Source of the DNA: an uncultured Armatimonadetes bacterium
GTDB lineage: Bacteria > Armatimonadota > UBA5829 > DTJY01
Direction of reading: 5' to 3'
Assembly: GCA_963717145.1 (NCBI GenBank)
Contig: OY970325.1
Coordinates: forward strand, 3,584,001-3,648,000
Length of the DNA stretch: 64,000 bases
In this document: positions 1 to 64,000 of the stretch, in pieces
How the letters are laid out: each line of letters begins with the position of its first letter
How positions within the stretch are numbered: the first letter of the stretch is position 1
Made by a program: the position numbers and the translations under genes
Notes under the pieces: generated by a model
The model's database searches: none
Seen by the model: only the letters and a program-made list of their open reading frames with translations
What the model was told of the DNA's origin: nothing

Positions 1-88
1 CATTCTGAGCAACGTACCGCGCAGGAACGCGGTTGTTTCCACCAGAAGACGCCGTCTCCCTGCAAGGACTATTCTCCCAAATCACCCC

Positions 89-175
89 TACTGCGAGTTT
101 GCGAAGTCTAAGCTCGGCATCAAGGTGGTCTTCACCAGATCGGGGCAGATATCGGGACTCTGGTTTGTGGAATAG
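89..175 (+). pseudogene. C-terminal fragment of a DUF3887-like protein
   Basis: Translates YCEFAKSKLGIKVVFTRSGQISGLWFVE*, matching the CEF...F...SGL(W/F) end of the two downstream DUF3887-like domains; sequence upstream of 89 does not resemble the domain. Confidence 0.6.
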
Positions 176-208
176 ACATACAGACACTTCAGAGAGAAAG
201 GAAGGGCA

Positions 209-616
209 ATGAAGAGAAGTGCGAGGATGATAGGAAAAGCACTGCCGGCATTGATACTGGCGGTGGTCTTCGTGGCATCATGTGCGAAGCAGGGCCCTGA
301 TCAGATGGCTGAGGGCATAATCGACTCCATGACAAAGGGCAACTTCAAAGCCGCGGTCAAGGACTTCGACGCGACAATGATGTCCAAAATGCCTGCCTCC
401 AAGCTCGAACAGGCATGGTCGGTGCTGACGCAACAGATCGGACCGTTCAAGTCGCGCAAAGACACCCGTGAAGCTGAGGAGAAGGGGTCCAGGATAGTGT
501 ATATCACCTGCGAGTTCGAGAGAGTAAGCCTCGATGCGAAGATCGCGTTCGATGCGAGCGACAAGGTGAGCGGCCTGTTCTTCATCCCTCGTCCATCGGC
601 GCCAGAGGCCAAGTGA
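209..616 (+). CDS. DUF3887-like lipoprotein
   Basis: Signal peptide with lipobox (VASC); F..A...FD..M and CEFE...SGLFF motifs. Confidence 0.8.
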   Translation: MKRSARMIGKALPALILAVVFVASCAKQGPDQMAEGIIDSMTKGNFKAAVKDFDATMMSKMPASKLEQAWSVLTQQIGPFKSRKDTREAEEKGSRIVYITCEFERVSLDAKIAFDASDKVSGLFFIPRPSAPEAK

Positions 617-1989
617 CCATGACCAGGCGCCGGATCATGATACTGCTGTTGTTCGCCGGACTCGCGGCATGTGTCACGCACTGTGCTCATCCCAAGGGGA
701 GTGCGGCCGGGGATGACAGGACCATGTCTGGCAGGGAGTTCGTCCAACTGCTGGCCGACGGAAGATTCTCCAACGCAACCGCCCGGTTCGATGATACCAT
801 GAAGAAGGCCATGTCCACGGCACAGTTGGAGCAGATGTGGCAGACCCTCATCCGGCAGAAGGGGAGCTTCCAGGGCATAGTCGGCGCTCAGCGCGGCCAA
901 AAAGGCGGATACGATCTCGTGGACGTGACCTGCGAGTTTGCGAACGGCAAGCTGAATCTGCAGGTGGTGTTCGATTCCGCCGGGCGGGTTTCCGGCCTGT
1001 GGATTCAGCCGGCAACTGACGGAGCGAGCGCGGTGACTCCCGAGTACACCCCGCCCGCATACGTACAGAGGGATCGGTTTGAGGAGAAGGAGATCACCGT
1101 CGGCCAGGGCGGGGAGTGGGCACTCCCCGGCACGCTCACGATCCCGAAAGGCAAGGGACCATTCCCGGCGGTGGTGCTGGTTCACGGATCGGGGCCGAAT
1201 GGCCGGGATGAGACACTCGGCCCCAACAAGCCGTTTCGCGACATCGCCTGGGGTCTCGCGTCGAAAGGGATCGCCGTCCTGCGATACGACAAGCGCACGA
1301 AGGTCCACGCGCCTCGGATGGCCGGCATGGTGGACACGCTCACCGTGAAAGAGGAGGTCATCGATGATGCCCTGGCGGCGGTCGCACTCGCGCGCAAGTC
1401 GGATCGCATCGACACAAACAAGGTCTTCGTGCTCGGTCACAGTCTCGGCGGCATGGTCGCCCCTCGGATCGGAAAGGCCGACCCGAAGATCGCAGGGCTG
1501 ATCGTCCTGGCGGGCCCGACTCGGCCCTTCGAGGACATTATTCTGGAGCAGATGACGTACATCTATTCGCTTCAGGGGACAATGAGCGCTGAGGCGAAGA
1601 AGGAGATCGAGAAGTTGAAGCAGCAGGTGGCGAACGTCAAGAGCCCGAAGCTCACGCCGAAGACGCCTGCTTCGACGCTCCCGCTCGGAGTCCCCGCCCC
1701 GTACTGGCTCGATCTGCGGGGGTATCAGCCGGCAGAGATGGCAAGATCGCTCATGCAGACGATGCTGATACTCCAGGGCGGGCGTGACTACCAGGTCACC
1801 GAGGCCGACTTCAAGGACTGGAAGGCGGCGCTCTCTTCCCGGAAGGATGTGACCTTCAAACTCTACCCGGACCTGAACCACCTGTTCATGACCGGCAAGG
1901 GCAAGGCCGTTCCCGCAGAGTACAACAACCCCGGCTTCGTATCTGAGACTGTGGTGAATGACGTCGCAAACTGGATCAAGCAGCGCTGA
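613..1989 (+). CDS. Secreted alpha/beta hydrolase with N-terminal DUF3887-like domain
   Basis: HGSGP, RYDKR, GHSLGG nucleophile elbow, QGGRDYQV and LNHLF catalytic Asp/His motifs. Confidence 0.9.
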   Translation: MTMTRRRIMILLLFAGLAACVTHCAHPKGSAAGDDRTMSGREFVQLLADGRFSNATARFDDTMKKAMSTAQLEQMWQTLIRQKGSFQGIVGAQRGQKGGYDLVDVTCEFANGKLNLQVVFDSAGRVSGLWIQPATDGASAVTPEYTPPAYVQRDRFEEKEITVGQGGEWALPGTLTIPKGKGPFPAVVLVHGSGPNGRDETLGPNKPFRDIAWGLASKGIAVLRYDKRTKVHAPRMAGMVDTLTVKEEVIDDALAAVALARKSDRIDTNKVFVLGHSLGGMVAPRIGKADPKIAGLIVLAGPTRPFEDIILEQMTYIYSLQGTMSAEAKKEIEKLKQQVANVKSPKLTPKTPASTLPLGVPAPYWLDLRGYQPAEMARSLMQTMLILQGGRDYQVTEADFKDWKAALSSRKDVTFKLYPDLNHLFMTGKGKAVPAEYNNPGFVSETVVNDVANWIKQR

Positions 1990-2020
1990 TCGGGCGTGCA
2001 GGAATGGCTTCCGGAATCGT

Positions 2021-2034
2021 CGAACATACATTCG
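2021..2034. promoter_or_regulatory. Putative LexA (SOS) box
   Basis: CGAACATACATTCG, one mismatch to CGAAC-N4-GTTCG, upstream of a DNA-repair helicase. Confidence 0.55.
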
Positions 2035-2039
2035 GGAGA

Positions 2040-2110
2040 GGGAAATGGTTGATGGTTCATGGTTGATGGGGGATCAGTCCGCCATTAACCATCAGCCATC
2101 AACCATTCCC
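2040..2110. repeat. Inverted heptamer-array element (ATGGTTG)n...(CAACCAT)n
   Basis: GGGAAATGGTTGATGGTTCATGGTTGATGG...CCATTAACCATCAGCCATCAACCATTCCC. Confidence 0.9.
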
Positions 2111-2111
2111 T

Positions 2112-4646
2112 ATGGGGTTTGCCGTGGATTTCACCGATTTTCTGCACAGGATAACACACTCGCGGCGATATGAGGGGCAGGTCGTCCACATACACCACAT
2201 CCCGAGGCGGGAGGCGGCTTTCGGCTACCTGTCCGAGCCGCTGTCGCCCGAACTCACCTCGGCGCTCGGGCAGATGGGCATCGAGAGACTTTATACCCAC
2301 CAGGTGGAGGCGATCGAAGCGATCCGGCGCGGGGAGAGCGTCGTCACCGTCACCGGCACCGCGAGCGGGAAGACCCTCTGTTACAACATCCCCGTGCTGG
2401 AAAGCCTGCTGGGAGAGTGTGGGAGTATGGGAGTGTGGGAGTATGGGAGTCCGGCTACTCCCACACTCCCACACTCCCATACTCCCACACGTCCGTCAAC
2501 CGCTTTCTACCTTTTCCCGACGAAGGCCCTGGCGCAGGATCAGCTTCGGGGACTGAGACGATACGCCGAGCTGGAACCGGCGCTCGCGGGTGTGATGAAG
2601 GCCGGCTGCTATGACGGCGATACCCCGCCCACGACGCGCAAGAAGCTCCGGGACGAGGCGAGCATCATCCTCACGAACCCGGATATGCTCCACCAGGGCA
2701 TCCTTCCATATCACACGCGATGGAGCAAGTTCTTCTCCAACCTGCGCTACGTGGTGATCGACGAGATCCACAGCTACCGTGGCATATTCGGCTCGAACGT
2801 GGCGAACGTCATCAGGCGGCTGAACCGCGTCTGCGAGTTCTATGGAGTCAGGCCGCAGTTCGTCTGCTCGTCGGCCACCATCGCGAACCCGAAGGAACTC
2901 GCCGAGAAGCTGATCGGCCGTCCGATGACCCTGGTGAACGACGACGGCTCACCCCGTGGGGAGAAGCAGTTCGTCCTGTGGAATCCGCCGATCATCGATG
3001 TCGGCGGGATGGAACGCCGAAGCTCGAACGTGGAGGCGCAGGACCTGATGGTGACGCTGATGAAGAGCGGCGTGCGGACGATCACCTTCGGGAAGGCGCG
3101 CGTCGTCGCGGAACTGATGTACAAGTACGTCCGGGATGCGCTCCCGAGACAGCTTCAGGACAAAGTGCGCCCATACCGGGGCGGATACCTGCCCGAGGAG
3201 CGCCGGGAGATCGAACGCCAGCTCTTCTCCGGCGAACTGATGGGCATCACCAGTACGAACGCGCTCGAACTCGGCATCGATGTCGGCGGGCTCGATGCGT
3301 CGATCATCATCGGCTTTCCGGGGACGATTGCGAGCGTCTGGCAGCAGGCGGGTCGCGCCGGTCGCGGCACGGAGGACTCGCTCGTTGTCTTCGTCGCGTA
3401 CAACGATCCGATCGATCAGTATCTCGTGCGGCGGCCTGAGTACTTCTTCGGCCAGTCGCCGGAGAGCGCGGTGATCGACCCGGAGAACCCTTATGTCCTG
3501 GCGCATCATCTGAAGTGCGCGGCCTTCGAGTTGCCGCTGAAGGAGCACGATTCACGCTCGTTCGGCGGAGGCATGGCGCCGATCGCCGAAATCCTCGAGG
3601 ACTCGGGTGACTTCAAGCAGATCGGCGACACGTACTACTACTCGAGCACGGAGTTTCCTGCTAAGGGCGTCAACCTGCGCACCATCTCCGATAACACCTT
3701 CGTCATTGCGGAGGTCGAGGGCGACCTACAGGAGGCCAAGGCAAAGGACACTCCGACAGACGAGAAGTTCAATCCAAGGTCCCTTCCCTCCGGCAGTCGA
3801 GTGATTGGCCAGGTGGACTCGATCAGCGCGCCGGAACTCGTTTACCCGCAGGCGATCTACATGCAGCAGGGCGAGACCTATTTCGTCGAGGACCTCGATC
3901 TCGTGAACCGAGTCGCCTATGTCCGCCGCGCCGAGGTCGACTACTATACGAACGCCATTTTGGATTCGTCGATACGAGTGGGGAGTATGGGAGTGTGGGG
4001 GTATGGGAGTATGGGGGAATCAGAGACTCCCATACCCCCACACTCCCACACTCCCGTACAGCCGCAACAGAAGATGTGGGGCAGCAGCACAGTGTGTTGC
4101 GGCTCAGCGACGGTCACCTGGGCGACGACCGGCTTCAAGAAGATCAAGTTCTACAGCCTGGACAGCATCGGGTACGGCAAGGTCGATATCCCAGCGCAGC
4201 ACCTGGAGACGATGGCGATGTGGATCATCCCGCCTGTCGAGCTGATCGCTGAGATTCGCAGGAGTGGCCGCAACCCGATCGAGGGGCTGATGGGCATCCG
4301 GAACCTGGCGGTCCACGCGCTCCCGCTCTTCGCGATGTGCGACACGGAGGACATCGGAGGGGTCGTCGACAGCTCGAACACCGGGTCGCCGACCGTCTTC
4401 CTCTACGACCGCTATACCGGCGGCATAGGGTTCGCCGAGACGGGGTACGAAAAGGTCGAAGACTTGATGCGGACCTGCCTGCAGATGGTCGAGGAATGCG
4501 GCTGTGAGGACGGATGCCCGTCGTGCGTCGGCATCCCGACTCTCCGGCCCGCGATCCACACCGACCCGGATATCTTCGGCTCGTTCCCGATCCCGGACAA
4601 GCAGGCGGCGCTCACGATCCTGCGGCGGATGGTGGGCACTTCGTAG
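2112..4646 (+). CDS. DEAD/DEAH helicase with C-terminal DUF1998/Zn-binding domain (Hrq1/YprA-MrfA/SftH family)
   Basis: TGTASGKT, FPTKALAQDQ, TNPDMLH, DEIH, SATI, QQAGRAGR, C-terminal CGCEDGCPSC. Confidence 0.92.
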   Translation: MGFAVDFTDFLHRITHSRRYEGQVVHIHHIPRREAAFGYLSEPLSPELTSALGQMGIERLYTHQVEAIEAIRRGESVVTVTGTASGKTLCYNIPVLESLLGECGSMGVWEYGSPATPTLPHSHTPTRPSTAFYLFPTKALAQDQLRGLRRYAELEPALAGVMKAGCYDGDTPPTTRKKLRDEASIILTNPDMLHQGILPYHTRWSKFFSNLRYVVIDEIHSYRGIFGSNVANVIRRLNRVCEFYGVRPQFVCSSATIANPKELAEKLIGRPMTLVNDDGSPRGEKQFVLWNPPIIDVGGMERRSSNVEAQDLMVTLMKSGVRTITFGKARVVAELMYKYVRDALPRQLQDKVRPYRGGYLPEERREIERQLFSGELMGITSTNALELGIDVGGLDASIIIGFPGTIASVWQQAGRAGRGTEDSLVVFVAYNDPIDQYLVRRPEYFFGQSPESAVIDPENPYVLAHHLKCAAFELPLKEHDSRSFGGGMAPIAEILEDSGDFKQIGDTYYYSSTEFPAKGVNLRTISDNTFVIAEVEGDLQEAKAKDTPTDEKFNPRSLPSGSRVIGQVDSISAPELVYPQAIYMQQGETYFVEDLDLVNRVAYVRRAEVDYYTNAILDSSIRVGSMGVWGYGSMGESETPIPPHSHTPVQPQQKMWGSSTVCCGSATVTWATTGFKKIKFYSLDSIGYGKVDIPAQHLETMAMWIIPPVELIAEIRRSGRNPIEGLMGIRNLAVHALPLFAMCDTEDIGGVVDSSNTGSPTVFLYDRYTGGIGFAETGYEKVEDLMRTCLQMVEECGCEDGCPSCVGIPTLRPAIHTDPDIFGSFPIPDKQAALTILRRMVGTS
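2411..2490. repeat. Inverted octamer-array element (GGGAGTRT)n, in frame within helicase
   Basis: GGGAGTGT/GGGAGTAT units followed by ACACTCCC/ATACTCCC units. Confidence 0.9.
3976..4056. repeat. Second inverted octamer-array element in helicase
   Basis: GGGAGTATGGGAGTGTGGGGGTATGGGAGTAT...CATACCCCCACACTCCCACACTCCC. Confidence 0.9.
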
Positions 4647-4688
4647 GGAACGTGCCCGAGTCTGAGGTCTACCTGAGGGAGGTTCACC

Positions 4689-4862
4689 ATGCAGAGCACA
4701 AAGCGAATCCTTGGAGCATTGCTCGGCAGCGTGGTGTGAGCGGCATTCGTGTACGCGGTCTGCGTATACTGGCCTTTCCACCTACCGCAACGCACCGGCC
4801 TGATCATCGGCGGGCTCGTCTTCCTGCTTGCATTCGTCTCCAGCCTGCTCAAGCGGAAGTAG
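4689..4862 (+). pseudogene. Small two-TM membrane protein with in-frame TGA at 4737-4739
   Basis: GGAGG RBS; MQSTKRILGALLGSVV*AAFVYAVCVYWPFHLPQRTGLIIGGLVFLLAFVSSLLKRK. Confidence 0.55.
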
Positions 4863-4897
4863 TCGAGATTGACGATGCCGCCCACATCTGATAGACT

Positions 4898-4999
4898 CTT
4901 TGGAGTGCGTTGGGAGGGCGAAGCTCCGTCTGAGCCGCCTCTTTCTGTGCCGACCGGGGCGGCTCAGACGGAGCTTCGCCCTCCCAACGCACTCCAAAG
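4898..4999. repeat. REP-like long inverted repeat
   Basis: CTTTGGAGTGCGTTGGGAGGGCGAAGCTCCGTCTGAGCCGCC arm and its reverse complement. Confidence 0.85.
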
Positions 5000-5016
5000 T
5001 CGAAGGGGGTCACGAA

Positions 5017-6046
5017 ATGCAGGGAGACGACAAGGGGACGATCCGCAATGTCGATCAGCTCGAGGAGATGCTGAGCGAGCCGACGCAGGGTGTCATCGAC
5101 GCGCTCGGCCGCATCGACGGTGACATTCTGATCCTCGGTGTCGGCGGCAAGATGGGGCCGACGCTCGCTCGTATGGCAAAGCGCGCCGTCGGAGATCGCC
5201 GGGTCATCGGCGTCGACATATTCCCGAACGCCGAGATGCAGTCACGCATCGAGTCGTTCGGGATCGAGACGATCAAGTGCAATCTCCTGGATCCCGACCA
5301 GCTCAACGGTCTCCCGGACGCGAAAAACGTCGTTTTCATGGTCGGCATGAAGTTCGGCTCGACCGGCCAGGAGGCGCTGACCTGGGCGATGAACGCATTT
5401 CTCCCCGGCATGGTGGCGCTCAAGTATCGGAACAGCCGCATCGTGGTCTTCTCGACCGGCAACATCTACGGCCTTGCGCCGGTCCTCCGCGGCGGATCCG
5501 TCGAGACCGACACCCTGAACCCGATCGGCGATTATGCCACGAGCGCACTCGGTCGCGAGCGGATCTTCGAGCACTTCAGCCGCACCTACGGCATCCCGAC
5601 AACCATCATTCGCCTGAACTACGCGATCGACATGCGATACGGCGTGCTGTTCGATATCGCGCAGAAGGTCCTGGCAGGCGAGACAATCGATGTCACGATG
5701 GGCAACGCCAACGTCATCTGGCAGGGCGACGCCAACGCCATGATCCTCCAGTCGTTCAGTGTCGCCGCGACGCCTCCATTCGTGGCTGAACGTCGCCGGC
5801 CCCGAGTTGCTCAGCATCCGTCGGGTCGCCGAGCAGTTCGGCGAGATCATGGGCAAGCCGGTCGCACTCGCGGGATGCGAGTCCCCGGACGGCATCCTCA
5901 GCAACGGGCAACTCGGCCACAAGCTGTTCGGCTACCCGAAAGTCCCCGTCCGCCGGATGATGGGCTGGATCGCCGACTGGGTGATGTCCGGCGGCGCGAG
6001 CCTCGGGAAGCCGACACATTTCGAAAGTCGCGATGGGAAGTTTTAG
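5017..6046 (+). CDS. NAD-dependent epimerase/dehydratase (frameshift near 5780)
   Basis: GVGGKMG Rossmann motif, FSTGNIY, RLNYA; C-terminus NVAGPE...KPTHFESRDGKF lies in another frame. Confidence 0.85.
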
Positions 6047-6128
6047 GGGAATGGGGGATGGTTGATGGTTTATGGTTAATGGGGTCCGGCTCCCATCAAC
6101 CATCAACCATCAACCATCCCCCATTCCC
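6046..6128. repeat. Inverted heptamer-array element
   Basis: GGGGAATGGGGGATGGTTGATGGTTTATGGTTAATGG...CCATCAACCATCAACCATCAACCATCCCCCATTCCC. Confidence 0.9.
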
Positions 6129-6139
6129 GAGAAGATAAC

Positions 6140-7192
6140 ATGCTGTCTCCCAAAGTGAGGCGAGTCTTGGAGCGGGGGGGCGTGATACCGGCGAGTCCGC
6201 TGGCGCTCACGGCCGAACGGAAGCTCGATGAGCGCAGGCAGAGGGCGCTTTGCCGCTACTACATCGCCGCCGGTTCCGGTGGATTGGCGATCGGCGTGCA
6301 CACCACTCAGTTTGCGATTCGAGAGCCGCAGTTCGGGCTCTTCCGGCCCGTCCTCGAACTGGCCGCGGAGGAGATGGATCGCGCAGATGCCGATCGCCCG
6401 GAGCCGCTCGTCCGAATCGCGGGCATCTGCGGGCGGACCGAGCAGGCGACCGGCGAGGCATTCCTGGCCGCCGAACTGGGGTACTGCGCCGGGCTCCTCA
6501 GCCTGGCCGCGATGAAGGACGCCGACATCGACGACCTGATCGAGCACTGCGAGGCCGTCGCGGATATCATTCCCATCGTCGGATTCTACCTCCAGCCGGC
6601 GGTCGGCGGGCGGGTGCTCCCATACTCGTTCTGGCGGCGGTTCTTCGAGATCCCGAACGTCGTCGCCGTGAAGATCGCCCCGTTCAACCGCTATCAGACG
6701 GTCGACGTCATCCGCGCATTGGCCGAGTCGGGCCGGGACGACATCGCCATCTACACAGGCAACGACGACAACATCGTGATGGACCTGTTGACTCCCCACC
6801 GGTTCGGCGTCGAACAGATCGAGCGCCGGATCGTCGGCGGGCTGCTCGGCCACTGGTCGGTTTGGACGAAGAGAGCGGTGGAGTTGCTCGAGGAGTGTCA
6901 TTTGCTGGTGGATGGCGGCGGAGTTGTGCCTGAGGAGATGATGCGGAGGGCGATAGAGGTCACGGATTCGAATGCGGCGTTCTTCGATGCGGCAAATGGA
7001 TTCGCGGGGTGCATCGCGGGGTTGCACGAGGTCTTGCGGCGTCAGGGTCTGCTCGAGGGCATCTGGTGTCTCGATCCGCATGAGACGCTCAGCCCCGGTC
7101 AGGCCCAGGAGATCGACCGGGTCTACGCAGCCTACCCTCACCTCAACGACGATTCCTTCGTCGCCCAGCACCTCGACGAGTGGCTCTCTTGA
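6140..7192 (+). CDS. Dihydrodipicolinate synthase-family aldolase/lyase
   Basis: GVHTTQF, FYLQPAVGG, KIAPFNRY, YTGNDD motifs; adjacent to the epimerase. Confidence 0.85.
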   Translation: MLSPKVRRVLERGGVIPASPLALTAERKLDERRQRALCRYYIAAGSGGLAIGVHTTQFAIREPQFGLFRPVLELAAEEMDRADADRPEPLVRIAGICGRTEQATGEAFLAAELGYCAGLLSLAAMKDADIDDLIEHCEAVADIIPIVGFYLQPAVGGRVLPYSFWRRFFEIPNVVAVKIAPFNRYQTVDVIRALAESGRDDIAIYTGNDDNIVMDLLTPHRFGVEQIERRIVGGLLGHWSVWTKRAVELLEECHLLVDGGGVVPEEMMRRAIEVTDSNAAFFDAANGFAGCIAGLHEVLRRQGLLEGIWCLDPHETLSPGQAQEIDRVYAAYPHLNDDSFVAQHLDEWLS

Positions 7193-7207
7193 TCCCCTGA
7201 CCCACAG

Positions 7208-7314
7208 AAAAGAAAAACCCGGCCGATGGGTTCGACCGGGCTGAAACTTGTGCCGGTAGCCAACCGGCTGATCTTGCCACGAAAGGAAAGAAGAAAACTC
7301 TTGGAATCACCCGA
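7208..7314 (-). ncRNA. Candidate sigma54-dependent small RNA
   Basis: -24/-12 promoter at 7325-7340, internal hairpin GCCGGT-TGGCT-ACCGGC, intrinsic terminator 7208-7240, no credible ORF. Confidence 0.5.
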
Positions 7315-7324
7315 GAGATATACT

Positions 7325-7340
7325 TGCAAGAATCATGCCA
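7325..7340 (-). promoter_or_regulatory. sigma54 (-24/-12) promoter
   Basis: TGGCATGATTCTTGCA on minus strand (GG-N10-GC); identical 16-mer at 21537-21552. Confidence 0.7.
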
Positions 7341-7463
7341 TTCATCTTGCCTACTAACCAATTCCCCTGAACTTTTTTTCTCAAACCCCAACTTTCGGAG
7401 GATCTCCAGGCACTATTGGGAGGCCGGGATTATCATCTAGTGATATGCCTGAGCGTGAATGGG

Positions 7464-8327
7464 TTACTTCGACGCCAGGTTGACTGAGAAATTCAGGTGC
7501 GCTCGGACCGCAACCTGTCCGCCCTGTTTGCCATCGGTCACGTCCGCGTCCATCTGCATGTCTATCGTCCCCTCGGAGCGGATGATGCGGCCCCTCTCGA
7601 CGGAGAAGTACGTCGTCACGTCGCCCACGACCAGCGCCTTGAGGTTGCCGTCGATCGGCAGCTTGGTGTCCGCCACTCGACCGGCCAACTCCGCCAACTG
7701 CGCGAGCGGTAGATCCATATTGCCGCTCAATTCCTGTTTGATGACGGAGACCACATAGCTGCCGAGCTTGCTCCTCTCGGCGGTGAGCTTCGATCTCTGC
7801 TCCACGCCGATGCCCATCGGGAGGTTCATCGTGTCAGTCCAGTAGTCGCCGACGTTCAGCGGCTGGCCGGGAAGCAGGATGTACTGCGTCATTCCGCTGT
7901 TTCCGAGTTGCAGACCACCGAATAGACCGCCCGGCTGGCCGGGGGTGGTGACGCGGGTCGAGGGTCCGTACTTCGACACCAGGCCCGTCATCGGCGGGAT
8001 CTTGCCGAGGGGTAGTTTCCTCGTCTGGTTGCCGATAGTCATTGTCATCGATTCGATCGTATCGACAAGCTCGACGTCGCCGTCCGGAAGCATTCGCCCG
8101 GTCTTCTGCTTGACAATGCCCACCATCTTGATGTGCATCGGTGGGATCTGAGGGGCTTCCGGCGCGCTGATCGCCATCGCGACATCCATGTCCACGACTA
8201 TCTTGTGGCGGACCACCTCGCCCGGGGTGAACTTGTACTGCAGGTCCACCGCGCCCGACGCGTCGGTACCGGCGATGAGAAGTGTTGCCAGGCAGGCAAG
8301 TACTACGAAAAACACTCTACGTACCAT
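7464..8327 (-). CDS. Secreted hypothetical protein
   Basis: Signal peptide, LQYKFTPG start of mature beta-rich domain, GGAGG RBS. Confidence 0.75.
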   Translation of the reverse strand: MVRRVFFVVLACLATLLIAGTDASGAVDLQYKFTPGEVVRHKIVVDMDVAMAISAPEAPQIPPMHIKMVGIVKQKTGRMLPDGDVELVDTIESMTMTIGNQTRKLPLGKIPPMTGLVSKYGPSTRVTTPGQPGGLFGGLQLGNSGMTQYILLPGQPLNVGDYWTDTMNLPMGIGVEQRSKLTAERSKLGSYVVSVIKQELSGNMDLPLAQLAELAGRVADTKLPIDGNLKALVVGDVTTYFSVERGRIIRSEGTIDMQMDADVTDGKQGGQVAVRAHLNFSVNLASK

Positions 8328-8359
8328 TCATCCGACCTCCCCACGATCTGACATACGAC

Positions 8360-8408
8360 GGGCAGGTCTCGCCCTGCGGGTCGACGACCCGCAGGGCGAG
8401 ACCTGCCC
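8360..8408. repeat. REP-like hairpin
   Basis: GGGCAGGTCTCGCCCTGCGGGTCG-A-CGACCCGCAGGGCGAGACCTGCCC. Confidence 0.8.
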
Positions 8409-8492
8409 CTATCATCACTATGGTTATGTCACATTTCCGGGCAAACACTAATACCGGTTTTTCATCAGACCGGAGACTTCATCCGATCCCTG

Positions 8493-8840
8493 CTAGTCCT
8501 CGATGTAGTAGACCAGAAAGACTCCGGCGTTGCCGTAGTTCTTGGTCGCCGTGATCCCGTTCGGACATGCCACTGGGATGGGCACCATGATTCCGCCAAC
8601 CATGCTGGCGCCCGAGGTCTTCCACACCAGGATCGTGCTTCCGTCCGCAGACAGAGTCATCTGCGCCGACTCGCTGCCGGACTGGATGACCATTCCCACC
8701 AGGTGGACCGGGCCGGCGATCGCGCCCGTATCCGACAGTGCCGCCACCTTTGCCTCGGACGGCATGACGAGCAGTTCGCCCTTGCGAGTGGCGGTCACCT
8801 CCTGCGCCTGTTTCGTCGTTCGATTAGCTGCTGTGAGCAT
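8493..8840 (-). CDS. Phage-cluster hypothetical protein (115 aa), paralog of 10689-11036
   Basis: Starts MLTAANRTTKQAQEV after GGAGG RBS; same length and N-terminus as paralog. Confidence 0.7.
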   Translation of the reverse strand: MLTAANRTTKQAQEVTATRKGELLVMPSEAKVAALSDTGAIAGPVHLVGMVIQSGSESAQMTLSADGSTILVWKTSGASMVGGIMVPIPVACPNGITATKNYGNAGVFLVYYIED

Positions 8841-9267
8841 TGGTTGTCCTCCTAGAAGTCGTTCGTGATTCGTGTGCCATCTGGGCGAGAGTCCGACCGT
8901 TCCGCCATTGGACGTGCGGCCGGTCAGGGAACTTCGTCCAGTCGCCGCCCCATTCCAGCCCGCATTCCCCGGCGATCCGGCCGAAGACTCGCCAGGGACC
9001 GTTCCACGTGAGCTGCCCGCCGACCACGAACGCGTAGTCGGCGGCGAGTCCATGATTGTGCCAGGAGGAGCCGCCCCGGGCGTTCGTCACGATCCGGCCA
9101 GGGGCGGTCCGACCATGGGCGTAGAGGCGATTCTGCTCCTGAGCCGATCGGAATCCACAGGTCAGCTTGACGGAAATGCCGACCGCCTGCAGACGCCGCT
9201 CGAACTCCGCCAGCTTGTCTGCGAACTCCGGATCCAGCCCAGGATATGCGCGTTTCGAAGTTGTCAT
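8824..9267 (-). CDS. M15-family metallopeptidase (L-Ala-D-Glu endopeptidase-type endolysin)
   Basis: FRS..EQ..LY, VTNARGGSSWHNHGLAAD, LEWGGDW, DRPH motifs. Confidence 0.9.
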   Translation of the reverse strand: MTTSKRAYPGLDPEFADKLAEFERRLQAVGISVKLTCGFRSAQEQNRLYAHGRTAPGRIVTNARGGSSWHNHGLAADYAFVVGGQLTWNGPWRVFGRIAGECGLEWGGDWTKFPDRPHVQWRNGRTLAQMAHESRTTSRRTTNAHSS

Positions 9268-9384
9268 AGTTCATCCTCTCAGGAAAGCAGGAAAGCAGGA
9301 ACGGAAAGAACGGGGGAATGGGAGATTGGGAGATCCGGGATCGCCCTTTCACCCTTTCCCCCACTCTCCCATTCACGCTGTGTT

Positions 9385-9699
9385 CTACGCCGCCTTCTGA
9401 CGGACGAGCACGTGCTCGATCAGGAAGTTGATCGTGCTGTCCGGCAGCCAGTCCCCGAGGAGCTTGTACAGCTCCGACTTGGCCCACGTGCGGACGTTCT
9501 CACGCTTCTCCTCGTCTGTCTTGTCCTTCATGCTCTCAGCGGCCTCAATGCCCTCGATGATGACTTCGATGACCTCCGCATTGTCGATGAGGAGGGCAAC
9601 CGGCTTCGGGACGCGCAGCTTGTTCCTCTTCCTGCCGAAGACATACGAGAGAATCGGCAGGATATACGGTATGATCTGCCAGATGTTGTTCTTGCTCAT
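9385..9699 (-). CDS. Putative holin-like protein
   Basis: One N-terminal hydrophobic segment, charged C-terminal helices, directly upstream of the endolysin. Confidence 0.5.
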   Translation of the reverse strand: MSKNNIWQIIPYILPILSYVFGRKRNKLRVPKPVALLIDNAEVIEVIIEGIEAAESMKDKTDEEKRENVRTWAKSELYKLLGDWLPDSTINFLIEHVLVRQKAA

Positions 9700-9745
9700 A
9701 GAGAATGCTCCTTTCTTGATTCCATAGCTCCTGCGACTATCACAG

Positions 9746-9843
9746 ATGTAGTGGCCGTGCCTCTGTGCCGGCCATCGGGGTGGTCAAGCCGGCACGGAGG
9801 CACGGCCATTCCGATGGCCGGCACAGAGGCACGGCCACTACAT
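9746..9843. repeat. GTAG-type REP-like inverted repeat
   Basis: TGTAGTGGCCGTGCCTCTGTGCCGGCCAT arm and reverse complement; related copies at 10615-10680 and 13902-13927. Confidence 0.85.
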
Positions 9844-9845
9844 GC

Positions 9846-10151
9846 CTATACCAACACGATGAACTGCGAGATCTCCTCGTCCTCGAACCGGCGCTTGACC
9901 AGCTTCTTCACGGCATAGGTCCGCCCGTCGAGAGCGACCGTGTCGTTCACCGCCACGGACGTACCCGCAGGTATGAGAGCGATCAGCGCCGGCCGATCGA
10001 ACGTATCCTGTTCGACGTCATCGAAATAGATGTGCATGCGGTTCTTGTCGAGCAACATGAATATCCCTTTGGCCGACGTGGTTCCGTTTATCAGAAACGA
10101 CTGTCCGATCCGGTCGAAGACCGTATCTACTCGCGCCTTCAATCTGCTCAT
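9846..10151 (-). CDS. Putative phage head-closure/joining protein
   Basis: 101 aa, D.V..DGRTY.V beta-barrel motif, position after connector. Confidence 0.55.
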   Translation of the reverse strand: MSRLKARVDTVFDRIGQSFLINGTTSAKGIFMLLDKNRMHIYFDDVEQDTFDRPALIALIPAGTSVAVNDTVALDGRTYAVKKLVKRRFEDEEISQFIVLV

Positions 10152-10153
10152 GG

Positions 10154-10588
10154 TTACCAGCCCTTCATGCTGTCGCTTGTGAACGTCCGATCCACGCCCA
10201 ACGTAGTGCTCGCTATGCCGGTATCGTCCTCCGTACCGGCGATCTTCTGGTATGGCCTCAGGCGCTCTGTTCCCTGAGCCGCGAGCGCGATACCGTAGTC
10301 CTTGCGAGCACCGATCGTGATACCGCCCGCGGAGAGGTTCTCGGAAGCTCCTGCCTCGCGGTTGAGCTGCTGCAGGAATTCTCCGCTGACGATCTCCAGT
10401 ATGCCGAGCTTGAGGGTCGCCTGAAGCTTCGCGTTTCCGGTATCGCTCAGGTACTCATCGGCGAGAGTGTACTCGATGGACGGCTGCATCTCGCTGATCA
10501 GCGCGTCTATGTCCGAATCGTAAGTGGTGTCGGCGGTCGGGATCATGCTCTTGCGCTTGATCTCCGCCCGCGTGATCGTAATCGCCAT
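10154..10588 (-). CDS. Putative phage head-tail connector-like protein
   Basis: T..EIK...I...DT..D..I..LI N-terminus and A...L.PY motif typical of connector proteins. Confidence 0.6.
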   Translation of the reverse strand: MAITITRAEIKRKSMIPTADTTYDSDIDALISEMQPSIEYTLADEYLSDTGNAKLQATLKLGILEIVSGEFLQQLNREAGASENLSAGGITIGARKDYGIALAAQGTERLRPYQKIAGTEDDTGIASTTLGVDRTFTSDSMKGW

Positions 10589-10614
10589 CTGTCTTCCTCC
10601 TGCCCCAAGTCAGT

Positions 10615-10680
10615 GTAGTGGCCGTGCCTCAGTGCCGGCCCCGCCACCCCAAATGGCCGGCACTGAGGCACGGCCACTAC
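10615..10680. repeat. GTAG-type REP-like inverted repeat
   Basis: GTAGTGGCCGTGCCTCAGTGCCGGCC...GGCCGGCACTGAGGCACGGCCACTAC. Confidence 0.85.
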
Positions 10681-10688
10681 GGAGCTGT

Positions 10689-11036
10689 TCAACTCGCGTC
10701 GGCAACGTACACGTAGGCCTCGGCGCCGCTGCCCGTAATGGTGATCGTCAGGTCCGCCGAACACGCCAACGGAAGCGGAAGAAATGCCGACTGTGACGAT
10801 CCCGCCGGTGACTTCAGCCTGAGTACCTGATCGGCGCCGCACTCCACCAGGACAGCGGACCCCTCCATCGAGGACACCGCCACAACGCCCACCAATCGGC
10901 ACGGCCCGGTAAGAATCGTCTGACTTGCAGAGACCTTGTAGCTTCGGCACTCCTCCTGAGACACAAGCAGGCCACCCTGTGCGCTGGCGAGTATTTCGCG
11001 CGACTGCTTCGTCGTCTTGTTCGATGCTGTGAGCAT
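10689..11036 (-). CDS. Phage-cluster hypothetical protein (115 aa), paralog of 8493-8840
   Basis: MLTASNKTTKQSREI after GGAGG RBS. Confidence 0.7.
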   Translation of the reverse strand: MLTASNKTTKQSREILASAQGGLLVSQEECRSYKVSASQTILTGPCRLVGVVAVSSMEGSAVLVECGADQVLRLKSPAGSSQSAFLPLPLACSADLTITITGSGAEAYVYVADAS

Positions 11037-11059
11037 GTGTTTCCCTCCTGGAAGAAGCG

Positions 11060-11208
11060 AGTGGGGGATGGGGGAAATGGTCAATGGGAAATGGCTGGTT
11101 GATGCTGCGGGAATGCTTTTCTTTCCCGCAGCCGGGGGTACGCTGCGGGAAAGAAAAGCATTCCCGCAGCATCAACCATCAACCATCAACCATTTCCCCT
11201 CATTCCCC
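11060..11208. repeat. Inverted heptamer-array element enclosing a long hairpin
   Basis: ATGG-based units, central GCTGCGGGAATGCTTTTCTTTCCCGCAGC inverted pair, CAACCAT units. Confidence 0.85.
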
Positions 11209-11210
11209 GA

Positions 11211-12116
11211 CTAGGCTACCTGGCTGCCGTATGCGAACTGCCAGAGCCCGTAGCCGACGTTGTACCGGGCCCGCACGCCATAGACGAACTGGTCGCGCAT
11301 GAACCCGTTCTCCGAGTTGCCCTCGAGAGCTGCGAACTCGACCGGAATCCTGGACTGGAAGATCACCGGCTTGATGATCCGCCTTGTACTGAGCAGGAAC
11401 CAGTCGTTCGCATCGCTCAGGTACGGACTCACGACCAGGTCGAGCGCGTTCCGAAGCACGTTCCGGCGGGTATCGGTCTTTCCGCTCGCCGTGTCGGGAG
11501 CATACAGAGACTCCAGCAGTTCCATCGCCGTCCACTTCAGGTCCGGCGGAACGACGAGCGTGTCCGGTACGACGCCCATGATCTTGCCCTTGTCGTCCTT
11601 GAACTTGGACATGGACGTCATCGCCGTCTGAAGTGAGGTGGCGGACAGGGCGGTAGTGCCCTTGTTCGACTGGGTCCCGGACTCGCCCTCGCTGTGGTCG
11701 GTGTCGAAGTAGTACTGACCGTCATAGCAGAGGCTCGCGAACCCGTCGCGGATGAGGCCGAACACCAGTTCATCCTGATGGCGGCGGGCCTCGTCGGCCA
11801 GGCTCTGTACCCGAAGCTTGATCTGACCGTACTGATCGTCCTCAAGTGCGGCCCGATCGACGGCGATCGAGGACTCCCACGTCTTGTTGACGATCGAGTA
11901 GCTGTGCTCCAGAAGCCCGGCGGGCACTCGCTCATCCTTGAACTCGCGCATCTTCGGCACAGCGCCGAGCCAGGGGTACTTCTCGGTGTCGTGCTCGGAC
12001 GGGACGACTGTCGAGATCCTCTCCCAGTCGCCGGACGCCGCTTCATAGGCGTCGAAGAAGACGGCGCGCAGCCCCGCCTCCAGCAGATTCGGAATGTCTG
12101 ACTTCACAATCGGCAT
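11211..12116 (-). CDS. Mu-like major capsid protein (gpT family)
   Basis: VPS....E.Y.WLG..P.MRE, N..WE..I.V.R...EDD.YG, CYDGQ.FFDTDH, YGVRARYN.GYG.WQ.AYGS motifs. Confidence 0.92.
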   Translation of the reverse strand: MPIVKSDIPNLLEAGLRAVFFDAYEAASGDWERISTVVPSEHDTEKYPWLGAVPKMREFKDERVPAGLLEHSYSIVNKTWESSIAVDRAALEDDQYGQIKLRVQSLADEARRHQDELVFGLIRDGFASLCYDGQYYFDTDHSEGESGTQSNKGTTALSATSLQTAMTSMSKFKDDKGKIMGVVPDTLVVPPDLKWTAMELLESLYAPDTASGKTDTRRNVLRNALDLVVSPYLSDANDWFLLSTRRIIKPVIFQSRIPVEFAALEGNSENGFMRDQFVYGVRARYNVGYGLWQFAYGSQVA

Positions 12117-12214
12117 TGGTGTCTCCTTTCAGAATGGTTGATGGGGAGATGGTTAATGGCTAATGGCGGAATGGCTGATGCAGACCGGCCTGCCATCAAC
12201 CATGAACCATCAAT

Positions 12215-13286
12215 TGTCAAGTCCCACCACGTTGTGAACGGTAGTTCAGTAAGTCGGTAGGCTCTTTGATAAACAGATCTGGTCTTTGCGCGTACCAATC
12301 GCAGACCTTCTCATAGGGTGTCTTGCCACCGATCGCGCTGTGCTGTCTCCTTAGATTGTAGATGGTCAGCCACTGGTGGAGTCCATCTATCAACTCCGGA
12401 TATCCAGGATATCTGTGCATCTTGTACGTGCCCTCCTGGATCAGTCCGTTCATGCGTTCCACCAGACCGTTGGTCTTTGGTGTATACGGCCGGGTGAGCC
12501 TGTGTTCAATACCACAGGCTGAGCATACTTCATCAAAGAAGTGAGGTCTCTTCGCCGGACTGCCCCAACGGCTCCAATTGGCCAGAGTGAACTCTCTACC
12601 GTTGTCTGTCAGGATCTTGTGGATCATGAACGGATAGAACCACATGCACAGTCCAAGGAAGCCCACTGCGGATTCCTTGGTTAGGTTGTCGTACACCTGG
12701 AGGAAGGCTAGCCTTGTTGCTCTGTCTACCGCAACGAAGCAATACTTCCTCTTGCCCCCGATCTTGGGCAGGTAGAAACAGTCTATGTGAAGGTATCCAG
12801 GCAGATACTCTTTGAACTTGCCTGGACTTTCTCTCTTTTCTTTTTGGTACTGGGGGAGTCTGCTCACCCCTTTTCTGCTCAGTAAGCGATGTATACTGGC
12901 GCGTTCTGCATTCGGCAGAACTGTGACTACTGCACGCACCAGTGCATCGAGTGCTAGACCTTTGTCCCGGAGCGAGAGGATGATCTCCTCCTCTTCGGGG
13001 CTGAATGCATAATGGATCTTCCTGGGCCGACTGCTGCGGTCTTGCTGGTCACCCCGGGCCTTCCATTTGCAGACTGTTGCCGGCGATACATGGCAGATAT
13101 CTGCGAGCTTTCTGCAGCTCTTGGGACTCTGCCTGAAAAACCGCCGTTGCTTCATATTGCTGGTTGCGTTAGAATGGATCTGCATGCGAGTGGTCTCCTT
13201 TTTTGGTTTGGCGATCATCAAAGAGACTACCGCATGCACCTCCTTCTTTTCAACCCACGGTGTTCATAATGTCATGAGACTGGACA
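12215..13286 (-). mobile_element. IS481-family element, intact copy
   Basis: TGT...ACA ends (TGTCAAGTCCCA / TGTCCAGTCTCA), single rve transposase. Confidence 0.92.
12217..13185 (-). CDS. IS481-family transposase
   Basis: MQIHSNA start, DRSSRP, PGYLHID, TDNGREF, P.TNG.VER DDE motifs. Confidence 0.92.
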   Translation of the reverse strand: MQIHSNATSNMKQRRFFRQSPKSCRKLADICHVSPATVCKWKARGDQQDRSSRPRKIHYAFSPEEEEIILSLRDKGLALDALVRAVVTVLPNAERASIHRLLSRKGVSRLPQYQKEKRESPGKFKEYLPGYLHIDCFYLPKIGGKRKYCFVAVDRATRLAFLQVYDNLTKESAVGFLGLCMWFYPFMIHKILTDNGREFTLANWSRWGSPAKRPHFFDEVCSACGIEHRLTRPYTPKTNGLVERMNGLIQEGTYKMHRYPGYPELIDGLHQWLTIYNLRRQHSAIGGKTPYEKVCDWYAQRPDLFIKEPTDLLNYRSQRGGT

Positions 13287-13309
13287 ATAAACCATCAACC
13301 ATGCATCCC

Positions 13310-13732
13310 CTACCGTGCGTATCCGTCGATCCGGATGCGGACCTGGGTGGCGCTGACGATCTCGGCGATGACGCCGCACTTCACGTCGTTGGTCGTGGCG
13401 GTCGCGTCGTCATCGACGGTCTGATTGTCGACGATGTAGACCTCCTTGCCGACGACCGCCTGAGCGGCATCCCCACCATTGTATGCGAACGTATGTTCGC
13501 CTGTTTTTTCGATGCGGATCTCCTTCGCGCCGGCTGACCCGGCGGAGTTGTCCACCATCTCGTAGCTCACACCGGCGAACAGGAAGCTCGCCGTGTCCGC
13601 TCCGTTCGTGACGTGCCCGCTCGTGTTGATGCATGCCAGTACCCCCTTCGGGATCTTGACGTTCGACATCTTCATCGACTTCAGCTTGCCGTCACTGCGT
13701 TTCGTGTCTCTGTCCGTAGTTGTCGCTGCCAT
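13310..13732 (-). CDS. Mu-like capsid cement/decoration protein (DUF2190-like)
   Basis: T.DR.T, AGV..E.VDN..G.AG, G..VY..D.QTV motifs; lies between scaffold and major capsid. Confidence 0.75.
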   Translation of the reverse strand: MAATTTDRDTKRSDGKLKSMKMSNVKIPKGVLACINTSGHVTNGADTASFLFAGVSYEMVDNSAGSAGAKEIRIEKTGEHTFAYNGGDAAQAVVGKEVYIVDNQTVDDDATATTNDVKCGVIAEIVSATQVRIRIDGYAR

Positions 13733-13757
13733 TGTCACTCACCTTTCTGCATAATGA

Positions 13758-13835
13758 GGGAATGGTTCATGGTCTATGGTTGATGAAAGACCGGCTGCCA
13801 TTAGCCATCAACCATTCCCCACTAACCATTTCCCC
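13758..13835. repeat. Inverted heptamer-array element
   Basis: GGGAATGGTTCATGGTCTATGGTTGATG...CCATTAGCCATCAACCATTCCCC; its end overlaps the stop of the upstream ORF. Confidence 0.88.
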
Positions 13836-15759
13836 TGTGCTTCTCGACTTGCTCGCGGCTGATGCCGAGCTTGGAGAGAAGCTCTTCCTCCTCGGCCGAG
13901 AGTAGTGGCCGTGGCTCAGTCCCGGCCTTCCCCGGAGTCAGCTCCGAGAACTCGATCACCTTCGGCTGGGTCTCCAGGAACTGCAGGAACAGCTCGCCGA
14001 CCGTCGCCTCGCCGTCGGAGAACTTCACGACCTGATCGCCCTGAAGCAGGATCTCTCGCGCGAACGACTCCGACGCCGGCACGATCTTTCCATTCGACTT
14101 CAAGGCCGCCATCCGGGCATCGACGTCCTTCTCCCGAAGCGCGAACTTCAGGTCTGCGATCTCTCGGTCTTTGTCATCTGTGCTCATGCTCTGGTTCACC
14201 TCCCCTCTCGAATGCGGAATTGCGAATGCGGGATTCGGAATGGGTCTGCTCTCCGCGTCCCCGCCTCCCTCCGTCCCCGCGTCTCTGAACATAGTCGCCG
14301 CCGCCACCCTGGGGCTGAGCACCAGGGAGACCTCGGCGAGCCGGAGCGGGTCCTTCAGCAGGCCCACGCTCAGCCGCTTGATGCCCCGGCGCTCCAGGAA
14401 GCTCATCAGGTCTTGCGGAAACGCCAGGGTCGCGAACAGCTCCCTGCCCGTGCGCCAGATCCGCTTCACCGTGCCGACTGCCGGGATGCCGAGATACCCC
14501 CGGATCCACGGCTCGGTCGGCTCGACTACGCGGCCGTCGATCAGCTTCGTGATCAGCCCGCCGAGCAGCTCCAGGTCCTTCTCCTCCAGGCTCCCGAGAA
14601 CGAATCTGGGAATGGACGATGGCTGATGGTTCATGGTTGATGGGACGGCCGGAGTCCGCCCGTTAACCATTCCCCAGTTGATTTCCACCAGCCGGCGGAT
14701 GAGTTGCTCGCGCATGACCGTCTCCTCCAGGTCCCGCTTCAGCCGCTCGAGGTAGAAGCGGAGCACGTCCATGTGCACCTTCGCGAGTGCGACCGACCCG
14801 ACCCGCGACCCTTCATCGCTCGTCAGCGTCTGGCCGAGAATCGCCTTGGCGATCTGTTTGTTGTGGTAGTCGATCGCCGTGATGTATCCCGCATCCCCGC
14901 TCCTCCGGGCCTCGAGCAGCTCGACCGTCACGTCCTCGGGAACGACCAGCGCCGACTCCTGCTGGATCTTGTCGAGCACGCGGAGCAGATCGTCCTGCTG
15001 ATCCTTCGGCACTCCGCGCTTGTACGTGCCCTTGGCGGTCGGCATCCCGAACTTCTCCATATAGAGGTTCCAGAACTTCACGATCGCCTCTTTGCTCCAC
15101 CAGTGCTTGTACGCCGCCCGAAGGTCCGACTGCCCGTGGGGAAGCTCGTAGACCGGCATGTGCGTATACACGATGAACTTCTCCGCCGGCAAACCACTAC
15201 GTTGGGGCACTCCACAGTGTTGGTGCTGGAGTTGCACTCCAGCCCCCCTGTGCGTCAGTCCCCGCACGTTCAGGAACTCGTCCATGTCGAAGCCGAAATC
15301 CGCCGGGTCCTTCGACTTGATGCTCGCCAGCCCGATCATCCCGTCGAACGGGCCGCCCTCGATCGGCTTGTAGTTGATCTCGCAGACCGAGAAGCCCTTC
15401 GCGATCGCATCGAGCACCTTGAAGAGCATCTCCTGCACCGAGCCCTTCATGTCGTTCAGGCAGAACTCGATGAACTGCGCGATGCGGACGTCCTCCGGCG
15501 AATCGGACGCCGGCTGGATGCTCCAGCCCTTCGCGAGGACCGCGAACTTCTTGGTGTTCAGACACGATCGCACCTGGGCGTCGTTCTGCATCTCGTCATA
15601 GACCGCGAACCCCCTGCGGCTGACCAGGTCGTCCGGCGAATACGCAGCGAGACGGAACGCGCCGCTCATCAGGCTCGACCTCGCGACCGCGACCTCGTCC
15701 ATCGCCGGCGTCTTCCGCCCGAAACGCCCAAGGATTCTCTCCGCAATCGATGTTGCCAT
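13822..15759 (-). CDS. Mu gp29/DUF935-like portal fused in frame to a truncated prohead protease and scaffold
   Basis: Y.EM..D..V, A..GFSV.EI, W....EKFG.P, I.KAILGQTLTS, VH portal motifs; then GTVKRIW...LSVGL...EVSLV..PRV and GKIVPA...F scaffold; GGAGG RBS before ATG 15759. Confidence 0.85.
   Translation of the reverse strand: MATSIAERILGRFGRKTPAMDEVAVARSSLMSGAFRLAAYSPDDLVSRRGFAVYDEMQNDAQVRSCLNTKKFAVLAKGWSIQPASDSPEDVRIAQFIEFCLNDMKGSVQEMLFKVLDAIAKGFSVCEINYKPIEGGPFDGMIGLASIKSKDPADFGFDMDEFLNVRGLTHRGAGVQLQHQHCGVPQRSGLPAEKFIVYTHMPVYELPHGQSDLRAAYKHWWSKEAIVKFWNLYMEKFGMPTAKGTYKRGVPKDQQDDLLRVLDKIQQESALVVPEDVTVELLEARRSGDAGYITAIDYHNKQIAKAILGQTLTSDEGSRVGSVALAKVHMDVLRFYLERLKRDLEETVMREQLIRRLVEINWGMVNGRTPAVPSTMNHQPSSIPRFVLGSLEEKDLELLGGLITKLIDGRVVEPTEPWIRGYLGIPAVGTVKRIWRTGRELFATLAFPQDLMSFLERRGIKRLSVGLLKDPLRLAEVSLVLSPRVAAATMFRDAGTEGGGDAESRPIPNPAFAIPHSRGEVNQSMSTDDKDREIADLKFALREKDVDARMAALKSNGKIVPASESFAREILLQGDQVVKFSDGEATVGELFLQFLETQPKVIEFSELTPGKAGTEPRPLLSAEEEELLSKLGISREQVEKHRGNG
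14608..14675. repeat. Inverted heptamer-array element in frame within portal
   Basis: Encodes WGMVNGRTPAVPSTMNHQPSSIP. Confidence 0.85.
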
Positions 15760-15842
15760 CCCCCACCTCCTACTCCTACTCATACTCATACTCATACTCA
15801 TACTCTGATCCTGATCCTGCCCCGTTTTCGTGGACAGATCAC

Positions 15843-16712
15843 CTAGGCCGCTCGTTCGAGAGCGGCCGCCTCGAAATCGGCGGGACTCCGATAGCCGAGG
15901 CTCGAGTGGAGTCGCTGTCGATTGTAGAACACTTCGATGTACTCGAAGATATCAGATCTCGCTTCCTCTCGTGAGGAGTATGTTCGATGATGTATCAGCT
16001 CGGCCTTAAGCGTCGCAAAGAAGCTCTCCATCGGGGCGTTGTCATAGCAATCCCCGGCGCCGCTCATGCTGGCTCGAATTTCGTAGGCTTCGAGAAGCCT
16101 ACGAAATTCGCCGCTCGCGTACTGACACCCTCGATCCGAATGATGGATGACTTCACCGACCGGTCTTCTGTTCTTGTATGCCATCCTGAGCGCCTCACTT
16201 GCGAGCACACTCCCAAGCGTCTCTTTCATCGACCAGCCCACTATCTGGCGCGAGTAAAGATCCATCACCGCCGAAAGATAGAGCCAACCCTCACGGGTAT
16301 GCACATACGTTATGTCGCTTACCCAGACACTGTTCGGTCTGGCTACCTCGAAGTTTCTCTTGAGCAGATTCGCCGCCACAGGCTGGTTGTGCCTGGAGTT
16401 AGTCGTAACACGGAACTTCCGCTTCTGTCTTGCGCGGATTCCGTTTGCTGTCATGAGCCTGGCCACACGGCCTCTGCTGCAGGTCTCACCCGCCTGCCGA
16501 AGCCGTATGTGAACCCTCGGGCTACCGTAGGTGTCTCTGCTCTCGGCGTGGACCTCCCTGATCCGTGTGAGCAGCTTCTCGTTCTTCCTGGCGCGATCGC
16601 TTTCGGGACGCCCCTGCCACGCGTAGTAGCCGCTCCGGCTCACACCGAGCACCCCGCAGATCGTCCCGATCCTGAAGCGACCGTCTTGAGCAGCGATGAA
16701 GGCGTACTTCAC
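15843..16712 (-). CDS. IS3 transposase OrfB
   Basis: SRSGYY, YG.PR, WVSDITY, HHSDRG.QY, DNA.MESFF..LK.E. Confidence 0.93.
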   Translation of the reverse strand: MKYAFIAAQDGRFRIGTICGVLGVSRSGYYAWQGRPESDRARKNEKLLTRIREVHAESRDTYGSPRVHIRLRQAGETCSRGRVARLMTANGIRARQKRKFRVTTNSRHNQPVAANLLKRNFEVARPNSVWVSDITYVHTREGWLYLSAVMDLYSRQIVGWSMKETLGSVLASEALRMAYKNRRPVGEVIHHSDRGCQYASGEFRRLLEAYEIRASMSGAGDCYDNAPMESFFATLKAELIHHRTYSSREEARSDIFEYIEVFYNRQRLHSSLGYRSPADFEAAALERAA

Positions 16713-16990
16713 TGCTGCTCCCTCGCAAAGTACGCCGCCGCTTTTTTTAATATGTCTCTCTCCTCTCGGAGGAGATCGTTCTCCTTGCGGAGACGCTTCA
16801 CTTCGTCCTCAAGGGACTCTCTCTTCCTGGGATCGATCTCTCCCAGGCTCTCCTTGTACTTCCTGATCCAGGCGTCCAGGCTGTTGATGTTGACTCCCAG
16901 TTCCTTTGCGATCCGAGCTTTGCTCGCCCTGCCGGAAAAAGCCAACTTCACCGCCTCCGCCTTGAAGCTTTCTGAATACTGCCTCTTCAT
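16709..16990 (-). CDS. IS3 transposase OrfA
   Basis: YSESFK.EAV HTH, ERDILKKAAAYF, with TTAAAAAAAG near the orfA/orfB overlap. Confidence 0.92.
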   Translation of the reverse strand: MKRQYSESFKAEAVKLAFSGRASKARIAKELGVNINSLDAWIRKYKESLGEIDPRKRESLEDEVKRLRKENDLLREERDILKKAAAYFAREQQ

Positions 16991-17058
16991 CTTGGGTCAC
17001 CTCATCTCTTATTATCCGGTGCCCACTAATTCGAGGCAAGATCACTCATACTCAATTC

Positions 17059-17072
17059 CGAACATATGTTCG
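17059..17072. promoter_or_regulatory. LexA (SOS) box upstream of the phage head operon
   Basis: Perfect CGAACATATGTTCG next to a TTGGCA -35-like hexamer on the minus strand. Confidence 0.7.
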
Positions 17073-17086
17073 CCTGCCAACCCACC

Positions 17087-17128
17087 AAAAAAGGGCCGGT
17101 ATCCCACAACATGGGTCGCCGGCCCTTC
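17087..17128 (-). terminator. Intrinsic terminator downstream of PEP-CTERM gene
   Basis: AAGGGCCGG...CCGGCCCTT stem followed by T-run on minus strand. Confidence 0.65.
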
Positions 17129-17230
17129 CATCATTCGCCTGCCTTCAGCAGTCTTCAGTCCGAAATCTCGCTCCCATATATGTAGCCCGCGAGGAGGCCC
17201 AAAAAGAATGAACGAGCCGTGAACTTTCCT

Positions 17231-18394
17231 TTAAATCTTTCGCCGGCGCGCCAATCCGGCCAGCCCGACCATGCCTGCCCCGAGCGCAAGGAGACTAGAC
17301 GGCTCCGGTACCGGATTCAGCAGCACTGTAGACAGGGTTGAAGAGCCGTTAAGACTTGCCATGGCCGCTATCTGGCCTCTGTCATTGATCCCGTGCACCG
17401 ACTTTATGCTCCAGCCGGATTCGGTCAGCAGGGAATCGAGTTCGGAGACAACCCCGCTGCTGCATATGAACGCCTTCTGTGTGGAGTACGACAGATAGCC
17501 GCCCAGGATAACGCCGGCATTGTTGATGGTGAAGTGGCTCAGCGACGCCGTGGATATCGGCAGTTGCCTCAGGCCCGAGCCTGGCGTCCAAGTGTAGTAG
17601 TTATAGGAACTGCCCGTATACAGCCTCACCAGCAGCACGCCAGCGTCGTTGATGTCGGAGACCCCTGAAGAGCTGTGGTGGTCGCTCTGGTCCGCAGGTA
17701 CTCCCAGATTGTGGGCCGTGCCGTCAGTATCCCAGTAGCAAGCACGGACGAGGCCAACATAACCGCCGTAATCATGGGGCCAATAGAATGCGAAGCTCGT
17801 GCCTCCGGCTACCTCGCCAGACGAGTTGATGCTTGATGGCATTGCCGCTCCGCCGTGGGCGCCCTCAGGTGCCTCAAGATAGCTCAAGACCTGAACTCCA
17901 CCTGTCTCTGTCCACGTAAACCCAGCGCCGCCATAGTGGCCCACGACAGTGCCGCTGTCGTTGATGTCACTGACGTCACCGCTGGTCACTCCTTCGCCGA
18001 GGTCGAGCGGCTGCAGGCCGCCGGACGAGGTGTAGCGGAATGCCTTGCTGCCGGCTGAGCCGTTGGAATAAGTTCCGACAATGTCCCCGCTGTTGTTCAT
18101 TGCACTGACAAAGCCGTCGCGGTAGGTGGCGAGTTTGCCATAAGTCTGGAGTGTGCCGGTAGTGCCGTTCGGTGCGGACGGGGTCCACAGGCATACCGAT
18201 CCCGCCTCGAAGATGTTAGGTTTCACAATCCCCGCGATCTGCCCGGAGTTGTTGATGGCTCCCGGTGTGAAGCTAGGGAGCTGGATCACCTGATACGTCG
18301 GCGGGGCACTGTCCGCCGGCAGAGCGGCGATCGCCAGTACTGCAACAGAAGCCATGAATGACAAGAACTTCGCTCAAGATGCTGGGATGCCCAT
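17231..18394 (-). pseudogene. PEP-CTERM surface protein with extracellular HAF-like repeats; in-frame TGA at codon 7
   Basis: Repeated IN..G.V.G motifs, C-terminal VPEPSS-TM-RRRK; GAGGAG RBS, ATG 18394, TGA 18374-18376, open frame resumes to 17231. Confidence 0.8.
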
Positions 18395-18822
18395 TGGTAC
18401 ATGTCTCCTCTGCACGATCCGAATGAAGCCTGCCGGCCAATAACACGGCATCTAGCAGCCTGTCTGAGAATTCCCCGCTATGTGGGTGAGTTTCCCATCT
18501 GCGGGGTCGCGCTGGCTGCTGTTCGATAGTGTTTTTCGCCGGATTTCCGGCGAGGGTCTGTAAAGACCCCTTGTACCTTGATAATCAGCCTGATCCAGGT
18601 CATATATCTACGTATCGAAGATCGATTTCCGGTCGCCGTATCGGTATAGCTTCAGCATGTTGTGCCCAAGACACGCAAGCGTCCACTCCGACTTCGCTTT
18701 CGCAAGGCCTCGGAGTAGGAAGCCTCGGAAGTTCCGTGCGCTCTTGATCTGGCCGAACACCGGCTCTACCGTCTCCTTCCGCCTCCCGTAGATCTTTCGG
18801 CCAAGAGGAGTCAAGAGCTTTG

Positions 18823-20289
18823 GTAACAGTTCACGCTTGGGGATAACGAGTTTGATCAGGCAGGGAAGAGGACAGACTTGCCTGCGAGCAGTTGCCTGCA
18901 TGATTCGAGCATGTCCAGACCCCTGACGTGCCATGTGCCAAACAGACTCATGAGCGTCATCTTTGTCTCGGAACCCTTCGCGCTTCGTGTGCCTCCGCAT
19001 ACCTTGCGGGCGATCACACACGGCCTCAGCGCTCGTTCTGCGCCATTGTTGTCCGACGGTACTTCCGGGTACTCTACGAACATGAACAACTCGTGCAAGC
19101 GATCTATGAATCTCTTTGCCAGCGTCTGCTGTGGAGCATCTGAGCCGACATACGGACCTGAGAGCGCCTCTACCTCTTCCTCGAAGAGTACTCGCTTCCA
19201 CTTGCGAACCTCCGCCTTCTTGCTCCGGAACTCCTTTGCCCGATCGTAAACACCCTTCACCGCATCCGCCCATGCGATGACGCCCGTGTCGTCCGCGTTC
19301 CTCTCCTTCAGTTTGTGCAGATCCCTGGCCAGATGTGCCCAGCATATCTGGCGGTCTGCAACTACCGGGTTGTATCCGGCATAGCAATCCGTTACCACTA
19401 CCCCTTCGTAGTCGCCGCCTATCGTTTCCTTCGGGATCTCTCCACTCCGACTCCGCCGGTAGATGAAGTAGCGCACGTTCTTAGTGGAGAAGGTCCAGAT
19501 GTATCCGTTCAGCCCATCCTCTCTCCAGCCCGTCTCGTCTGCGTTTATGTATGGGCTTCCACGTACAAGCGAGAGTAGCCGCTCTTTCTCTTTTTTGCCA
19601 CAGTCTGCCACCGTGTGCAATATCTCGCTTATCTCTCCCACAGAGAGCCGAAGACCATACAGAGCCTTCAGCAATCCCTGTATCGTTCGCTTTGTCATGC
19701 GACCTACCGTCGAAAGATACGATATCAGGCTCATCAGGTTCACGCCTACCCGATGCTTGCCTACAACCTGGCCGGAAAGGTCAACCTTCGGCACATGACT
19801 CTTGCCACAGTATCCGCATCTTCTGGCGATGAACCTGTGCTCGACTACGTCCACAGGCACGATGGGGATGTCGATGACTTGGCGGAGTCTCTTTACCGTG
19901 CCCCCTGTGAGCGCTCGGCCGCAGTCCGGACACTTCGAGTGCGCGTGCTCGACTACACGGGTGGGTGTCTCCCGCCTGCGCACGAACGACTTCTTGCGCT
20001 TCTTTCGTTCAGCTGCCCGGCGCTCTTTGCGGTTCGGCTTCACCCAGTCAGGCACGGATGGGGAACTGCCATCACCGCCGGAAAGCCTGGCGCGAAGGTC
20101 TTCGTTCTCCTTCTCCAGGTCGCCGATACGCGCCACGAGTTGGGGAACTAGACCTTCCAACTGGCTGACCCTGGCCTCAAGCTCCTCGTATGTCGGCTTG
20201 GATTGCTCGCTCACACTCCTTGGTTCGAGACGCTCCCAGCAGGTTCCTTCTTCTTACAGACAAAATAATCCCTAAGCCTGAACTGTTAC
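18823..20289 (-). mobile_element. IS66-family element (tnpC only, ISBst12-like)
   Basis: TIR GTAACAGTTCA.GCTT.GGGAT; 8-bp TSD GAGCTTTG at 18815-18822 and 20290-20297. Confidence 0.92.
18856..20214 (-). CDS. IS66 transposase TnpC
   Basis: Leucine zipper, CPDCG Zn finger, ADETGW, CWAHL.R, DNN.AERALRP. Confidence 0.93.
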   Translation of the reverse strand: MSEQSKPTYEELEARVSQLEGLVPQLVARIGDLEKENEDLRARLSGGDGSSPSVPDWVKPNRKERRAAERKKRKKSFVRRRETPTRVVEHAHSKCPDCGRALTGGTVKRLRQVIDIPIVPVDVVEHRFIARRCGYCGKSHVPKVDLSGQVVGKHRVGVNLMSLISYLSTVGRMTKRTIQGLLKALYGLRLSVGEISEILHTVADCGKKEKERLLSLVRGSPYINADETGWREDGLNGYIWTFSTKNVRYFIYRRSRSGEIPKETIGGDYEGVVVTDCYAGYNPVVADRQICWAHLARDLHKLKERNADDTGVIAWADAVKGVYDRAKEFRSKKAEVRKWKRVLFEEEVEALSGPYVGSDAPQQTLAKRFIDRLHELFMFVEYPEVPSDNNGAERALRPCVIARKVCGGTRSAKGSETKMTLMSLFGTWHVRGLDMLESCRQLLAGKSVLFPA

Positions 20290-21536
20290 GAGCTTTGCTC
20301 TCTGGCGATCTGCGGCGGATTGCTTTGCCGGATCAAGGCAGGAAGGCGCCGTCGGCTCTTTGCCATGACGTTGTCTGTCAGGCGGTATATAAGCGTCGAT
20401 CCCTTGCTGCTCGACCATCTCTATGTTGTCGCTGCTGAAGTATCCGGCATCGGCGGATACTTCTTCCGGTTTCTTTCCGGTGTTCTCCTTGATTGCCTCG
20501 ATCATGTCACTAAGATGCGGTGAGTCCGCTGCCTGGTTCGTGAGATCACACGCCACTACAATCTGATGATCTGCGTCTACCGCAGCTTGTCCGTTGTATG
20601 CCTGCACGAAGGCTTTCTTTGCGTCCTTCATTATCCGGCTTTCCGGGTCTGTGAAGTTCCGCTGTGCCTTCCCTTCCGGCTCTGTCTTTACGGGCCCCGG
20701 CTCTCTGCCGCGAGGCTTCTTCCCGGATGCTTCCTGCTCCGCCTTCTCTTGGGCTCGCATCGCTTCTTCGGCTGATGCTCGCTCTTTGGCCTCGCGCTCC
20801 AGCGCTTCTTTTGCTTCCCTGATCTTGGCGAGCCGCTTCTCTCTGGTTGCGAGTTCCTCCGGGAGTTCGTCTCCTCGGCGGTCAAGACCATATTCCGCGT
20901 CTTCCTGGTCGTCCACAGAAAGACCCTTCGCAAGGAGCGCCTCGATCTCAGCCTGAAGCTCTTTTTCTTTCTCGACCATCCGAGAGTAGCTCATGGCGGA
21001 GTGCTTGCTTGCGTTGGCAAGCAGCTTTGTTCCGTCTATGGCTATGTGTTTCATCGACACAAGCCCGGCGCTTGCGCATAGCCTGAGCACTTGCACAAAC
21101 AGGTCCGCAAGGGACTTGAGATGCCTCTTCCTGAACTCGCTTATCGTGCGGAAGTCGGGATGATTTCCTGCCGCAAGCACCCGGAAGGCTACATCTTCAT
21201 ACGTGGCCAGGGAGAGCTTTCGAGATGAATACACTCCCCGGCACAAACCGTAGAATATGATCTTTGTAAGCATTGCCGGATGGAACGGCGGCGCTCCTCG
21301 GGCCTCTTTCTCGTATGAGGCGTATATCGCGGAAAGGTCGAGACTGTCTACGACATCGCTCACAAAGTATGCGAGATGTCCCTCGGGCAGCCACTCCGAC
21401 ATCAAGGGCGGCAACAGCAATATCTGGTCAGGTTGATAAGGAAGGTATGGCTTGCTCATACCCGTATTTTACTACATACCTGGCACCTTGCGCCAGAGGT
21501 TATTTCATGGACAGGCTGCTAGCCGGTAGGTATACC

Positions 21537-21552
21537 TGCAAGAATCATGCCA
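21537..21552 (-). promoter_or_regulatory. sigma54 promoter, originally upstream of the PEP-CTERM gene
   Basis: TGGCATGATTCTTGCA, 14 bp outside the IS1182 CTAG target. Confidence 0.7.
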
Positions 21553-22008
21553 ATCGGGCGCGATTATCTGGAAAGAGAATCTCGACAGCACGTTTACCGT
21601 ACCTCACTGCCGGGTATCCTTCCTCTGCAAGACCAAAAACTGAATACTGATTTGCCAGGCTAAACCACGAGCCTCCCAGTTTGAACCTCGTTGGAAACGA
21701 CGCTGGAACTGACTGCGAGGAGGTTGTCCGTAGGAAACCCTAACCTTCATTTGGTGGTAACATCTTATTGGGGCGGTAAGGAGACCGAAGGGCACGTCGT
21801 GATACGATAACGCCGTCACCTGCCTACGCGATTGCATCAAGAGGCAAGGGGTGTCGTGTAAGTTAAACGGCGAACGAGCTAAGGCCTGGCATTTTTGCGT
21901 GTCTATCCCAGTGGGAGTTCGCGATTGTTGATAGTTGCGCTGCGCGGATGTCATTCTTCACTGCGTTCAGAATGACATCCGCTATCCTTGATCGCGAACT
22001 CGTACCCC

Positions 22009-23441
22009 GGGTGCATTCGCGTTGAGTGGGTAGCAAGTAAGGAAGGAGTCTCCTGTAATAGTCGGTAACGGTTTGTTGAAGGACAAACATTCCGAAAGGA
22101 GACTCCCAGAGAATGCTTACACTTTTGCACACAGACTCCCTCCTTCAGGCCGCTCGCGACTTTGCGCGCAGCTACATCGATTGCACGGACTTAGGGTCAG
22201 CCGAGGAGCGTATTCAGATCCTGGCGCGTCAGATTGCCGGCGCAATGATGAGTGAGGTTGCCGCCAAGATGAGCGGAAAGCCCACCTACAAGGGTGTTGG
22301 GATAGAATGCGAATGCGGCAGACTGGCCAGGTTCAAGGGATACCGGAAACGCTTCATTCGGACTTTGCACGGAGACATAGAGGTCGAGAGGTCATACTAC
22401 CGTTGCGACCATTGCAGGCGGGGCTACATTCCATGGGACCGCGAGCAGGGGCTGTCCGAGAGAGTATGGACCGCCAGAGTGAAGGAACTCACCGCCTCGA
22501 TCTGCGCCGCGCTTCCATATGAAGCAGCCGCAAGGCTGATCGAGCGAACCACGGGTATTGCGATCGAAGAGAGCAGCGAAGAAGAGATAGTCCGGGATGT
22601 TGGGGAATGCCTCCGCCGAGAGGAGCAGGAAGCGATCATCTCTGTGGTAGACACAGGTGAAGAGGTCTCCTGCGAGGCGACGCCACAGAGGCTCTACATT
22701 GGCATAGACGCGGCCAAAGCGCACACCGATGGCCAGTGGCATGACATCAAGACCATGGTGGTATACGAAGGCGTTCCGGCTGCAGGCAAAGACACGGATA
22801 CCGTCACCAACTCGCGCTACATAGCGGCGCAAGAGACGAGCGACGAGTTCGGGAGACGGGTATACACCAGAGCACTGCAAGCCGGCTATGACGGGGCAAA
22901 AGAGCGTATAGTGATCGCCGACGGCGCAGACTGGATATGGAGAGAGGTCAGGAATCATCTGCCGGAGAGCATCAAGATCATCGACTACTGGCATGCCTGT
23001 GAGCACATATACGGCTTGGCGCGGACACTCTACGGAGAGGGGAATCCCAAAGGGAAGCGCTGGGCAAACGAACACTGCCGGAAGCTTAAAGAGAAGGGGC
23101 CGGGGAGTCTGCTTAGAGCCATGAAGCGGCGCAGAGCACGAAACGATTCTGAGAGGGAAGCGCTTCGGATCGAGACAGGCTACTTCAGAAAGTACCGCAA
23201 GTACATGAACTACCCGGCATACAGGGCCAAGGGGATGATGATAGGCAGCGGTCCGGTGGAAGCGGCGTGCAAGGTGATAGTAGGCCAGAGGTTAAAGCAA
23301 GCCGGGATGCGATGGACGAAGGACGGCGCAGATGCAGTGCTCGCGGTGAGAACTGCCCTCCTAAGCGGCGAACTGGCTCGGATCGAGCACGCAGCACGTG
23401 CCGCCTGAGCCGTGCTCTACCCACTCTGAGGAATTCCACCC
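22009..23441 (+). mobile_element. ISKra4/ISLre2-like (Mutator/IS256 superfamily) element, copy 1
   Basis: 1433 bp, imperfect TIR GGGTG...GAGTGGGTAG, 10-bp TSD CTCGTACCCC. Confidence 0.9.
22113..23408 (+). CDS. ISKra4/ISLre2-like transposase
   Basis: CECG/CDHC Zn motif, GIDAA, ADGADWIW, DYWHA, IGSGPVEAACK. Confidence 0.9.
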   Translation: MLTLLHTDSLLQAARDFARSYIDCTDLGSAEERIQILARQIAGAMMSEVAAKMSGKPTYKGVGIECECGRLARFKGYRKRFIRTLHGDIEVERSYYRCDHCRRGYIPWDREQGLSERVWTARVKELTASICAALPYEAAARLIERTTGIAIEESSEEEIVRDVGECLRREEQEAIISVVDTGEEVSCEATPQRLYIGIDAAKAHTDGQWHDIKTMVVYEGVPAAGKDTDTVTNSRYIAAQETSDEFGRRVYTRALQAGYDGAKERIVIADGADWIWREVRNHLPESIKIIDYWHACEHIYGLARTLYGEGNPKGKRWANEHCRKLKEKGPGSLLRAMKRRRARNDSEREALRIETGYFRKYRKYMNYPAYRAKGMMIGSGPVEAACKVIVGQRLKQAGMRWTKDGADAVLAVRTALLSGELARIEHAARAA

Positions 23442-23542
23442 CTCGTACCCCGCCCGCCTTGCTCCGAAGCATTCTTTCCTGTAAACTGTATCCACTCTTC
23501 ACCGATCTTGTTAACTTTCCGAGCACCCGGACGTATACATTT

Positions 23543-24163
23543 ATGATGCAGACGGCGACGAATCGGGCAAGTGAGACGGACGAGGAACTGATGGAGCGGT
23601 TCCAAGCCGGAGACACCGCCGCTATGGAGGTTCTCTTCGGCCGCTTCCAAAAGCCCTTGTTCAATTTCTTCTTCCGGATGGTGGCGCGCCGCGAGACTGC
23701 GGAGGACCTGGTTCAGGAGACCTTCATCAAGGTCTGCCGATTCGGACATACCTTCCGCGGCTCGGAGGCAAAATTTACCACCTGGCTGTATTCGGTCGCC
23801 GGAAATCAGTGCCGCGATCATCTGCGGTATACGGCGCGTCGCCCGGAGACGAGTATGGTCGAAATGGGCGAGATGGAAGAGGATTTCCTGGAAAATCACG
23901 TATCAGACCCGACCTCGCAGACAGGGAGTTCGTCCGTGGAGGACCACCTGCTCCGTATGGAAGTGCAGTCCATCCTCAAACAGGCCGTGAGATCCCTGCC
24001 GGAGAAGGAACGGACCGCCATCATCCTGCGCGAGTATCAGGGTCTGGAGTATAAGGAGATCGCAGAAGTGCTCGGCTGCCCGATCGGGAGCGTGAAGGTG
24101 TTGATCTTCCGCGCCCGACAGAGGCTCCGCGAGCGACTCCAGGATCTGGAGTTGGCAGTGTAG
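23543..24163 (+). CDS. ECF sigma factor (sigma70 group 4)
   Basis: DEEL...GD..A, AEDLVQETF, FTTWLY, region 4 Y.EIAEVLG.P.GSVK..IFRAR; TTAAC-N17-GTATA just upstream. Confidence 0.93.
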   Translation: MMQTATNRASETDEELMERFQAGDTAAMEVLFGRFQKPLFNFFFRMVARRETAEDLVQETFIKVCRFGHTFRGSEAKFTTWLYSVAGNQCRDHLRYTARRPETSMVEMGEMEEDFLENHVSDPTSQTGSSSVEDHLLRMEVQSILKQAVRSLPEKERTAIILREYQGLEYKEIAEVLGCPIGSVKVLIFRARQRLRERLQDLELAV

Positions 24164-24198
24164 ACCCATTGAGCTGTGGTCTGCAGTCCGAAAGAGGT

Positions 24199-25065
24199 AT
24201 GACCATGAACTGTAAGAACGCAAAGATATTGATATCCGCCTCGGTGGACGGCGAGCTTTCCCAGCGGGAACAACGCCGCCTTCAAGAGCATGTCTGCCGG
24301 TGCGCTGAGTGCGCCACTGAACAGGCGCAGGTGTCGAACCTGCGCGACGTGATGGCCGTCTGGGCCGACGAAGAGCCGTCCGACTGGCTGGCTCAGAACT
24401 TCGCGTGCAGGCTCGAAGACGAGATGGCCCGCAAGCCCGCTCGCCGAATCCGCAATCGGAGGAGGATCTTCGGCACGGCCGTCGCCGGGTTCGCAACCGC
24501 GCTGCTGGCGTTCGGCTTCATAATGCACAGCCAGTTCGTGCCGCAGCAGCCCGTTCCGCCCCCCGCCGGGAATGCACAGCCGGCGAATCCGGTGGAGCAG
24601 CCCAGCGGTGACGACAGGATCGTGGTGAATCCGACCACCGATCAGCCCGATAAGCCCGTCGTGGTCGCAGTCCCGCGCACGACGACTCCGGCGCATCCCG
24701 TCACGGTGCGTCCTCCCAAGCGTACTGTCACCGGGCCGAGAATCACTCAGCCGGATCGGACTCCGACCGCCGACACGACACGTGCGAATCCCGGGCCGGC
24801 GCCGCTCAGCAGCCGGATCGCCGCAGCAGGGTTGACTCGCAACACCAGGCCGACCCTCTCCGGCAGAGGGTCCACGGGCAAAGACGCTGAGGTCAAACGC
24901 ATGGTCTTGCACAACATCATGCTCGCCAGCAATACCGAGGGCAATACCCAGTCCGCGGTCACCGATCGCATTGCACACGCCGATCTGGCCATGAACAAAT
25001 CCGTCGAGGAAGTGCGCGGCGTCCTCCGCAAGGCGGTCGACGTCCTGGCGCGCGCCGATAACTAA
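24199..25065 (+). CDS. Zinc-finger (zf-HC2) membrane anti-sigma factor
   Basis: C......S...DGEL.......HV..C..C, single TM, Pro-rich extracytoplasmic tail. Confidence 0.85.
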   Translation: MTMNCKNAKILISASVDGELSQREQRRLQEHVCRCAECATEQAQVSNLRDVMAVWADEEPSDWLAQNFACRLEDEMARKPARRIRNRRRIFGTAVAGFATALLAFGFIMHSQFVPQQPVPPPAGNAQPANPVEQPSGDDRIVVNPTTDQPDKPVVVAVPRTTTPAHPVTVRPPKRTVTGPRITQPDRTPTADTTRANPGPAPLSSRIAAAGLTRNTRPTLSGRGSTGKDAEVKRMVLHNIMLASNTEGNTQSAVTDRIAHADLAMNKSVEEVRGVLRKAVDVLARADN

Positions 25066-25117
25066 GATGAACCGATCACGAGTTTCTGAAGCACCGACTG
25101 CTAAGGAGGGATACGAT

Positions 25118-26359
25118 ATGCGCTCAAAGTACACACAACACGCGGTAACTCGCTTCACATTGGCTCTGACAACACTGGTGGCGGTCACACTGCTGCTGGC
25201 CTCGCTGTCATCCGCCGCGACCCAGAAGAAGGGCCTGCTCGATGAACTCGGACTCCCGATGCTGTCGGGTGCGAAACTCCTCGACGAGGTCAATATCCCT
25301 CCCGGCAAGCTGCTCGACGAGTTGGCCAAGGAGATCAACGGGCAGCTCGGCATGGTCGAGCTGAAGCAGTTGAGCACCCTAACATTGTCGATCGACAAGA
25401 CGCCCGAGGAGGTGTTCAAGTTCTACGAGCCGGCGCTCGACAAGCAGCAGTGGAAGGTTCTGGCCCGCGCCGTGGACCGCAAGCCTGAGGGCGACGGCAT
25501 CGGCCTCTTCTTCAACGATAAGAAGGGGCTTCTGGTAATGGTTGTCTCGGGATCCGATTCGGAAGACGGCGAGATGACGTTCATCCGCATGCAGGGCAAG
25601 ATCGACACGTCCAAGTTCGGCACGAGCGACAAAGAGATGTCGGACGAACTGAAAAAGATGCTCGGTGCTGCACTGCCCGATAATGGCAATCTCGGCATGG
25701 GAAGAGCCGCCCCCATCCCGATCGGCCGGCCGATCTCCGTTCCTCCTTCGGAGAAGCTGGTCATCAAGACGACCAAGTCCGACATAACCGCCACGATATT
25801 CAACCAAAAGACTGTGGAGATCCGCCTCACTCGAAAAGCCACCGACCCCGGCGAACTCGTTCGCGTGGACGACCTGCTCGTGCTCTCCCTGACGCCGAAG
25901 CTCCCGGTCGATGAGATCGACCTCCCCGGCGCGGTTCCGGTCGCATTCGACCTCACCGACGGCTCCCTGACACTCACATCCGGCCCGAAACCCGGCGACA
26001 AGCCGGTCCACCTGAGCATCGTTTCGACCAGCGCAGCAGTCACCGTGGAGGATTTCCCGCTCCTGTCCGGCACGCACATGGTGAAGATCGTCGACGCGGA
26101 GTTGAGCATCACGTTCAAGAAGGTTCAGGCCGGCGATATGGTGATCAGTTCGACCGGCGATGACGTGACGATCACCCTGCCGAAAGACGCGTCGGTGAAG
26201 GTCGATGTAGATGTAGTGGAGGGGAAGATCCAGAAGCAGATCGCGGCTGAGATGCAGAAGGACGACCCCGATCACGTAGTCTTCCAGTTGGGCGCTGGGA
26301 AGGCTCAGATCGCCATCCACGCGGTCAAGGGCAACGTCATCATCAAGTCCGCAGAGTAG
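25118..26359 (+). CDS. Secreted protein with C-terminal DUF4097/adhesin-like beta repeat
   Basis: Signal peptide; S..GDV..TLP...G.I...G.V.I repeats; third gene of the ECF operon. Confidence 0.7.
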   Translation: MRSKYTQHAVTRFTLALTTLVAVTLLLASLSSAATQKKGLLDELGLPMLSGAKLLDEVNIPPGKLLDELAKEINGQLGMVELKQLSTLTLSIDKTPEEVFKFYEPALDKQQWKVLARAVDRKPEGDGIGLFFNDKKGLLVMVVSGSDSEDGEMTFIRMQGKIDTSKFGTSDKEMSDELKKMLGAALPDNGNLGMGRAAPIPIGRPISVPPSEKLVIKTTKSDITATIFNQKTVEIRLTRKATDPGELVRVDDLLVLSLTPKLPVDEIDLPGAVPVAFDLTDGSLTLTSGPKPGDKPVHLSIVSTSAAVTVEDFPLLSGTHMVKIVDAELSITFKKVQAGDMVISSTGDDVTITLPKDASVKVDVDVVEGKIQKQIAAEMQKDDPDHVVFQLGAGKAQIAIHAVKGNVIIKSAE

Positions 26360-26432
26360 AGGAATGGTTGATGGCTGATGGTTAATGGTTCATGGGCAGA
26401 TGGCGGACGGGAAATGGCTGATGGTTCATGGG

Positions 26433-26924
26433 CTATGGTCGGTGGTCTGCGGGATCGCAGTTGAGTAGCTCCTCACCGGGAGCTACCACGTAGTCGAACC
26501 CTTCCTCCCTGACTGCACACGAGGCTGGTTTCGCTTTACCTCGCTCCTCTATCTTGCGCTCGATGCTCCCGATGAGATTCGCGAGTTGCGCGAGAGCGGC
26601 ATCGTAATCAGAAATCACTTTCTTGGCCTCGGATTCGCCTAACCGGCCGACACCGATGCCATACCGGATATGGGTGATAGTCTCGCGAGCTTCTCGTCGA
26701 CAGCGATAGAGCGCCTGCACGTACTCGGTGCTATACTGGGAGTAGAATCCTTCCGTCAGATTGGCGCACACCGACTCGGAAGAGCGCAGCACCTGAGTCC
26801 TCAGCCACCGGAAATCCATCCCGAGTCCTCCGGATAGCTCCTCAACCTGAAGCGCCAGGGCAAAGAACTCCTGGTACACAGGCATATCCTCAACCTGCCG
26901 AATGCCGCTCACTGCTTCCCCCAT
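26433..26924 (-). CDS. Four-helix-bundle protein (23S rRNA IVP/bAvd-like family)
   Basis: EDMPVYQ...LA, L..Q..RSS.SV.AN..EG, Y...L....A.ET motifs. Confidence 0.85.
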   Translation of the reverse strand: MGEAVSGIRQVEDMPVYQEFFALALQVEELSGGLGMDFRWLRTQVLRSSESVCANLTEGFYSQYSTEYVQALYRCRREARETITHIRYGIGVGRLGESEAKKVISDYDAALAQLANLIGSIERKIEERGKAKPASCAVREEGFDYVVAPGEELLNCDPADHRP

Positions 26925-27112
26925 TCCCCATCAACCATCAACCATCAACCATCAACTGTCCAGTCTCATGACATTATGAACACCGTGGGTTGAAAAGAAG
27001 GAGGTGCATGCGGTAGTCTCTTTGATGATCGCCAAACCAAAAAAGGAGACCACTCGCATGCAGATCCATTCTAACGCAACCAGCAATATGAAGCAACGGC
27101 GGTTTTTCAGGC

Positions 27113-28545
27113 GGGTGGAATTCCTCAGAGTGGGTAGAGCACGGCTCAGGCGGCACGTGCTGCGTGCTCGATCCGAGCCAGTTCGCCGCTTAGGAGGGCA
27201 GTTCTCACCGCGAGCACTGCATCTGCGCCGTCCTTCGTCCATCGCATCCCGGCTTGCTTTAACCTCTGGCCTACTATCACCTTGCACGCCGCTTCCACCG
27301 GACCGCTGCCTATCATCATCCCCTTGGCCCTGTATGCCGGGTAGTTCATGTACTTGCGGTACTTTCTGAAGTAGCCTGTCTCGATCCGAAGCGCTTCCCT
27401 CTCAGAATCGTTTCGTGCTCTGCGCCGCTTCATGGCTCTAAGCAGACTCCCCGGCCCCTTCTCTTTAAGCTTCCGGCAGTGTTCGTTTGCCCAGCGCTTC
27501 CCTTTGGGATTCCCCTCTCCGTAGAGTGTCCGCGCCAAGCCGTATATGTGCTCACAGGCATGCCAGTAGTCGATGATCTTGATGCTCTCCGGCAGATGAT
27601 TCCTGACCTCTCTCCATATCCAGTCTGCGCCGTCGGCGATCACTATACGCTCTTTTGCCCCGTCATAGCCGGCTTGCAGTGCTCTGGTGTATACCCGTCT
27701 CCCGAACTCGTCGCTCGTCTCTTGCGCCGCTATGTAGCGCGAGTTGGTGACGGTATCCGTGTCTTTGCCTGCAGCCGGAACGCCTTCGTATACCACCATG
27801 GTCTTGATGTCATGCCACTGGCCATCGGTGTGCGCTTTGGCCGCGTCTATGCCAATGTAGAGCCTCTGTGGCGTCGCCTCGCAGGAGACCTCTTCACCTG
27901 TGTCTACCACAGAGATGATCGCTTCCTGCTCCTCTCGGCGGAGGCATTCCCCAACATCCCGGACTATCTCTTCTTCGCTGCTCTCTTCGATCGCAATACC
28001 CGTGGTTCGCTCGATCAGCCTTGCGGCTGCTTCATATGGAAGCGCGGCGCAGATCGAGGCGGTGAGTTCCTTCACTCTGGCGGTCCATACTCTCTCGGAC
28101 AGCCCCTGCTCGCGGTCCCATGGAATGTAGCCCCGCCTGCAATGGTCGCAACGGTAGTATGACCTCTCGACCTCTATGTCTCCGTGCAAAGTCCGAATGA
28201 AGCGTTTCCGGTATCCCTTGAACCTGGCCAGTCTGCCGCATTCGCATTCTATCCCAACACCCTTGTAGGTGGGCTTTCCGCTCATCTTGGCGGCAACCTC
28301 ACTCATCATTGCGCCGGCAATCTGACGCGCCAGGATCTGAATACGCTCCTCGGCTGACCCTAAGTCCGTGCAATCGATGTAGCTGCGCGCAAAGTCGCGA
28401 GCGGCCTGAAGGAGGGAGTCTGTGTGCAAAAGTGTAAGCATTCTCTGGGAGTCTCCTTTCGGAATGTTTGTCCTTCAACAAACCGTTACCGACTATTACA
28501 GGAGACTCCTTCCTTACTTGCTACCCACTCAACGCGAATGCACCC
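27113..28545 (-). mobile_element. ISKra4/ISLre2-like element, copy 2
   Basis: Same ends and identical transposase protein as 22009-23441; 9-bp TSD TTTTCAGGC at 27104-27112 and 28546-28554. Confidence 0.92.
27146..28441 (-). CDS. ISKra4/ISLre2-like transposase
   Basis: Identical protein to 22113-23408. Confidence 0.9.
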   Translation of the reverse strand: MLTLLHTDSLLQAARDFARSYIDCTDLGSAEERIQILARQIAGAMMSEVAAKMSGKPTYKGVGIECECGRLARFKGYRKRFIRTLHGDIEVERSYYRCDHCRRGYIPWDREQGLSERVWTARVKELTASICAALPYEAAARLIERTTGIAIEESSEEEIVRDVGECLRREEQEAIISVVDTGEEVSCEATPQRLYIGIDAAKAHTDGQWHDIKTMVVYEGVPAAGKDTDTVTNSRYIAAQETSDEFGRRVYTRALQAGYDGAKERIVIADGADWIWREVRNHLPESIKIIDYWHACEHIYGLARTLYGEGNPKGKRWANEHCRKLKEKGPGSLLRAMKRRRARNDSEREALRIETGYFRKYRKYMNYPAYRAKGMMIGSGPVEAACKVIVGQRLKQAGMRWTKDGADAVLAVRTALLSGELARIEHAARAA

Positions 28546-29489
28546 TTTTCAGGCAGAGTCCCAAGAGCTGCAGAAAGCTCGCAGATATCTGCCATGTATC
28601 GCCGGCAACAGTCTGCAAATGGAAGGCCCGGGGTGACCAGCAAGACCGCAGCAGTCGGCCCAGGAATATCCATTATGCATTCAGCCCCGAAGAGGAGGAG
28701 ATCATCCTCTCGCTCCGGGACAAAGGTCTAGCACTCGATGCACTGGTGCGTGCAGTAGTCACAGTTCTGCCGAATGCAGAACGCGCCAGTATACATCGCT
28801 TACTGAGCAGAAAAGGGGTGAGCAGACTCCCCCAGTACCAAAAAGAAAAGAGAGAAAGTCCAGGCAAGTTCAAAGAGTATCTGCCTGGATACCTTCACAT
28901 AGACTGTTTCTACCTGCCCAAGATCGGGGGCAAGAGGAAGTATTGCTTCGTTGCGGTAGACAGAGCAACAAGGCTAGCCTTCCTCCAGGTGTACGACAAC
29001 CTAACCAAGGAATCCGCAGTGGGCTTCCTTGGACTGTGCATGTGGTTCTATCCGTTCATGATCCACAAGATCCTGACAGACAACGGTAGAGAGTTCACTC
29101 TGGCCAATTGGAGCCGTTGGGGCAGTCCGGCGAAGAGACCTCACTTCTTTGATGAAGTATGCTCAGCCTGTGGTATTGAACACAGGCTCACCCGGCCGTA
29201 TACACCAAAGACCAACGGTCTGGTGGAACGCATGAACGGACTGATCCAGGAGGGCACGTACAAGATGCACAGATATCCTGGATATCCGGAGTTGATAGAT
29301 GGACTCCACCAGTGGCTGACCATCTACAATCTAAGGAGACAGCACAGCGCGATCGGTGGCAAGACACCCTATGAGAAGGTCTGCGACTGGTACGCGCAAA
29401 GACCAGATCTGTTTATCAAAGAGCCTACCGACTTACTGAACTACCGTTCACAACGTGGTGGGACTTGACAATTAACCATCAACCATTCC

Positions 29490-32045
29490 CTAGAATAGCT
29501 TCCCCGGCGGGGGGACGACCGACTTGATGCAGAGGATCGCGACATCGTCCGTCAACCGATCGCCGGCATAGTTGCGGACACTCGTGAACACCGCTTCCGA
29601 CAGATTCCGGCTGCTCAGCCTGATCTGCCTCTTCACGATCTCGTATACGCCCTCGGTGTTCAGGAGGCCCTGGTCCCCTCGGGCTTCGGTCGCGCCGTCT
29701 GTGTAGAACACCAGGATGTCGCCGTTCTTGAATGCCAGGGTCTGTGATTCGTACTCCGCCTCGGGAACGGCCCCCGCGGCCACACCGGTCGATTCCAGGC
29801 AGATCAGTTTCTCGTCTTCCTCCCTGTAGTGGAAGGGCAGTTCATGCCCCGCGTTGACATAGGTGAACTCGCCCTTGCCGGAATCCAGCAGGCCATAGAC
29901 CAGCGTGATGAAGCGGTTCGTCGGAATGTGAGTATTGAGCGCGCTGTTCAGCTTGGTCACCACCGCCACCGGATCGGGATCATCGTTGGCGTAAGCCTTG
30001 ATCATGTGCTTCGCCATGCCCATGTAGACCGCCGCATCAGGTCCTTTCCCGGCCACATCTCCGATGGCCACGCCATATCGCCCCTCGCCGAGATCGAGCA
30101 CGTCGAAGAAATCCCCCCCGACCGCGGAAACCTCCGGGTCGACGTGGTAGTACGCGTTGATCTCCATGCCGGGGAAGTCACGATCGATCGAGGACATGAT
30201 GCTGTCCTGCAGGCACTTCGCGATGTTCTGCTCGCGCTCGTATTGTTGCGCATTCCGAACGCCCGCCGCGACGAACTTCGACAGCATCTCGAGCAGCCGG
30301 ATATCCGATTCACCCCACGGCTCTCCGTTCGAGCGGAAGACGTTGATCGCGCCAACGTTCCGCCCACGCAGCAGCATCGGCACGGAGAGCAGGTGGTGCA
30401 CACCTTCGTTTTCTCCCATCAATTCGGGGTACTTACAGTGGCAGCAGTTCGGAACGTCGTTGAGCACCCGCAATTGCCCGCTGTCCGCGACCAGAAGAGC
30501 CGCCTGGTCGCACTGATCGACGTGCTCAGCGACGAAATGCTCCCTCGAGGGCCGCTTGTAGCCGAGTATCCTCATCCGACCCGCCTCACGATCGAAGATC
30601 AGGACCGAGCATGTCTCTGCCATGAGTACATTCTTCAACTCGGCGCCGAGGCGGTCCACCAGCGAATCGAGTTGGATCTCGGACGTGATCGCCTCACCGA
30701 TCTTGCTCACCGTTTCAAGCTCGTGAACGCGCGCCTCATACTCAGTGGTCGACTCGTTCATCCGCATCCCCTTCTGGACGCGCTCGACGGCGAGTGCTGT
30801 CTGGGAGGCGAACACATCGAGCAGGTGGAGTCGGTCCTTCTGCTTACGCGAGCCCGGAACCCGCTTGAAGACTGCCATCAGAACGCCGACGACCGATTCC
30901 CCGAACTCCGTAGTCACCAGGAGCGGGACGGCGACGGCCGACCGTCGGGTCCCTACCTCTCCTAGCTTGAGCGAAAGGCTGTCGTTTCCCCCGGCATCAG
31001 CCACGTACTTCGTCTCCCGAGTGCTCACGGCTTCACCGACCGGCCCGTCGCCGGATCGGAACACGAGGCTCTTCTTCGTCTCCTCATCGAAGCCGGTCGA
31101 GGCGGCAACATAGACGAGGTTACGGGTCCGATCGTACGGCATAAGACAGACCGCGTCGAACTTGAAGAACGCCGCGATAATCTCCACGATCTGCTGGTAG
31201 AGCTTGCTCGGGCTCGTCGTGGAGATGATGGCGTCCTGCAGATCGCCGAGTGTTCGCAGTTCGGCCGACTGCCCCTCGATGCATCCCCTGAGCCGCGCGT
31301 GTTCGGCCACAAGGCCCGCGACGGGCGTAATGTAGCTCAGCAGCTTCATCATGTTCGCCAGCCCCGAGAGCATCCCGGTATCAGCGGCGTACTTCCCCGT
31401 ATGCGAGAGCACCGCCGAGAGTTGCGCGAAGACTCCGAAGATCAATCCATAGCTGATCCACGCCAGGAGAGTGCTGTTCCGCTGCACTGCGGGGCGTGAG
31501 TAGGCAAACCATGCAAGGGCAAAGAGGACGACGGATACGAGAGCGGTGTTCCGGGCGGCGTCGCCTCCGGCAAGCAGTTTGTCGACCGAGAACTCACTCA
31601 CGGAGAAGAGCACCACCGCCACCCACAGGACCACGCCCGTCAGGTAGACAACCGCTCGCAGCTTGGTCGTGCGCCTTGGAGTGTGAGTCCGCGCCGCGAG
31701 CGCACCGTAGAGCAGCAACGCAGCGAGGGTCAGCCGCCCCGCATACCAGAGGGCCAGGCCGCTCGCGACACTGGAGGCCGGAAGCAGCGCGCACCATGCA
31801 TCCACCAATCCGGCGGCGAAGAACCCGGCGGCGACGCAGAGGAATATCTTCCGTCCGTGGATCAGGTACTCGGCAATGGCTGCCGCGAAGACTGTCAGCG
31901 CGATCAGTGCCGCGAACCCGCCTGTGGCCTGTGCGGATGTGGCCATCCCGAAGTGCTCAGGCTTCGATGCATTTCCGGCCGCCGCGATCAGAAGCAGTAC
32001 TGCGCCGCAGACCGCGATCAAGATCAGTGTTGCCGTTCTCCTCAT
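29490..32045 (-). CDS. Membrane sensor with two GAF domains and SpoIIE/PP2C phosphatase
   Basis: Multi-TM N-terminus, GAF motifs, VGGDFFD, GDVAGKG, NAGH, YTDG.TEA, DD.A. Confidence 0.9.
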   Translation of the reverse strand: MRRTATLILIAVCGAVLLLIAAAGNASKPEHFGMATSAQATGGFAALIALTVFAAAIAEYLIHGRKIFLCVAAGFFAAGLVDAWCALLPASSVASGLALWYAGRLTLAALLLYGALAARTHTPRRTTKLRAVVYLTGVVLWVAVVLFSVSEFSVDKLLAGGDAARNTALVSVVLFALAWFAYSRPAVQRNSTLLAWISYGLIFGVFAQLSAVLSHTGKYAADTGMLSGLANMMKLLSYITPVAGLVAEHARLRGCIEGQSAELRTLGDLQDAIISTTSPSKLYQQIVEIIAAFFKFDAVCLMPYDRTRNLVYVAASTGFDEETKKSLVFRSGDGPVGEAVSTRETKYVADAGGNDSLSLKLGEVGTRRSAVAVPLLVTTEFGESVVGVLMAVFKRVPGSRKQKDRLHLLDVFASQTALAVERVQKGMRMNESTTEYEARVHELETVSKIGEAITSEIQLDSLVDRLGAELKNVLMAETCSVLIFDREAGRMRILGYKRPSREHFVAEHVDQCDQAALLVADSGQLRVLNDVPNCCHCKYPELMGENEGVHHLLSVPMLLRGRNVGAINVFRSNGEPWGESDIRLLEMLSKFVAAGVRNAQQYEREQNIAKCLQDSIMSSIDRDFPGMEINAYYHVDPEVSAVGGDFFDVLDLGEGRYGVAIGDVAGKGPDAAVYMGMAKHMIKAYANDDPDPVAVVTKLNSALNTHIPTNRFITLVYGLLDSGKGEFTYVNAGHELPFHYREEDEKLICLESTGVAAGAVPEAEYESQTLAFKNGDILVFYTDGATEARGDQGLLNTEGVYEIVKRQIRLSSRNLSEAVFTSVRNYAGDRLTDDVAILCIKSVVPPPGKLF

Positions 32046-32145
32046 GCGCTCTCATACCTCCTCGGGAAGGTGGCTCATTCTAACATACAACCCCGGCGGT
32101 CGCAAGAACGAAAGTGAGACAGGATCGACATGCCCTCCTTGGCGA

Positions 32146-32178
32146 AAGAGGGGGGCCGCAGGCTGCGGACCCCCTCTC
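32146..32178. terminator. Hairpin terminator downstream of amidase 1
   Basis: AGAGGGGGCCGCAG...CTGCGGACCCCCTCT. Confidence 0.55.
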
Positions 32179-32210
32179 TGCTCTTCGAGCTTTACCTTGG
32201 ACCTAATAGA

Positions 32211-35200
32211 CTAGTTGTACTCGATATTGTACTGAGTGAAGTCAGCGTAGCTCGAGAAGTTGCTCGTTCTGGTCACGAACTGCCTGACCCTCATCTCACC
32301 CGTAGCCGAGATGTAGTTGAGCGGACTGGTCGTGTTCCAGGAGACCAGCACGTCGGTCGCGCCAACGGTCCTGCTGTCTATCTGCACCCATGCCGATGTG
32401 GTGAAGTTGTACAGGTACAACACCTGGGTCAGCGAGGCAGACAGATGGCTGTCGAAGTTGATCGTCAGCTTGGTAACACTGGTCCGAGGCTCAGCGATCG
32501 TCACCGAGCTGTACCAGTCGACCTGGCGAGCCGAACCCACCTTGACCGAGTTGATCCTCAGGTACGAGGCGTCATTGGCGCCGAGGTTCGTCACGCTCCC
32601 CGAGCCAATCGATCCTCTGGTGATCGTGATGGCGGTCGGCGCGTAGTCCTTGGTCTGGGGCCCGCTCGGAGGAGTCGTGACCACGTCCGGGGCGCTCTGA
32701 GCCGACTCGTTCAGGGCCGCATCATACGCGCTTACGGTGTAGCTGTAAGTGGTATTCGGCGAGCAGGTCGTGTCGGAGTAGCTGGCCGTTGGACTCGTTC
32801 CGACCTGGGCGCTGTCCCGGAATACCTTGTAGCCGGTCACTCCGACGTTGTCGGTCGAGGCGGTCCAAGTCAGGTCGACGCGGGTGCCTGAGATCGCCGT
32901 CGCGTTCAGGTTCGTCGGCACGGTGGGAGCCTCTGTATCCGGCCCACCGCTGACCTGGAAGAACCTGGCGGCATCGGCCATGACTACCAGACTCGCCTCA
33001 CCGGTGGCATTCCCGACCTTGAGGTAGCCCGCTGTACCCGTCAGGAACGACTTGTTGCTGACCAGTACATGCCATGCCCCGCCACCGGACTGCTGGTTCA
33101 TGTTGACCTGCTGACTTCCACCGTTCCAGTACACGATGTACGGAGCAGCAGTCGTGCGGTTTGCGCCCGCAGGATACCAGCAGGAGACGTCGTAGCCGCC
33201 GGCCTCCTCGATGTTCGGACGCCATATCGCTGTGCCGGTCTCAGAGACCTGGGTACCGATGAAGCGGTAGTCGGCACCGTACTTGTCGACCGACGAAGTA
33301 CCCGTCGACCATGAGCCGGTGAAGGTCGCCTGCGGGTTGTCGATGATGAAGTCGGTGATCGCGGGAGTCGTCGCCTGAACAGGGGCACACTGTGCGCTCT
33401 CGTTCAGGGCGGCGTCGTATGCGCTCACCGCGTAGCTGTAGGTGGTGTTCGACGCGCAGGTCGTATCGGAGTATGAGGTGTTCGTCGTCGAGTTCAGATA
33501 TCCACCATTGCGGAAGACCTTGTAGCCGGCGACGCCAAAGTTGTCGGTCGAGGCGGTCCAGCTCAGGTTGATCTGGTTCGGTGAGACGGGTGTTGCAGAC
33601 AGGTTCGTCGGTACGGTCGGAGCCTCGGTATCAGGCGCGCCGCCGACCTGGATGCTCTTGGTCACGGTTGCGCCGAACCAGGTTACGCCGTCACGGACCA
33701 TCTGCCAGTCGGTGATGTACGGCCCTTCCACGCTCGGAGCTGTCAGGTTGAATGTGAAGGTGTAAGTCCCGCCCGGGTTGACCTCGCCTGATATCGTGTG
33801 GCGGGTCGTACCCGTGAACGGATCGGAGTCGCCGACCGCGCCGAGTCTGAACGACTTGGCCTCATTCCAGAGAACGCCTCGGTCGCGCAGGGTAATGCTC
33901 ACCTGTCGGACCTCGCTGGGGGCCATCGTCGCCGGGATGGTGTCGCTGACGTACTCGGACGAGTAGAAGCCCCACGTCGGGGTCGTCCCGAAGTACGTGC
34001 AGATGCCTCTGTAGATCCCCCACATCGCGCCGGAGGTCCAGAAGTGGTCCTTCATCTTGACCGCATCCAGGTCGCAGCTATCGTGGAAGCCAAGCTCGAT
34101 CAGGATGGCGGCCCGGTCCGGGATTCGTATCTCGCCATATGCGCCGTTCGAGTCATGCCGACCCCGATCTACCCAACCCGAGTCTCCGACCTCGTTCCTG
34201 ATGGCATTGATGAGGCTTGGGTGGACGGCGTTGGCAAGGTCGGAGCTGACTGTACACCACGCATTGTGCTCGGCAACACAGTCATAGTACGTGTCAGTGC
34301 CTGTCGGGCAGCTTCCGCCGTAGCAGTTGCCGGCCGAGCCATTCGTGTGCAGCGAGATGTAGATGTTCGTGTTGTCGTAGTCGGATGCGAGCGGCCTCGC
34401 ACGAATGTCGTCGCTTGATTCGCTGGCGCCATCACCGAGCGAACAGCCGCTATAGCTGCCGTAGACTGAACACGGATAGCCGACATTCTGCAGCCAGTAC
34501 GGGGAAGCCATCTTCCACCAGTCAAAGCCCAGGTACTGGCCAAAACCCTTGTCATGGCAGCGGACCTTCTTGACCAGCATACCGTCCGCCTCGAGGAACG
34601 ATGTGAGGTAGAGGGCGTGGTCGAGGTTGTGCAGGTCCTCTTCGCTGAGGGGCGCGCAGTAGACCGGCCGCTGGGTATACCACCCGCTGCCGTTCCAGAA
34701 GATGCCGTGGCCCGGCGACAGCGTGATGCTGCGACCCGAGAGCGAATCCGTACCGATGAGTCCATCCTCCGCCTTCACTCCATGAGGCTCGATGAACGGT
34801 GTCGGCTTCAGGAAGGTGGCGAGCGGCTCTCCCTCGACCAGGATGCGCAGGTCGATCTCGATGCCATAGTAATACAGTGTCCACTTCACCTGATTGAAGA
34901 TCGCCTCGATCCGCATTTCGTCCAGGCCGGACGATGTCAGCCTTCCTGAGAAGTTGACGATGTAGGTGTTGCCCTCGAGGCTCGTGTCGAGGACTACCGT
35001 GCCCCTGGGCACGGCGGACGAAAGACCGAGTGTCGCAAGCAGGCGCGACGGGCCTCCTGCAAGGGCATTGAGCGCCGAAACGGCGTCGGTTACAGCCGGG
35101 TTGTCAATCACAGTGACCTTTCCGAACTGATCGAGGTAACCTACGGGACCGGCGTGAGCTACTGTGGCGAGGAGAAGCAGACCCAGTAGCAGAGGCGCGA

Positions 35201-35228
35201 GACGGGGCGAAAGACGTATGCCTTTCAT
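32211..35228 (-). CDS. Secreted N-acetylmuramoyl-L-alanine amidase (GerMN, Amidase_3, NBR1-Ig-like, Fn3, golvesin-like domains)
   Basis: SPGHG, E, SLHTN, IELGFHD Zn ligands; DTEAPTVP/WTASTDN.GV.GY Fn3 repeats. Confidence 0.88.
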   Translation of the reverse strand: MKGIRLSPRLAPLLLGLLLLATVAHAGPVGYLDQFGKVTVIDNPAVTDAVSALNALAGGPSRLLATLGLSSAVPRGTVVLDTSLEGNTYIVNFSGRLTSSGLDEMRIEAIFNQVKWTLYYYGIEIDLRILVEGEPLATFLKPTPFIEPHGVKAEDGLIGTDSLSGRSITLSPGHGIFWNGSGWYTQRPVYCAPLSEEDLHNLDHALYLTSFLEADGMLVKKVRCHDKGFGQYLGFDWWKMASPYWLQNVGYPCSVYGSYSGCSLGDGASESSDDIRARPLASDYDNTNIYISLHTNGSAGNCYGGSCPTGTDTYYDCVAEHNAWCTVSSDLANAVHPSLINAIRNEVGDSGWVDRGRHDSNGAYGEIRIPDRAAILIELGFHDSCDLDAVKMKDHFWTSGAMWGIYRGICTYFGTTPTWGFYSSEYVSDTIPATMAPSEVRQVSITLRDRGVLWNEAKSFRLGAVGDSDPFTGTTRHTISGEVNPGGTYTFTFNLTAPSVEGPYITDWQMVRDGVTWFGATVTKSIQVGGAPDTEAPTVPTNLSATPVSPNQINLSWTASTDNFGVAGYKVFRNGGYLNSTTNTSYSDTTCASNTTYSYAVSAYDAALNESAQCAPVQATTPAITDFIIDNPQATFTGSWSTGTSSVDKYGADYRFIGTQVSETGTAIWRPNIEEAGGYDVSCWYPAGANRTTAAPYIVYWNGGSQQVNMNQQSGGGAWHVLVSNKSFLTGTAGYLKVGNATGEASLVVMADAARFFQVSGGPDTEAPTVPTNLNATAISGTRVDLTWTASTDNVGVTGYKVFRDSAQVGTSPTASYSDTTCSPNTTYSYTVSAYDAALNESAQSAPDVVTTPPSGPQTKDYAPTAITITRGSIGSGSVTNLGANDASYLRINSVKVGSARQVDWYSSVTIAEPRTSVTKLTINFDSHLSASLTQVLYLYNFTTSAWVQIDSRTVGATDVLVSWNTTSPLNYISATGEMRVRQFVTRTSNFSSYADFTQYNIEYN

Positions 35229-35253
35229 AAAGAATCCCTCCCATGAGATTTAT

Positions 35254-35343
35254 CCACGCGGGCTTCAGGTGATCGCTGGTGGCCTTGGGAGAGCAATCGC
35301 GCTTTTTTGGTGGGAAACGATCCGTCTGATAGAAGCCTAGTGG
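35254..35343 (-). promoter_or_regulatory. Conserved structured 5'UTR, copy 1 (candidate cis-regulatory RNA)
   Basis: GAUCGUU/AGCGAUC stem and CCCA.GGCCACC shared with 37597-37697; promoter TTTACA-N17-TATACT at 35354-35382. Confidence 0.55.
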
Positions 35344-35592
35344 CGTTGCGTCGAGTATATCAGAGGCACAGGCATCTGTAAAGAAGAAATTTGGCGGTGT
35401 TACCTTCGGCGGTAGAAGAGTAAGGGCCGGCTGGGATCAGCCGGCCCTCTATCAACTTGCCCTCTGGTTTGAGGTCTATCGTCGATGCATCGGCAGCCAA
35501 GCCTCACGAGGCCGCCGATGCATCACACGTGTCGCTTGCCGATGCTTCGGCAGCAGAGCCTCGCGGCGCTGCCGATGCATCACAGGCCTCGC

Positions 35593-37574
35593 TTACGGCT
35601 TGTACCACCTGATGGCGTCGGCCATGACGTTCTTGCCGGTGGTGGTCCAGCAGGAGAGCTTGACCTGGTTGCTGCCGGCAAGCATGCTCTGGGTGGTGAG
35701 CAAGTTCCAGTGCCCACCGTTGGTCTGCTGATTCACGCTGACGGTCTGTGTACCGCCGTTGTAGTAGACGATGTACGGAGCAGTCAGGGACCGGTTCGAT
35801 CCCTGAGGCCACCATGCGTGGACCTGGTATGCCCCCGCGCTCGGCAGACTGACTGCCCATGTTGCCGAATCGCTTGTCGCGGCGGTGCTCCTGTACCGGT
35901 AGTTCGAGCCGTACTTGTCCGTCGACGAGGTGCCGGTGAGCCAACTCGCCGAAGCGGTGAAGCCGGCCTGGGCGTTGTCCAGGATGACCTCGACCGGCCC
36001 GGTTCCTCCGACGACGATGGGCTGCGAGACGCTCGCGCCGAACCACGTCACCCCATCACGGACCATCTGCCAGTCGGTAGTGTACGTGCCCGGGGTCGTC
36101 GGGGCGGTCAGGGTGAAGTTGAACGTGTACTGACCGCTCGGCTCGACCTCGCCGGAGATCGTATGGCGAGTCGTGCCGGTGAACGGATCGGAATCACCGA
36201 CCGCTCCGAGCCTGTACGACCTTGCCTCCGACCAGAGAACGCCTCTGTTCCTCATCGTGACGCTGACCGATCGGACCTCGCCCGCGTTCATCGTGGACGG
36301 AATGGTGTGGCTGACTACCTCGGACGAGTAGAAGCCCCATACCGGGCTGGTGCCGAAGTAGGTGCAGATACCGGTGTACATGCCGTACATCGCCACTGAC
36401 TTGAACCAGTTGTCGCGGAAGTAGACGGCATCCTTCTCGCAGGTGTCATGGAAGCCGAGTTCCATCAGGATAGCGGCTCTGTCGGGGATGCGGATCTCGC
36501 CGTATGCTCCGTTGGAGTTGTGCTTGCCGCGATCTGTCCAACTACCATCGTAGTTGTTCCGGATGGCGTTGATGACTGCGGGATGAACCGCATTCGCCAG
36601 GTTTGTGCTGACGGTGCACCAGGAAGCATGCTCCGTGCCGCAGTCATAGTAGGTGTCCGTGCCGGTCGGGCAGCCACCGCCGTAGCAGTCGCCTGAGAGG
36701 CCGTTGGTGTGCAGCGAGATGTAGATGTTCGTGTTGTTGTAGTCCGCAGCAAGGGGCCTGGAGCGGATGTCATCGTTGATCTCGCTTGCACCGCTGCCGA
36801 GGGTGCGCGCCGGTCGAGCTGCCATACACAGAGCTTGGATAGCCCTGGTTCTGAAGCCAGTAGCACGCAGCCATCTCCCACCAGGGGTGGCCGGTCGAGT
36901 GGTTGCCCTGATTGAGGTTAGTGCAGCGGACCATCTGGACGCTCGCCGAGTCAGCCAGAAGGTGCTTCTCCAGATAGCGGATCATCTGAAGGTTGTGCAT
37001 GTCCTCCTGGTTCAGAGGCGCGCAGTAGACAGGTCGCTGGGTATACCGAGCCGCTGCCGTTCCAGAACCAGCCGTGTCCGGGCGACAGGGTGATGCTTCT
37101 GCCGCTGAGACTCGAGATGCTGCCCCCGCCATCCTCCGTAGCGCTTTTCGGTACGACATTCGGAGTCGGCGGCAGGAAGTCGGATAGCGGAGTGCCGTCA
37201 ACCAGGATACTGATGTCCACTTCGATGCCGTAGTACCACAGAGTGTACTTGACCTGCTCGAAGATGGCCGAGACCCTGGCTTCATCCAGACCCGCCGTCA
37301 GGCGGCTGGTGAAGTTCACGATAGCGGTGTTGTCCTCTATCGCGAAGTCGATGACTTTGGTACCCCTCGGCACCGCCGAAGTCAGCCCCAACGCGGAAAG
37401 AGTCCGCTGCGGACCTCCGGCGAGAGCATTGAGCGCCGATAACGCGTCCGTCACTGCCGGATTGTCGATAACGACGCCCTTCCCGAACTGGTCCAGATAG
37501 ACCACGGGACCGGCGCAGGCTGCTGTGGCGATAAGCAAGCAGCCCAGGAGCACGAGCAGAAGAGTGCCTTTCAC
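35593..37574 (-). CDS. Paralogous GerMN-amidase, shorter, with two frameshifts (about 37050 and 36810)
   Basis: Three overlapping ORFs each align with successive parts of 32211-35228. Confidence 0.8.
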
Positions 37575-37596
37575 TTACATCCCTCCCATGTTTATT

Positions 37597-37697
37597 GTCG
37601 CTCGACGGCTTGGGGACGATCGCTGGTGGCCATGGGATTTCTCGGATGCAACCCGATTCGTTGTGGAAAACGATCTACTTTGGGCTCTGCGAGCAAC
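37597..37697 (-). promoter_or_regulatory. Conserved structured 5'UTR, copy 2
   Basis: Same core as copy 1; promoter TTGACA-N17-TAGAAT at 37708-37736. Confidence 0.55.
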
Positions 37698-37759
37698 TGC
37701 TGCGACGATTCTATACCAGCGATTGCCCGCTGTCAACAAGTTTTTTGGGAGCGGCTACT

Positions 37760-37829
37760 GTAGGGGCGAAGCATTGGCCACGCATATCCGAGCAACCTTG
37801 CGTCCGTTGGGCGAATGCTTCGCCCCTAC
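37760..37829. repeat. GTAG-type REP-like inverted repeat
   Basis: GTAGGGGCGAAGCATT...AATGCTTCGCCCCTAC. Confidence 0.8.
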
Positions 37830-37912
37830 TCCGATGATGTTGGCGCCCAAAGGAAGGAACACGCCGTAACGGTATCAAATAAGATAGTAATGCGTTACTC
37901 GGAGGTGCCGGC

Positions 37913-39802
37913 GTGCGTTTACTTGTGATTCTGGCGGTATTGGCTGTCATAGCGTGCAGAGCCGATGCTGCGAAACTCGAGATCGTTGCTGACGGGAAGT
38001 CTGATTACTCGATCATCATCCCTTCGAATCCATCTCCCGCCGAGGAGTTGGCGGCGAGTGAGCTGTCGAAGTATCTGGAGCAGATGTCCGGGGCGAAGCT
38101 CCCCGTGTCGAAGCGATCGTCGAAGTTCCCCCCCAGGCATGCCATCGTTATCGGAAGTGTCGACTCCTTCCCCGAGGGACTGCCGCTGATCCGTGGCGGC
38201 AACAATGACAGCGACTGCTTCGGGATCGGCATCGGCGATGAGCGCCTGGATATCGTCGGCGTCCGGGACCGGGCCACTCTGAACGCGGTGTACGAATTCC
38301 TGCGGCTGCTCGGATGCCGTTGGCTCGCGCCGAAGTTCGATCACTACAAGGGCACAGCAGAGTTCGTCCCGTCGAAACCGACGATCGTGTATCAGGCCGA
38401 CGAAGACTACCTCCATGATCCGCAGTTCAAGATTCGCAAGCTCTACGTCGAGGAGGGCCACTCCCACAACGCCGAGAACCTGGCTCAGCTCGTCGAGTGG
38501 ATGCCCAAGGCGCGGTACAATATGCTGGTAATCCCGATGAACTATCAGGGCGGAGACCGCGTGAAGTGGGACAACTGGCGCGAGAAGGTCGCGCCCGAGC
38601 TTCAGAAGCGCGACATCACGATCGAGGTCGGCGGTCACGGCTACCAGAACTTCCTGAACGCCGAGATGGAGGATGGAAAGCTCTTCGACAAGCATCCCGA
38701 GTGGTTCGGCATGGATGACAAGGGCGAGCGGGTGAAGTCCCACGGCCGGGTGATCTGCACCTCCAACCCCGAGCCTGTGGCATATCTGACGGCCAACTTC
38801 ATCGGGTATCTGAAGGAACGGCCCGAGATCCAGGTCTTCGCTCTCTGGCCGCCGGATGGAGGAACCTGGTGCGAATGTGACAAGTGCCTCCCGATGGGCA
38901 CTCCGGCGAACCGTCAGTCGATCCTCCTATCGCAGGTGAAGGCCGAGGTGTCCAAGGTCCGGCCGGATGTGCGGCTCGAGACGATCGCCTACCACAGGAC
39001 GATCGCGCCGCCGGAGTCGTTCCCGATGGACAAGGACACTCTGATCGACATCTGCCCGATCGCTCAGTGCTTCGAGTACCAGATCTACGACGACCGTTCC
39101 GACGTGAACGCGGGATACGTCAGCAATATCAGAGCCTGGCGAAAGGCATTCGAGGGCGACATCAGCATCTATTCCTACTACCGCAAGTACGCATGGAAGT
39201 CGCTGCCGGTCGTCTTCCCACAGTACATTCAGAAGGACCTTATCTTCTACGACGACGAGGGAGTTCACGGCATTTCCTCCTACGCTGAGCCGGGCGACTG
39301 GTTCACCTACGAGTTGAACCACTACTGCCTCTCGCGCCTGGCGGAGGACCCGAAGCAGAACGTCAATCGGCTCATCGGCGAGTTCTGCGAGGCCCGATAC
39401 GGCGAATCGAGCGGTGTGATCGCCGGAGTCCTGCTCGATCTCGGCAACATCACACGGCGGTACTGCAGCATCCCGGGGACATCGCTGAAATCCGCGGTTG
39501 AGATCGCCGAACAGCAGGGGAAGGCCGCGCAGCTCGCGGAGTCGGTCAAGGCCGAGATCGGTCGGACGAAGGACGCGGACGCATCATTCAACCTGAACCG
39601 CCTGCTCCTGATGATCGAGTACGCGCAGAGGGACCTGGAGATCCAGCACAATCGCGCATCGAAGGCTCCGGTCGAAGAGACGAAGAAGCTGATCGCCGAT
39701 CTGTCCGCCTTCCTCGAGAAGCACAAGGACGACGGCGTGTTCGTCTTCCACGCCCGGACCGAGATACCACGCCTCGGAGCCGGCTACGGAATCAAAGAAT
39801 AG
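37913..39802 (+). CDS. Secreted DUF4838-like (glycoside hydrolase-like) protein
   Basis: AA.EL..YL..MSGA.LP, LNAVY.FL..LGCRW, F..HPEWF, ICTSNP, PPDGG.WCEC..C. Confidence 0.75.
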   Translation: MRLLVILAVLAVIACRADAAKLEIVADGKSDYSIIIPSNPSPAEELAASELSKYLEQMSGAKLPVSKRSSKFPPRHAIVIGSVDSFPEGLPLIRGGNNDSDCFGIGIGDERLDIVGVRDRATLNAVYEFLRLLGCRWLAPKFDHYKGTAEFVPSKPTIVYQADEDYLHDPQFKIRKLYVEEGHSHNAENLAQLVEWMPKARYNMLVIPMNYQGGDRVKWDNWREKVAPELQKRDITIEVGGHGYQNFLNAEMEDGKLFDKHPEWFGMDDKGERVKSHGRVICTSNPEPVAYLTANFIGYLKERPEIQVFALWPPDGGTWCECDKCLPMGTPANRQSILLSQVKAEVSKVRPDVRLETIAYHRTIAPPESFPMDKDTLIDICPIAQCFEYQIYDDRSDVNAGYVSNIRAWRKAFEGDISIYSYYRKYAWKSLPVVFPQYIQKDLIFYDDEGVHGISSYAEPGDWFTYELNHYCLSRLAEDPKQNVNRLIGEFCEARYGESSGVIAGVLLDLGNITRRYCSIPGTSLKSAVEIAEQQGKAAQLAESVKAEIGRTKDADASFNLNRLLLMIEYAQRDLEIQHNRASKAPVEETKKLIADLSAFLEKHKDDGVFVFHARTEIPRLGAGYGIKE

Positions 39803-39994
39803 AACGCAGAGGCACGGAAGCAGAGGGAAAGCACAAAGAAGCACTGATCAGGAAACCAGGAATAGAGGAAGCCAGGAATCGGAGAAGGGAACGGCAGAAA
39901 TCCCGAATTCCCCCTCCCTTCCTGCCTTCCTGGCTTCCTAATAGAAATTCCGTATCCTTCTGTGTTTCCTCCGTCTTCTGTGTTTCTGTGTTCC
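39802..39994. repeat. Nested inverted octamer-array elements
   Basis: Outer CAGAGGCA-like / CTGTGTTT arrays enclosing inner CAGGAA.. / ..TTCCTG arrays. Confidence 0.7.
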
Positions 39995-40008
39995 AATGGA
40001 GGTTTCGC

Positions 40009-41142
40009 ATGGAAAGGCGTGAGTTCATGAAAACCGCAGGCCTGGGAGCGTTGGGAGTCATGCTGGCGGGGAACGGCGTACTGGCCGCCGATGAGAAGAA
40101 GATCCGGTGGGGGCTCGTAGGGACCGGCAAGCGGTGCGTTCAGCACATCAAGGTCATCCAGAAGATGCCCCAGTCCCGGATCGTCGCTCTGTGCGACATC
40201 CAGCAGGCCCGGCTCGACTCCGCCGCCGCCATGTGCAAGGCCGATCCGCCCACCGGCTACTCCGACTACAAGGAACTCCTGAAGCGCGACGACCTCGATG
40301 TCATCCTCGTCGCGACCCCGAACTACGTCCACCATGAGGTCGTGATCGCCGCCCTCAATAGCGGACGGCCCGTCCTCACCGAGAAGCCGATGGGCATCAC
40401 GGTCGCCGAGTGCAACGACATGATCGCGACGGCGAAGAAGTCCGGCAAGACGCTGCAGGTCGGCCTCCAGCTCAGGTACGCGCCCTTCTACCAGAAGGTC
40501 CACTCGCTCCTGCGCGACGGCACGATCGGCAAGCTGAAGTTCGTCTGGTTCAGCGAGTTCCGAGGCGACTGGGCGAAGCAGAGCACCGATCCGGAGATCG
40601 ACAACAAGATCAACTGGCGGTTCTATAACAAGCTCAGCGGCGGGACGCTCCTGGAGAAGAGCTGCCACTACTTCGACCTGTTCAACTGGTTCGTCGGCAC
40701 GAAGGCGCTCCGGGTGACCGGCATGGGCGGCATCAACTACTACTCGAACGGCCGGGAGACGCTCGATCACGCGAGCATCGTCATCGAGTACGAGGGCGAC
40801 TGTAAGGCGACCCACGGCCTCTCGATGTACAGCCCGCACGGCCAGGGATTCAGGCTGATCGGCGAGACCGGCGCGCTCGACCTCGACTGGGAGACCGGAG
40901 CGATCAACCTGCTGCGGCTGGGCAAGCAGCCGGAAGTCGTGAAGGCGGATGTCGCAAATCAGGACACCGGCGGGCACATCGGCACCTTCGAGATGCACCA
41001 GTCGTTCCTGGAGTGCCTCCGGACCGGCAAGCCGCCGCTCACCGACCCCGAGGTCGGCAAGGAGTCGATCCGAGTGGGCCTCGCGGCTGAACTTGCGGTC
41101 AAGGAGAAGCGCTGGGTCGAGATGAAGGAGATCGAGGCCTGA
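40009..41142 (+). CDS. Gfo/Idh/MocA oxidoreductase with Tat signal
   Basis: RREFMK, GLVGTG, ATPN..H, EKPM, GG.LLE..CH..D. Confidence 0.92.
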   Translation: MERREFMKTAGLGALGVMLAGNGVLAADEKKIRWGLVGTGKRCVQHIKVIQKMPQSRIVALCDIQQARLDSAAAMCKADPPTGYSDYKELLKRDDLDVILVATPNYVHHEVVIAALNSGRPVLTEKPMGITVAECNDMIATAKKSGKTLQVGLQLRYAPFYQKVHSLLRDGTIGKLKFVWFSEFRGDWAKQSTDPEIDNKINWRFYNKLSGGTLLEKSCHYFDLFNWFVGTKALRVTGMGGINYYSNGRETLDHASIVIEYEGDCKATHGLSMYSPHGQGFRLIGETGALDLDWETGAINLLRLGKQPEVVKADVANQDTGGHIGTFEMHQSFLECLRTGKPPLTDPEVGKESIRVGLAAELAVKEKRWVEMKEIEA

Positions 41143-41191
41143 CCTCCCCTTCCTACTCATACTCCTAATCGTAATCGTACTCGCGATCGAG

Positions 41192-42586
41192 TCACGCCTG
41201 CTCGGACGACCGCGTGATCCGCCAATAGAACTCCCACACCGCCACCGCCATCACCGCCGACACGAATACCTTGAACGCACTGTCGATCGCAACCCTGAGC
41301 CACTCCACAGGCATCGGGGGAAACACCCTTGGATAACCGCTCGCGGCCAGTCCCCACGACAGGTTACCCACCGTAAGCACTGCACCCATGAAGCTGAGCC
41401 CCAGCGCGACGAACGATATCACGTCTCCCGAGCGCGCGAACCACTGGCGTGAACTCTCCTTGATCTCCTGCCAGGCGCCGGTGTCCCTGACAATCACAGC
41501 GAACGGGGCGAACATGGCCAGAATCTTCACTATGTCCAGGAGGTCCTGGATGATCCTCCCGACTGTGTTGGGCCAGCCGGCCCGGAAGTTGCTCCTCGTC
41601 AGGACCACCATACCGGGGATTCCCTCCCCCAGGAAGAATAGAAGGTAGAGGGCCGCCAGCAGCAGATAGACTCCGGCGACCGGCACGAGATATCGCACCA
41701 CGTCCTGCTGGAACGACTCGATATTGACCGGCTCGCCGCGTTTCATCCTGAGCAGAGAACCCCCGAGCCCAGCAACGAACGCTCCGCTGAAGAGCGTCCG
41801 CAGCACTATCCCGAGGCCGCTCGCCACCATTGACGTCACGAGGTATGCGGTACTCGGCCCGAACTCCGCCCCTGCGCGGGGAATACTCATGATCAGCTCC
41901 GTCAAGGGAAACGCGATGAACACTATGGATACCAGAGTCACGGGGAAGAGAGCCTTCCGCATCAGTACATACTGCGGCTCGTCAGGCAGAGACCTGAGTC
42001 GCCGGCTTAGCCATATCACGAGCGCCAACAGTATGACGGGCAGGAGTAACGCCGCGATCCCGTGTTCGCCGAGCCCCGAGGAAGGCAGGAATCTGCCCAT
42101 CGCCATGTTGACCGCCGACGACAGTTGCTTCGGCAGGACGAGTAGCCATTCCTCAACACTCCCGGGAAATCCAGGACTCCAACCGCTTGTAGTGAAATCG
42201 GAAAACTGGCGGAACCTTATGTACTCGAGCCACGTATTGATGCAGCCGGCAAGTACCGTCAACGCCAGCATTGCGCCGAACAGCCACAGGATCCATTTCT
42301 GCCGGAAGACCGTCTTGAGCGCATCGAGGTAGAGACGTGCAACGTCGTCCATAGTTGGGCGCTGGCTCCGCCCTGCCTCGTAGTACAAGGAAATCGGCAT
42401 CCGGAAGAAGCCGACCAGGAACACGATGCCAAGCGGTATGATCACCTGAAGAGCGCCGTACCAGTTGAAACCACGGCTCGGGTCCACGAAAGTACGGTGG
42501 TGTGGCCAAACCAGCCATATCCCAACCACCGCAAAAACCATCATCCAGATATTCACCCATGCGAATCTCTTGCTGTCCTCTGTCAT
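41192..42586 (-). CDS. Multi-pass membrane hypothetical protein
   Basis: About 10 hydrophobic segments, GGAGG RBS, ECF-type promoter upstream. Confidence 0.75.
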   Translation of the reverse strand: MTEDSKRFAWVNIWMMVFAVVGIWLVWPHHRTFVDPSRGFNWYGALQVIIPLGIVFLVGFFRMPISLYYEAGRSQRPTMDDVARLYLDALKTVFRQKWILWLFGAMLALTVLAGCINTWLEYIRFRQFSDFTTSGWSPGFPGSVEEWLLVLPKQLSSAVNMAMGRFLPSSGLGEHGIAALLLPVILLALVIWLSRRLRSLPDEPQYVLMRKALFPVTLVSIVFIAFPLTELIMSIPRAGAEFGPSTAYLVTSMVASGLGIVLRTLFSGAFVAGLGGSLLRMKRGEPVNIESFQQDVVRYLVPVAGVYLLLAALYLLFFLGEGIPGMVVLTRSNFRAGWPNTVGRIIQDLLDIVKILAMFAPFAVIVRDTGAWQEIKESSRQWFARSGDVISFVALGLSFMGAVLTVGNLSWGLAASGYPRVFPPMPVEWLRVAIDSAFKVFVSAVMAVAVWEFYWRITRSSEQA

Positions 42587-42604
42587 ATCAGTTCACCCTC
42601 CGGT

Positions 42605-42632
42605 TCAGACACTCAAGCGGGCAATTGGTTGC
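42605..42632 (-). promoter_or_regulatory. ECF-type promoter GCAAC-N17-GTCT
   Basis: Same motif and spacing at 48644, 50058, 54842 and 56441. Confidence 0.65.
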
Positions 42633-42903
42633 ACGGCATCATCACTATAGCGGAAAGATCGAGTGGTGTAAACAGAAAAGAGGCGGCAGTGAAGCAAGTC
42701 CACTGCCGCCGAGAGCATGAGGAAGGCAAGGGGCAACGACGGTTGCCCGATCGCGCATAAAGCGCACTGCATGGCACTTGTACCCCTGGAGTGGAAGTGC
42801 TCAAACATCCTCCAAGGAAATAGTTCCCGACACTACTTGGGCTGATGCATTCAGGCGACGGATGCTAGCTTGGTCAAAGGGATTAGAGGGCAAGGGATAG
42901 GCG

Positions 42904-43488
42904 TCAGTGGCCGAGAAGTGGCTCGATCTCACGCTCAAGGCGCTTCTGCATATCGGGGTAGAAGCCCACGATGGTCTTAACCGCATTCCCCTCCGTGTCG
43001 AGGATGACCAACGTGGGGAGACCGGTGACCTCGTACTTCGCGGCGACGGATCCATCCGCGTCGAGCAGAATCTCCGCCTTGAAGCTGTTCTGTTTGGCGA
43101 ATTTCTCCACAACTGACTGGCTCTCCCGTTCGTTGATGCCGATTACCGTTACATCACGGGACGCGTATTGCTTCTCGATCGCGCCGAGTATGGGGATCAA
43201 CTTCTTGCACTCGGCGCACCAGGTCGCCCAGAAGTCGAGGATGACCACCTGTCCCCTGAAATCAGCGAGCGAGACTCCCGTCCCATCGAGGGATTCGAGT
43301 GTGAAACCATGGGTAGCGTCGGAGACCGGACCGGTCGCCTTCGGGCTCGGCAGTCCTCACGTCCCGCCGGGCGACTCGCAGTCCTGATCCGGGTATGGGG
43401 CACTCGTGATCTGAATCATGTACACGAACAGCGCCAGCATCAACATTACGACGAATATGCCGAGATACAGCCTGGTTGACTTGTTCAA
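42904..43488 (-). CDS. Membrane-anchored TlpA/ResA-like thiol-disulfide oxidoreductase with in-frame TGA (43357-43359), candidate selenoprotein
   Basis: GAGGTG RBS, TTG start, TM anchor, DCESPGGT*GLP, FTL..LDG..VSLADFRGQVVILDFWATWCAEC. Confidence 0.75.
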
Positions 43489-43555
43489 TTGAACCACCTC
43501 GTTCCGAGCGCGTAGCGTTCATTGCACAAGACGATATACCAGCAGGGGAGTTCCC

Positions 43556-43733
43556 AGAAACACGAATGACACGAATGTTCGAGAAAACAGGGAAACGTGC
43601 GGTATTCGCATCCCATTCGTGTTCGGTCACCGGAGCAGAATGACCTTTCGCCCTCTATCCCCAAGTGCTCGCCCGCCGCAACGCTGGGTGCCTTTCCCCC
43701 ATATTCGTCCATTCGTGTTATTCGTGTTTCCCC
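43556..43733. repeat. Inverted nonamer-array element (ACACGAATG)n...(ATTCGTGTT)n
   Basis: Units on both arms; right end supplies the GKHE* end of the ThuA gene. Confidence 0.75.
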
Positions 43734-44458
43734 AGCACTTCGAGAGGCTGACGGTTGCCGAACGTCGGAACCGGCGTGCTGCCCGGTGCGGCCCAGCGGA
43801 CGGCGTTCTCGATCACCTTCAGGACGTTCGCATCCTTGTAGGTCGGGTAGCTCTCGTGGCCCGGCCGGAAGTAGAAGACCTTGCCCCGGCCCCGATGCCA
43901 GCAGCAGCCGCTCCGGAAGACCTCGCCGCCCTGGAACCAGCTGATCAGGACCAGCTCGTCCGGCTGCGGGATGTCGAACCGCTCGCCGTACATCTCCTCC
44001 CGGGGCAGCTCGAAGTACGCGCCGAGGCCCTCCGCGATCGGATGACCCGGATCGATGACCCACAGGCGCTCCTTCTCGTCGGCCTCGCGCCAGTTCAGGT
44101 TGCACGTCGTGCCCATCAGCCGCTGGAATATCTTCGAGAAGTGGCCGGAGTGCAGGACGATCAGGCCCATGCCCTCCAGCACCCTCTGCTGGACCTTGCC
44201 CACGATCTCGTCGGCGACCTCACCATGCGCCATGTGCCCCCACCAGGTCATGACATCGGTCTCGGCGAGGACTTTGTCGGTGAGGCCGTGCTCCGGCTCG
44301 TCGAGCGTGGCGGTCCGGACCTTCATGTCCGGCTGCTTCTTGAGGTATGAAGCGATCGCCTCGTGCATCCCCGTGGGATAGATCGTGCTCGCGGGATGGT
44401 CGTCATGCTTCTCATGCCGAAACTCGTTCCAGACGGTGACTCGGATTGTCTTGCTCAT
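43718..44458 (-). CDS. thuA: ThuA domain protein
   Basis: [36 protein letters not shown]. Confidence 0.9.
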
Positions 44459-44498
44459 GGTTTGCCCTCTTTTCGCCGGTATTAGCCCGCATTATTCG

Positions 44499-44576
44499 TG
44501 TCATTCTGAGCTTGTCGAAGAATCTGGCGTTTGCAGTGCCTGGCCAGCCAGATTCTTCGACAAGCTCAGAATGACA
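44499..44576. repeat. TGTCATTCTGA-type REP-like inverted repeat
   Basis: TGTCATTCTGAGCTTGTCGAAGAATCT...AGATTCTTCGACAAGCTCAGAATGACA; related copies at 60975-61043 and a partial one at 21949-21977. Confidence 0.85.
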
Positions 44577-44659
44577 GCCTGCGCCGACTTGAGCAGGTCA
44601 CGAATAGTGCGGGATTAGGGAATCTGTTCTGCCAGGAGCAGGACATATCCTGCTGAGCA

Positions 44660-45967
44660 CTACCTGTCCCACATCAGCACGATATCGCCCTTGCTGTCGA
44701 GTTGCACGTGGTCTCCCAGAGAGCGTCCGCCGTCATCCTTCATGTCCGGCCCGACGCTGTAGAGCATGAACCCCTTCATCTGCCGCTTGTAGATGAAGTC
44801 CTTCTCGCTGAACGGATCCACCGGCAGCTTCCATCCGAGCTTCGACTTCAACTCCCCCATCGTCGCCGGGTATCCGCCATACCGCGCCTTGTACGCCTGG
44901 AGCCCAAGGAAGACCTGGGTCCGTGCCAGCTTCTCCTCGGTGGTGTAGCGCATCAGTCCGGTGCTGCTGCCCCCGCCCATCTTGGACATCACAGCATAAA
45001 ACGGTACGTCCGGCTCATCGAACAGGCCGCTCTTCTTCGCCTGCCGGAAACCCAGTTGCACGCCATCAACCTGTCGGGCGAAAAGACCGAGATACACGGC
45101 CAGGTCACCACGAAGGAAGGTATTGGAGTAGAGCGATACAAGACCACCGGCAACCGGCTTGGGCACCGAACCGGTACCACCCGACATGGCCGACTGCGCG
45201 AAGCGCTCCGGGCTGTTCAAGTGGATGACGTAGACTCGCTCTCCCAGCCACGCCCGCTTGAATCCCTGGGCGACATCGATATCCCCTGCAGACTCGAACA
45301 GCCGGCGCGCCTGCTCCTCGGTCATGTTGCCGTATAGGAGAGCATCCTCGATAGCCTTGATAGCTATAAACATTACTCCAATCCGCACCAACTGGTGGAT
45401 GATGAACGGTTGACTCTCCATCGACTTCGCCATCCTGAACATGGTGTCTATGTCATCAACGGCCTGCGCCATGTCCCCATTCCGAGCGCTTATCCTCGCA
45501 CGGATGTGCTCCACACGGGCGAGATTCTTTATCTCCGTCACATAGCGGGGGAACAGTAAGGTATGATCATTCGACCAGTCGATCGCGAACCCGCATCTGG
45601 GCATGGACGCCGCCTGGTCGGTCAGTGCGAGCACCGTGCCACACTGTACGAGCGCCCGCTCGGCCTCACGCCACTTAGCCGGACCGGCGGTGCGCATGTC
45701 GAGGGTGAAGAGCACTTTCCTCTGGGATTCGATGGAGGGATCGTCGAGCGCGTTGAATGCCTGCTCGTAGACCACTGCGGCGTTCTCTGCATCGGGGATC
45801 GGCGGCCCCACGAGGTCCTGGGGAGTCACCGGCTCACCCCTCGACCTGATCGCGGCGATCTCGGCCTGGTAGCGACCGCCGAATACCGCCCCCGCGACGA
45901 TTGCGGCCCCGAGTACGAGGACCACCAGCGCGAGTGCGATTATGCCAACCCATGCGAGCTTCTTCAT
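44660..45967 (-). CDS. Membrane-anchored protein with GspG-like C-terminus, paralog 4
   Basis: N-terminal TM, GEP.T, ENAA..Y, C-terminal G.YP..L..L....LP.DPF....YSVGPD..DDGG. Confidence 0.8.
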   Translation of the reverse strand: MKKLAWVGIIALALVVLVLGAAIVAGAVFGGRYQAEIAAIRSRGEPVTPQDLVGPPIPDAENAAVVYEQAFNALDDPSIESQRKVLFTLDMRTAGPAKWREAERALVQCGTVLALTDQAASMPRCGFAIDWSNDHTLLFPRYVTEIKNLARVEHIRARISARNGDMAQAVDDIDTMFRMAKSMESQPFIIHQLVRIGVMFIAIKAIEDALLYGNMTEEQARRLFESAGDIDVAQGFKRAWLGERVYVIHLNSPERFAQSAMSGGTGSVPKPVAGGLVSLYSNTFLRGDLAVYLGLFARQVDGVQLGFRQAKKSGLFDEPDVPFYAVMSKMGGGSSTGLMRYTTEEKLARTQVFLGLQAYKARYGGYPATMGELKSKLGWKLPVDPFSEKDFIYKRQMKGFMLYSVGPDMKDDGGRSLGDHVQLDSKGDIVLMWDR

Positions 45968-45978
45968 AGTTTCACCAA

Positions 45979-47279
45979 TCACTTGTCCCACATCAGAACT
46001 ATATCTCCCTTGCTGTCGAGTTCCACTGAGTTGCTCGAGAGCGCCCGACTGCCGCCGTCGTCCTTCATGTCCGGCCCGACGCTGTAGAGCATGAACCCCT
46101 TCGTCTGCTTCTTGTAGACGAAGTCCTTCTCGCTGAACGGATCCACCGGCAGCTTCCATCCGAGCTTCGACTTCAACTCCCGCATCGACGCCGGGTACCC
46201 GCCATACCGCGCCTTGTACGCCTGGACCGCGAGGAAGACCCGGGTCTGTGCAAGCCTTTCCTCGGCTCGGAAGCGCGTGAACGATACTCTTGCAAAAACA
46301 GGAGACAATATCTTCGAGATGATCGCATACATAGGGAAACTCGGAGCAGCGAGCAGGCCTTTCGCCTTGGCCCCACGGTAACTCAGCGGGATGCCGTCCA
46401 ATTGCGTGGCCATAAACCCCAGGTATTCCGCCCTGTCGCCCTTCAGAACCGTGTTCGCGTACAGGGTGTCGAAGGGCAGTGACGGAGAGATCCCCCGGGA
46501 GTCCCTCCCCCTGCTGTTCTCGGATCGACGCTCAGGAAATGGACTCTCTCGCCGAGCCACGATTGCCTGAACCCCTGCGCCAAATCGATGCTCCCCAGCG
46601 CGTCATAGAGTCGTCGTGCTTCGGGTTCCGAGAGGTCACCGTAGCGCGCCGTGTCCTTGAGCGATTCAGAGGCGATGTCAATCAGAGCCACTCGAACAAG
46701 CTGTGCGATCAATGAACTGCCCGACTCCATCTGATCGGCCATGCGAAACTGCATGGCAACGTCGTCTGCGGCGGCGGCCATGTCGCCCGATTGGGCATGA
46801 ACTATGGACCTTCCCCTGAGAAGGCGGCACATGCCCCTGATTGCCGAGAACTGCTTGAAATCCGTCTGACCTGTGGCCGGATCGGGGTAAATCTGGTGTC
46901 TTGGCTTTGATACGGCCTCTGCCGTGAGTTCGAGGAGCGGCCCCGCGTGTGCGACCGCCTTCGCCAGTTTCCCCTTTGTGGCGGCATCCATCGGCGCCCC
47001 GCGCAGGTGCACTACCTTGTCGACCGCCTCGTAGTCGCTCTTGTAGTTGCCCGTCGCTGTCCGGCGGCCTATCTCGTCATAGATGACGGCGGCGTTGTCC
47101 GAGGCAGGAATCGGGGGCCCGAGCAGCTCATTCCAGGTGAGCGGCTCTCCCTTCGCCTTGATGGCGGCGATCTCGGCATCATATCGGCTGCCGAAGATGG
47201 CCTTGGTGACGCCTGCGGCCCCGAGAACGAGAATGACCAACGCGAACACGACTATGCCGATCCATGCGAGTTTCTTCAC
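45979..47279 (-). CDS. GspG-like C-terminus paralog 3 (frameshift near 46490)
   Basis: Two ORFs (46443-47279 and 45979-46560) reconstruct a full paralog. Confidence 0.75.
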
Positions 47280-47305
47280 AGTTCACCGATCCCTTTCCAC
47301 ACCGA

Positions 47306-48607
47306 TCACCTATCCCACTTCAGCACGATATCGCCCTTGCTCTCAAGTTCGACCACGTTGCCCTGGATCGGCCGCCCGCCGTCATCCTTCATGTCCGGCC
47401 CGACACTGTAGAGCATGAACCCCTTGGCCTGCTTCTTGTAGATGAAGTCCTTCTCGTTGAACGGATCCACCGGCAGCTTCCACCCGAGCTTCGATTTCAA
47501 CTCTGCGATCGACGCCGGGTATCCGCCGAACCGCGCCTTGTGCGCCTGGAGCGCGAGGAACACGCGCGTCCGAGCCAGATTCTCCTCGGTACTATAACGC
47601 GCCGGTCCGATGATGGCTGCAACGCCGAAGAATACCGTATCCGGCGGGTCGAACAGGCCTCTGAGCTTCGCTTGCCGGAAACTCAGCCTGACGCCGTCCA
47701 CTTGCGGGTTCAGGATCCGTAGGTAGACGGCCAGGTCCCGGCACAGGAGGGTATGCGAGTAGAGCGACGCCATACCTACGGCCAATGGTCTGGGAACCGA
47801 GCCGGTGCCGGCCGAGGTAGCCATCTTCGGGAAGCTCTCGGGGCCGTACGTGCGCATCGCATGCACTCGCTCGCCACGCCACGCCCACCTGAACCCTTCG
47901 GCAATATCGATACTTCCGGCCACCCTGAACAGCCTTAGAGCCTGCTCCTCGGTGATGCCCCCGTACTGGAGACTGCCCTCGAGCGCCTTGGTAGCCGTGG
48001 ACAGCAGCAGGGCTCGGGTCAGTTGGGGGCGCATCATCGGCGAGTACTGCATCGACTTCACCATCCCAAAGAGGGCAACAATGTCGTCGACGGCTTCCGA
48101 GATGCTGCCGTCGTGAGCCTTCACCAGGGCGTCTTTGTACTCGATGCGCGCGAGACTGCGCATCCTTGACATGAACTTCGCCGCAGTCGCGTCCATGTCG
48201 TTCGACCAATCCAATTGGAAACGGCAGCGAGGCATCGCTGCTGCTCGGCGAGTGAGCGCAAGCACGCCATGAAGCTCGGACAGCTCCGTCTGTACTTCCC
48301 GCCACTTGGCAGCATTGTTCGGAGCGATTGAGGACATATTCAGCCCGTCCAACCGCCTGAAGTGCGGCATGACGCCGGGTCTTTCGAGTTCATCGATCGC
48401 CTGCTGGTATACCAGGGCGGCGTTCTCGGCATCGGGGATGGGTCTTCCCGCCAGTTCTGCCGGAGTGGTCGGCTCGCCCTTCGCCTTGATCGCGGCGATC
48501 TCGGCGTCGAACCGATTGCCGAAGATCGCCTTGGAGATGCCGAATGCACCGCCGACCAGCAGGATCAGGGCGAGCAGGATCAAACCGAGCCACATAAGCT
48601 TCTTCAA
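47306..48607 (-). CDS. GspG-like C-terminus paralog 2
   Basis: Same architecture as neighbours. Confidence 0.8.
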   Translation of the reverse strand: MKKLMWLGLILLALILLVGGAFGISKAIFGNRFDAEIAAIKAKGEPTTPAELAGRPIPDAENAALVYQQAIDELERPGVMPHFRRLDGLNMSSIAPNNAAKWREVQTELSELHGVLALTRRAAAMPRCRFQLDWSNDMDATAAKFMSRMRSLARIEYKDALVKAHDGSISEAVDDIVALFGMVKSMQYSPMMRPQLTRALLLSTATKALEGSLQYGGITEEQALRLFRVAGSIDIAEGFRWAWRGERVHAMRTYGPESFPKMATSAGTGSVPRPLAVGMASLYSHTLLCRDLAVYLRILNPQVDGVRLSFRQAKLRGLFDPPDTVFFGVAAIIGPARYSTEENLARTRVFLALQAHKARFGGYPASIAELKSKLGWKLPVDPFNEKDFIYKKQAKGFMLYSVGPDMKDDGGRPIQGNVVELESKGDIVLKWDR

Positions 48608-48687
48608 GGCGGGCCTCCTTTGCGGTGGATGGGTCCATTATAGTAGACACGGAGGGAAAGGGGAAGTTGCTTCCCGGATGCCGACGA

Positions 48688-50018
48688 TCACCTGTTCCAT
48701 CTCAGGACGATGTCGCCCTTGCTCTCAAGCTCGACCAAGTTGCCCTGGATCGGCTGCCCGCCGTCGTCATTCATGTCCGGCCCGACGCTGTAGAGGATGA
48801 ATCCCTTCGTCTGCTTCTTGTAGATGAAGTCCTTCCCGGTGAACGGGTCCACCGGCAGCTTCCATCCGAGCTTAGACTTCAGTTCCTGGATCGACGACGG
48901 GTATCCGCCGAACCGCGCCTTGTACGCCAGGAGTGCGAGGAGTACCTGGTCGCAGGTTATCATCCGACTCTTTGCTTCGAAGCGGCGGAACTGCAGCGTG
49001 CCGAGGTGACTGCCACACATCTCCGACAACATCGCATAGACCGGCCAGGCGGAACGATTGTGGAAGAGCCCTCGCGATCGAGCTTCCTTGTAGCTCAATC
49101 TCACACCCTCGATCTGCGTGGCCATGAACCTCAGCCAGTCAGCCCGATCGCCCCTGGGACAGGCTTCGTCATACGCAAGGCCTGCCACTCTGCTCACTGC
49201 GGTACCGATGACATTGTCGGAAATACTCTTGGGTAGAGAGTCCTGAACCAGCGACCATCCCGGCATACTTGCCGCCTGCTCCAGCAGGATGATTCTCTCC
49301 CCTTGAAGGGCGATGATGTATTGGGCATCCATATCGATGTTGGCCAGCACGTCGAACACGCCCTTTGACTGCTGTTCAGAGACATTCACTTGCCTGAATG
49401 CATCGCGCATAGCACTTGAGGCGATCTGCAGAATTGCCTCCCGCACCAGAACATCCATGATGGTGGGCCGGTCCTTTCGGGAATCGGCGTGCATGAATCC
49501 GAGCCTTGCGTACCTGACAGCGTCATCGGTGCGTCCCTCCCGCTCACACAGCTTCGTAGTGGCAAGTATCAACCGTGCAATACTTCTGAGACGGGCGTTC
49601 TCCGGGGGCAGCGCGAAATCCGACGGATTCATCGGGAATCGGCACCTTGGACGAGATGCGGCTTCCTCCACCATGTCCAGAACCGGCCGTATTTGCGTGA
49701 ATGCCTGTCGAGCCTTCGTCAGCAACTGCGGGTCCGGTGAGCCCGAATAGGCGAATTCCTCCAAGGCTTTCTGCGGAGCATCGTACTTGCCGCTGTCCAT
49801 GAGAGTGAAGACCCTCTCGTAGACCACTGCGCCATTATCGGCGTCCGGGATCGGCTTGCCGATGAGGTCGGCGGGCGTGATCGGCTCGCCCTTCGCCTTG
49901 ATCGCAGTGATCTCGGCGTTATAGCGGCTGTTGAAGATGGCCTTGGCGCCCGTCCGATGCCGAGAACCAGGATCACCAACGCGAGCACTATCATGCCGTG
50001 CCATCGAAATCTCTTCAA
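48688..50018 (-). CDS. GspG-like C-terminus paralog 1 (frameshift near 49955)
   Basis: TTG start LKRFRWHGMIVLALVILV in one frame, body in another. Confidence 0.75.
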
Positions 50019-50097
50019 TGTGCGCAATCTCCTTTGCGATGGATGACTCCATTATAGTAGACACCGTGGAAAAGGGGAAGTTGCACCAGGGGGTCGG

Positions 50098-52536
50098 TCA
50101 CTGTGCCGGGCGGAAGCGCCTCAGGCGGAGGGAGTTGCTGACGACCGAGACCGAGCTGAGCGCCATCGCACCCGCCGCCCACATCGGGTCGAGGAAGATC
50201 CCGAACAGCGGATAGAGCACTCCTGCCGCGACCGGGATGAGGATCACGTTGTAGAAAAACGCCCAGAAGAGGTTCTGGCGGATCGTGCGCATCGTCGCCC
50301 GGCTGAGCGCGATCGCCGTCACCACGGCGCGGAGGTCGCCGCTGATCAGGGTGACATCAGCCGTCTCCATCGCCACGTCCGTACCGGTCCCGATCGCGAT
50401 CCCGATGTCGGCCTGGGCGAGCGCCGGGGCGTCGTTGATCCCGTCGCCGACCATCGCGGTGACCTTGCCCTCGTCCTGGAGCGACTTCACCGCCTCGGCC
50501 TTCTGCTGAGGGAGCACCTCCGCCATCACCCGCTCGATGCCGACCTGATGCGCGACCGCCTCCGCCGTGCGCCGGTTGTCGCCGGTGATCATCACGACCT
50601 CGAGGCCCATGTCCCTGAGCGCCCGCACGGCCTCCGCCGAGTGCGCCTTGAGCGTGTCGGCGATGGCGATCACCCCGGCGGGTTTCCCATCGACCGCCAC
50701 GAAGACCGGCGTCTTCCCCTCCGCCGCATACGTCCCATCCGTCCCATCGGTCTCATCCGTCCCATGGGACTGATAGGACGGATGGGACATATGGGACATG
50801 AGACGCTGGCTACCCACCATCACCTGCCGGCCATCGACGGTGGCGCGGATGCCTTGCCCGGTCACCGACTCGAAGTCGGTCGGCGTGACCGTCTCGATCC
50901 CGCGCTCCTCGGCGGCGCGGACGATCGCCTCCCCGAGCGGGTGCTCCGAGACACGTTCGGCAGATGCGGCCAACCGAAGCAACTCATCCTCGGTCATGCC
51001 GACCGGGTCGATGTCCGTCACCACCGGCTTGCCCTCCGTAAGCGTGCCGGTCTTGTCGAGCACGATCGCCCTCAGCCGATGCGCCGTCTCCAGGGCCGCC
51101 CCGCTCTTAATCAGGACGCCGTTCTCCGCGCCCTTGCCTGTCCCGACCATGATCGCCGTCGGGGTCGCGAGTCCGAGCGCGCAGGGGCATGCGACGATCA
51201 GCACGGCGACGAAGCTCAACAGCGCGTAGTTGAACGCCGGCTGCGGACCGAACACGAGCCACACGATGAAGGTCAGTATCGCGATCACGATGACAATGGG
51301 AACGAAGTAGCTCGCGATCACATCCGCCAGCCGCTGGATCGGCGCTTTCGACCCCTGCGCCTGCTCGACCAGCTTGATGATCTGCGCGAGGGTCGTGTCC
51401 CTCCCGACGCGTGTCGCCCGGAATCGGAAGCTGCCGGTCTTGTTGATCGTCCCGCCGATGACCTCATCGCCCGCCTGCTTGGTGACCGGAATCGGCTCGC
51501 CGGAGATCATCGACTCATCGACCGCCGAGCGCCCGTCGACGACGATTCCATCGACTGGGATCTTCTCCCCGGGCCGGACGATGATGATGTCGCCGACCTG
51601 CACCTGCTCGACCGGGATGTCGGCCTCGATGCCGTCGCGGACGACTCGCGCGGTCTTGGCCCTCAGTCCGATCAGCCGCCGGATCGCCTCCGAAGTGTGC
51701 CCGCGCGCCCGGAGTTCCAGAAGCCGGCCGAAGAGTATGAGCGTGATGATGACCGCCGATGTGTCGAAATAGAGCGCCGCCTCGATGCCCGCCGCATGAG
51801 CGAAGAAGCCCGGGAAGAGGATCACCCCGACGCTGTAGAAGTACGCCGCCGAGCTTCCCACGGCGATCAGCGTGTTCATGTCGGTCGTGCGATGTCTCGC
51901 GGCGGCGATTGCGCCGGTGTAGAACTGCCGGCCGCCCCAGAACTGGACCGGAGTCGCCAGCAGCCACAGGAGCCATGGGAGGGCGAGGCTCCGTCCGAGC
52001 CACGGCGTCAGGCTGATAATGACGATCGGCACGGAGATAATCGCACACACGACGGTCTTCGTGAGCAGCGTCCGGTATGCCGCCTCGCGGGTGGCTCGCT
52101 CTCGGTCCGGGGCCTCGGCCACGACCTCAGGGACGACGTATCCGAGCCCTTCGATCAACCTCTTGAACTCCTCGGGCGAGACGATGGCGGGGATGTAGTC
52201 GATGGTGACGCGCTCGGTGGCGAGGTTCACGGCGGCTGAGGTCACACCATCGAGCTTGTTCAGGCCCTGCTCGACCCGCGCGGCACACGAGGCGCAGGTC
52301 ATCCCCTCGACCGGGAGCGTGATCTGCTCGGTCGCGACATCGTACCCGGTGTCGCGGATGGTCTGGATGATCCGGCCCGTGTCGACCACGCCGGGGTCGA
52401 AGGTGACCGTCGCCCGCTCGGTCGCGAAGTTGACCACGGCGGACTCGACCCCGCTCAACTCGCGGAGTCCCTTCTCGATCCGCGCGGCACAGTGCGCGCA
52501 CGTCATCCCGGTTATCGGCAGCTCGATCTTTCCCAT
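50098..52536 (-). CDS. copA: Cu(I)-translocating P1B-type ATPase
   Basis: Two GMTCxxC HMA domains, CPC, DKTGT, SEHP, GDGIND, YN and MALSS Cu ligands. Confidence 0.95.
50731..50805. repeat. Inverted nonamer-array element in frame within copA
   Basis: CGTCCCATC units followed by ATGGGAC.. units; encodes [22 protein letters not shown]. Confidence 0.85.
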
Positions 52537-52583
52537 GTGGGATAGTTATACCCCGTGATGAGGCGCCAAAGCAACAGGAGGGA

Positions 52584-53120
52584 TCACCGTCTCTGCCGAG
52601 GGAGCGCTCGATCCAGCTCTGTGTACTCCTCGGGGGTGAGCGATGGCAGCTTCTCCAGGAATGCGACTATCGGCCACAGCTCCTCGTCCGATTGCGTGAT
52701 CCCCCAGGCGGGCATACCGGTTCGGCGGATGCCGTTCTTGGTGATCCAGAAAAGCTCGGCAGGCTTGAACTCCTCAGCAGCATCGGTAAGCTCAGGCGGA
52801 CCGGGTAGCAGACCTCTCGCGAGATCACCGTTCGGAACGCCGGGCGCTCCATGGCAGAAGGCACACCTGCCTCGGTATCCGACGAATCCCTGCCGGAACA
52901 TGGCCTCATCATCGAGCTTCGGCACCTGTATGCCCTTCGCCCTGCGACGGACGGAATACACCGCAGTCACATCCTCCAACCGGGCAACGAGCGCCGGCTC
53001 GGGGTTCACGGCAGAGACATTGTAGATGCCCAGATACACGAATCCGGCGGCCAATACCCCCATCAAGACGATCAATCCGACTATCCATGCGATCCAACGT
53101 GTAAGCCTTCGAGCTGCCAT
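52584..53120 (-). CDS. Membrane-anchored monoheme cytochrome c
   Basis: CAFCHGAPG, GL.P.PP.L, GIR.TGMPAW. Confidence 0.9.
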   Translation of the reverse strand: MAARRLTRWIAWIVGLIVLMGVLAAGFVYLGIYNVSAVNPEPALVARLEDVTAVYSVRRRAKGIQVPKLDDEAMFRQGFVGYRGRCAFCHGAPGVPNGDLARGLLPGPPELTDAAEEFKPAELFWITKNGIRRTGMPAWGITQSDEELWPIVAFLEKLPSLTPEEYTELDRALPRQRR

Positions 53121-53284
53121 AGTCCACCTCCATGGTTGAATGCCCGCTTGCCGTCCTCGTCAAACATGGATGAGCCCGTATCCGGGCGGTTACGAATCGG
53201 AACCGTAGGGGAGGCCTTCAACGGCCTCCCAGTGTCCGAAGGGACACTTCGTGCCCTTGTTGCCGTGACTTCAGTCGCCCGGAC

Positions 53285-54830
53285 CTAAGAAGGCGTCCAC
53301 GGCCGCGCCTTCCACGGCGGGTCGAGCGCGTCCGGCGGGAGTACCTCCGCCAACCTCGCGTGGACGTATGCTTGGAACACCTGCTGATCCTGCTTTCGTC
53401 CCGCATCAGGGGTGATGTCGATCAACGTCTTGCCATCCCGGCCTTTGACGAGCCGCTTGATCATGCTTACCGCATGCCTGGATCCGTGCACCTCATACCC
53501 GGCCACGTCTTGCCAGGCGACCGTCTTCGTCCAGAACATGAAGCGCTTGCGGATGCCGGACGAATCGGCCTCGATGGCATATGTGCCGGTGACGAGCCAG
53601 CCGATGGCAAGCAGTAGTGCCGGCGGTACAGCAGCGATAAGCCCCGCGTGCCGCTGATCGACCAGCCAGACAGCGAGGAAAAACCCGATCATTGTGGGCA
53701 GGAAGGCAATAGCCAGCTTCTCTGCCACCATGAATCGAAGGGTCACCCGCTCACCCGCGGGCAATGCGGGAGACTGCACATCGGCCGAGGAGATACTCCG
53801 CAGGATGGAAGGTATCGTGAGCACCTGAGGGTTCCCAGCGGTGCGAAGTCGGCGTATGACAGCCAGGATCAGCTTGTATGAATCTTCGCTGAACGGGACA
53901 TAGGGCACCGCAATCTCACGGTACGGCTGCCCTCCGCCAATCAGGATGTATACGGTATTGGTATTCGCATCCATTCTCCACCTGGCACACTTCACATCGG
54001 ACCACGAGATGCTCACAGCGCCGTGTCCGGTCCTGGCATCGATCCTCTCGTCCGTCAGCCGGGCCTCCCGAGCGTAGGGAACAGCTTCTCTGAGGATGCT
54101 CCGGCATCCCCAGAGCATACCCACCGCCAAGAGAGACATGAAAACGGTTCCTATGTACTGGCCCTGCGAGGCCGCGGCGAAAGCTCCCCAGAGTACGAAT
54201 CCCGCAAAGACTACAAGCAGCATAACCGTCGGCCATGTCCGCGACACCCGGGCGTTGACCCAATCCATCTCCCGGGGGAGTTCGTCCGGAATTCGGTCCC
54301 AGAACGTGAGTGCTAGCTCCGGCAACGTCAGATTGTCGGCTTTGCCAAGGCGGCGGAGGTGCTGCCATATCGACGCGCAGACGTTCAACGTCCGGTAGCT
54401 GCTGTGAGCGGGAACCCATATCCTATTGCTGCTGCTTGTCCTGAGAACAAAGCACTCCATTCCCAGGATGCTGCGCCGGGACGACGCTGCCTCGACATCA
54501 TGCCACGGCAAGAACCGTCTTCGGAGCAAAGAGCGCATCGTGATTCCGCCGGCGTCTGTGTGCCAGTGGAAATCACCCCCGAAGGAGGCGGGCAGCAAGC
54601 CAAATGCAGCCCAACACCATCACTCCGAGACCGACCGTTGCCGTAGATAGCAGTTCGATAAAGAACTGCCGGTAGCTCAAGTAGAAGTAGAGGTATCCAC
54701 CCGTTGCAGACAGTGCCAGTCCCATGGTAATGCCGATCGCAAGCAGCGCATTTCCGGGGCCCGCATCGGTGCATTCGAGCGCGGGCAGGTCCGGGAGCTG
54801 TTCGGCTATCGAGCGGTCATTGGTGGTCAT
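53285..54830 (-). CDS. Membrane protein with repeated PH-like (bPH) domains, paralog B (frameshift near 54590)
   Basis: Starts MTTNDRSIAEQLPDLPALE like 54879-56429 and continues in another frame. Confidence 0.7.
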
Positions 54831-54878
54831 GTCATAGTTATGAGACACGCGTCCGGTCATTCGGTTGCATCGGAGCGA

Positions 54879-56429
54879 TCAAGAAACCGTCCACGGTCGC
54901 GCCTTCCAGGGCTCGGCGGGTTTTGCCGACACCCAGGATTGCGTCAGCCTCGAATCGAGGATCGCCCAGAACCTGTCCCTTGCCTTCCTGTCGCCGAAGC
55001 TGACCCCGAACTCCATCAGCACCTTGCCATTCGAGTCCTTCACGACGCGGTGGTTGCGGACGGCCTTCTCAAACACCGGACAGATCGAGTACTCGGCGAT
55101 GTCATCCCAGCGGATCAGCCTGCCAAGTCCCAGGAACCGCTTCTGGATGCCATCGGAGTCGGCGCGGAGTACATAGGTACCGGATACAAGCCACACCAGT
55201 GCGAGCAACCCGATTGCGATCGGTACCGAGACGTAGGGCGACCGCATGCCTCCTTCCGGCGTGTTCCCGAGGAAGATGCCAATGCTCATAAGAAGCGGGA
55301 GCAACATGATGAGCACCCGCTCCCGGATCGTCAGCCTGACTTCGACCGGCTCGCCGTGAAAGGAGATCGAGTCAGAGGCCTGAGGTTCGATCCGGGCCGG
55401 GCCGACCTGTGCGCGCAGTTCCTCCGGGATCGAAAGCGCCTGAGGCATACCTGCAGTCCGAAGCCGCCGGATGATCGCCAGGATGAGCCTCCCGGAATCC
55501 TCATCCGAGAGGACATGCGGGATAGCAACCCGATCGGACCGATTCCGACCGGTGATCAGCAGGCCGTCGTATCCTTGGTCCCCACTCAGTGCCCACCGAA
55601 CACGTGTGACTTCGGCCCAAGGCAGGATGACCGCCCCGCGAGCGGTCTGCACTTCTATGTGGTCATCAGTAAGGGAGACGCTCCTGGCAGCCCTCAGGTT
55701 GTCACGAAGCACTGACCACGCGATGAACATGAAGCCGACGCCCATGATAGCCATGAACCCCTTCATGTACCAGTTCCCGCCCGCGACCAAGACCCATGTC
55801 ACGAACCCCGCCACTCCCAATATCGTAACAACGGGTAGCCAGAGCTTGGGCGGACGAGGGTTGGTCCAGTGGGCAGTGGTGGGAAGCTCATCGGGGATTC
55901 GATCCCAGAAGGTCAGTGCCGTCTCTGGTAGTTGCAGGTCCCCGGCCCTTCCGAGTCGCCGCAGGTGCTGCCGGATCGAGGCATAGAGAGCCGGCGAATC
56001 ATATTGAGACTCGACATTCACGTGGACAACGCCGCCGTTCGTACGCAAGCGGTAGTAGAGACCACCTGCGCCCTGCTCCGAGGTGGCATCCTCCACATCC
56101 TGCCAGGCGACGAGCCGTCTGTGGAGCGGGCCGCGCATCGTCAATCCATGGGCATCTGTCTTCCAGCAGAATACGCCGGACAGCAGCCTCAGAATCACCC
56201 ACAGCATGAGAAGCGCCAGTAGTGCAACTGCGAATGTGGCCTGAACGAACTGGTCTCCGAAGAACGGACGCGCCCTCCAGTAGAGGTATACCAATGGAGC
56301 CGCCATCAAGATGATCAGCAGAAAGGGTATCGCTATCACCATCAGCTTGGCCGATACTCCGACCTCGGCGGATTCGAGGGCGGGCAGGTCCGGAAGCTGT
56401 TCGGCTATCGAGCGGTCATGGGTGGTCAT
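54879..56429 (-). CDS. Membrane protein with three TM-pair plus PH-like repeats, paralog A
   Basis: Repeated D..G.....W.D(V/I) motifs after TM pairs; shared LTFWDRIPDELP and PWKARPWT. Confidence 0.75.
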   Translation of the reverse strand: MTTHDRSIAEQLPDLPALESAEVGVSAKLMVIAIPFLLIILMAAPLVYLYWRARPFFGDQFVQATFAVALLALLMLWVILRLLSGVFCWKTDAHGLTMRGPLHRRLVAWQDVEDATSEQGAGGLYYRLRTNGGVVHVNVESQYDSPALYASIRQHLRRLGRAGDLQLPETALTFWDRIPDELPTTAHWTNPRPPKLWLPVVTILGVAGFVTWVLVAGGNWYMKGFMAIMGVGFMFIAWSVLRDNLRAARSVSLTDDHIEVQTARGAVILPWAEVTRVRWALSGDQGYDGLLITGRNRSDRVAIPHVLSDEDSGRLILAIIRRLRTAGMPQALSIPEELRAQVGPARIEPQASDSISFHGEPVEVRLTIRERVLIMLLPLLMSIGIFLGNTPEGGMRSPYVSVPIAIGLLALVWLVSGTYVLRADSDGIQKRFLGLGRLIRWDDIAEYSICPVFEKAVRNHRVVKDSNGKVLMEFGVSFGDRKARDRFWAILDSRLTQSWVSAKPAEPWKARPWTVS

Positions 56430-56643
56430 GTCATAGGTATGAGACACACGACGCCTCATTCGGTTGCATGGGGAGGCTCCGAGCGGCGTGACTTGATGGC
56501 GGTTGCAAGTTCCTCGCGAGTGAATCCCCGGCGCTTGGCCTCCTCGCGCAGGTCGGCAGCGATCACGTCGAGCGGGCTCTGCTTCAGCCTCTTAACAGGA
56601 CTACGGCTCTCCGGTGTCTTATTCTTTCCGTCGGTCATGGCGA

Positions 56644-57336
56644 TCACCACCTCAGGTCTCGTATCCTTGACACATGCATGCATCTCACACTCCCATCCGC
56701 GAAGAGCACGTTGATGCCGGACGGATGCATGTCCTCCGGCGGGAGAAGCTCCGGGCCGCCGGATCTGTTCCGGCCCGGCGTGCACTCGAAGAGCAGAACC
56801 GTATCCTTGGGTAGGCCTTTCAGCCGAAGACCCCCCAAGCGGCCGTTCATCGCATAGGTAGGGAGACCACCTGGAGCACTCGGGCAGAAGTCCCGGAAGT
56901 TGCGCATCTTCTCTTTCAGGATCATCTCGTTCCAGCGATCAGGCGGCGGAAGCTTGCCGTCCCAGTCGTCGCAGTAGGCTTCCATGGCTACACCGATCAT
57001 CCTCATGCTCGCCGCGCAGGACGACTGTCTATCATGATCTCGCATGTAGGAGAGCAGGGGGAAGAGCACGGCAGCAAGTATCGCCATGATCGGAATAAAG
57101 AGGCAGAACTGCAACTCTCCTGGGAGGCGCAATCGGAGGCGCTCACAGGTCATGACAGCCACGACCATGCCGAACGCCAGTCCGAGAGCGAAGAGCCCCA
57201 GGCTCAACTGCCCGGCGATCCCGGTGGCGCCGAGTACCAGGCATCCGAGCGAGAGGATGCTCAGCACCCACTCCGCGCGGGTCGCTCTCCGTGTAGTCTG
57301 AGGCTCGCATTCATCCGGATTCGTCTGATCAGGCAA
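56644..57336 (-). CDS. DUF1559/H-X9-DG prepilin-like membrane protein
   Basis: AILAAVLFP, C...MR.IG.A...Y..D.D..LP, CPS, YAMN, H..GINVLFADGSV. Confidence 0.8.
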   Translation of the reverse strand: MPDQTNPDECEPQTTRRATRAEWVLSILSLGCLVLGATGIAGQLSLGLFALGLAFGMVVAVMTCERLRLRLPGELQFCLFIPIMAILAAVLFPLLSYMRDHDRQSSCAASMRMIGVAMEAYCDDWDGKLPPPDRWNEMILKEKMRNFRDFCPSAPGGLPTYAMNGRLGGLRLKGLPKDTVLLFECTPGRNRSGGPELLPPEDMHPSGINVLFADGSVRCMHVSRIRDLRW

Positions 57337-57386
57337 GAGGATTCACCCGTGCCAATATAGCCGAATATGGGACAGCCGCAAAGAAG

Positions 57387-60300
57387 CTAGGCTTGCTCGA
57401 CGGTGACGACCGACTTGCCGAGGACCTGCTCGATCTCGGAGATCAGCTTCGGGGAGGGCTCGACCCTCGCCTGCGCCGAGACCTTCGTGGTCTTCCCGTT
57501 CTGGGCCACGACGAAATACACGGGGCTCTCGCCGGAGTACTTGGAGAACACGCCTCTGAGGTGCTTCAGCTTCTCCCGGTCGGCGGTCACCAGCCGAATG
57601 GTCAGGCATTTCGGCCCGTCGCCATTCCCGTTCTTGCCGCCGTTCCCGTTCCCATTCGTCAGCACCTGGATCGACTCGCAGATGATCCCGATCTCGCAGT
57701 TCGTCTCGCCGTCCGAGCCGGGCCGCTCGCGATGGTTCGTCTTCCCGCGCACGATCACCACCGCATCCTGGGCGATCACGTCCTTGTAGTCGCGGTAGAC
57801 CGACGGGAACGCGGTGACATCCATCTGGCCGTTCAGGTCCTCGATCGTGAGGAACGCCATCGGCTCGTTCTTCTTCGTAATGATCTTGCGGAACCCGGCG
57901 ATGATCCCGGCGACGATGACGTCCTGCTTGTCGGCCATCTCCTTGATCTTCGCGCTCGTGGCGGTCACGAATGTGGCGAACTTCTCCTGGAACTGCGAGA
58001 GCGGATGCTCCGAAAAGTAGAGCCCGAGGAGGTCCTTCTCGACCGCAAGCTGTTCATCGCGCGGCATCGGCTCGACCTGCGGGAGCGTCTTCGGCTCGAG
58101 GTACTCTTCCGACTCCTCGACCGAGTCGCCGCCGAAGAGGGAGTGCTGCCCGGCCTTCTTGTCGCGCTGAGCACGAAGCGCCATGCTCGTCGCGTCATCG
58201 AGGATGAAGAGAAGCTGCGCCCGGTTCTTGTTGATCGAGTCGAACGCGCCGCACTTGATCAGGCTCTCGATCGCGCTCCGGCCGACGATCGTGTCGCAGA
58301 CCCGCCGGGCGAACTCGTGGAGCGACTTGAACTGACCGCCCTCTTTGCGCGCTTCGAGGACCGCATCTATCGCGCCTCGTCCCACGCCCTTGACGGCCGC
58401 CAGCCCGAAGCAGATCGCCCCGTCGCAGACCTCGAACTCGACGCCGCTGGAGTTCACATCCGGCGGGAGCATCTTGATCCCGAATCGCTTGCAGTCATCG
58501 ATGTACATCGCCAGCTTGTCCTTGTCGTCCATGTTGGCCGACAGCAGCGCTGCGTAGTACTCGACCGGGTAGTTCGCCTTCATGTAGGCCGTCCGATACG
58601 CGACGAATGCATAGCAGACGGCGTGGGCCTTGTTGAACGCGTAGCCCGCGAACGGCTCGATCTGCTCGTAGATCTTGGAGGCGATCTTCTCGGCCACGCC
58701 GTCGGCTCTTCGCGCCCTCGAGGAACTTCACGCGCTGCTGATCCATGACCGCGCGGTCCTTGACCGACATCGCCTTGCGCAGGACGTCCGCCTGGCCCGA
58801 GCGTGAATCCGGCGATCGCGCGGGCGATCCAGAGCACCTGGTCCTGGTAGCAGATGACGCCGTAGGTCTCCTCGAGGATCGGCTCCAGGTCGGGATGCAG
58901 ATACTCGATCGGCTCCTGGCCGAACTTCGACCGGACGAACTTCGGGATGAACGCCATCGGCCCGGGTCGGTAGAGCGCAACGATAGCCGCGAGTTCACGG
59001 ACGGAGTTCGGCTTCAGCTCGATGACGTTCCGGCGCATCCCGGCGCCTTCGAGCTGGAAGACGCCGTTCGTGTCGCCCCTGCCCAGCATCTCGAACGTCT
59101 TCTCGTCGTCGAGCGGGATGTTCAGGATGTCGATGTCGATGCCCTGGTGCTCCTTCACGTTCTTCACGGCGTCGGCGAGGATGGTCAGGTTTGCCAGGCC
59201 GAGGAAGTCCATCTTGAGCGAGCCCGATCTTGGCGATGTCCTTCTTCGCCAGCTGCGCGACGACCTCGCCCTTGCCGCCCTAGCTGGCACCGGCACGTGA
59301 TCCGTCAGCGGGTCGTCCGAGATCAGCACGCCCGCCGCATGGACGCCGACGTTGCGGTTCAGCCCTTCCAGGGTCCGCGCAGTGTCGATCAGGGTCCTGG
59401 CATCCGCGCTGCGGTTGTATGCCTCCTGCAGCTCGGGGTTGCTCTTCGATCGCCTGGTCGATGGTGATGCCGACCGGGAGGGTCGGGATCATCTTGGCAG
59501 ATGCGATCGACCTCCGCCGAGGTCCATGCCGAGCACCCGCCCGCAGTCACGGACCGCGGCCCGGGCCTTGAGGCTGCCGAACGTCGCGATCTGCCCGACC
59601 CGGTCGCGGCCATACTTCTCGCAGACGTACTGGATCAGCTCGTCGCGGCGGTCGTCCTGGATGTCGAGATCGACGTCAGGCATCTCGATCGCGCTCCGGG
59701 TTGAGGAATCGCTCGAACGCGAGGCCGTATTCGATCGGGTCGACATCGGTGATCCCCAGGCCGTAGCAGACGAGGCTGCCCGCCGCCGAACCTCGGACGC
59801 CGACGTAGATCCCCTGCCGCGCGCGAAGTCGGTGAAGTCGCGCACGATCAGCATGTAGGTGGCGAAGCCGCACTGTCGGATGATGCCGCACTCGTAGTCG
59901 AACTGCTTCTGGTAGTCCTCGGCGACTCGCCGCCCATCCGCGTCCGCGAGGCCTTTCCACGCCTCGGTCTCCATATGGTCGCTCGGGATCGACCTGTGCC
60001 GGGACGCCGGGTCGGGCAGCTTGGGTCGGCCGAAGTCGAACTTGATGTTGCACCGCTCGGCGATCTCGAGCGTGTTCGTCGAGCGCGCCGGGGATGTCGG
60101 CCGAAGAGCGCGTGCCATCTCCTCCGGGACTCTTGATGTAGAACTCCTGCGAGCCGAACCGCAGGCGCTTGGGATCGTCCAGCGTGTGAGCCGGTCTGGA
60201 TGCAGAGCAGGACGTCGTGCGCCTCGGCGTCTTTGCTGGAAGGTGTAGTGGATATCGTTCGACGCCACCAGCTTCAGGCCCGTCTGTCTCGAAAGGCGGA

Positions 60301-60878
60301 TCAGCGCCTCGTTGACGGGCTTCTGCTCGGGGATTCCGTTCTCCTGAAGCTCGAGGTAGAGGTTCTCCTTGCCGAAGATATCGATATACTCCGCCAGCGA
60401 CCTCTCCGCCTGATCCATGCCGCTCCTCAGCAGCAATCGCGGGACCTCGCCGCTGAGGCAGCCGGTCAGGGCGATCAGGTCTTCGCTGTATTGTGCAAGA
60501 AGCTCCTTGTCGACCCGGGGCTTGTAGTAGAATCCCTCGGAGAAGGCGATGCTGACGAGCTTGATGAGGTTCTTGTAGCCTTTTTCGGTCTTGGCGAGCA
60601 GCACGAGGTGATACTGCTCCTTGTCGAGCCTGGCGTCGCGCTGCGTGCGCGACCGTGGGGCGACGTAGACCTCGCATCCGAGGATCGGCTTCATGCCGGC
60701 TGACTTGCATCTCGCAGTAGAAGGAGATGTTGCCGTACATCACGCCGTGGTCGGTGATCGCCATCGCGGGCATCTCGAACTCGACCGCCTGCTTGACGAG
60801 ATCGTGGATGCGGCAGGCCCCGTCGAGGAGGCTGAACTCGGTGTGCGTGTGAAGATGTATGAACCCGGGCTTCGACAT
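57387..60878 (-). CDS. dnaE: DNA polymerase III alpha subunit (many frameshifts, probably consensus errors)
   Basis: [16 protein letters not shown] domain, [35 protein letters not shown] fold; scattered over several frames. Confidence 0.93.
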
Positions 60879-60974
60879 CGGTGTACTTCCTGCGGAGAGA
60901 CTACACCATTGTTCGTCTTCGGGCCGCCGTTTCCTGCCAAAAGAGCCCCGGATTCTTGACAGTTACGCTGCGGC

Positions 60975-61043
60975 TGTCATTCTGAACGAAGTGAAGAATC
61001 CGGCCTTTGCGTGAACAGATTCTTCACTTCGTTCAGAATGACA
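60975..61043. repeat. TGTCATTCTGA-type REP-like inverted repeat
   Basis: TGTCATTCTGAACGAAGTGAAGAATC...GATTCTTCACTTCGTTCAGAATGACA. Confidence 0.85.
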
Positions 61044-61121
61044 CTCCAATCGAAGGGCCGGATGGACAGGATGGATGGCAGATGTTATACTTGCGCATCG
61101 TTCGCGTTTGGAGGTCAGATC

Positions 61122-61984
61122 ATGCCTGAAGCAGATGGCGCAAAACAGAAAGATTTCTTCCTGGACATTCCCGTGAAGTCCGAGCCTTTCTTCCTGCGAG
61201 GATGCAACTCGCTCGACTGGGGGCTGAAGAACCGCTTGTCGAATATCTTCAACCCTGAGAGCGGCCGAACCGTCATGCTCGCGATCGACCACGGCTACTT
61301 CCAGGGGCCGACGACCGGCCTCGAGCGCGTGGACGTGAATATCGTGCCGCTCATCCCGTTCGCCGACACGCTGATGCTGACCAGAGGCATCCTGCGAACG
61401 ACCATCCCGCCGAGCTACACGCGGGGGATCGTGCTGCGGGCGAGCGGCGGGCCGAGCATCCTGAAAGAGCTTTCCAACGAGCACATCGCCCTCGATATCG
61501 AGGATGCGATTCGCCTTAACGCGGCGGCGTTGGCGGTCCAGGTATTCATCGGCGGCGAGTACGAGACTCAGTCGGTGCACAATCTGACGCGGCTGGTCGA
61601 CATGGGCAACCGCTACGGGATCGCGACTCTCGCGGTGACGGCGGTCGGCAAGGAGATGGTCCGCGATGCGAGGTACATGCGGCTGGCGACCCGGATCTGC
61701 GCCGAGCTTGGGGCGACTTACGTGAAGACCTACTATGTCGAGGAGGACTTCGATACGGTGGTGGCGTCGTGCCCCGTGCCGATTGTCATTGCCGGCGGGA
61801 AGAAGCTCCCCGAGCTGGATGCGCTCAGGATGGCTTCGAACGCCATTCAGGCGGGCGCTGCGGGGTCGATATGGGCAGGAACATCTTCCAGGCCGAGAAG
61901 CCGATCGCCATGATCCAGGCGGTGCGCCAGGTCGTCCATGAGGGCAAGACTCCCGAGGAAGCGTACGAGAACTACCTGAGGTAA
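61122..61984 (+). CDS. lsrF: 3-hydroxy-5-phosphonooxypentane-2,4-dione thiolase (frameshift near 61862)
   Basis: [56 protein letters not shown] in next frame. Confidence 0.9.
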
Positions 61985-62128
61985 ATTCGAAGCACGAAAT
62001 CCGAAATTCGAAACAAGCACCCAAAAGGCAAAAGGGCAAATCACAGACCCCACATTCCGAGCGTTTGCTTTTTTGCCGTTTGCCTGATTTGGATTTGTTT
62101 CGAATTTCGAGCTTCGAATTTCGAATTT
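61985..62128. repeat. Inverted heptamer-array element of the TTCGAAA type
   Basis: ATTCGAAGCACGAAATCCGAAATTCGAAAC...GTTTCGAATTTCGAGCTTCGAATTTCGAAT. Confidence 0.85.
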
Positions 62129-62138
62129 GGCAGCCAAG

Positions 62139-62810
62139 ATGCTTACACCCATCGACAAGTTACGCGCCGCCGTGCCCACGCTCACCGTCGGGATACTGAC
62201 GGCCGATCTGCTGAACCTCGGGGCCGAGCTGAAGCTTCTCGAGCAGGCCGGGGTCAAGCTGGTGCACTTCGACGTCATGGACGGCTGTTTCGTCCCGATG
62301 ATGACGGTCGGCCCACCGCTGATCAAGGCGGTCAAGACGCCGCTCCTCAAGGACGTCCACCTGCTCATCCAGGACCCGATCGAGAAGATCGACGCTTACG
62401 TGGCCGCGGGCGCCGATATCATGACTCTTCATGTCGAGTCGGCGGATGATCTGCTGCCGGTCCTTCGCAAGCTCGACGGGCAGGTCGTCCGCGGGATTGC
62501 GATCAACCCTGGGACGGGCATCGAAGCCATCGAGCCGCTCCTGGACGAGGTGGAGATGATCGCCGTTGTGGCGGTCGTGCCGGGAGTCAGCTCGACGTTC
62601 GAGGAGTCCACGCCCGGGCGGCTGGCGAAGGTTCGGGAGATGATTGCCGGGCGGGACATTCTGCTGTGCATCGATGGCGGGATCAAGCGGGACAACATCG
62701 CCGAGGTCGCGAAGTTGGGGGCGGATATCATCGTCACCGGCAGCGCGGTGTTCGATGGCAAGGATCCGCTGGGCAATGCGCGATTCATGCTGGAAGCGGT
62801 GGAGCGATGA
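62139..62810 (+). CDS. rpe: Ribulose-phosphate 3-epimerase family protein
   Basis: HFDVMDG.FVP, DVHL, HVE, IDGGI, V.GSAVF. Confidence 0.85.
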   Translation: MLTPIDKLRAAVPTLTVGILTADLLNLGAELKLLEQAGVKLVHFDVMDGCFVPMMTVGPPLIKAVKTPLLKDVHLLIQDPIEKIDAYVAAGADIMTLHVESADDLLPVLRKLDGQVVRGIAINPGTGIEAIEPLLDEVEMIAVVAVVPGVSSTFEESTPGRLAKVREMIAGRDILLCIDGGIKRDNIAEVAKLGADIIVTGSAVFDGKDPLGNARFMLEAVER

Positions 62811-63637
62811 TGCAGGAACCGACATGTACCTATGATCTCAAGAATCGAGTGGCAGTCGTCACCGGCGCGGCCGGAGCAATCGGCGCGGGCATCTGCTCTG
62901 GCCTGCTGAACGCCAACTGCCGGGTCGCGATCACCGATCTCCCCGGCCCGAACCTCGACGGCATGGTGGAGGAGTACAAGACCGCCCTCGGCGAGCGCGT
63001 GATCGGCGTGCCGATGGACGTCACCGACGCGGAGTCGGTTGCCCAGGGGATCGGCCGCGTCAGGGAAGCCTTCGCGCGCATCGACATCGCCGTCCTCAAC
63101 GCCGGGATCGCCCACGTCTCGCCGCTCCGGGACATGGACCTGGAGGCGTTCCGGCGGCTGGAGCGAGTGAACGTCGAGGGGACGCTCCTCGTCCTCGGGG
63201 AGATGGCCCGGCATTTCGAAGCCCAGGGCACGGGCGGCGACATCGTCCTCGTCTCGACGAAGAATGTCTTTGCGCCGGGAGCGAAGTTCGGCGCATACAG
63301 CGCCACTAAGGCCGCCGCTCATCAGCTTGCACGGATTGCGAGCCTCGAGCTGGCCGAGATCGGCGTGCGGGTGAATATGGTGTCGCCGGACGCGGTCTTC
63401 TCCGATGGCGCGCGGAAATCGGGTCTCTGGCAGGAAGTCGGCCCGGACCGGATGAAGGCGCGCGGCCTGGACGAGAAGGGCCTGGAGGAATACTACCAGA
63501 GCCGAAACCTCTTGAAGGCCCAAGTCACCGCCGATCACGTCGCCAACGCGGTGCTCTTCTTCGCGTCCCATCAGACCCCGACCACCGGCGCGACCATCCC
63601 GGTCGACGGCGGCCTCCCGGACGCGACCCCAAGGTAG
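62807..63637 (+). CDS. SDR oxidoreductase (like the dehydrogenase half of bifunctional rhamnulose aldolase/SDR)
   Basis: TGAAGAIG, NAGI, STKNV..PG..FGAYSATKAA, VNMV.PDAVF, Y..RNLLK. Confidence 0.85.
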   Translation: MMQEPTCTYDLKNRVAVVTGAAGAIGAGICSGLLNANCRVAITDLPGPNLDGMVEEYKTALGERVIGVPMDVTDAESVAQGIGRVREAFARIDIAVLNAGIAHVSPLRDMDLEAFRRLERVNVEGTLLVLGEMARHFEAQGTGGDIVLVSTKNVFAPGAKFGAYSATKAAAHQLARIASLELAEIGVRVNMVSPDAVFSDGARKSGLWQEVGPDRMKARGLDEKGLEEYYQSRNLLKAQVTADHVANAVLFFASHQTPTTGATIPVDGGLPDATPR

Positions 63638-63643
63638 AAGGAC

Positions 63644-63753
63644 ACCGTCAGTCCTGAGTGCGCCGGTGAATGACGGCGTGTAACGAAGGACGGCCTAGTG
63701 CCACCGTCCTTCGTTACACGCCGTCATTCACCGGCGCACTCAGGACTGACGGT
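63644..63753. repeat. Long perfect inverted repeat (REP/MITE-like)
   Basis: About 50-bp arms ACCGTCAGTCCTGAGTGCGCCGGTGAATGACGGCGTGTAACGAAGGACGG. Confidence 0.85.
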
Positions 63754-63822
63754 TTTGGTTTGCGATTGTGCACGGGCCTTTACAAATCAGTCCGGCGATA
63801 GTATAATACTGCGTACCCACGT

Positions 63823-63897
63823 GGGCGGTTAGTTCAGGGGGAGAACGCCTCGTTGACACCGAGGAGGTCAGTGGTTCAAATCCACTATCGCCCACCA
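63823..63897 (+). tRNA. tRNA-Val(GAC)
   Basis: GGGCGGT/ATCGCCC acceptor, CCTCG-TTGACAC-CGAGG anticodon arm, GGTTCAAATCC, encoded CCA; TTTACA-N17-TATAAT promoter upstream. Confidence 0.96.
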
Positions 63898-64000
63898 TTC
63901 CCCATTCACGCATTCCGGCACAGTCGCGCATTTGTACTCCCGATCCTTCCCGAGGCAGGAAACCGCCCGCTCCCCGTTGAACACCTCTGCAAATGAAGAA

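Follow-up and report, generated by a model that had tools for sequence, protein, structure and literature searches.

A predicted SOS-controlled, host-owned system for tail-less phage-type heads in Armatimonadota, with a damaged copy in one genome

An operon of Mu-like head genes followed by lysis genes, lying among host genes in an uncultured member of the Armatimonadota (genome G000), raises the question whether such a cluster is what remains of a prophage or a particle-making system that belongs to the host. The operon fills positions 8493–17072 of the window, by which is meant the whole 64,000-nt stretch of DNA that was analysed, and the original prediction, made from the sequence letters, had placed a tail-less head and lysis module there. 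Pfam and PHROG scans together with reading of the open reading frames (ORFs) found all the predicted genes at their places on the minus strand, giving the following features:

17059–17072, no strand: SOS-type (Cheo-box-like) palindrome CGAACATATGTTCG, presumed LexA operator of the head operon (sequence and genome scan)
15812–17044, minus: IS3-family insertion sequence with orfA at 16709–16990 and orfB at 15843–16712 (Pfam HTH_Tnp_1, rve, HTH_21)
14479–15759, minus: portal protein, Mu gp29 type (PF06074, Portal_Mu, E 5e-73; phrog_113, E 1e-88)
13822–14478, minus: scaffold-like protein, C-terminal 218 residues, fused in frame to the portal (partial Mu-like_Pro / phrog_976 match)
13310–13738, minus: cement or decoration-type virion protein (phrog_1731, E 5e-25)
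12212–13286, minus: IS481-type insertion sequence, transposase at 12217–13239 (rve and rve_3)
11211–12116, minus: major capsid protein, Mu gpT type, intact (PF10124, E 3.5e-79)
10689–11036, minus: p115A, small phage-type protein of 115 aa, between the capsid and adaptor genes
10154–10588, minus: head-tail adaptor, 144 aa, HK97 gp6 / SPP1 gp15 fold (structure model)
9846–10151, minus: stopper or head-closure protein, 101 aa, SPP1 gp16 / lambda gpFII-like fold (structure model)
9385–9699, minus: putative holin, 104 aa (one N-terminal hydrophobic segment and its place before the endolysin)
8824–9267, minus: M15-family endolysin (VanY / Peptidase_M15_4, Pfam E 5e-10 and 2e-9; phrog_2649, E 6e-31)
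8493–8840, minus: p115B, 115 aa, paralogue of p115A and last gene of the operon (BLASTP)
9700–9845 (gap between holin and stopper genes) and 10589–10688 (second copy), no strand: REP-like palindromic host repeat (blastn-short)

The IS3 element sits between the operator and the portal gene and has at least seven near-full copies and further partial ones in G000 (98–100% identity), and the IS481-type element, with about 12 copies (98–100% identity), sits between the cement and capsid genes at a spot that is free of it in the nearest relative, L019; judging from these copies, both are recently active. The host repeats that had been suspected in the intergenic gaps are real, the REP-like palindrome occurring in about 290 copies in G000 and GGTTGATGG-type inverted simple repeats, in about 100 copies, filling further gaps of the operon. 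IS66 and IS5-type transposases adjoin the cluster. A promoter and terminator consensus scan of 8200–17300 gave nothing above shuffles, and Pfam and PHROG scans on either side of the operon gave zero matches to terminase, tail, integrase and replication families.

The portal of G000 is complete to its normal C-terminus and aligns with the whole separate portal genes of relatives; translation probably begins at the ATG at 15759, and the frame stays open further upstream, across a GAGTAT simple repeat, as far as 15801. In relatives the portal and the scaffold-like protein are two ORFs of 407–472 aa and 267–366 aa, and mapping of the junction showed that in G000 a deletion has removed the stop codon of the portal gene together with the spacer and the initial 45–89 codons of the scaffold-like gene. 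A protease part had also been predicted here, but a protease domain, sought with Pfam, PHROG and hhalign, was not detected, and only the C-terminal, scaffold part (about the last third) of Mu-like_Pro and phrog_976 matches the gene. With hhalign against the protease-scaffold of the viral contig L126 only the last ~95 residues were aligned, the target profile being a single sequence because phmmer found no other homologue among the viral loci. The cement protein has a weak Phage_cement_2 match in a relative, and the capsid gene is single-copy in G000.

Structure models were used for the 144-aa and 101-aa proteins. The AF2 model of the former (pLDDT 80) found nothing at E ≤ 0.001 with Foldseek, and with VIA-align phage adaptors made up most of the 50 matches, among them the P74-26 neck (Z 8.5), HK97 gp6 (Z 7.7), the Mu neck (Z 6.2) and the RcGTA adaptor (Z 5.5), scores of 5.5–8.5 that are moderate for a helical protein and on which the adaptor assignment rests. 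The model of the latter (pLDDT 94) matched 2pp6 (E 1.3e-3) in Foldseek and also the T1 stopper, the lambda neck, the R4C stopper, PBSX XkdH and SPP1 gp16 (prob 0.9–1.0, TM 0.4–0.64), and there is a weak Phage_attach match in a relative. When the alignments of adaptor and stopper were used as profiles to search PDB sequences, there was no match at E ≤ 1. The models thus support the two folds, which would fit a sealed head.

The 104-aa protein is a putative holin, named for its N-terminal hydrophobic stretch and its place before the endolysin, and is restricted to f1, the family of G000, where homologues were found in 8 loci. The lysis genes as a whole are confined to f1 and one of its members, G001, is without the endolysin, and release by lysis is therefore not a feature of the whole class. 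Pfam and PHROG assigned no family to several variable genes, to the holin-like protein or to the two 115-aa proteins, p115A and p115B. These two are paralogues, as had been proposed (33% identity, E 2e-16); p115A, which is also restricted to f1 (dN/dS 0.16–0.36), has unnamed viral hypothetical proteins as its nearest protein Atlas clusters (score 0.95), and the orthologue of p115B in G006 is 68% identical.

When genomes of the same class were searched, the same tail-less syntenic cluster that the original prediction had asked for in relatives was found, with the capsid gene in 38 of 41 genomes, mostly in single copy, terL in 37 of 41, and a conserved gene order. In full this order is an SOS-type box, terS, terL, in f1 a second box, then the portal, scaffold-like, cement and gpT capsid genes, one to two variable small genes, adaptor and stopper, followed in f1 only by the holin-like gene, the M15 endolysin and p115. 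The terminase belongs to the Terminase_6 type and has an HTH-type TerS as its partner (phrog_2538, E 8e-12), and terS was seen before terL in 28 loci, some of which are duplicate fetches of one region; in f1 the element is split over two loci, terS-terL lying apart from the head operon. Between host genes, Pfam and PHROG scans showed solely head, packaging and lysis genes, both in the window and in the 20-kb loci of relatives, and in the flanks of the relatives (L015 and L017 among them) no phage regulatory, replication or integration genes.

Within the class the identity of the capsid drops from 89% to 47% with taxonomic distance. The capsid tree follows the host families, with the number of host-family label changes at the minimum of 4 (mean of 18.7 with shuffled labels; 0 of 200 shuffles as low), and it gives the same clades as RecA (Mantel Spearman r 0.81, reached in 0 of 999 permutations), dS of the capsid being equal to that of recA for the same pairs, e.g. 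0.58 and 0.58 for G000 and G006. The dN/dS values are 0.02–0.16 for the capsid and 0.05–0.38 for all other cluster genes (rows involving G006 being left out of the terS comparison owing to a wrong ORF), and pairs with G000 show no excess. The suggested check by dN/dS and by congruence of capsid and host trees accordingly turned out in favour of purifying selection, and by these sequence comparisons the element is vertically inherited and selectively maintained within the class. Beyond the class the same kind of element is widespread but patchy (177 of 401 genomes of the phylum), and one other family holds 2–4 copies per genome in a different gene order, which fits some mobility outside the class.

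The statement that the system has no terminase could be kept only in part, since none adjoins the operon but relatives have terS-terL and G000 itself keeps terS and a gutted terL. The proposed search for a lone terminase elsewhere located these genes 164 kb from the head operon, outside the window, as an intact terS with its own box and a terL remnant in which residues 92–366 of TerL (275 residues) are deleted in frame. The idea of a capsid-only system therefore describes the damage in G000 and not the system. Host genes flanking terS-terL in G000 are not common to the unlinked terS-terL loci of G001, G005, G006 and G009, and no conserved address can therefore be demonstrated for this locus. 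The remaining terL segments have dN/dS of 0.13–0.20, which together with the near identity of the IS copies marks the lesions as recent, so that decay of this copy, which had been raised as a possibility, is seen in the sequence as a fresh breakage consisting of the TerL deletion, the portal-scaffold fusion and the two insertion sequences. Because of these four lesions the copy in G000 probably no longer makes packaged particles; both deletions being in frame, some residual function may be left.

The LexA box predicted at the start of the operon is present, and the genome scan revealed an identical CGAACATATGTTCG box upstream of terS in G000. Exact AT-centred boxes in this genome were confined to the terS locus, the head operon, a polymerase gene and one further locus, where the flanking ORFs have no Pfam match. 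A GAAC-N4-GTTC box is situated 21–64 nt before the portal gene in six of the nine other f1 loci (three have none). Of 14 loci with terS, 9 have such a box in the 250 nt preceding that gene, and it also precedes all four of the unlinked f1 terS-terL loci, against a background rate of 1.9% of windows; g16, L020, L022 and other relatives of the class have no exact box before terS. Y-family polymerase genes have the box too, at their starts in G000 and G008 (two genes) and next to one such gene in G023. As the palindrome thus recurs before terS, f1 portal and Y-family polymerase genes it is probably an SOS box, from which the portal gene of G000 is now cut off by the IS3. The 250-nt regions upstream of recA and of the three lexA paralogues of G000 do not contain GAAC-N4-GTTC, and genome-wide the motif GAACRNRYGTTC was not commoner than a reversed control. 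A further box, GAACATACGTTC, lies inside the cement gene (13487–13498, codons E-H-T-F) and is kept in 10 of 10 f1 loci at synonymous sites, always with the codons GAA, CAT and TTC, other families having different residues at this position.

Zero matches to tail genes were obtained at any annotated locus of the window and the relatives, and PhageMin_Tail, Phage_sheath_1 and Baseplate_J had no match in G000. Tape-measure and sheath families are sporadic in the class (11 and 10 of 41 genomes, respectively) and are grouped with one another at sites apart from the head cluster, in the manner of ordinary prophages; neck and tape-measure genes do occur on the contig of a real phage whose head module is related. 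A tblastn search of G000 with all ORFs of 60 related viral loci gave hits in the head cluster and the terL remnant and otherwise at just a few unrelated sites. The absence of a tail is in this way based on few Pfam families, PHROG scans of a handful of loci and homologues of related phages, and podovirus-type or very divergent tail genes may lie elsewhere.

Taken together, class-wide synteny, purifying selection and congruence with RecA support the original view of a domesticated particle and lysis system rather than an intact prophage. The explanation we favour, and hold to be reasonably probable, is a system owned by the host and induced by the SOS response, which makes sealed heads that contain DNA but have no tail and are released by lysis, and of which G000 has a crippled copy. 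The function, production of DNA-filled capsids upon DNA damage, is a probable one read from the genes alone, and LexA binding, induction, assembly, the DNA packaged, release and the fate of the particle are what we infer from them. Upon DNA damage LexA would leave the boxes, procapsids would assemble on the portal with the scaffold and be filled with DNA by TerS and TerL, and adaptor and stopper would seal the portal. In f1 holin and endolysin would then lyse the cell and set free sealed tail-less heads filled with DNA, which could be taken up as such or be completed by the tails of unrelated phages, as happens with cf-PICI capsids. That the element is an ancient, vertically inherited, SOS-triggered and head-only transducing particle of the Armatimonadota, a GTA-like viriform without tail genes whose heads borrow phage tails or are delivered independently of a tail, with G000 as a very recent natural knockout, is put forward tentatively, as a possible but somewhat doubtful reading.

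An ordinary cryptic prophage remnant, in which the leftover head and lysis genes of a Mu-like phage decay neutrally, would account for the two insertion sequences inside the cluster, the truncated terL, the portal-scaffold fusion and the adjoining IS66 and IS5-type transposases. This reading is contradicted by the comparative data, the cluster being syntenic in 38 of 41 class genomes, its genes having dN/dS of 0.02–0.38 without excess in G000 pairs, the capsid co-diverging with RecA at equal dS, and the flanks in relatives being without phage regulatory, replication and integration genes, and we regard it as highly improbable. Some genes of RcGTA lie outside its main cluster, and the element could similarly be a true tailed gene transfer agent (GTA) with tail and host-recognition genes that are unlinked and too divergent to be recognised. 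It is already divided over two co-regulated loci in f1, it has kept an adaptor and a stopper, which in phages dock a tail, and p115 and the variable genes are without an assigned role. Against this stand the lack of tape-measure, sheath and baseplate-J families in G000 and their sporadic presence in the class, the outcome of the tblastn search with the viral ORFs and the exact AT-centred boxes, which in G000 mark only terS, the head operon, the polymerase gene and the one Pfam-less locus, and a tailed GTA is judged unlikely.

Release of tail-less capsids that join foreign tails, as described for cf-PICIs in 10.1101/2025.02.11.637232, is also what a mobile phage satellite would do that builds its own capsids, steals the tails of a helper and is not owned by the host, and the same packaging set (terS, terL, portal, capsid, adaptor, connector or stopper) without tail genes, as well as the 2–4 copies per genome in one other family of the phylum, would agree with it. 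However, integrase, replication and alpA-type regulation are absent beside the cluster in the window and the annotated relatives, the element is single-copy and vertical in the class with dS equal to that of recA, and it has lysis genes, which the criteria of that study for finding cf-PICIs exclude, so that a satellite is very improbable. The heads may, finally, not serve DNA transfer but form an SOS-induced suicide or defence module, e.g. by sequestering or cleaving the DNA of a phage that is induced or infects the cell or by titrating the tails of that phage, or export damaged DNA. The SOS-type control, its coupling to lysis in f1 and a terminase long kept without any delivery device speak for such a role, which we consider rather unlikely as nothing points to it specifically, no defence-system genes were seen in the cluster and the families outside f1 have no lysis genes.

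The host-owned head maker that we favour resembles known systems on two sides. GTAs such as RcGTA of Rhodobacter capsulatus and CcGTA of Caulobacter are phage-derived, host-inherited, host-regulated, coupled to lysis and multi-locus. By the properties of GTAs given in PMC11841831 and PMC9765227, the element is like them in being phage-derived, vertically inherited, under purifying selection and without replication, integration and repressor genes, and in its apparent control by a host regulon, its coupling to lysis in f1 and its more than one locus; the RcGTA adaptor is moreover among the structural matches of the 144-aa protein. It differs in having a head module of the Mu gpT / Portal_Mu type where RcGTA has an HK97-type one, in that no tail genes were found while a GTA is a tailed particle that takes up host DNA roughly at random, in fragments too short for the whole element, and delivers it to recipient cells, and in a control that is apparently of SOS/LexA type and not of CtrA/GafA type.

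As described in 10.1101/2025.02.11.637232, cf-PICIs are mobile islands of 10–18 kb that encode an integrase, a protease, an HNH endonuclease and modules for replication and regulation but no lysis genes, and they release DNA-filled tail-less capsids that later join the tails of other phages. The element shares with them terS, terL, portal, capsid, adaptor, connector or stopper and the lack of a tail module, but it is fixed and vertical, has no integrase, replication or regulation modules, and carries a holin-like gene and M15 endolysin in f1 members. The HNH family had no match in scans of the window and the loci of relatives. The element is best read as an intermediate between a GTA and a cf-PICI capsid, GTAs being host-owned but tailed and cf-PICI capsids tail-less but those of a mobile parasite, and it is therefore worth asking whether heads without a tail can be a trait of the host on which selection acts.

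If correct, the element would represent a new design of domesticated phage, from a phylum that has been little studied and has few members in culture, with packaging motor, capsid and portal seals (and lysis genes in f1) under what appears to be a class-wide SOS-type control and without a tail. Judged by titles and abstract openings, the papers found on Armatimonadota together with gene transfer agents or with prophages and capsids do not describe it. The parts open to testing are the three operator positions, the two loci and the adaptor and stopper pair, which possibly sets tail compatibility, and G000 offers a natural set of recent lesions for comparison with intact relatives.

What the element has in common with Mu-like phages is Portal_Mu, the gpT capsid and, of gpI/Z, the scaffold part at the C-terminus. 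Among the annotated ORFs of the window and of the relatives' loci there was neither a transposase A/B nor gp30 (Mu F), a protease domain or a tail; the rve-domain proteins nearby belong to the IS3 and IS481 elements, which are multi-copy. Of complete viral contigs, the closest are Mu-like and 30–40 kb in size, with a capsid identity of 38–47%.

G000, the genome studied, is complete (a single contig of 5.37 Mb), and an ORF listing together with Pfam and PHROG scans agreed with the original prediction in placing the head and lysis genes of the window in one operon on the minus strand. Its features, in operon order, are:

8493–17072, minus: head-and-lysis operon, from the portal gene side to p115B
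17059–17072: palindrome CGAACATATGTTCG, beyond the IS3 element as seen from the portal gene
15812–17044: IS3 element, separating the portal gene from the palindrome
minus: portal part of a 659-aa ORF, its first 441 residues (Mu-type portal PF06074, E 5e-73)
minus: scaffold-like part of the 659-aa ORF, its last 218 residues (Mu-like_Pro / phrog_976, C-terminal third only)
minus: cement-type virion protein (phrog_1731)
minus, within the operon between the cement and capsid genes: IS481-type element
minus: gpT capsid gene (PF10124, E 3.5e-79)
10689–11036, minus: 115-aa protein (p115A), after the capsid gene
minus: 144-aa protein, after p115A, predicted head-tail adaptor fold
minus: 101-aa protein, after the 144-aa protein, predicted stopper (head-closure) fold
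minus: 104-aa holin-like protein with a single N-terminal hydrophobic stretch
minus: M15 endolysin, after the holin-like protein
8493–8840, minus: second 115-aa protein (p115B), 33% identical to p115A (E 2e-16)

The two fold assignments come from structure predictions made on alignments of the relatives' proteins. The model of the 144-aa protein (pLDDT 80) matches the P74-26 neck (Z 8.5) and HK97 gp6 (Z 7.7), and further the Mu neck (Z 6.2) and the RcGTA adaptor (Z 5.5), and is that of a head-tail adaptor, while the model of the 101-aa protein (pLDDT 94), with matches including the T1 stopper, the lambda neck, SPP1 gp16 and PBSX XkdH, is that of a stopper. A protease had also been claimed for the operon; profile searches did not detect a protease domain in the scaffold-like protein. 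Host-type genes were found on both flanks, as expected, with a helicase, an epimerase, a DHDPS-like protein and a secreted 287-aa protein on one side and a PEP-CTERM protein followed by IS66 and IS5-type transposases on the other. The host repeats reported for the intergenic gaps are likewise present, in the form of inverted simple repeats typical of G000 and a REP-like palindrome, GTAGTGGCCGTGCCTC.GTGCCGGCC, situated at 9700–9845 and 10589–10688 and occurring in ~290 copies in the genome.

With the capsid protein as query, matches were obtained in 38 of the 41 genomes of the class, G000 counted and G003, G011 and G020 being those without a match. With G000 excluded, the five GTDB families of the class are represented by 9/10 (f1, the family of G000), 5/6 (f2), 6/6 (f3), 16/17 (f4) and 1/1 genomes (f5), and the gene is mostly single-copy, its identity decreasing from 89% to 47% as taxonomic distance grows. 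When analysing 20-kb loci from ten relatives together with 80 loci from a species-representative genome collection, the tail-less cluster proposed originally was recovered with a conserved order: terL, portal, scaffold-like, cement, capsid, one or two variable genes, adaptor and stopper. Beyond the stopper or the lysis genes the relatives encode host enzymes (for example nitroreductase, rubrerythrin, RNase H, ABC and MFS transporters). Variant orders were seen in the locus L018 of one genome, where adaptor and stopper sit between the portal and scaffold genes, and in loci titled Capsulimonadaceae, where cement, scaffold, capsid and adaptor precede the portal gene.

In the relatives a terminase large subunit gene (Terminase_6N/6C) is located upstream of the portal gene, and terL was found in 37 of the 41 class genomes (not in G002, G011, G020 and G021), a count that includes the G000 remnant and a weak match of 31% identity in G003, perhaps belonging to another phage. 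Ahead of terL a conserved ORF of ~128 aa, present in 28 loci of which some are duplicate fetches of one region, matches PHROG small-terminase families (E 8e-12 for the G000 copy). Within f1 the terminase genes adjoin the head cluster in G004, G007 and G008 and lie on other contigs in G001, G005, G006, G009 and G010, where terL is intact and was not found within 6.6–8.1 kb upstream of the portal gene; these five genomes thus carry a two-locus regulon. The original picture of an element free of terminase holds for the operon in G000, beside which none is found, and not for the relatives, which have terS-terL. The lone terminase for which a search elsewhere in G000 had been proposed was located outside the window at C1:3763481–3764301, 164 kb from the head operon, with terS intact and terL truncated.

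PHROG and Pfam scans of the relatives' loci revealed no tail protein, and PhageMin_Tail, Phage_sheath_1 and Baseplate_J have no match anywhere in the G000 genome. A genuine viral contig of 34.6 kb with a related head module (capsid 44% identical) carries an adaptor, Neck1 and a tape-measure gene after the capsid gene. Compared with G000, the full ORF set of 60 related viral loci matched only the head cluster and the terL remnant, apart from a few unrelated places. Tail families are rare in the class (tape-measure in 11 and sheath in 10 of the 41 genomes) and their genes are grouped together on contigs at a distance from the head cluster, the arrangement expected for ordinary myovirus prophages. 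The element is without recognisable tail genes, divergent or podovirus-type tails being a possibility.

The comparison of capsid and host trees suggested originally was performed with 36 genomes; the partial genes of G002 and G033 were omitted, as were the second copies found in G004 and G014. On the capsid tree 4 changes suffice for the five family labels, the minimum possible, the mean for shuffled labels being 18.7 and none of 200 shuffles being as low, and f1, f2 and f3 each form a clade with 99–100% support. Families and shallow clades are identical in a RecA tree of 35 of these genomes (G021 has no full recA match), and the capsid and RecA distance matrices are correlated (Spearman r 0.81, 0/999 permutations as high; r 0.71 within families). 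The dN/dS values, also proposed as a check, are 0.02–0.16 for the capsid gene and 0.05–0.38 for the portal, scaffold, cement, p115, adaptor, stopper, holin-like and endolysin genes, indicating purifying selection on head and lysis genes that descend vertically with the host within the class. Pairwise, capsid dS equals recA dS (0.58 vs 0.58 for G000-G006, 0.31 vs 0.27 for G023-G018), which argues for equal age and against later acquisition. At the level of the class the element is conserved, under selection and co-diverges with its host. In the phylum as a whole, 177 of 401 genomes gave a match to the capsid profile; the gene is near-universal in some families (14/15 in f18, 22/28 in f29), was not found in the 16 genomes of f8 and reaches four copies per genome in f29. 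Since this distribution is patchy and f29 is multi-copy, vertical inheritance is claimed for the class only.

The suspicion that the window copy is decaying was borne out by several lesions. TerL is cut to ~160 residues by an in-frame loss of residues 92–366, retaining the P-loop-like motif GRRWGKT and losing the remaining ATPase domain and most of the nuclease domain. The portal and scaffold-like genes, separate in relatives, are fused by an in-frame deletion that took the stop codon of the portal gene, the spacer and the initial 45–89 codons of the scaffold-like gene, including a conserved VKVEH.DSPLDPLG stretch. The IS3 and IS481 elements, 98–100% identical to 10–12 other genomic copies, are both missing from the cluster of the nearest relative. 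These lesions are recent, since the retained TerL segments still show dN/dS of 0.13–0.20, dN/dS is not raised for any head gene in pairs with G000, and G000 does not exceed its sisters in the length of its capsid end branch (0.058). Decay has not yet reached the remainder of the operon, and the G000 copy most probably represents a conserved element family of which it is a recently disabled member.

The palindrome GAAC-N4-GTTC resembles the Gram-positive LexA (Cheo) box. Its exact 14-mer CGAACATATGTTCG occurs twice in G000, ahead of the IS3 element and portal gene and 20 nt before the distant terS. Among relatives, tblastn placed terS in 14 loci, and in 9 of these an exact box lies no more than 250 nt upstream of it. 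All four unlinked f1 terminase loci have an exact box ahead of terS-terL; in three of them its distance to terS is 20–40 nt, and in the fourth, in which no terS was detected, it lies ~100 nt ahead of terL. It precedes the portal gene by 21–64 nt in 6 of the 9 other f1 loci (not in L019, L023 and L024), the background rate being 1.9% of 280-nt windows, and it lies ~300 nt before the capsid gene in Capsulimonadaceae-type loci. All 10 f1 loci have a third box within the cement gene, always with the codons GAA-CAT-NNG-TTC (E-H-T/M/L-F), at a site where other families have different residues; that these codons are fixed despite a dS of 0.4–1.8 among the f1 genomes points to selection on the DNA motif. 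Boxes are few elsewhere in four complete genomes. They are found at the start of Y-family DNA polymerase genes, which are classical SOS genes, in G000 and G008 (two genes), and one in G023 adjoins a Y-family polymerase gene and a DUF6504 gene. The palindrome noted originally as a LexA box at the operon start is shared with terS and polymerase genes. Against a LexA reading, neither recA nor any of the three lexA paralogs of G000 showed a box upstream, the genome-wide frequency of the motif is not raised, and several relatives have no exact box. The palindrome is probably an SOS box, through which LexA might act. The three LexA_DNA_bind genes of G000 (E 1e-20 to 3e-21) are situated outside the window at C1 998057–998230, 3465988–3466158 and 4617271–4617465.

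The original observation is confirmed and, with these corrections, its interpretation supported. From the gene set found here, the predicted adaptor and stopper folds and the operator-like boxes with their positions we infer a mechanism in which LexA would control the genes of the element, procapsids would assemble, TerS and TerL would package DNA into them, adaptor and stopper would seal the portal and, in f1, the holin-like protein and endolysin would release the particles. The closest experimental precedent is given by cf-PICIs, which release tail-less DNA-filled capsids that are later joined by the tails of other phages, tail specificity being set by adaptor and connector proteins (10.1101/2025.02.11.637232). 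Stopper (24–71% identity) and adaptor (31–84%) are the least conserved core proteins, which, speculatively, would fit tail matching. The element resembles a GTA in ownership and, apparently, in control and differs in that tail genes were not found; it resembles a cf-PICI in particle design, as judged from genes, and differs in having lysis genes and no mobility modules, and it belongs by definition to neither. Among the papers found on Armatimonadota with gene transfer agents or with prophages and capsids, none describes such an element as judged by title and abstract opening, no tail-less GTA appeared among the gene transfer agent papers listed, and the conserved element family may be new to the literature.

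Several observations were made on the relatives' clusters. Records titled Capsulimonadaceae (L054, L057, L074, L076, L082, L085, L101) hold 2–4 copies of a related cluster per genome, with terL only sometimes close by (~35% identity) and no tail gene in PHROG scans of L054, L057 and L076; the cluster may here be a duplicated form or one of greater mobility. Capsid relatives of 43–56% identity on contigs binned as Woesearchaeota, Patescibacteria, Peribacteria and Coatesbacteria MAGs (L083, L087, L089, L091, L094, L050) could reflect mis-binned contigs, phages or a wider spread of the head module. Cargo-like insertions are a GNAT acetyltransferase gene between cement and capsid in G023 (L016 10034–10642) and a Laminin_G_3 (concanavalin-like lectin) gene between capsid and adaptor in G008 (L015 12553–13323), whose product could be a head fibre or spike. 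The close relative G001 (L025 12722–13605) has lost the M15 endolysin gene, and of p115B it retains only the final ~48 codons, situated between the holin-like gene and the conserved gene of the 287-aa protein; erosion of the lysis module is therefore also seen elsewhere in f1. The 287-aa gene itself (7464–8327, minus), directly after the operon and without family match, keeps its position in G006 and G001 (66–70% identity, dN/dS 0.21–0.27) and could be either a neighbouring host gene that has been conserved or a module part not recognised as such in the sub-clade of these three genomes.

Hairpins flanked by inverted simple repeats, with differing repeat units, are found in many other intergenic regions of G000, including those upstream of recA and the lexA paralogs. 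When the IS3 and IS481 regions are compared by BLAST, their matches often run past the IS ends into repeats of this kind, as if these elements insert there. Elsewhere in the window two inverted 431-aa ORFs of the UPF0236 (transposase-like) family with identical Pfam scores (22113–23408, plus; 27146–28441, minus) enclose an ECF sigma factor, an anti-sigma zf-HC2, a DUF4097 protein and a 23S-rRNA-IVP-family gene, an arrangement that looks like a composite transposon.

Follow-up and report, generated by a model that had tools for sequence, protein, structure and literature searches.

A stretch of 64,000 nucleotides from an uncultured Armatimonadetes bacterium, referred to below as the window, contains a gene for a four-helix-bundle protein (23S rRNA IVP, PF05635) that is enclosed by inverted arrays of a heptamer with an ATGG core. 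Comparison of loci within and between genomes showed that this gene and its repeat unit are inherited and transferred together, and that the cassette, like a hairpin form that lacks the gene, is gained and lost at gene ends. At a given locus, both the gene and its ATGG cores remain conserved and the spacers drift. The explanation to which we give roughly even credence is an rRNA intervening sequence (IVS)-type hairpin cassette in ordinary operons, the Avd-like protein of which would bind its own repeat.

The cassette and the elements inserted in it

The preliminary description treated positions 26360-29490 as one repeat element. Bracketing of the four-helix-bundle ORF by inverted heptamer arms was borne out, since both arms are present in the sequence, but the true cassette measures ~0.6 kb, and 2.5 of the 3.1 kb are taken up by an IS481-like element holding an ISKra4 element. 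In the cassette proper (~620 bp), the PF05635 gene is flanked by one (ATGGNNN)n and one (NNNCCAT)n arm. Two convergent genes enclose the cassette region, which takes up precisely the space from one stop codon to the other, with its outer ends at the borders between TAG and AGGAATGG and between CCATTCC and CTA. The 3' arm (26360-26438, G-rich on the plus strand, TRF period 7) starts directly after the stop codon of a DUF4097-like gene (26357-26359), overlaps the IVP stop codon, and is composed of AGGA, the units ATGG-TTG, -CTG, -TTA and -TTC, a short out-of-register stretch, and three further ATGG units. The IVP gene (163 aa; 26433-26924, minus strand) takes its start ATG from the innermost ATGG core of the 5' arm, as the C-rich arm runs from 26921 and overlaps the start codon. 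This arm is split at 26956/29471 by the IS481-like element into an inner part, (CCATCAA)n (26921-26956, plus strand), and an outer part ending in CCATTCCC (29471-29490, plus strand), whose last base also belongs to the stop codon of the SpoIIE/GAF gene upstream (29490-32045, minus strand). In the predicted fold of 26360-26956 the arms pair into a stem. Rfam gave no rRNA matches in 25500-30500, and the cassette sits between two protein genes and not in a 23S or 16S rRNA gene. A sigma-70 promoter scan of 26300-29600 returned 0 sites. PF05635 is the only family in the cassette proper, which thus holds no transposase, as was claimed before; in 26360-29490 as a whole there are, however, two transposase genes, both belonging to the inserted IS elements.

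Members of the IS481 family have TGT...ACA ends and generate a short target duplication. The IS481-like element in the 5' arm (26957-29470, plus strand) carries such ends, and its two segments, 26957-27112 and 28546-29470, match an intact copy at 99.8-100% in BLAST. Its transposase, with NF033577 as best HMM family (217.4 bits, just under the cut-off of 224), is interrupted by the ISKra4 element (27113-28545, minus strand), which has terminal IRs, a 9-bp duplication (27104-27112 / 28546-28554), and a transposase gene at 27146-28441 on the minus strand (NF033572, 274.5 bits, cut-off 205). All 12 IS481-like copies lie inside heptamer-type arrays, 7 with an exact 6-bp duplication and 5 with differing flanking 6-mers. 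The element targets these arrays, and it hit the 5' arm of this cassette later.

The IVP ORF scored 51.3 bits against PF05635 (cut-off 33.8) and 50.2 bits against TIGR02436 (cut-off 24), and its predicted structure has four helices (pLDDT 83.9). This fold resembles Xcc0516 (Z 18.9, rmsd 1.0, 112 residues aligned), bAvd (Z 14.4) and BT_0352, and searches of the ESM Atlas returned PF05635 clusters only, two of them also with bAvd. The Avd proteins of DGRs (4dwl, 8ub7), Xcc0516 (2gsc) and BT_0352 (2rld) have the same four-helix fold (Z 14.4-18.9, rmsd 1.0-3.9 Å), the latter two structures with 5 chains each, but they are only 11-21% identical to the IVP, the genome of which yielded no PF00078 reverse transcriptase in a single-contig assembly that is 98% complete. 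In the IVP alignment the polar residues Q44, S51 and E81 are invariant (80/80), and R47, N55 and E58 nearly so (75/80). The core of this IVP is acidic (pI 5.9). IVP genes showed a dN/dS of 0.06-0.39 in 33/33 pairs, at most 0.21 in 32 of them, and at 36 of 40 loci the gene and its upstream neighbour point in the same direction.

Gene-less hairpins in the window and the genome

The six empty copies with short spacers that had been noted in the window all exist, although only three are simple intergenic hairpins of this type, namely 2040-2110 (predicted RNA fold -48.9 kcal/mol), 6046-6128, and 13758-13835 at the 3' end of a portal ORF. The spacer of 11060-11208 contains a nested unrelated palindrome pair, the C-arm of 12132-13310 contains an intact 1072-bp IS481-like element (12215-13286; transposase 12217-13239, minus strand), and 14608-14675 (minus strand) is translated in frame within a Mu-like portal gene, where it replaces a 6-codon loop of the closest relative with no duplication at its ends.

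Genome-wide, 118 G-arms and 114 C-arms were counted in 147 clusters, against 0 and 0 in both Markov simulations (orders 2 and 5, one each), and the clusters are therefore not due to chance. The order was G-arm then C-arm in 70 clusters and the reverse in none. Of the paired copies, 90/91 are intergenic, and 53 of the 60 co-directional empty copies begin within -21 to +9 nt of the upstream stop codon. Hairpins can survive at stop codons because the G-rich arm, read on either strand, brings every frame to a stop within 21 nt. A role as intrinsic terminators was rejected, since a T4 tail follows only 3/60 hairpins. There was no G-U bias toward the transcribed strand at the hairpins (p 1.0 and 0.39), nor was any wobble bias by transcription or replication strand seen. 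The nine DNA sequencing runs gave a shared-word value of at most 0.10.

In 295 middle units, selected by their neighbours only, the ATGG core was 98-99% conserved compared to 66, 74 and 50% for the three spacer positions. Adenine-directed mutagenesis of the DGR type was discarded as the source of spacers, as the core adenines are invariant. Arm lengths are peaked and not geometric, with a modal number of 5 cores in the ATGG family, 4 in the TGGG, CGAA and AGGA families, and 3 in one GxxExxY family. The idea of five cores for five subunits was dropped, since a mode of 5 was not found in other families and a fixed arm length fits equally well.

All 4 PF05635 genes of the genome have inverted arrays, each with its own unit, and so do all 3 GxxExxY nuclease genes, again each with its own unit, of 8 or 9 nt. 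Two further families, a TGGG 8-mer (133 arms) and a TACT 6-mer (110 arms), have no cognate IVP in this genome, and their cores are equally conserved; core conservation therefore needs no resident cognate IVP. An unlikely explanation that would accommodate these findings is that REPIN-like hairpins are spread and maintained by another factor, such as the GxxExxY PD-(D/E)xK nuclease, a Y1/HUH transposase or a host protein, and that the IVP gene, having once inserted into a hairpin loop, travels with the unit as cargo. It fits the identical build around the nuclease genes, the orphan families, the capture of other DNA by loops and arms (the nested palindrome pair, IS481-like copies and one ISKra4), and the seven Y1_Tnp matches in the genome, none of which coincides with one of the 25 listed genes that have inverted periodic flanks. 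Against it stand the purifying selection on the IVP gene, which cargo would not need, and the persistence of arms at diverse IVP genes, with many units sorted by clade (see below).

The earlier picture of a master copy with derivatives in the manner of MITEs found no support when copies were compared with each other. All 91 ATGG copies are distinct, with a median nearest-neighbour score of 0.56 per base; almost no multi-unit haplotypes are common to different copies, and no identical sister copies exist apart from one IS-linked 65-bp shared flank. Flanking direct repeats gave no sign of a target duplication (longest repeat 3.26 versus 3.31 in shuffles, 80 copies), and arms were mirrored in 55/235 cases versus 23.5% in shuffled ones, so that birth by snap-back or template switching was rejected. 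Slippage as generator of the arrays was rejected too, since non-consensus units are repeated within an arm more rarely than by chance (31 versus 43.8, p 0.003); unit sharing between the two arms of a copy is at chance level (48 versus 47.4). Orthologous arms differ by whole-unit indels. Neutral microsatellite hairpins that arise by local slippage or quasi-palindrome template switching, with no protein involved, would fit these indels and the uniqueness of every copy, but the scarcity of unit repeats within arms, the chance-level sharing between arms, the peaked arm length and the fixed polarity had already put this reading out of favour, and we regard it as very improbable.

Protein clade, repeat unit and orthologous junctions

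That arrays flank four-helix-bundle genes preferentially was upheld: inverted periodic flanks were found at 83/119 usable IVP loci, compared to 25/4500 called genes of this genome. Protein clade and repeat unit were also confirmed to co-vary, with ATGG-core arms in 34 of 35 clade rows of the tree. This clade (SH-aLRT 99 in a quick tree) covers six phyla and ~14 junctions, grouped by eye; members with changed units are L033, L031 and a G203 fragment. Outside the clade, units were within 2 changes in 13/15 pairs at 60-69% protein identity, some of these close pairs being the same orthologous locus, versus 8-15% of pairs below 50%.

Only 3 of 41 genomes of the class contain dispersed ATGG arrays in large numbers, namely this one (G000, 369 matches), G009 (71) and G007 (48), which are the three in which a clade protein was found. 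Across ten clade-bearing genomes the number of array matches ranged from 0 to 75, and the drafts G254 and G302 have ATGG hairpins but neither a clade protein nor an ATGG-armed IVP among the loci viewed. In G009, a group II-type reverse transcriptase lies ~4 kb from the clade gene, outside the ATGG arrays; its proximity looks incidental.

Presence/absence polymorphism at orthologous junctions, which the preliminary description had called for, was observed: the family occurs in genome G001 at 0/16 syntenic ATGG junctions, and the cassette at 0/9 DUF4097 orthologues. An exact empty site of this locus was not found, the SpoIIE neighbour not being within 1.5 kb of the DUF4097 orthologue in 9/9 relatives. 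Empty copies appear and vanish between genera. At one junction where G000 has a 14-bp gap, G001, with 15 IVP matches, carries a filled cassette belonging to another clade. Where a junction has an element in G000, its G001 counterpart is more likely to contain a different family (6/35 versus 13/314, p 0.007), an enrichment that would also suit spreading by a factor other than the IVP. Across Nitrospirota, filled and empty copies both persist at fixed loci: in an inherited cassette, cores are 95-98% conserved versus 39-58% for spacers (59 units), and in an inherited empty copy at 8 loci, the counts are 35-38 of 38 for the core versus 17-24 of 38 for the spacer.

These distributions bear on another, rather unlikely alternative, in which an autonomous element relies on the IVP for its mobilisation and gives rise to the empty hairpins as non-autonomous derivatives, made through an unrecognised activity of the protein itself or by a borrowed host enzyme (repair polymerase, nuclease or reverse transcriptase). 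The restriction of abundant arrays to the three class genomes with a clade protein and the filled cassette in G001 opposite the 14-bp gap argue for it, the invariant Q44, S51, E81, R47, N55 and E58 could form an active or binding site, and a mobility role for the IVS ORF has been proposed earlier, as cited in the consulted part of PMC4990558. However, no PF00078 reverse transcriptase was found in G000 or G001, there are no identical sister copies apart from the IS-linked flank, no duplication and no arm mirroring, the Nitrospirota copies stay in place, the putative master is itself split by an IS, and families of 110-133 arms exist without a cognate IVP in this genome.

Known systems and biological meaning

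The closest parallel is formed by the ORF-bearing 23S rRNA IVSs with S23p of Coxiella burnetii and Leptospira, which, in the sections of PMC4990558 consulted, carry an ORF of the PF05635 family in the loop that a terminal stem closes, tandem heptamers immediately before the start codon (in Coxiella GACAGAT, in an RNase III stem upstream of S23p), a sense orientation in the host transcript, and a sporadic, horizontally acquired distribution, as seen here. Unlike these, our cassette lies between protein genes and has more than 100 gene-less copies, and purifying selection acts on its gene in relatives, in contrast to the Coxiella ORF, which those sections describe as decaying. REPtrons and TIRtrons with their REPIN or BIME doublets (PMC3733652 and PMC3116915, as far as consulted) likewise combine one gene-bearing copy with many intergenic hairpin doublets near gene ends and are used as IS targets, but the cassette has no HUH transposase, its arms are tandem heptamers with free spacers, and there are no identical copies. 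IS elements that target REP palindromes (PMC3733652, same part) resemble the IS481-like element in having all copies in a dispersed palindromic repeat; the latter differs in being a DDE element with a tandem-heptamer target and differing flanking 6-mers in 5/12 copies. Intergenic heptamer arrays, often in inverted pairs (70 cases in Xcc), are known as GGGAATC in Xanthomonas and Nostoc (PMC4692102) and TAACTGA in Beggiatoaceae (PMC4679880), and share with the ATGG arrays the three-frame stops, a patchy distribution and a proposed function as sites of an unknown regulator, according to the portions consulted. In those portions no link to PF05635 was found, and one of the two papers sees no evident transfer mechanism. 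One GGGAATC array overlaps with the start codon of xcc0516 (PMC4692102, supplement 2, row 27). No literature link between a PF05635 protein and dispersed hairpins was found in a search outside which subscription journals and bioRxiv supplements fell.

In the IVS-type explanation that we prefer, a promoterless gene cassette, built like the ORF-bearing 23S rRNA intervening sequences, would sit at ordinary operon junctions, with the PF05635 gene looped out by a stem. The arms of this stem comprise ~25-32 nt of tandem units, in each of which a fixed core (here ATGG) is joined to an unconstrained 3-nt spacer. The protein would form an Avd-like ring oligomer and read the periodic core, most probably in the stem-loop of the mRNA. 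In the Avd pentamer, an RNA stem-loop whose bases are flipped out is held between protomers (10.1101/2023.10.23.563531, in part). The empty hairpins would then be dispersed binding sites, for mRNA processing, stability or coupling, instead of inert transposon copies, and new copies would arise by a non-transposase route without target duplication. Co-transfer alone can account for the coupling of clade and unit. Also counted against this explanation are the acidic core, as opposed to the positive charge described for Avd (same preprint, in part), the hairpins without a clade protein in G254 and G302, the changed units in L033, L031 and the G203 fragment, the lack of G-U bias, the 0-75 spread in array matches, the unshared five-core mode, and the equally conserved TGGG and TACT orphans.

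More speculatively, and with considerable doubt, PF05635 may be a large family of sequence-specific readers, with one 6-8-nt unit per clade, each both guarding the hairpins of its own family at operon junctions and seeding new ones, with no transposase, duplication or copy-paste signature involved; new arms would combine fixed cores with fresh spacers. If true, this would provide an ancestral function for the S23p/Avd fold and explain the excess of bacterial heptamer repeats. Two questions meet here: the function of the widespread PF05635/S23p proteins, and the reason for the abundance of heptamer repeats in bacteria (PMC4692102 and PMC4679880, in the portions consulted). The array hairpins double as landing sites for the IS481-like element, and the four natural protein-unit pairs in this genome make a comparison of binding in cognate and swapped combinations direct. 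Specific recognition, if real, would reveal a code between a small oligomeric protein and a periodic motif, as well as a likely origin of the DGR accessory protein.

The interrupted cassette and the dispersed hairpin family

The 163-aa ORF at 26433-26924 on the minus strand matches the PF05635/TIGR02436 four-helix-bundle profiles (hereafter IVP), and its predicted model (pLDDT 83.9) resembled Xcc0516 (Z 18.9), BT_0352 (15.0) and the DGR protein Avd (14.4-14.5) above every other chain. The gene lies between a G-rich arm of ATGGNNN units (26360-26438) and a C-rich arm of NNNCCAT units that begins at 26921 and contains the IVP start codon. The preliminary description was right about this bracketing by inverted heptamer arms, but it had overlooked an IS481-like element (26957-29470) that splits the C-rich arm and carries a nested ISKra4 element (27113-28545) with a 9-bp duplication. 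Without both insertions the cassette measures ~620 bp, and it takes up all the space that separates two convergent genes, from one stop codon to the other.

The genome (G000) consists of one contig of 5.37 Mb, and relatives from the same family suggest that it belongs to Armatimonadota. In this contig a strict pattern found 147 clusters of ATGG arrays, compared to 0 in two Markov simulations; the order was G-arm to C-arm in 70 clusters and the opposite in 0. Looser pairing gave 91 hairpins, no two alike, of which 90 are intergenic by our own gene calls (4500 genes). Between co-directional genes, 53 of the 60 hairpins start between positions -21 and +9 relative to the upstream stop codon, which is often supplied by the hairpin itself. 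Because of the 7-nt period, and the TGA or TAA present in common units, all three frames are closed within 21 nt on either strand, thus survival of hairpins at gene ends is to be expected. A copy whose G-arm is trimmed forms part of the reading frame of a portal gene and is translated with it; there it replaces six codons of the orthologue in the closest relative (G001), and no duplication was found at this in-frame copy. A tRNA-like gene (tRNA-Arg by eye) is located between two complete ATGG hairpins at G000:C1:2128024-2128232.

The window also holds at least seven further inverted tandem-repeat families with units of 6-9 nt (2415-2490, 3978-4055, 14209-14283, 15767-15819, 39849-39992, 43560-43728, 50715-50798 and 61995-62128), several of which match units flanking IVP or GxxExxY genes in G000 or relatives. 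The Mu-like head module (portal, protease-like and capsid genes; 8493-15801, minus strand) may be a domesticated and perhaps GTA-like phage head, since 45 of 53 class genomes have the portal gene, usually as a single copy. In G000 the portal ORF lacks a stop codon of its own and runs into the gene that follows. Several genes, at 4900-6138 (epimerase), 57387-60694 (DNA polymerase III alpha pieces) and 32211-36825 (duplicated amidase/Golvesin gene), are apparently split or frameshifted, and look like assembly errors or pseudogenes.

Co-inheritance of IVP gene and repeat unit

Inverted arrays flank 4/4 PF05635 genes of G000, with a different unit for each, and 3/3 GxxExxY genes (units of 8 or 9 nt). 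We collected 138 IVP loci from relatives and GTDB, 119 of which had sufficient flank and coverage. Inverted periodic flanks occurred at 83 of these 119 loci, versus 25 of the 4500 G000 genes (8 of 1069 small genes), thus IVP genes are flanked by arrays more often than other genes, as had been proposed. The clade of the window protein comprises 46 GTDB loci (52-70% identity), mostly from Verrucomicrobiota, Kiritimatiellota, Lentisphaerota, Nitrospirota, Marinimicrobia and Armatimonadota, and spans ~14 different gene junctions, counted by eye with gene names from our reading of translations. A quick tree was based on the 96 loci with a detectable unit (the other 42 of 138 had a weak or no array or short coverage, or were one of two duplicates), and ATGG-core arms were present in 34 of its 35 clade rows, one with a 6-nt unit. 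Outside the clade, unit similarity fell with protein identity, some close pairs being orthologous loci. The array pattern was both abundant and dispersed in just three of 41 class genomes (G000, G009 and G007), which are the three with the clade protein. Of 301 phylum genomes, the clade was detected in three, the hairpin in four and both in two; G254 and G302 have hairpins and no ATGG-armed IVP among the loci viewed, and ten clade-bearing genomes of other phyla contained 0 to 75 array matches. These distributions are patterns rather than formal tests, since kin are not independent, and in this form they bear out the predicted covariation of protein clade and flanking unit, showing that gene and unit are co-inherited.

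Turnover of copies and comparison with MITEs

Synteny with G001 yielded 353 junctions in ~1.17 Mb of its 4.5 Mb. At 16 of these junctions G000 has an ATGG element, and G001 lacks it at all 16; several are short clean gaps in G001 and some hold another family. One junction that is a 14-bp gap in G000 is occupied in G001 by a filled cassette belonging to another clade. The cassette is also absent beside the DUF4097 orthologue in 9/9 relatives, G001 having a different heptamer hairpin there. The expected presence/absence polymorphism was thus found, and shows that hairpins and cassettes turn over between relatives. In several relatives (L165-L168), the sequence downstream of the DUF4097 orthologue contains a repeated motif that ends in GGAAGGAGAAAAAG and has A-runs upstream. 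The Nitrospirota locus L026 has the order gene, empty hairpin, dapF-like gene (name from our reading), filled cassette, while in its relatives L003, L016 and L028 the filled cassette directly follows the first gene, as if the middle gene had been lost by recombination between arms.

A MITE-style relation between the suggested autonomous element and its derivatives was not supported. Hairpin copies showed no target duplication and no mirroring between arms, haplotype sharing was low (3-unit pairs, 188 versus 180 shuffled, p 0.35; 4-unit, 19 versus 10, p 0.05), and within-arm repeats were fewer than expected by chance.

Constraint on the core, insertion into arrays and a possible mechanism

The ATGG core is conserved at 98-99%, compared to 66, 74 and 50% for the three spacer positions, and this contrast recurred in place at the Nitrospirota filled locus (59 units, 14 loci) and among the 38 units of an empty copy that 8 loci have inherited. 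The IVP gene has a dN/dS of 0.06-0.39 (33 pairs) and is co-directional with its upstream neighbour in 36 of 40 loci. Both gene and cores are therefore under constraint, and since base pairing alone would constrain the spacers equally, we infer sequence-specific recognition of the core. An Avd-like oligomer of the protein may bind the periodic ATGG core. In the Avd structure as described, all five protomers touch an RNA stem-loop, and flipped-out bases sit in crevices (10.1101/2023.10.23.563531); heptamers are reported in the RNase III stem of the Coxiella IVS, ahead of S23p (PMC4990558), and a GGGAATC array overlaps the xcc0516 start, for which the supplement row gives no inverted partner (PMC4692102). 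Speaking against such Avd-like binding are orphan repeat families with cores as conserved as those of the ATGG family, the lack of strand bias in hairpins, the acidic core of the window protein, and the fact that no reverse transcriptase was found in G000.

All 12 IS481-like copies lie inside ATGG arrays, which contain just 612 of 19784 RTYRAY sites; as a control, 1 of 11 other ISKra4 copies is in an ATGG hairpin. Two of the 12 (G000:C1:1679855 and 4111524) have the same 65 bp on their left side and so are not independent; this points to either an assembly repeat or a duplication linked to the IS. An exact 6-bp duplication flanks 7 copies; the other 5 have differing 6-mers, unmatched by flank swapping, which might, speculatively, reflect cleavage one unit out of register. 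A metagenomic relative (92% identity) likewise lies within a CCATYAA array. In G199, 4 of 5 copies of a more distant relative adjoin another palindromic repeat; at L145, L147, L151 and L141 this repeat is a REP-like palindrome, and most of the copies show 7-bp duplications. In the window, IS66, DDE_Tnp_1/DUF772 and a second ISKra4 copy are clustered at 18608-23408.

S23p-bearing IVS (PMC4990558), dispersed heptamer pairs (PMC4692102; PMC4679880) and REPtrons (PMC3733652) have each been described separately, PMC8700078 only lists PF05635 genes, and our literature searches found no paper tying PF05635 to dispersed hairpin families. To this the present analysis adds the clade-unit test, the lack of MITE hallmarks among copies, the constraint on the core in inherited empty copies, and the targeting of arrays by the IS481-like element.
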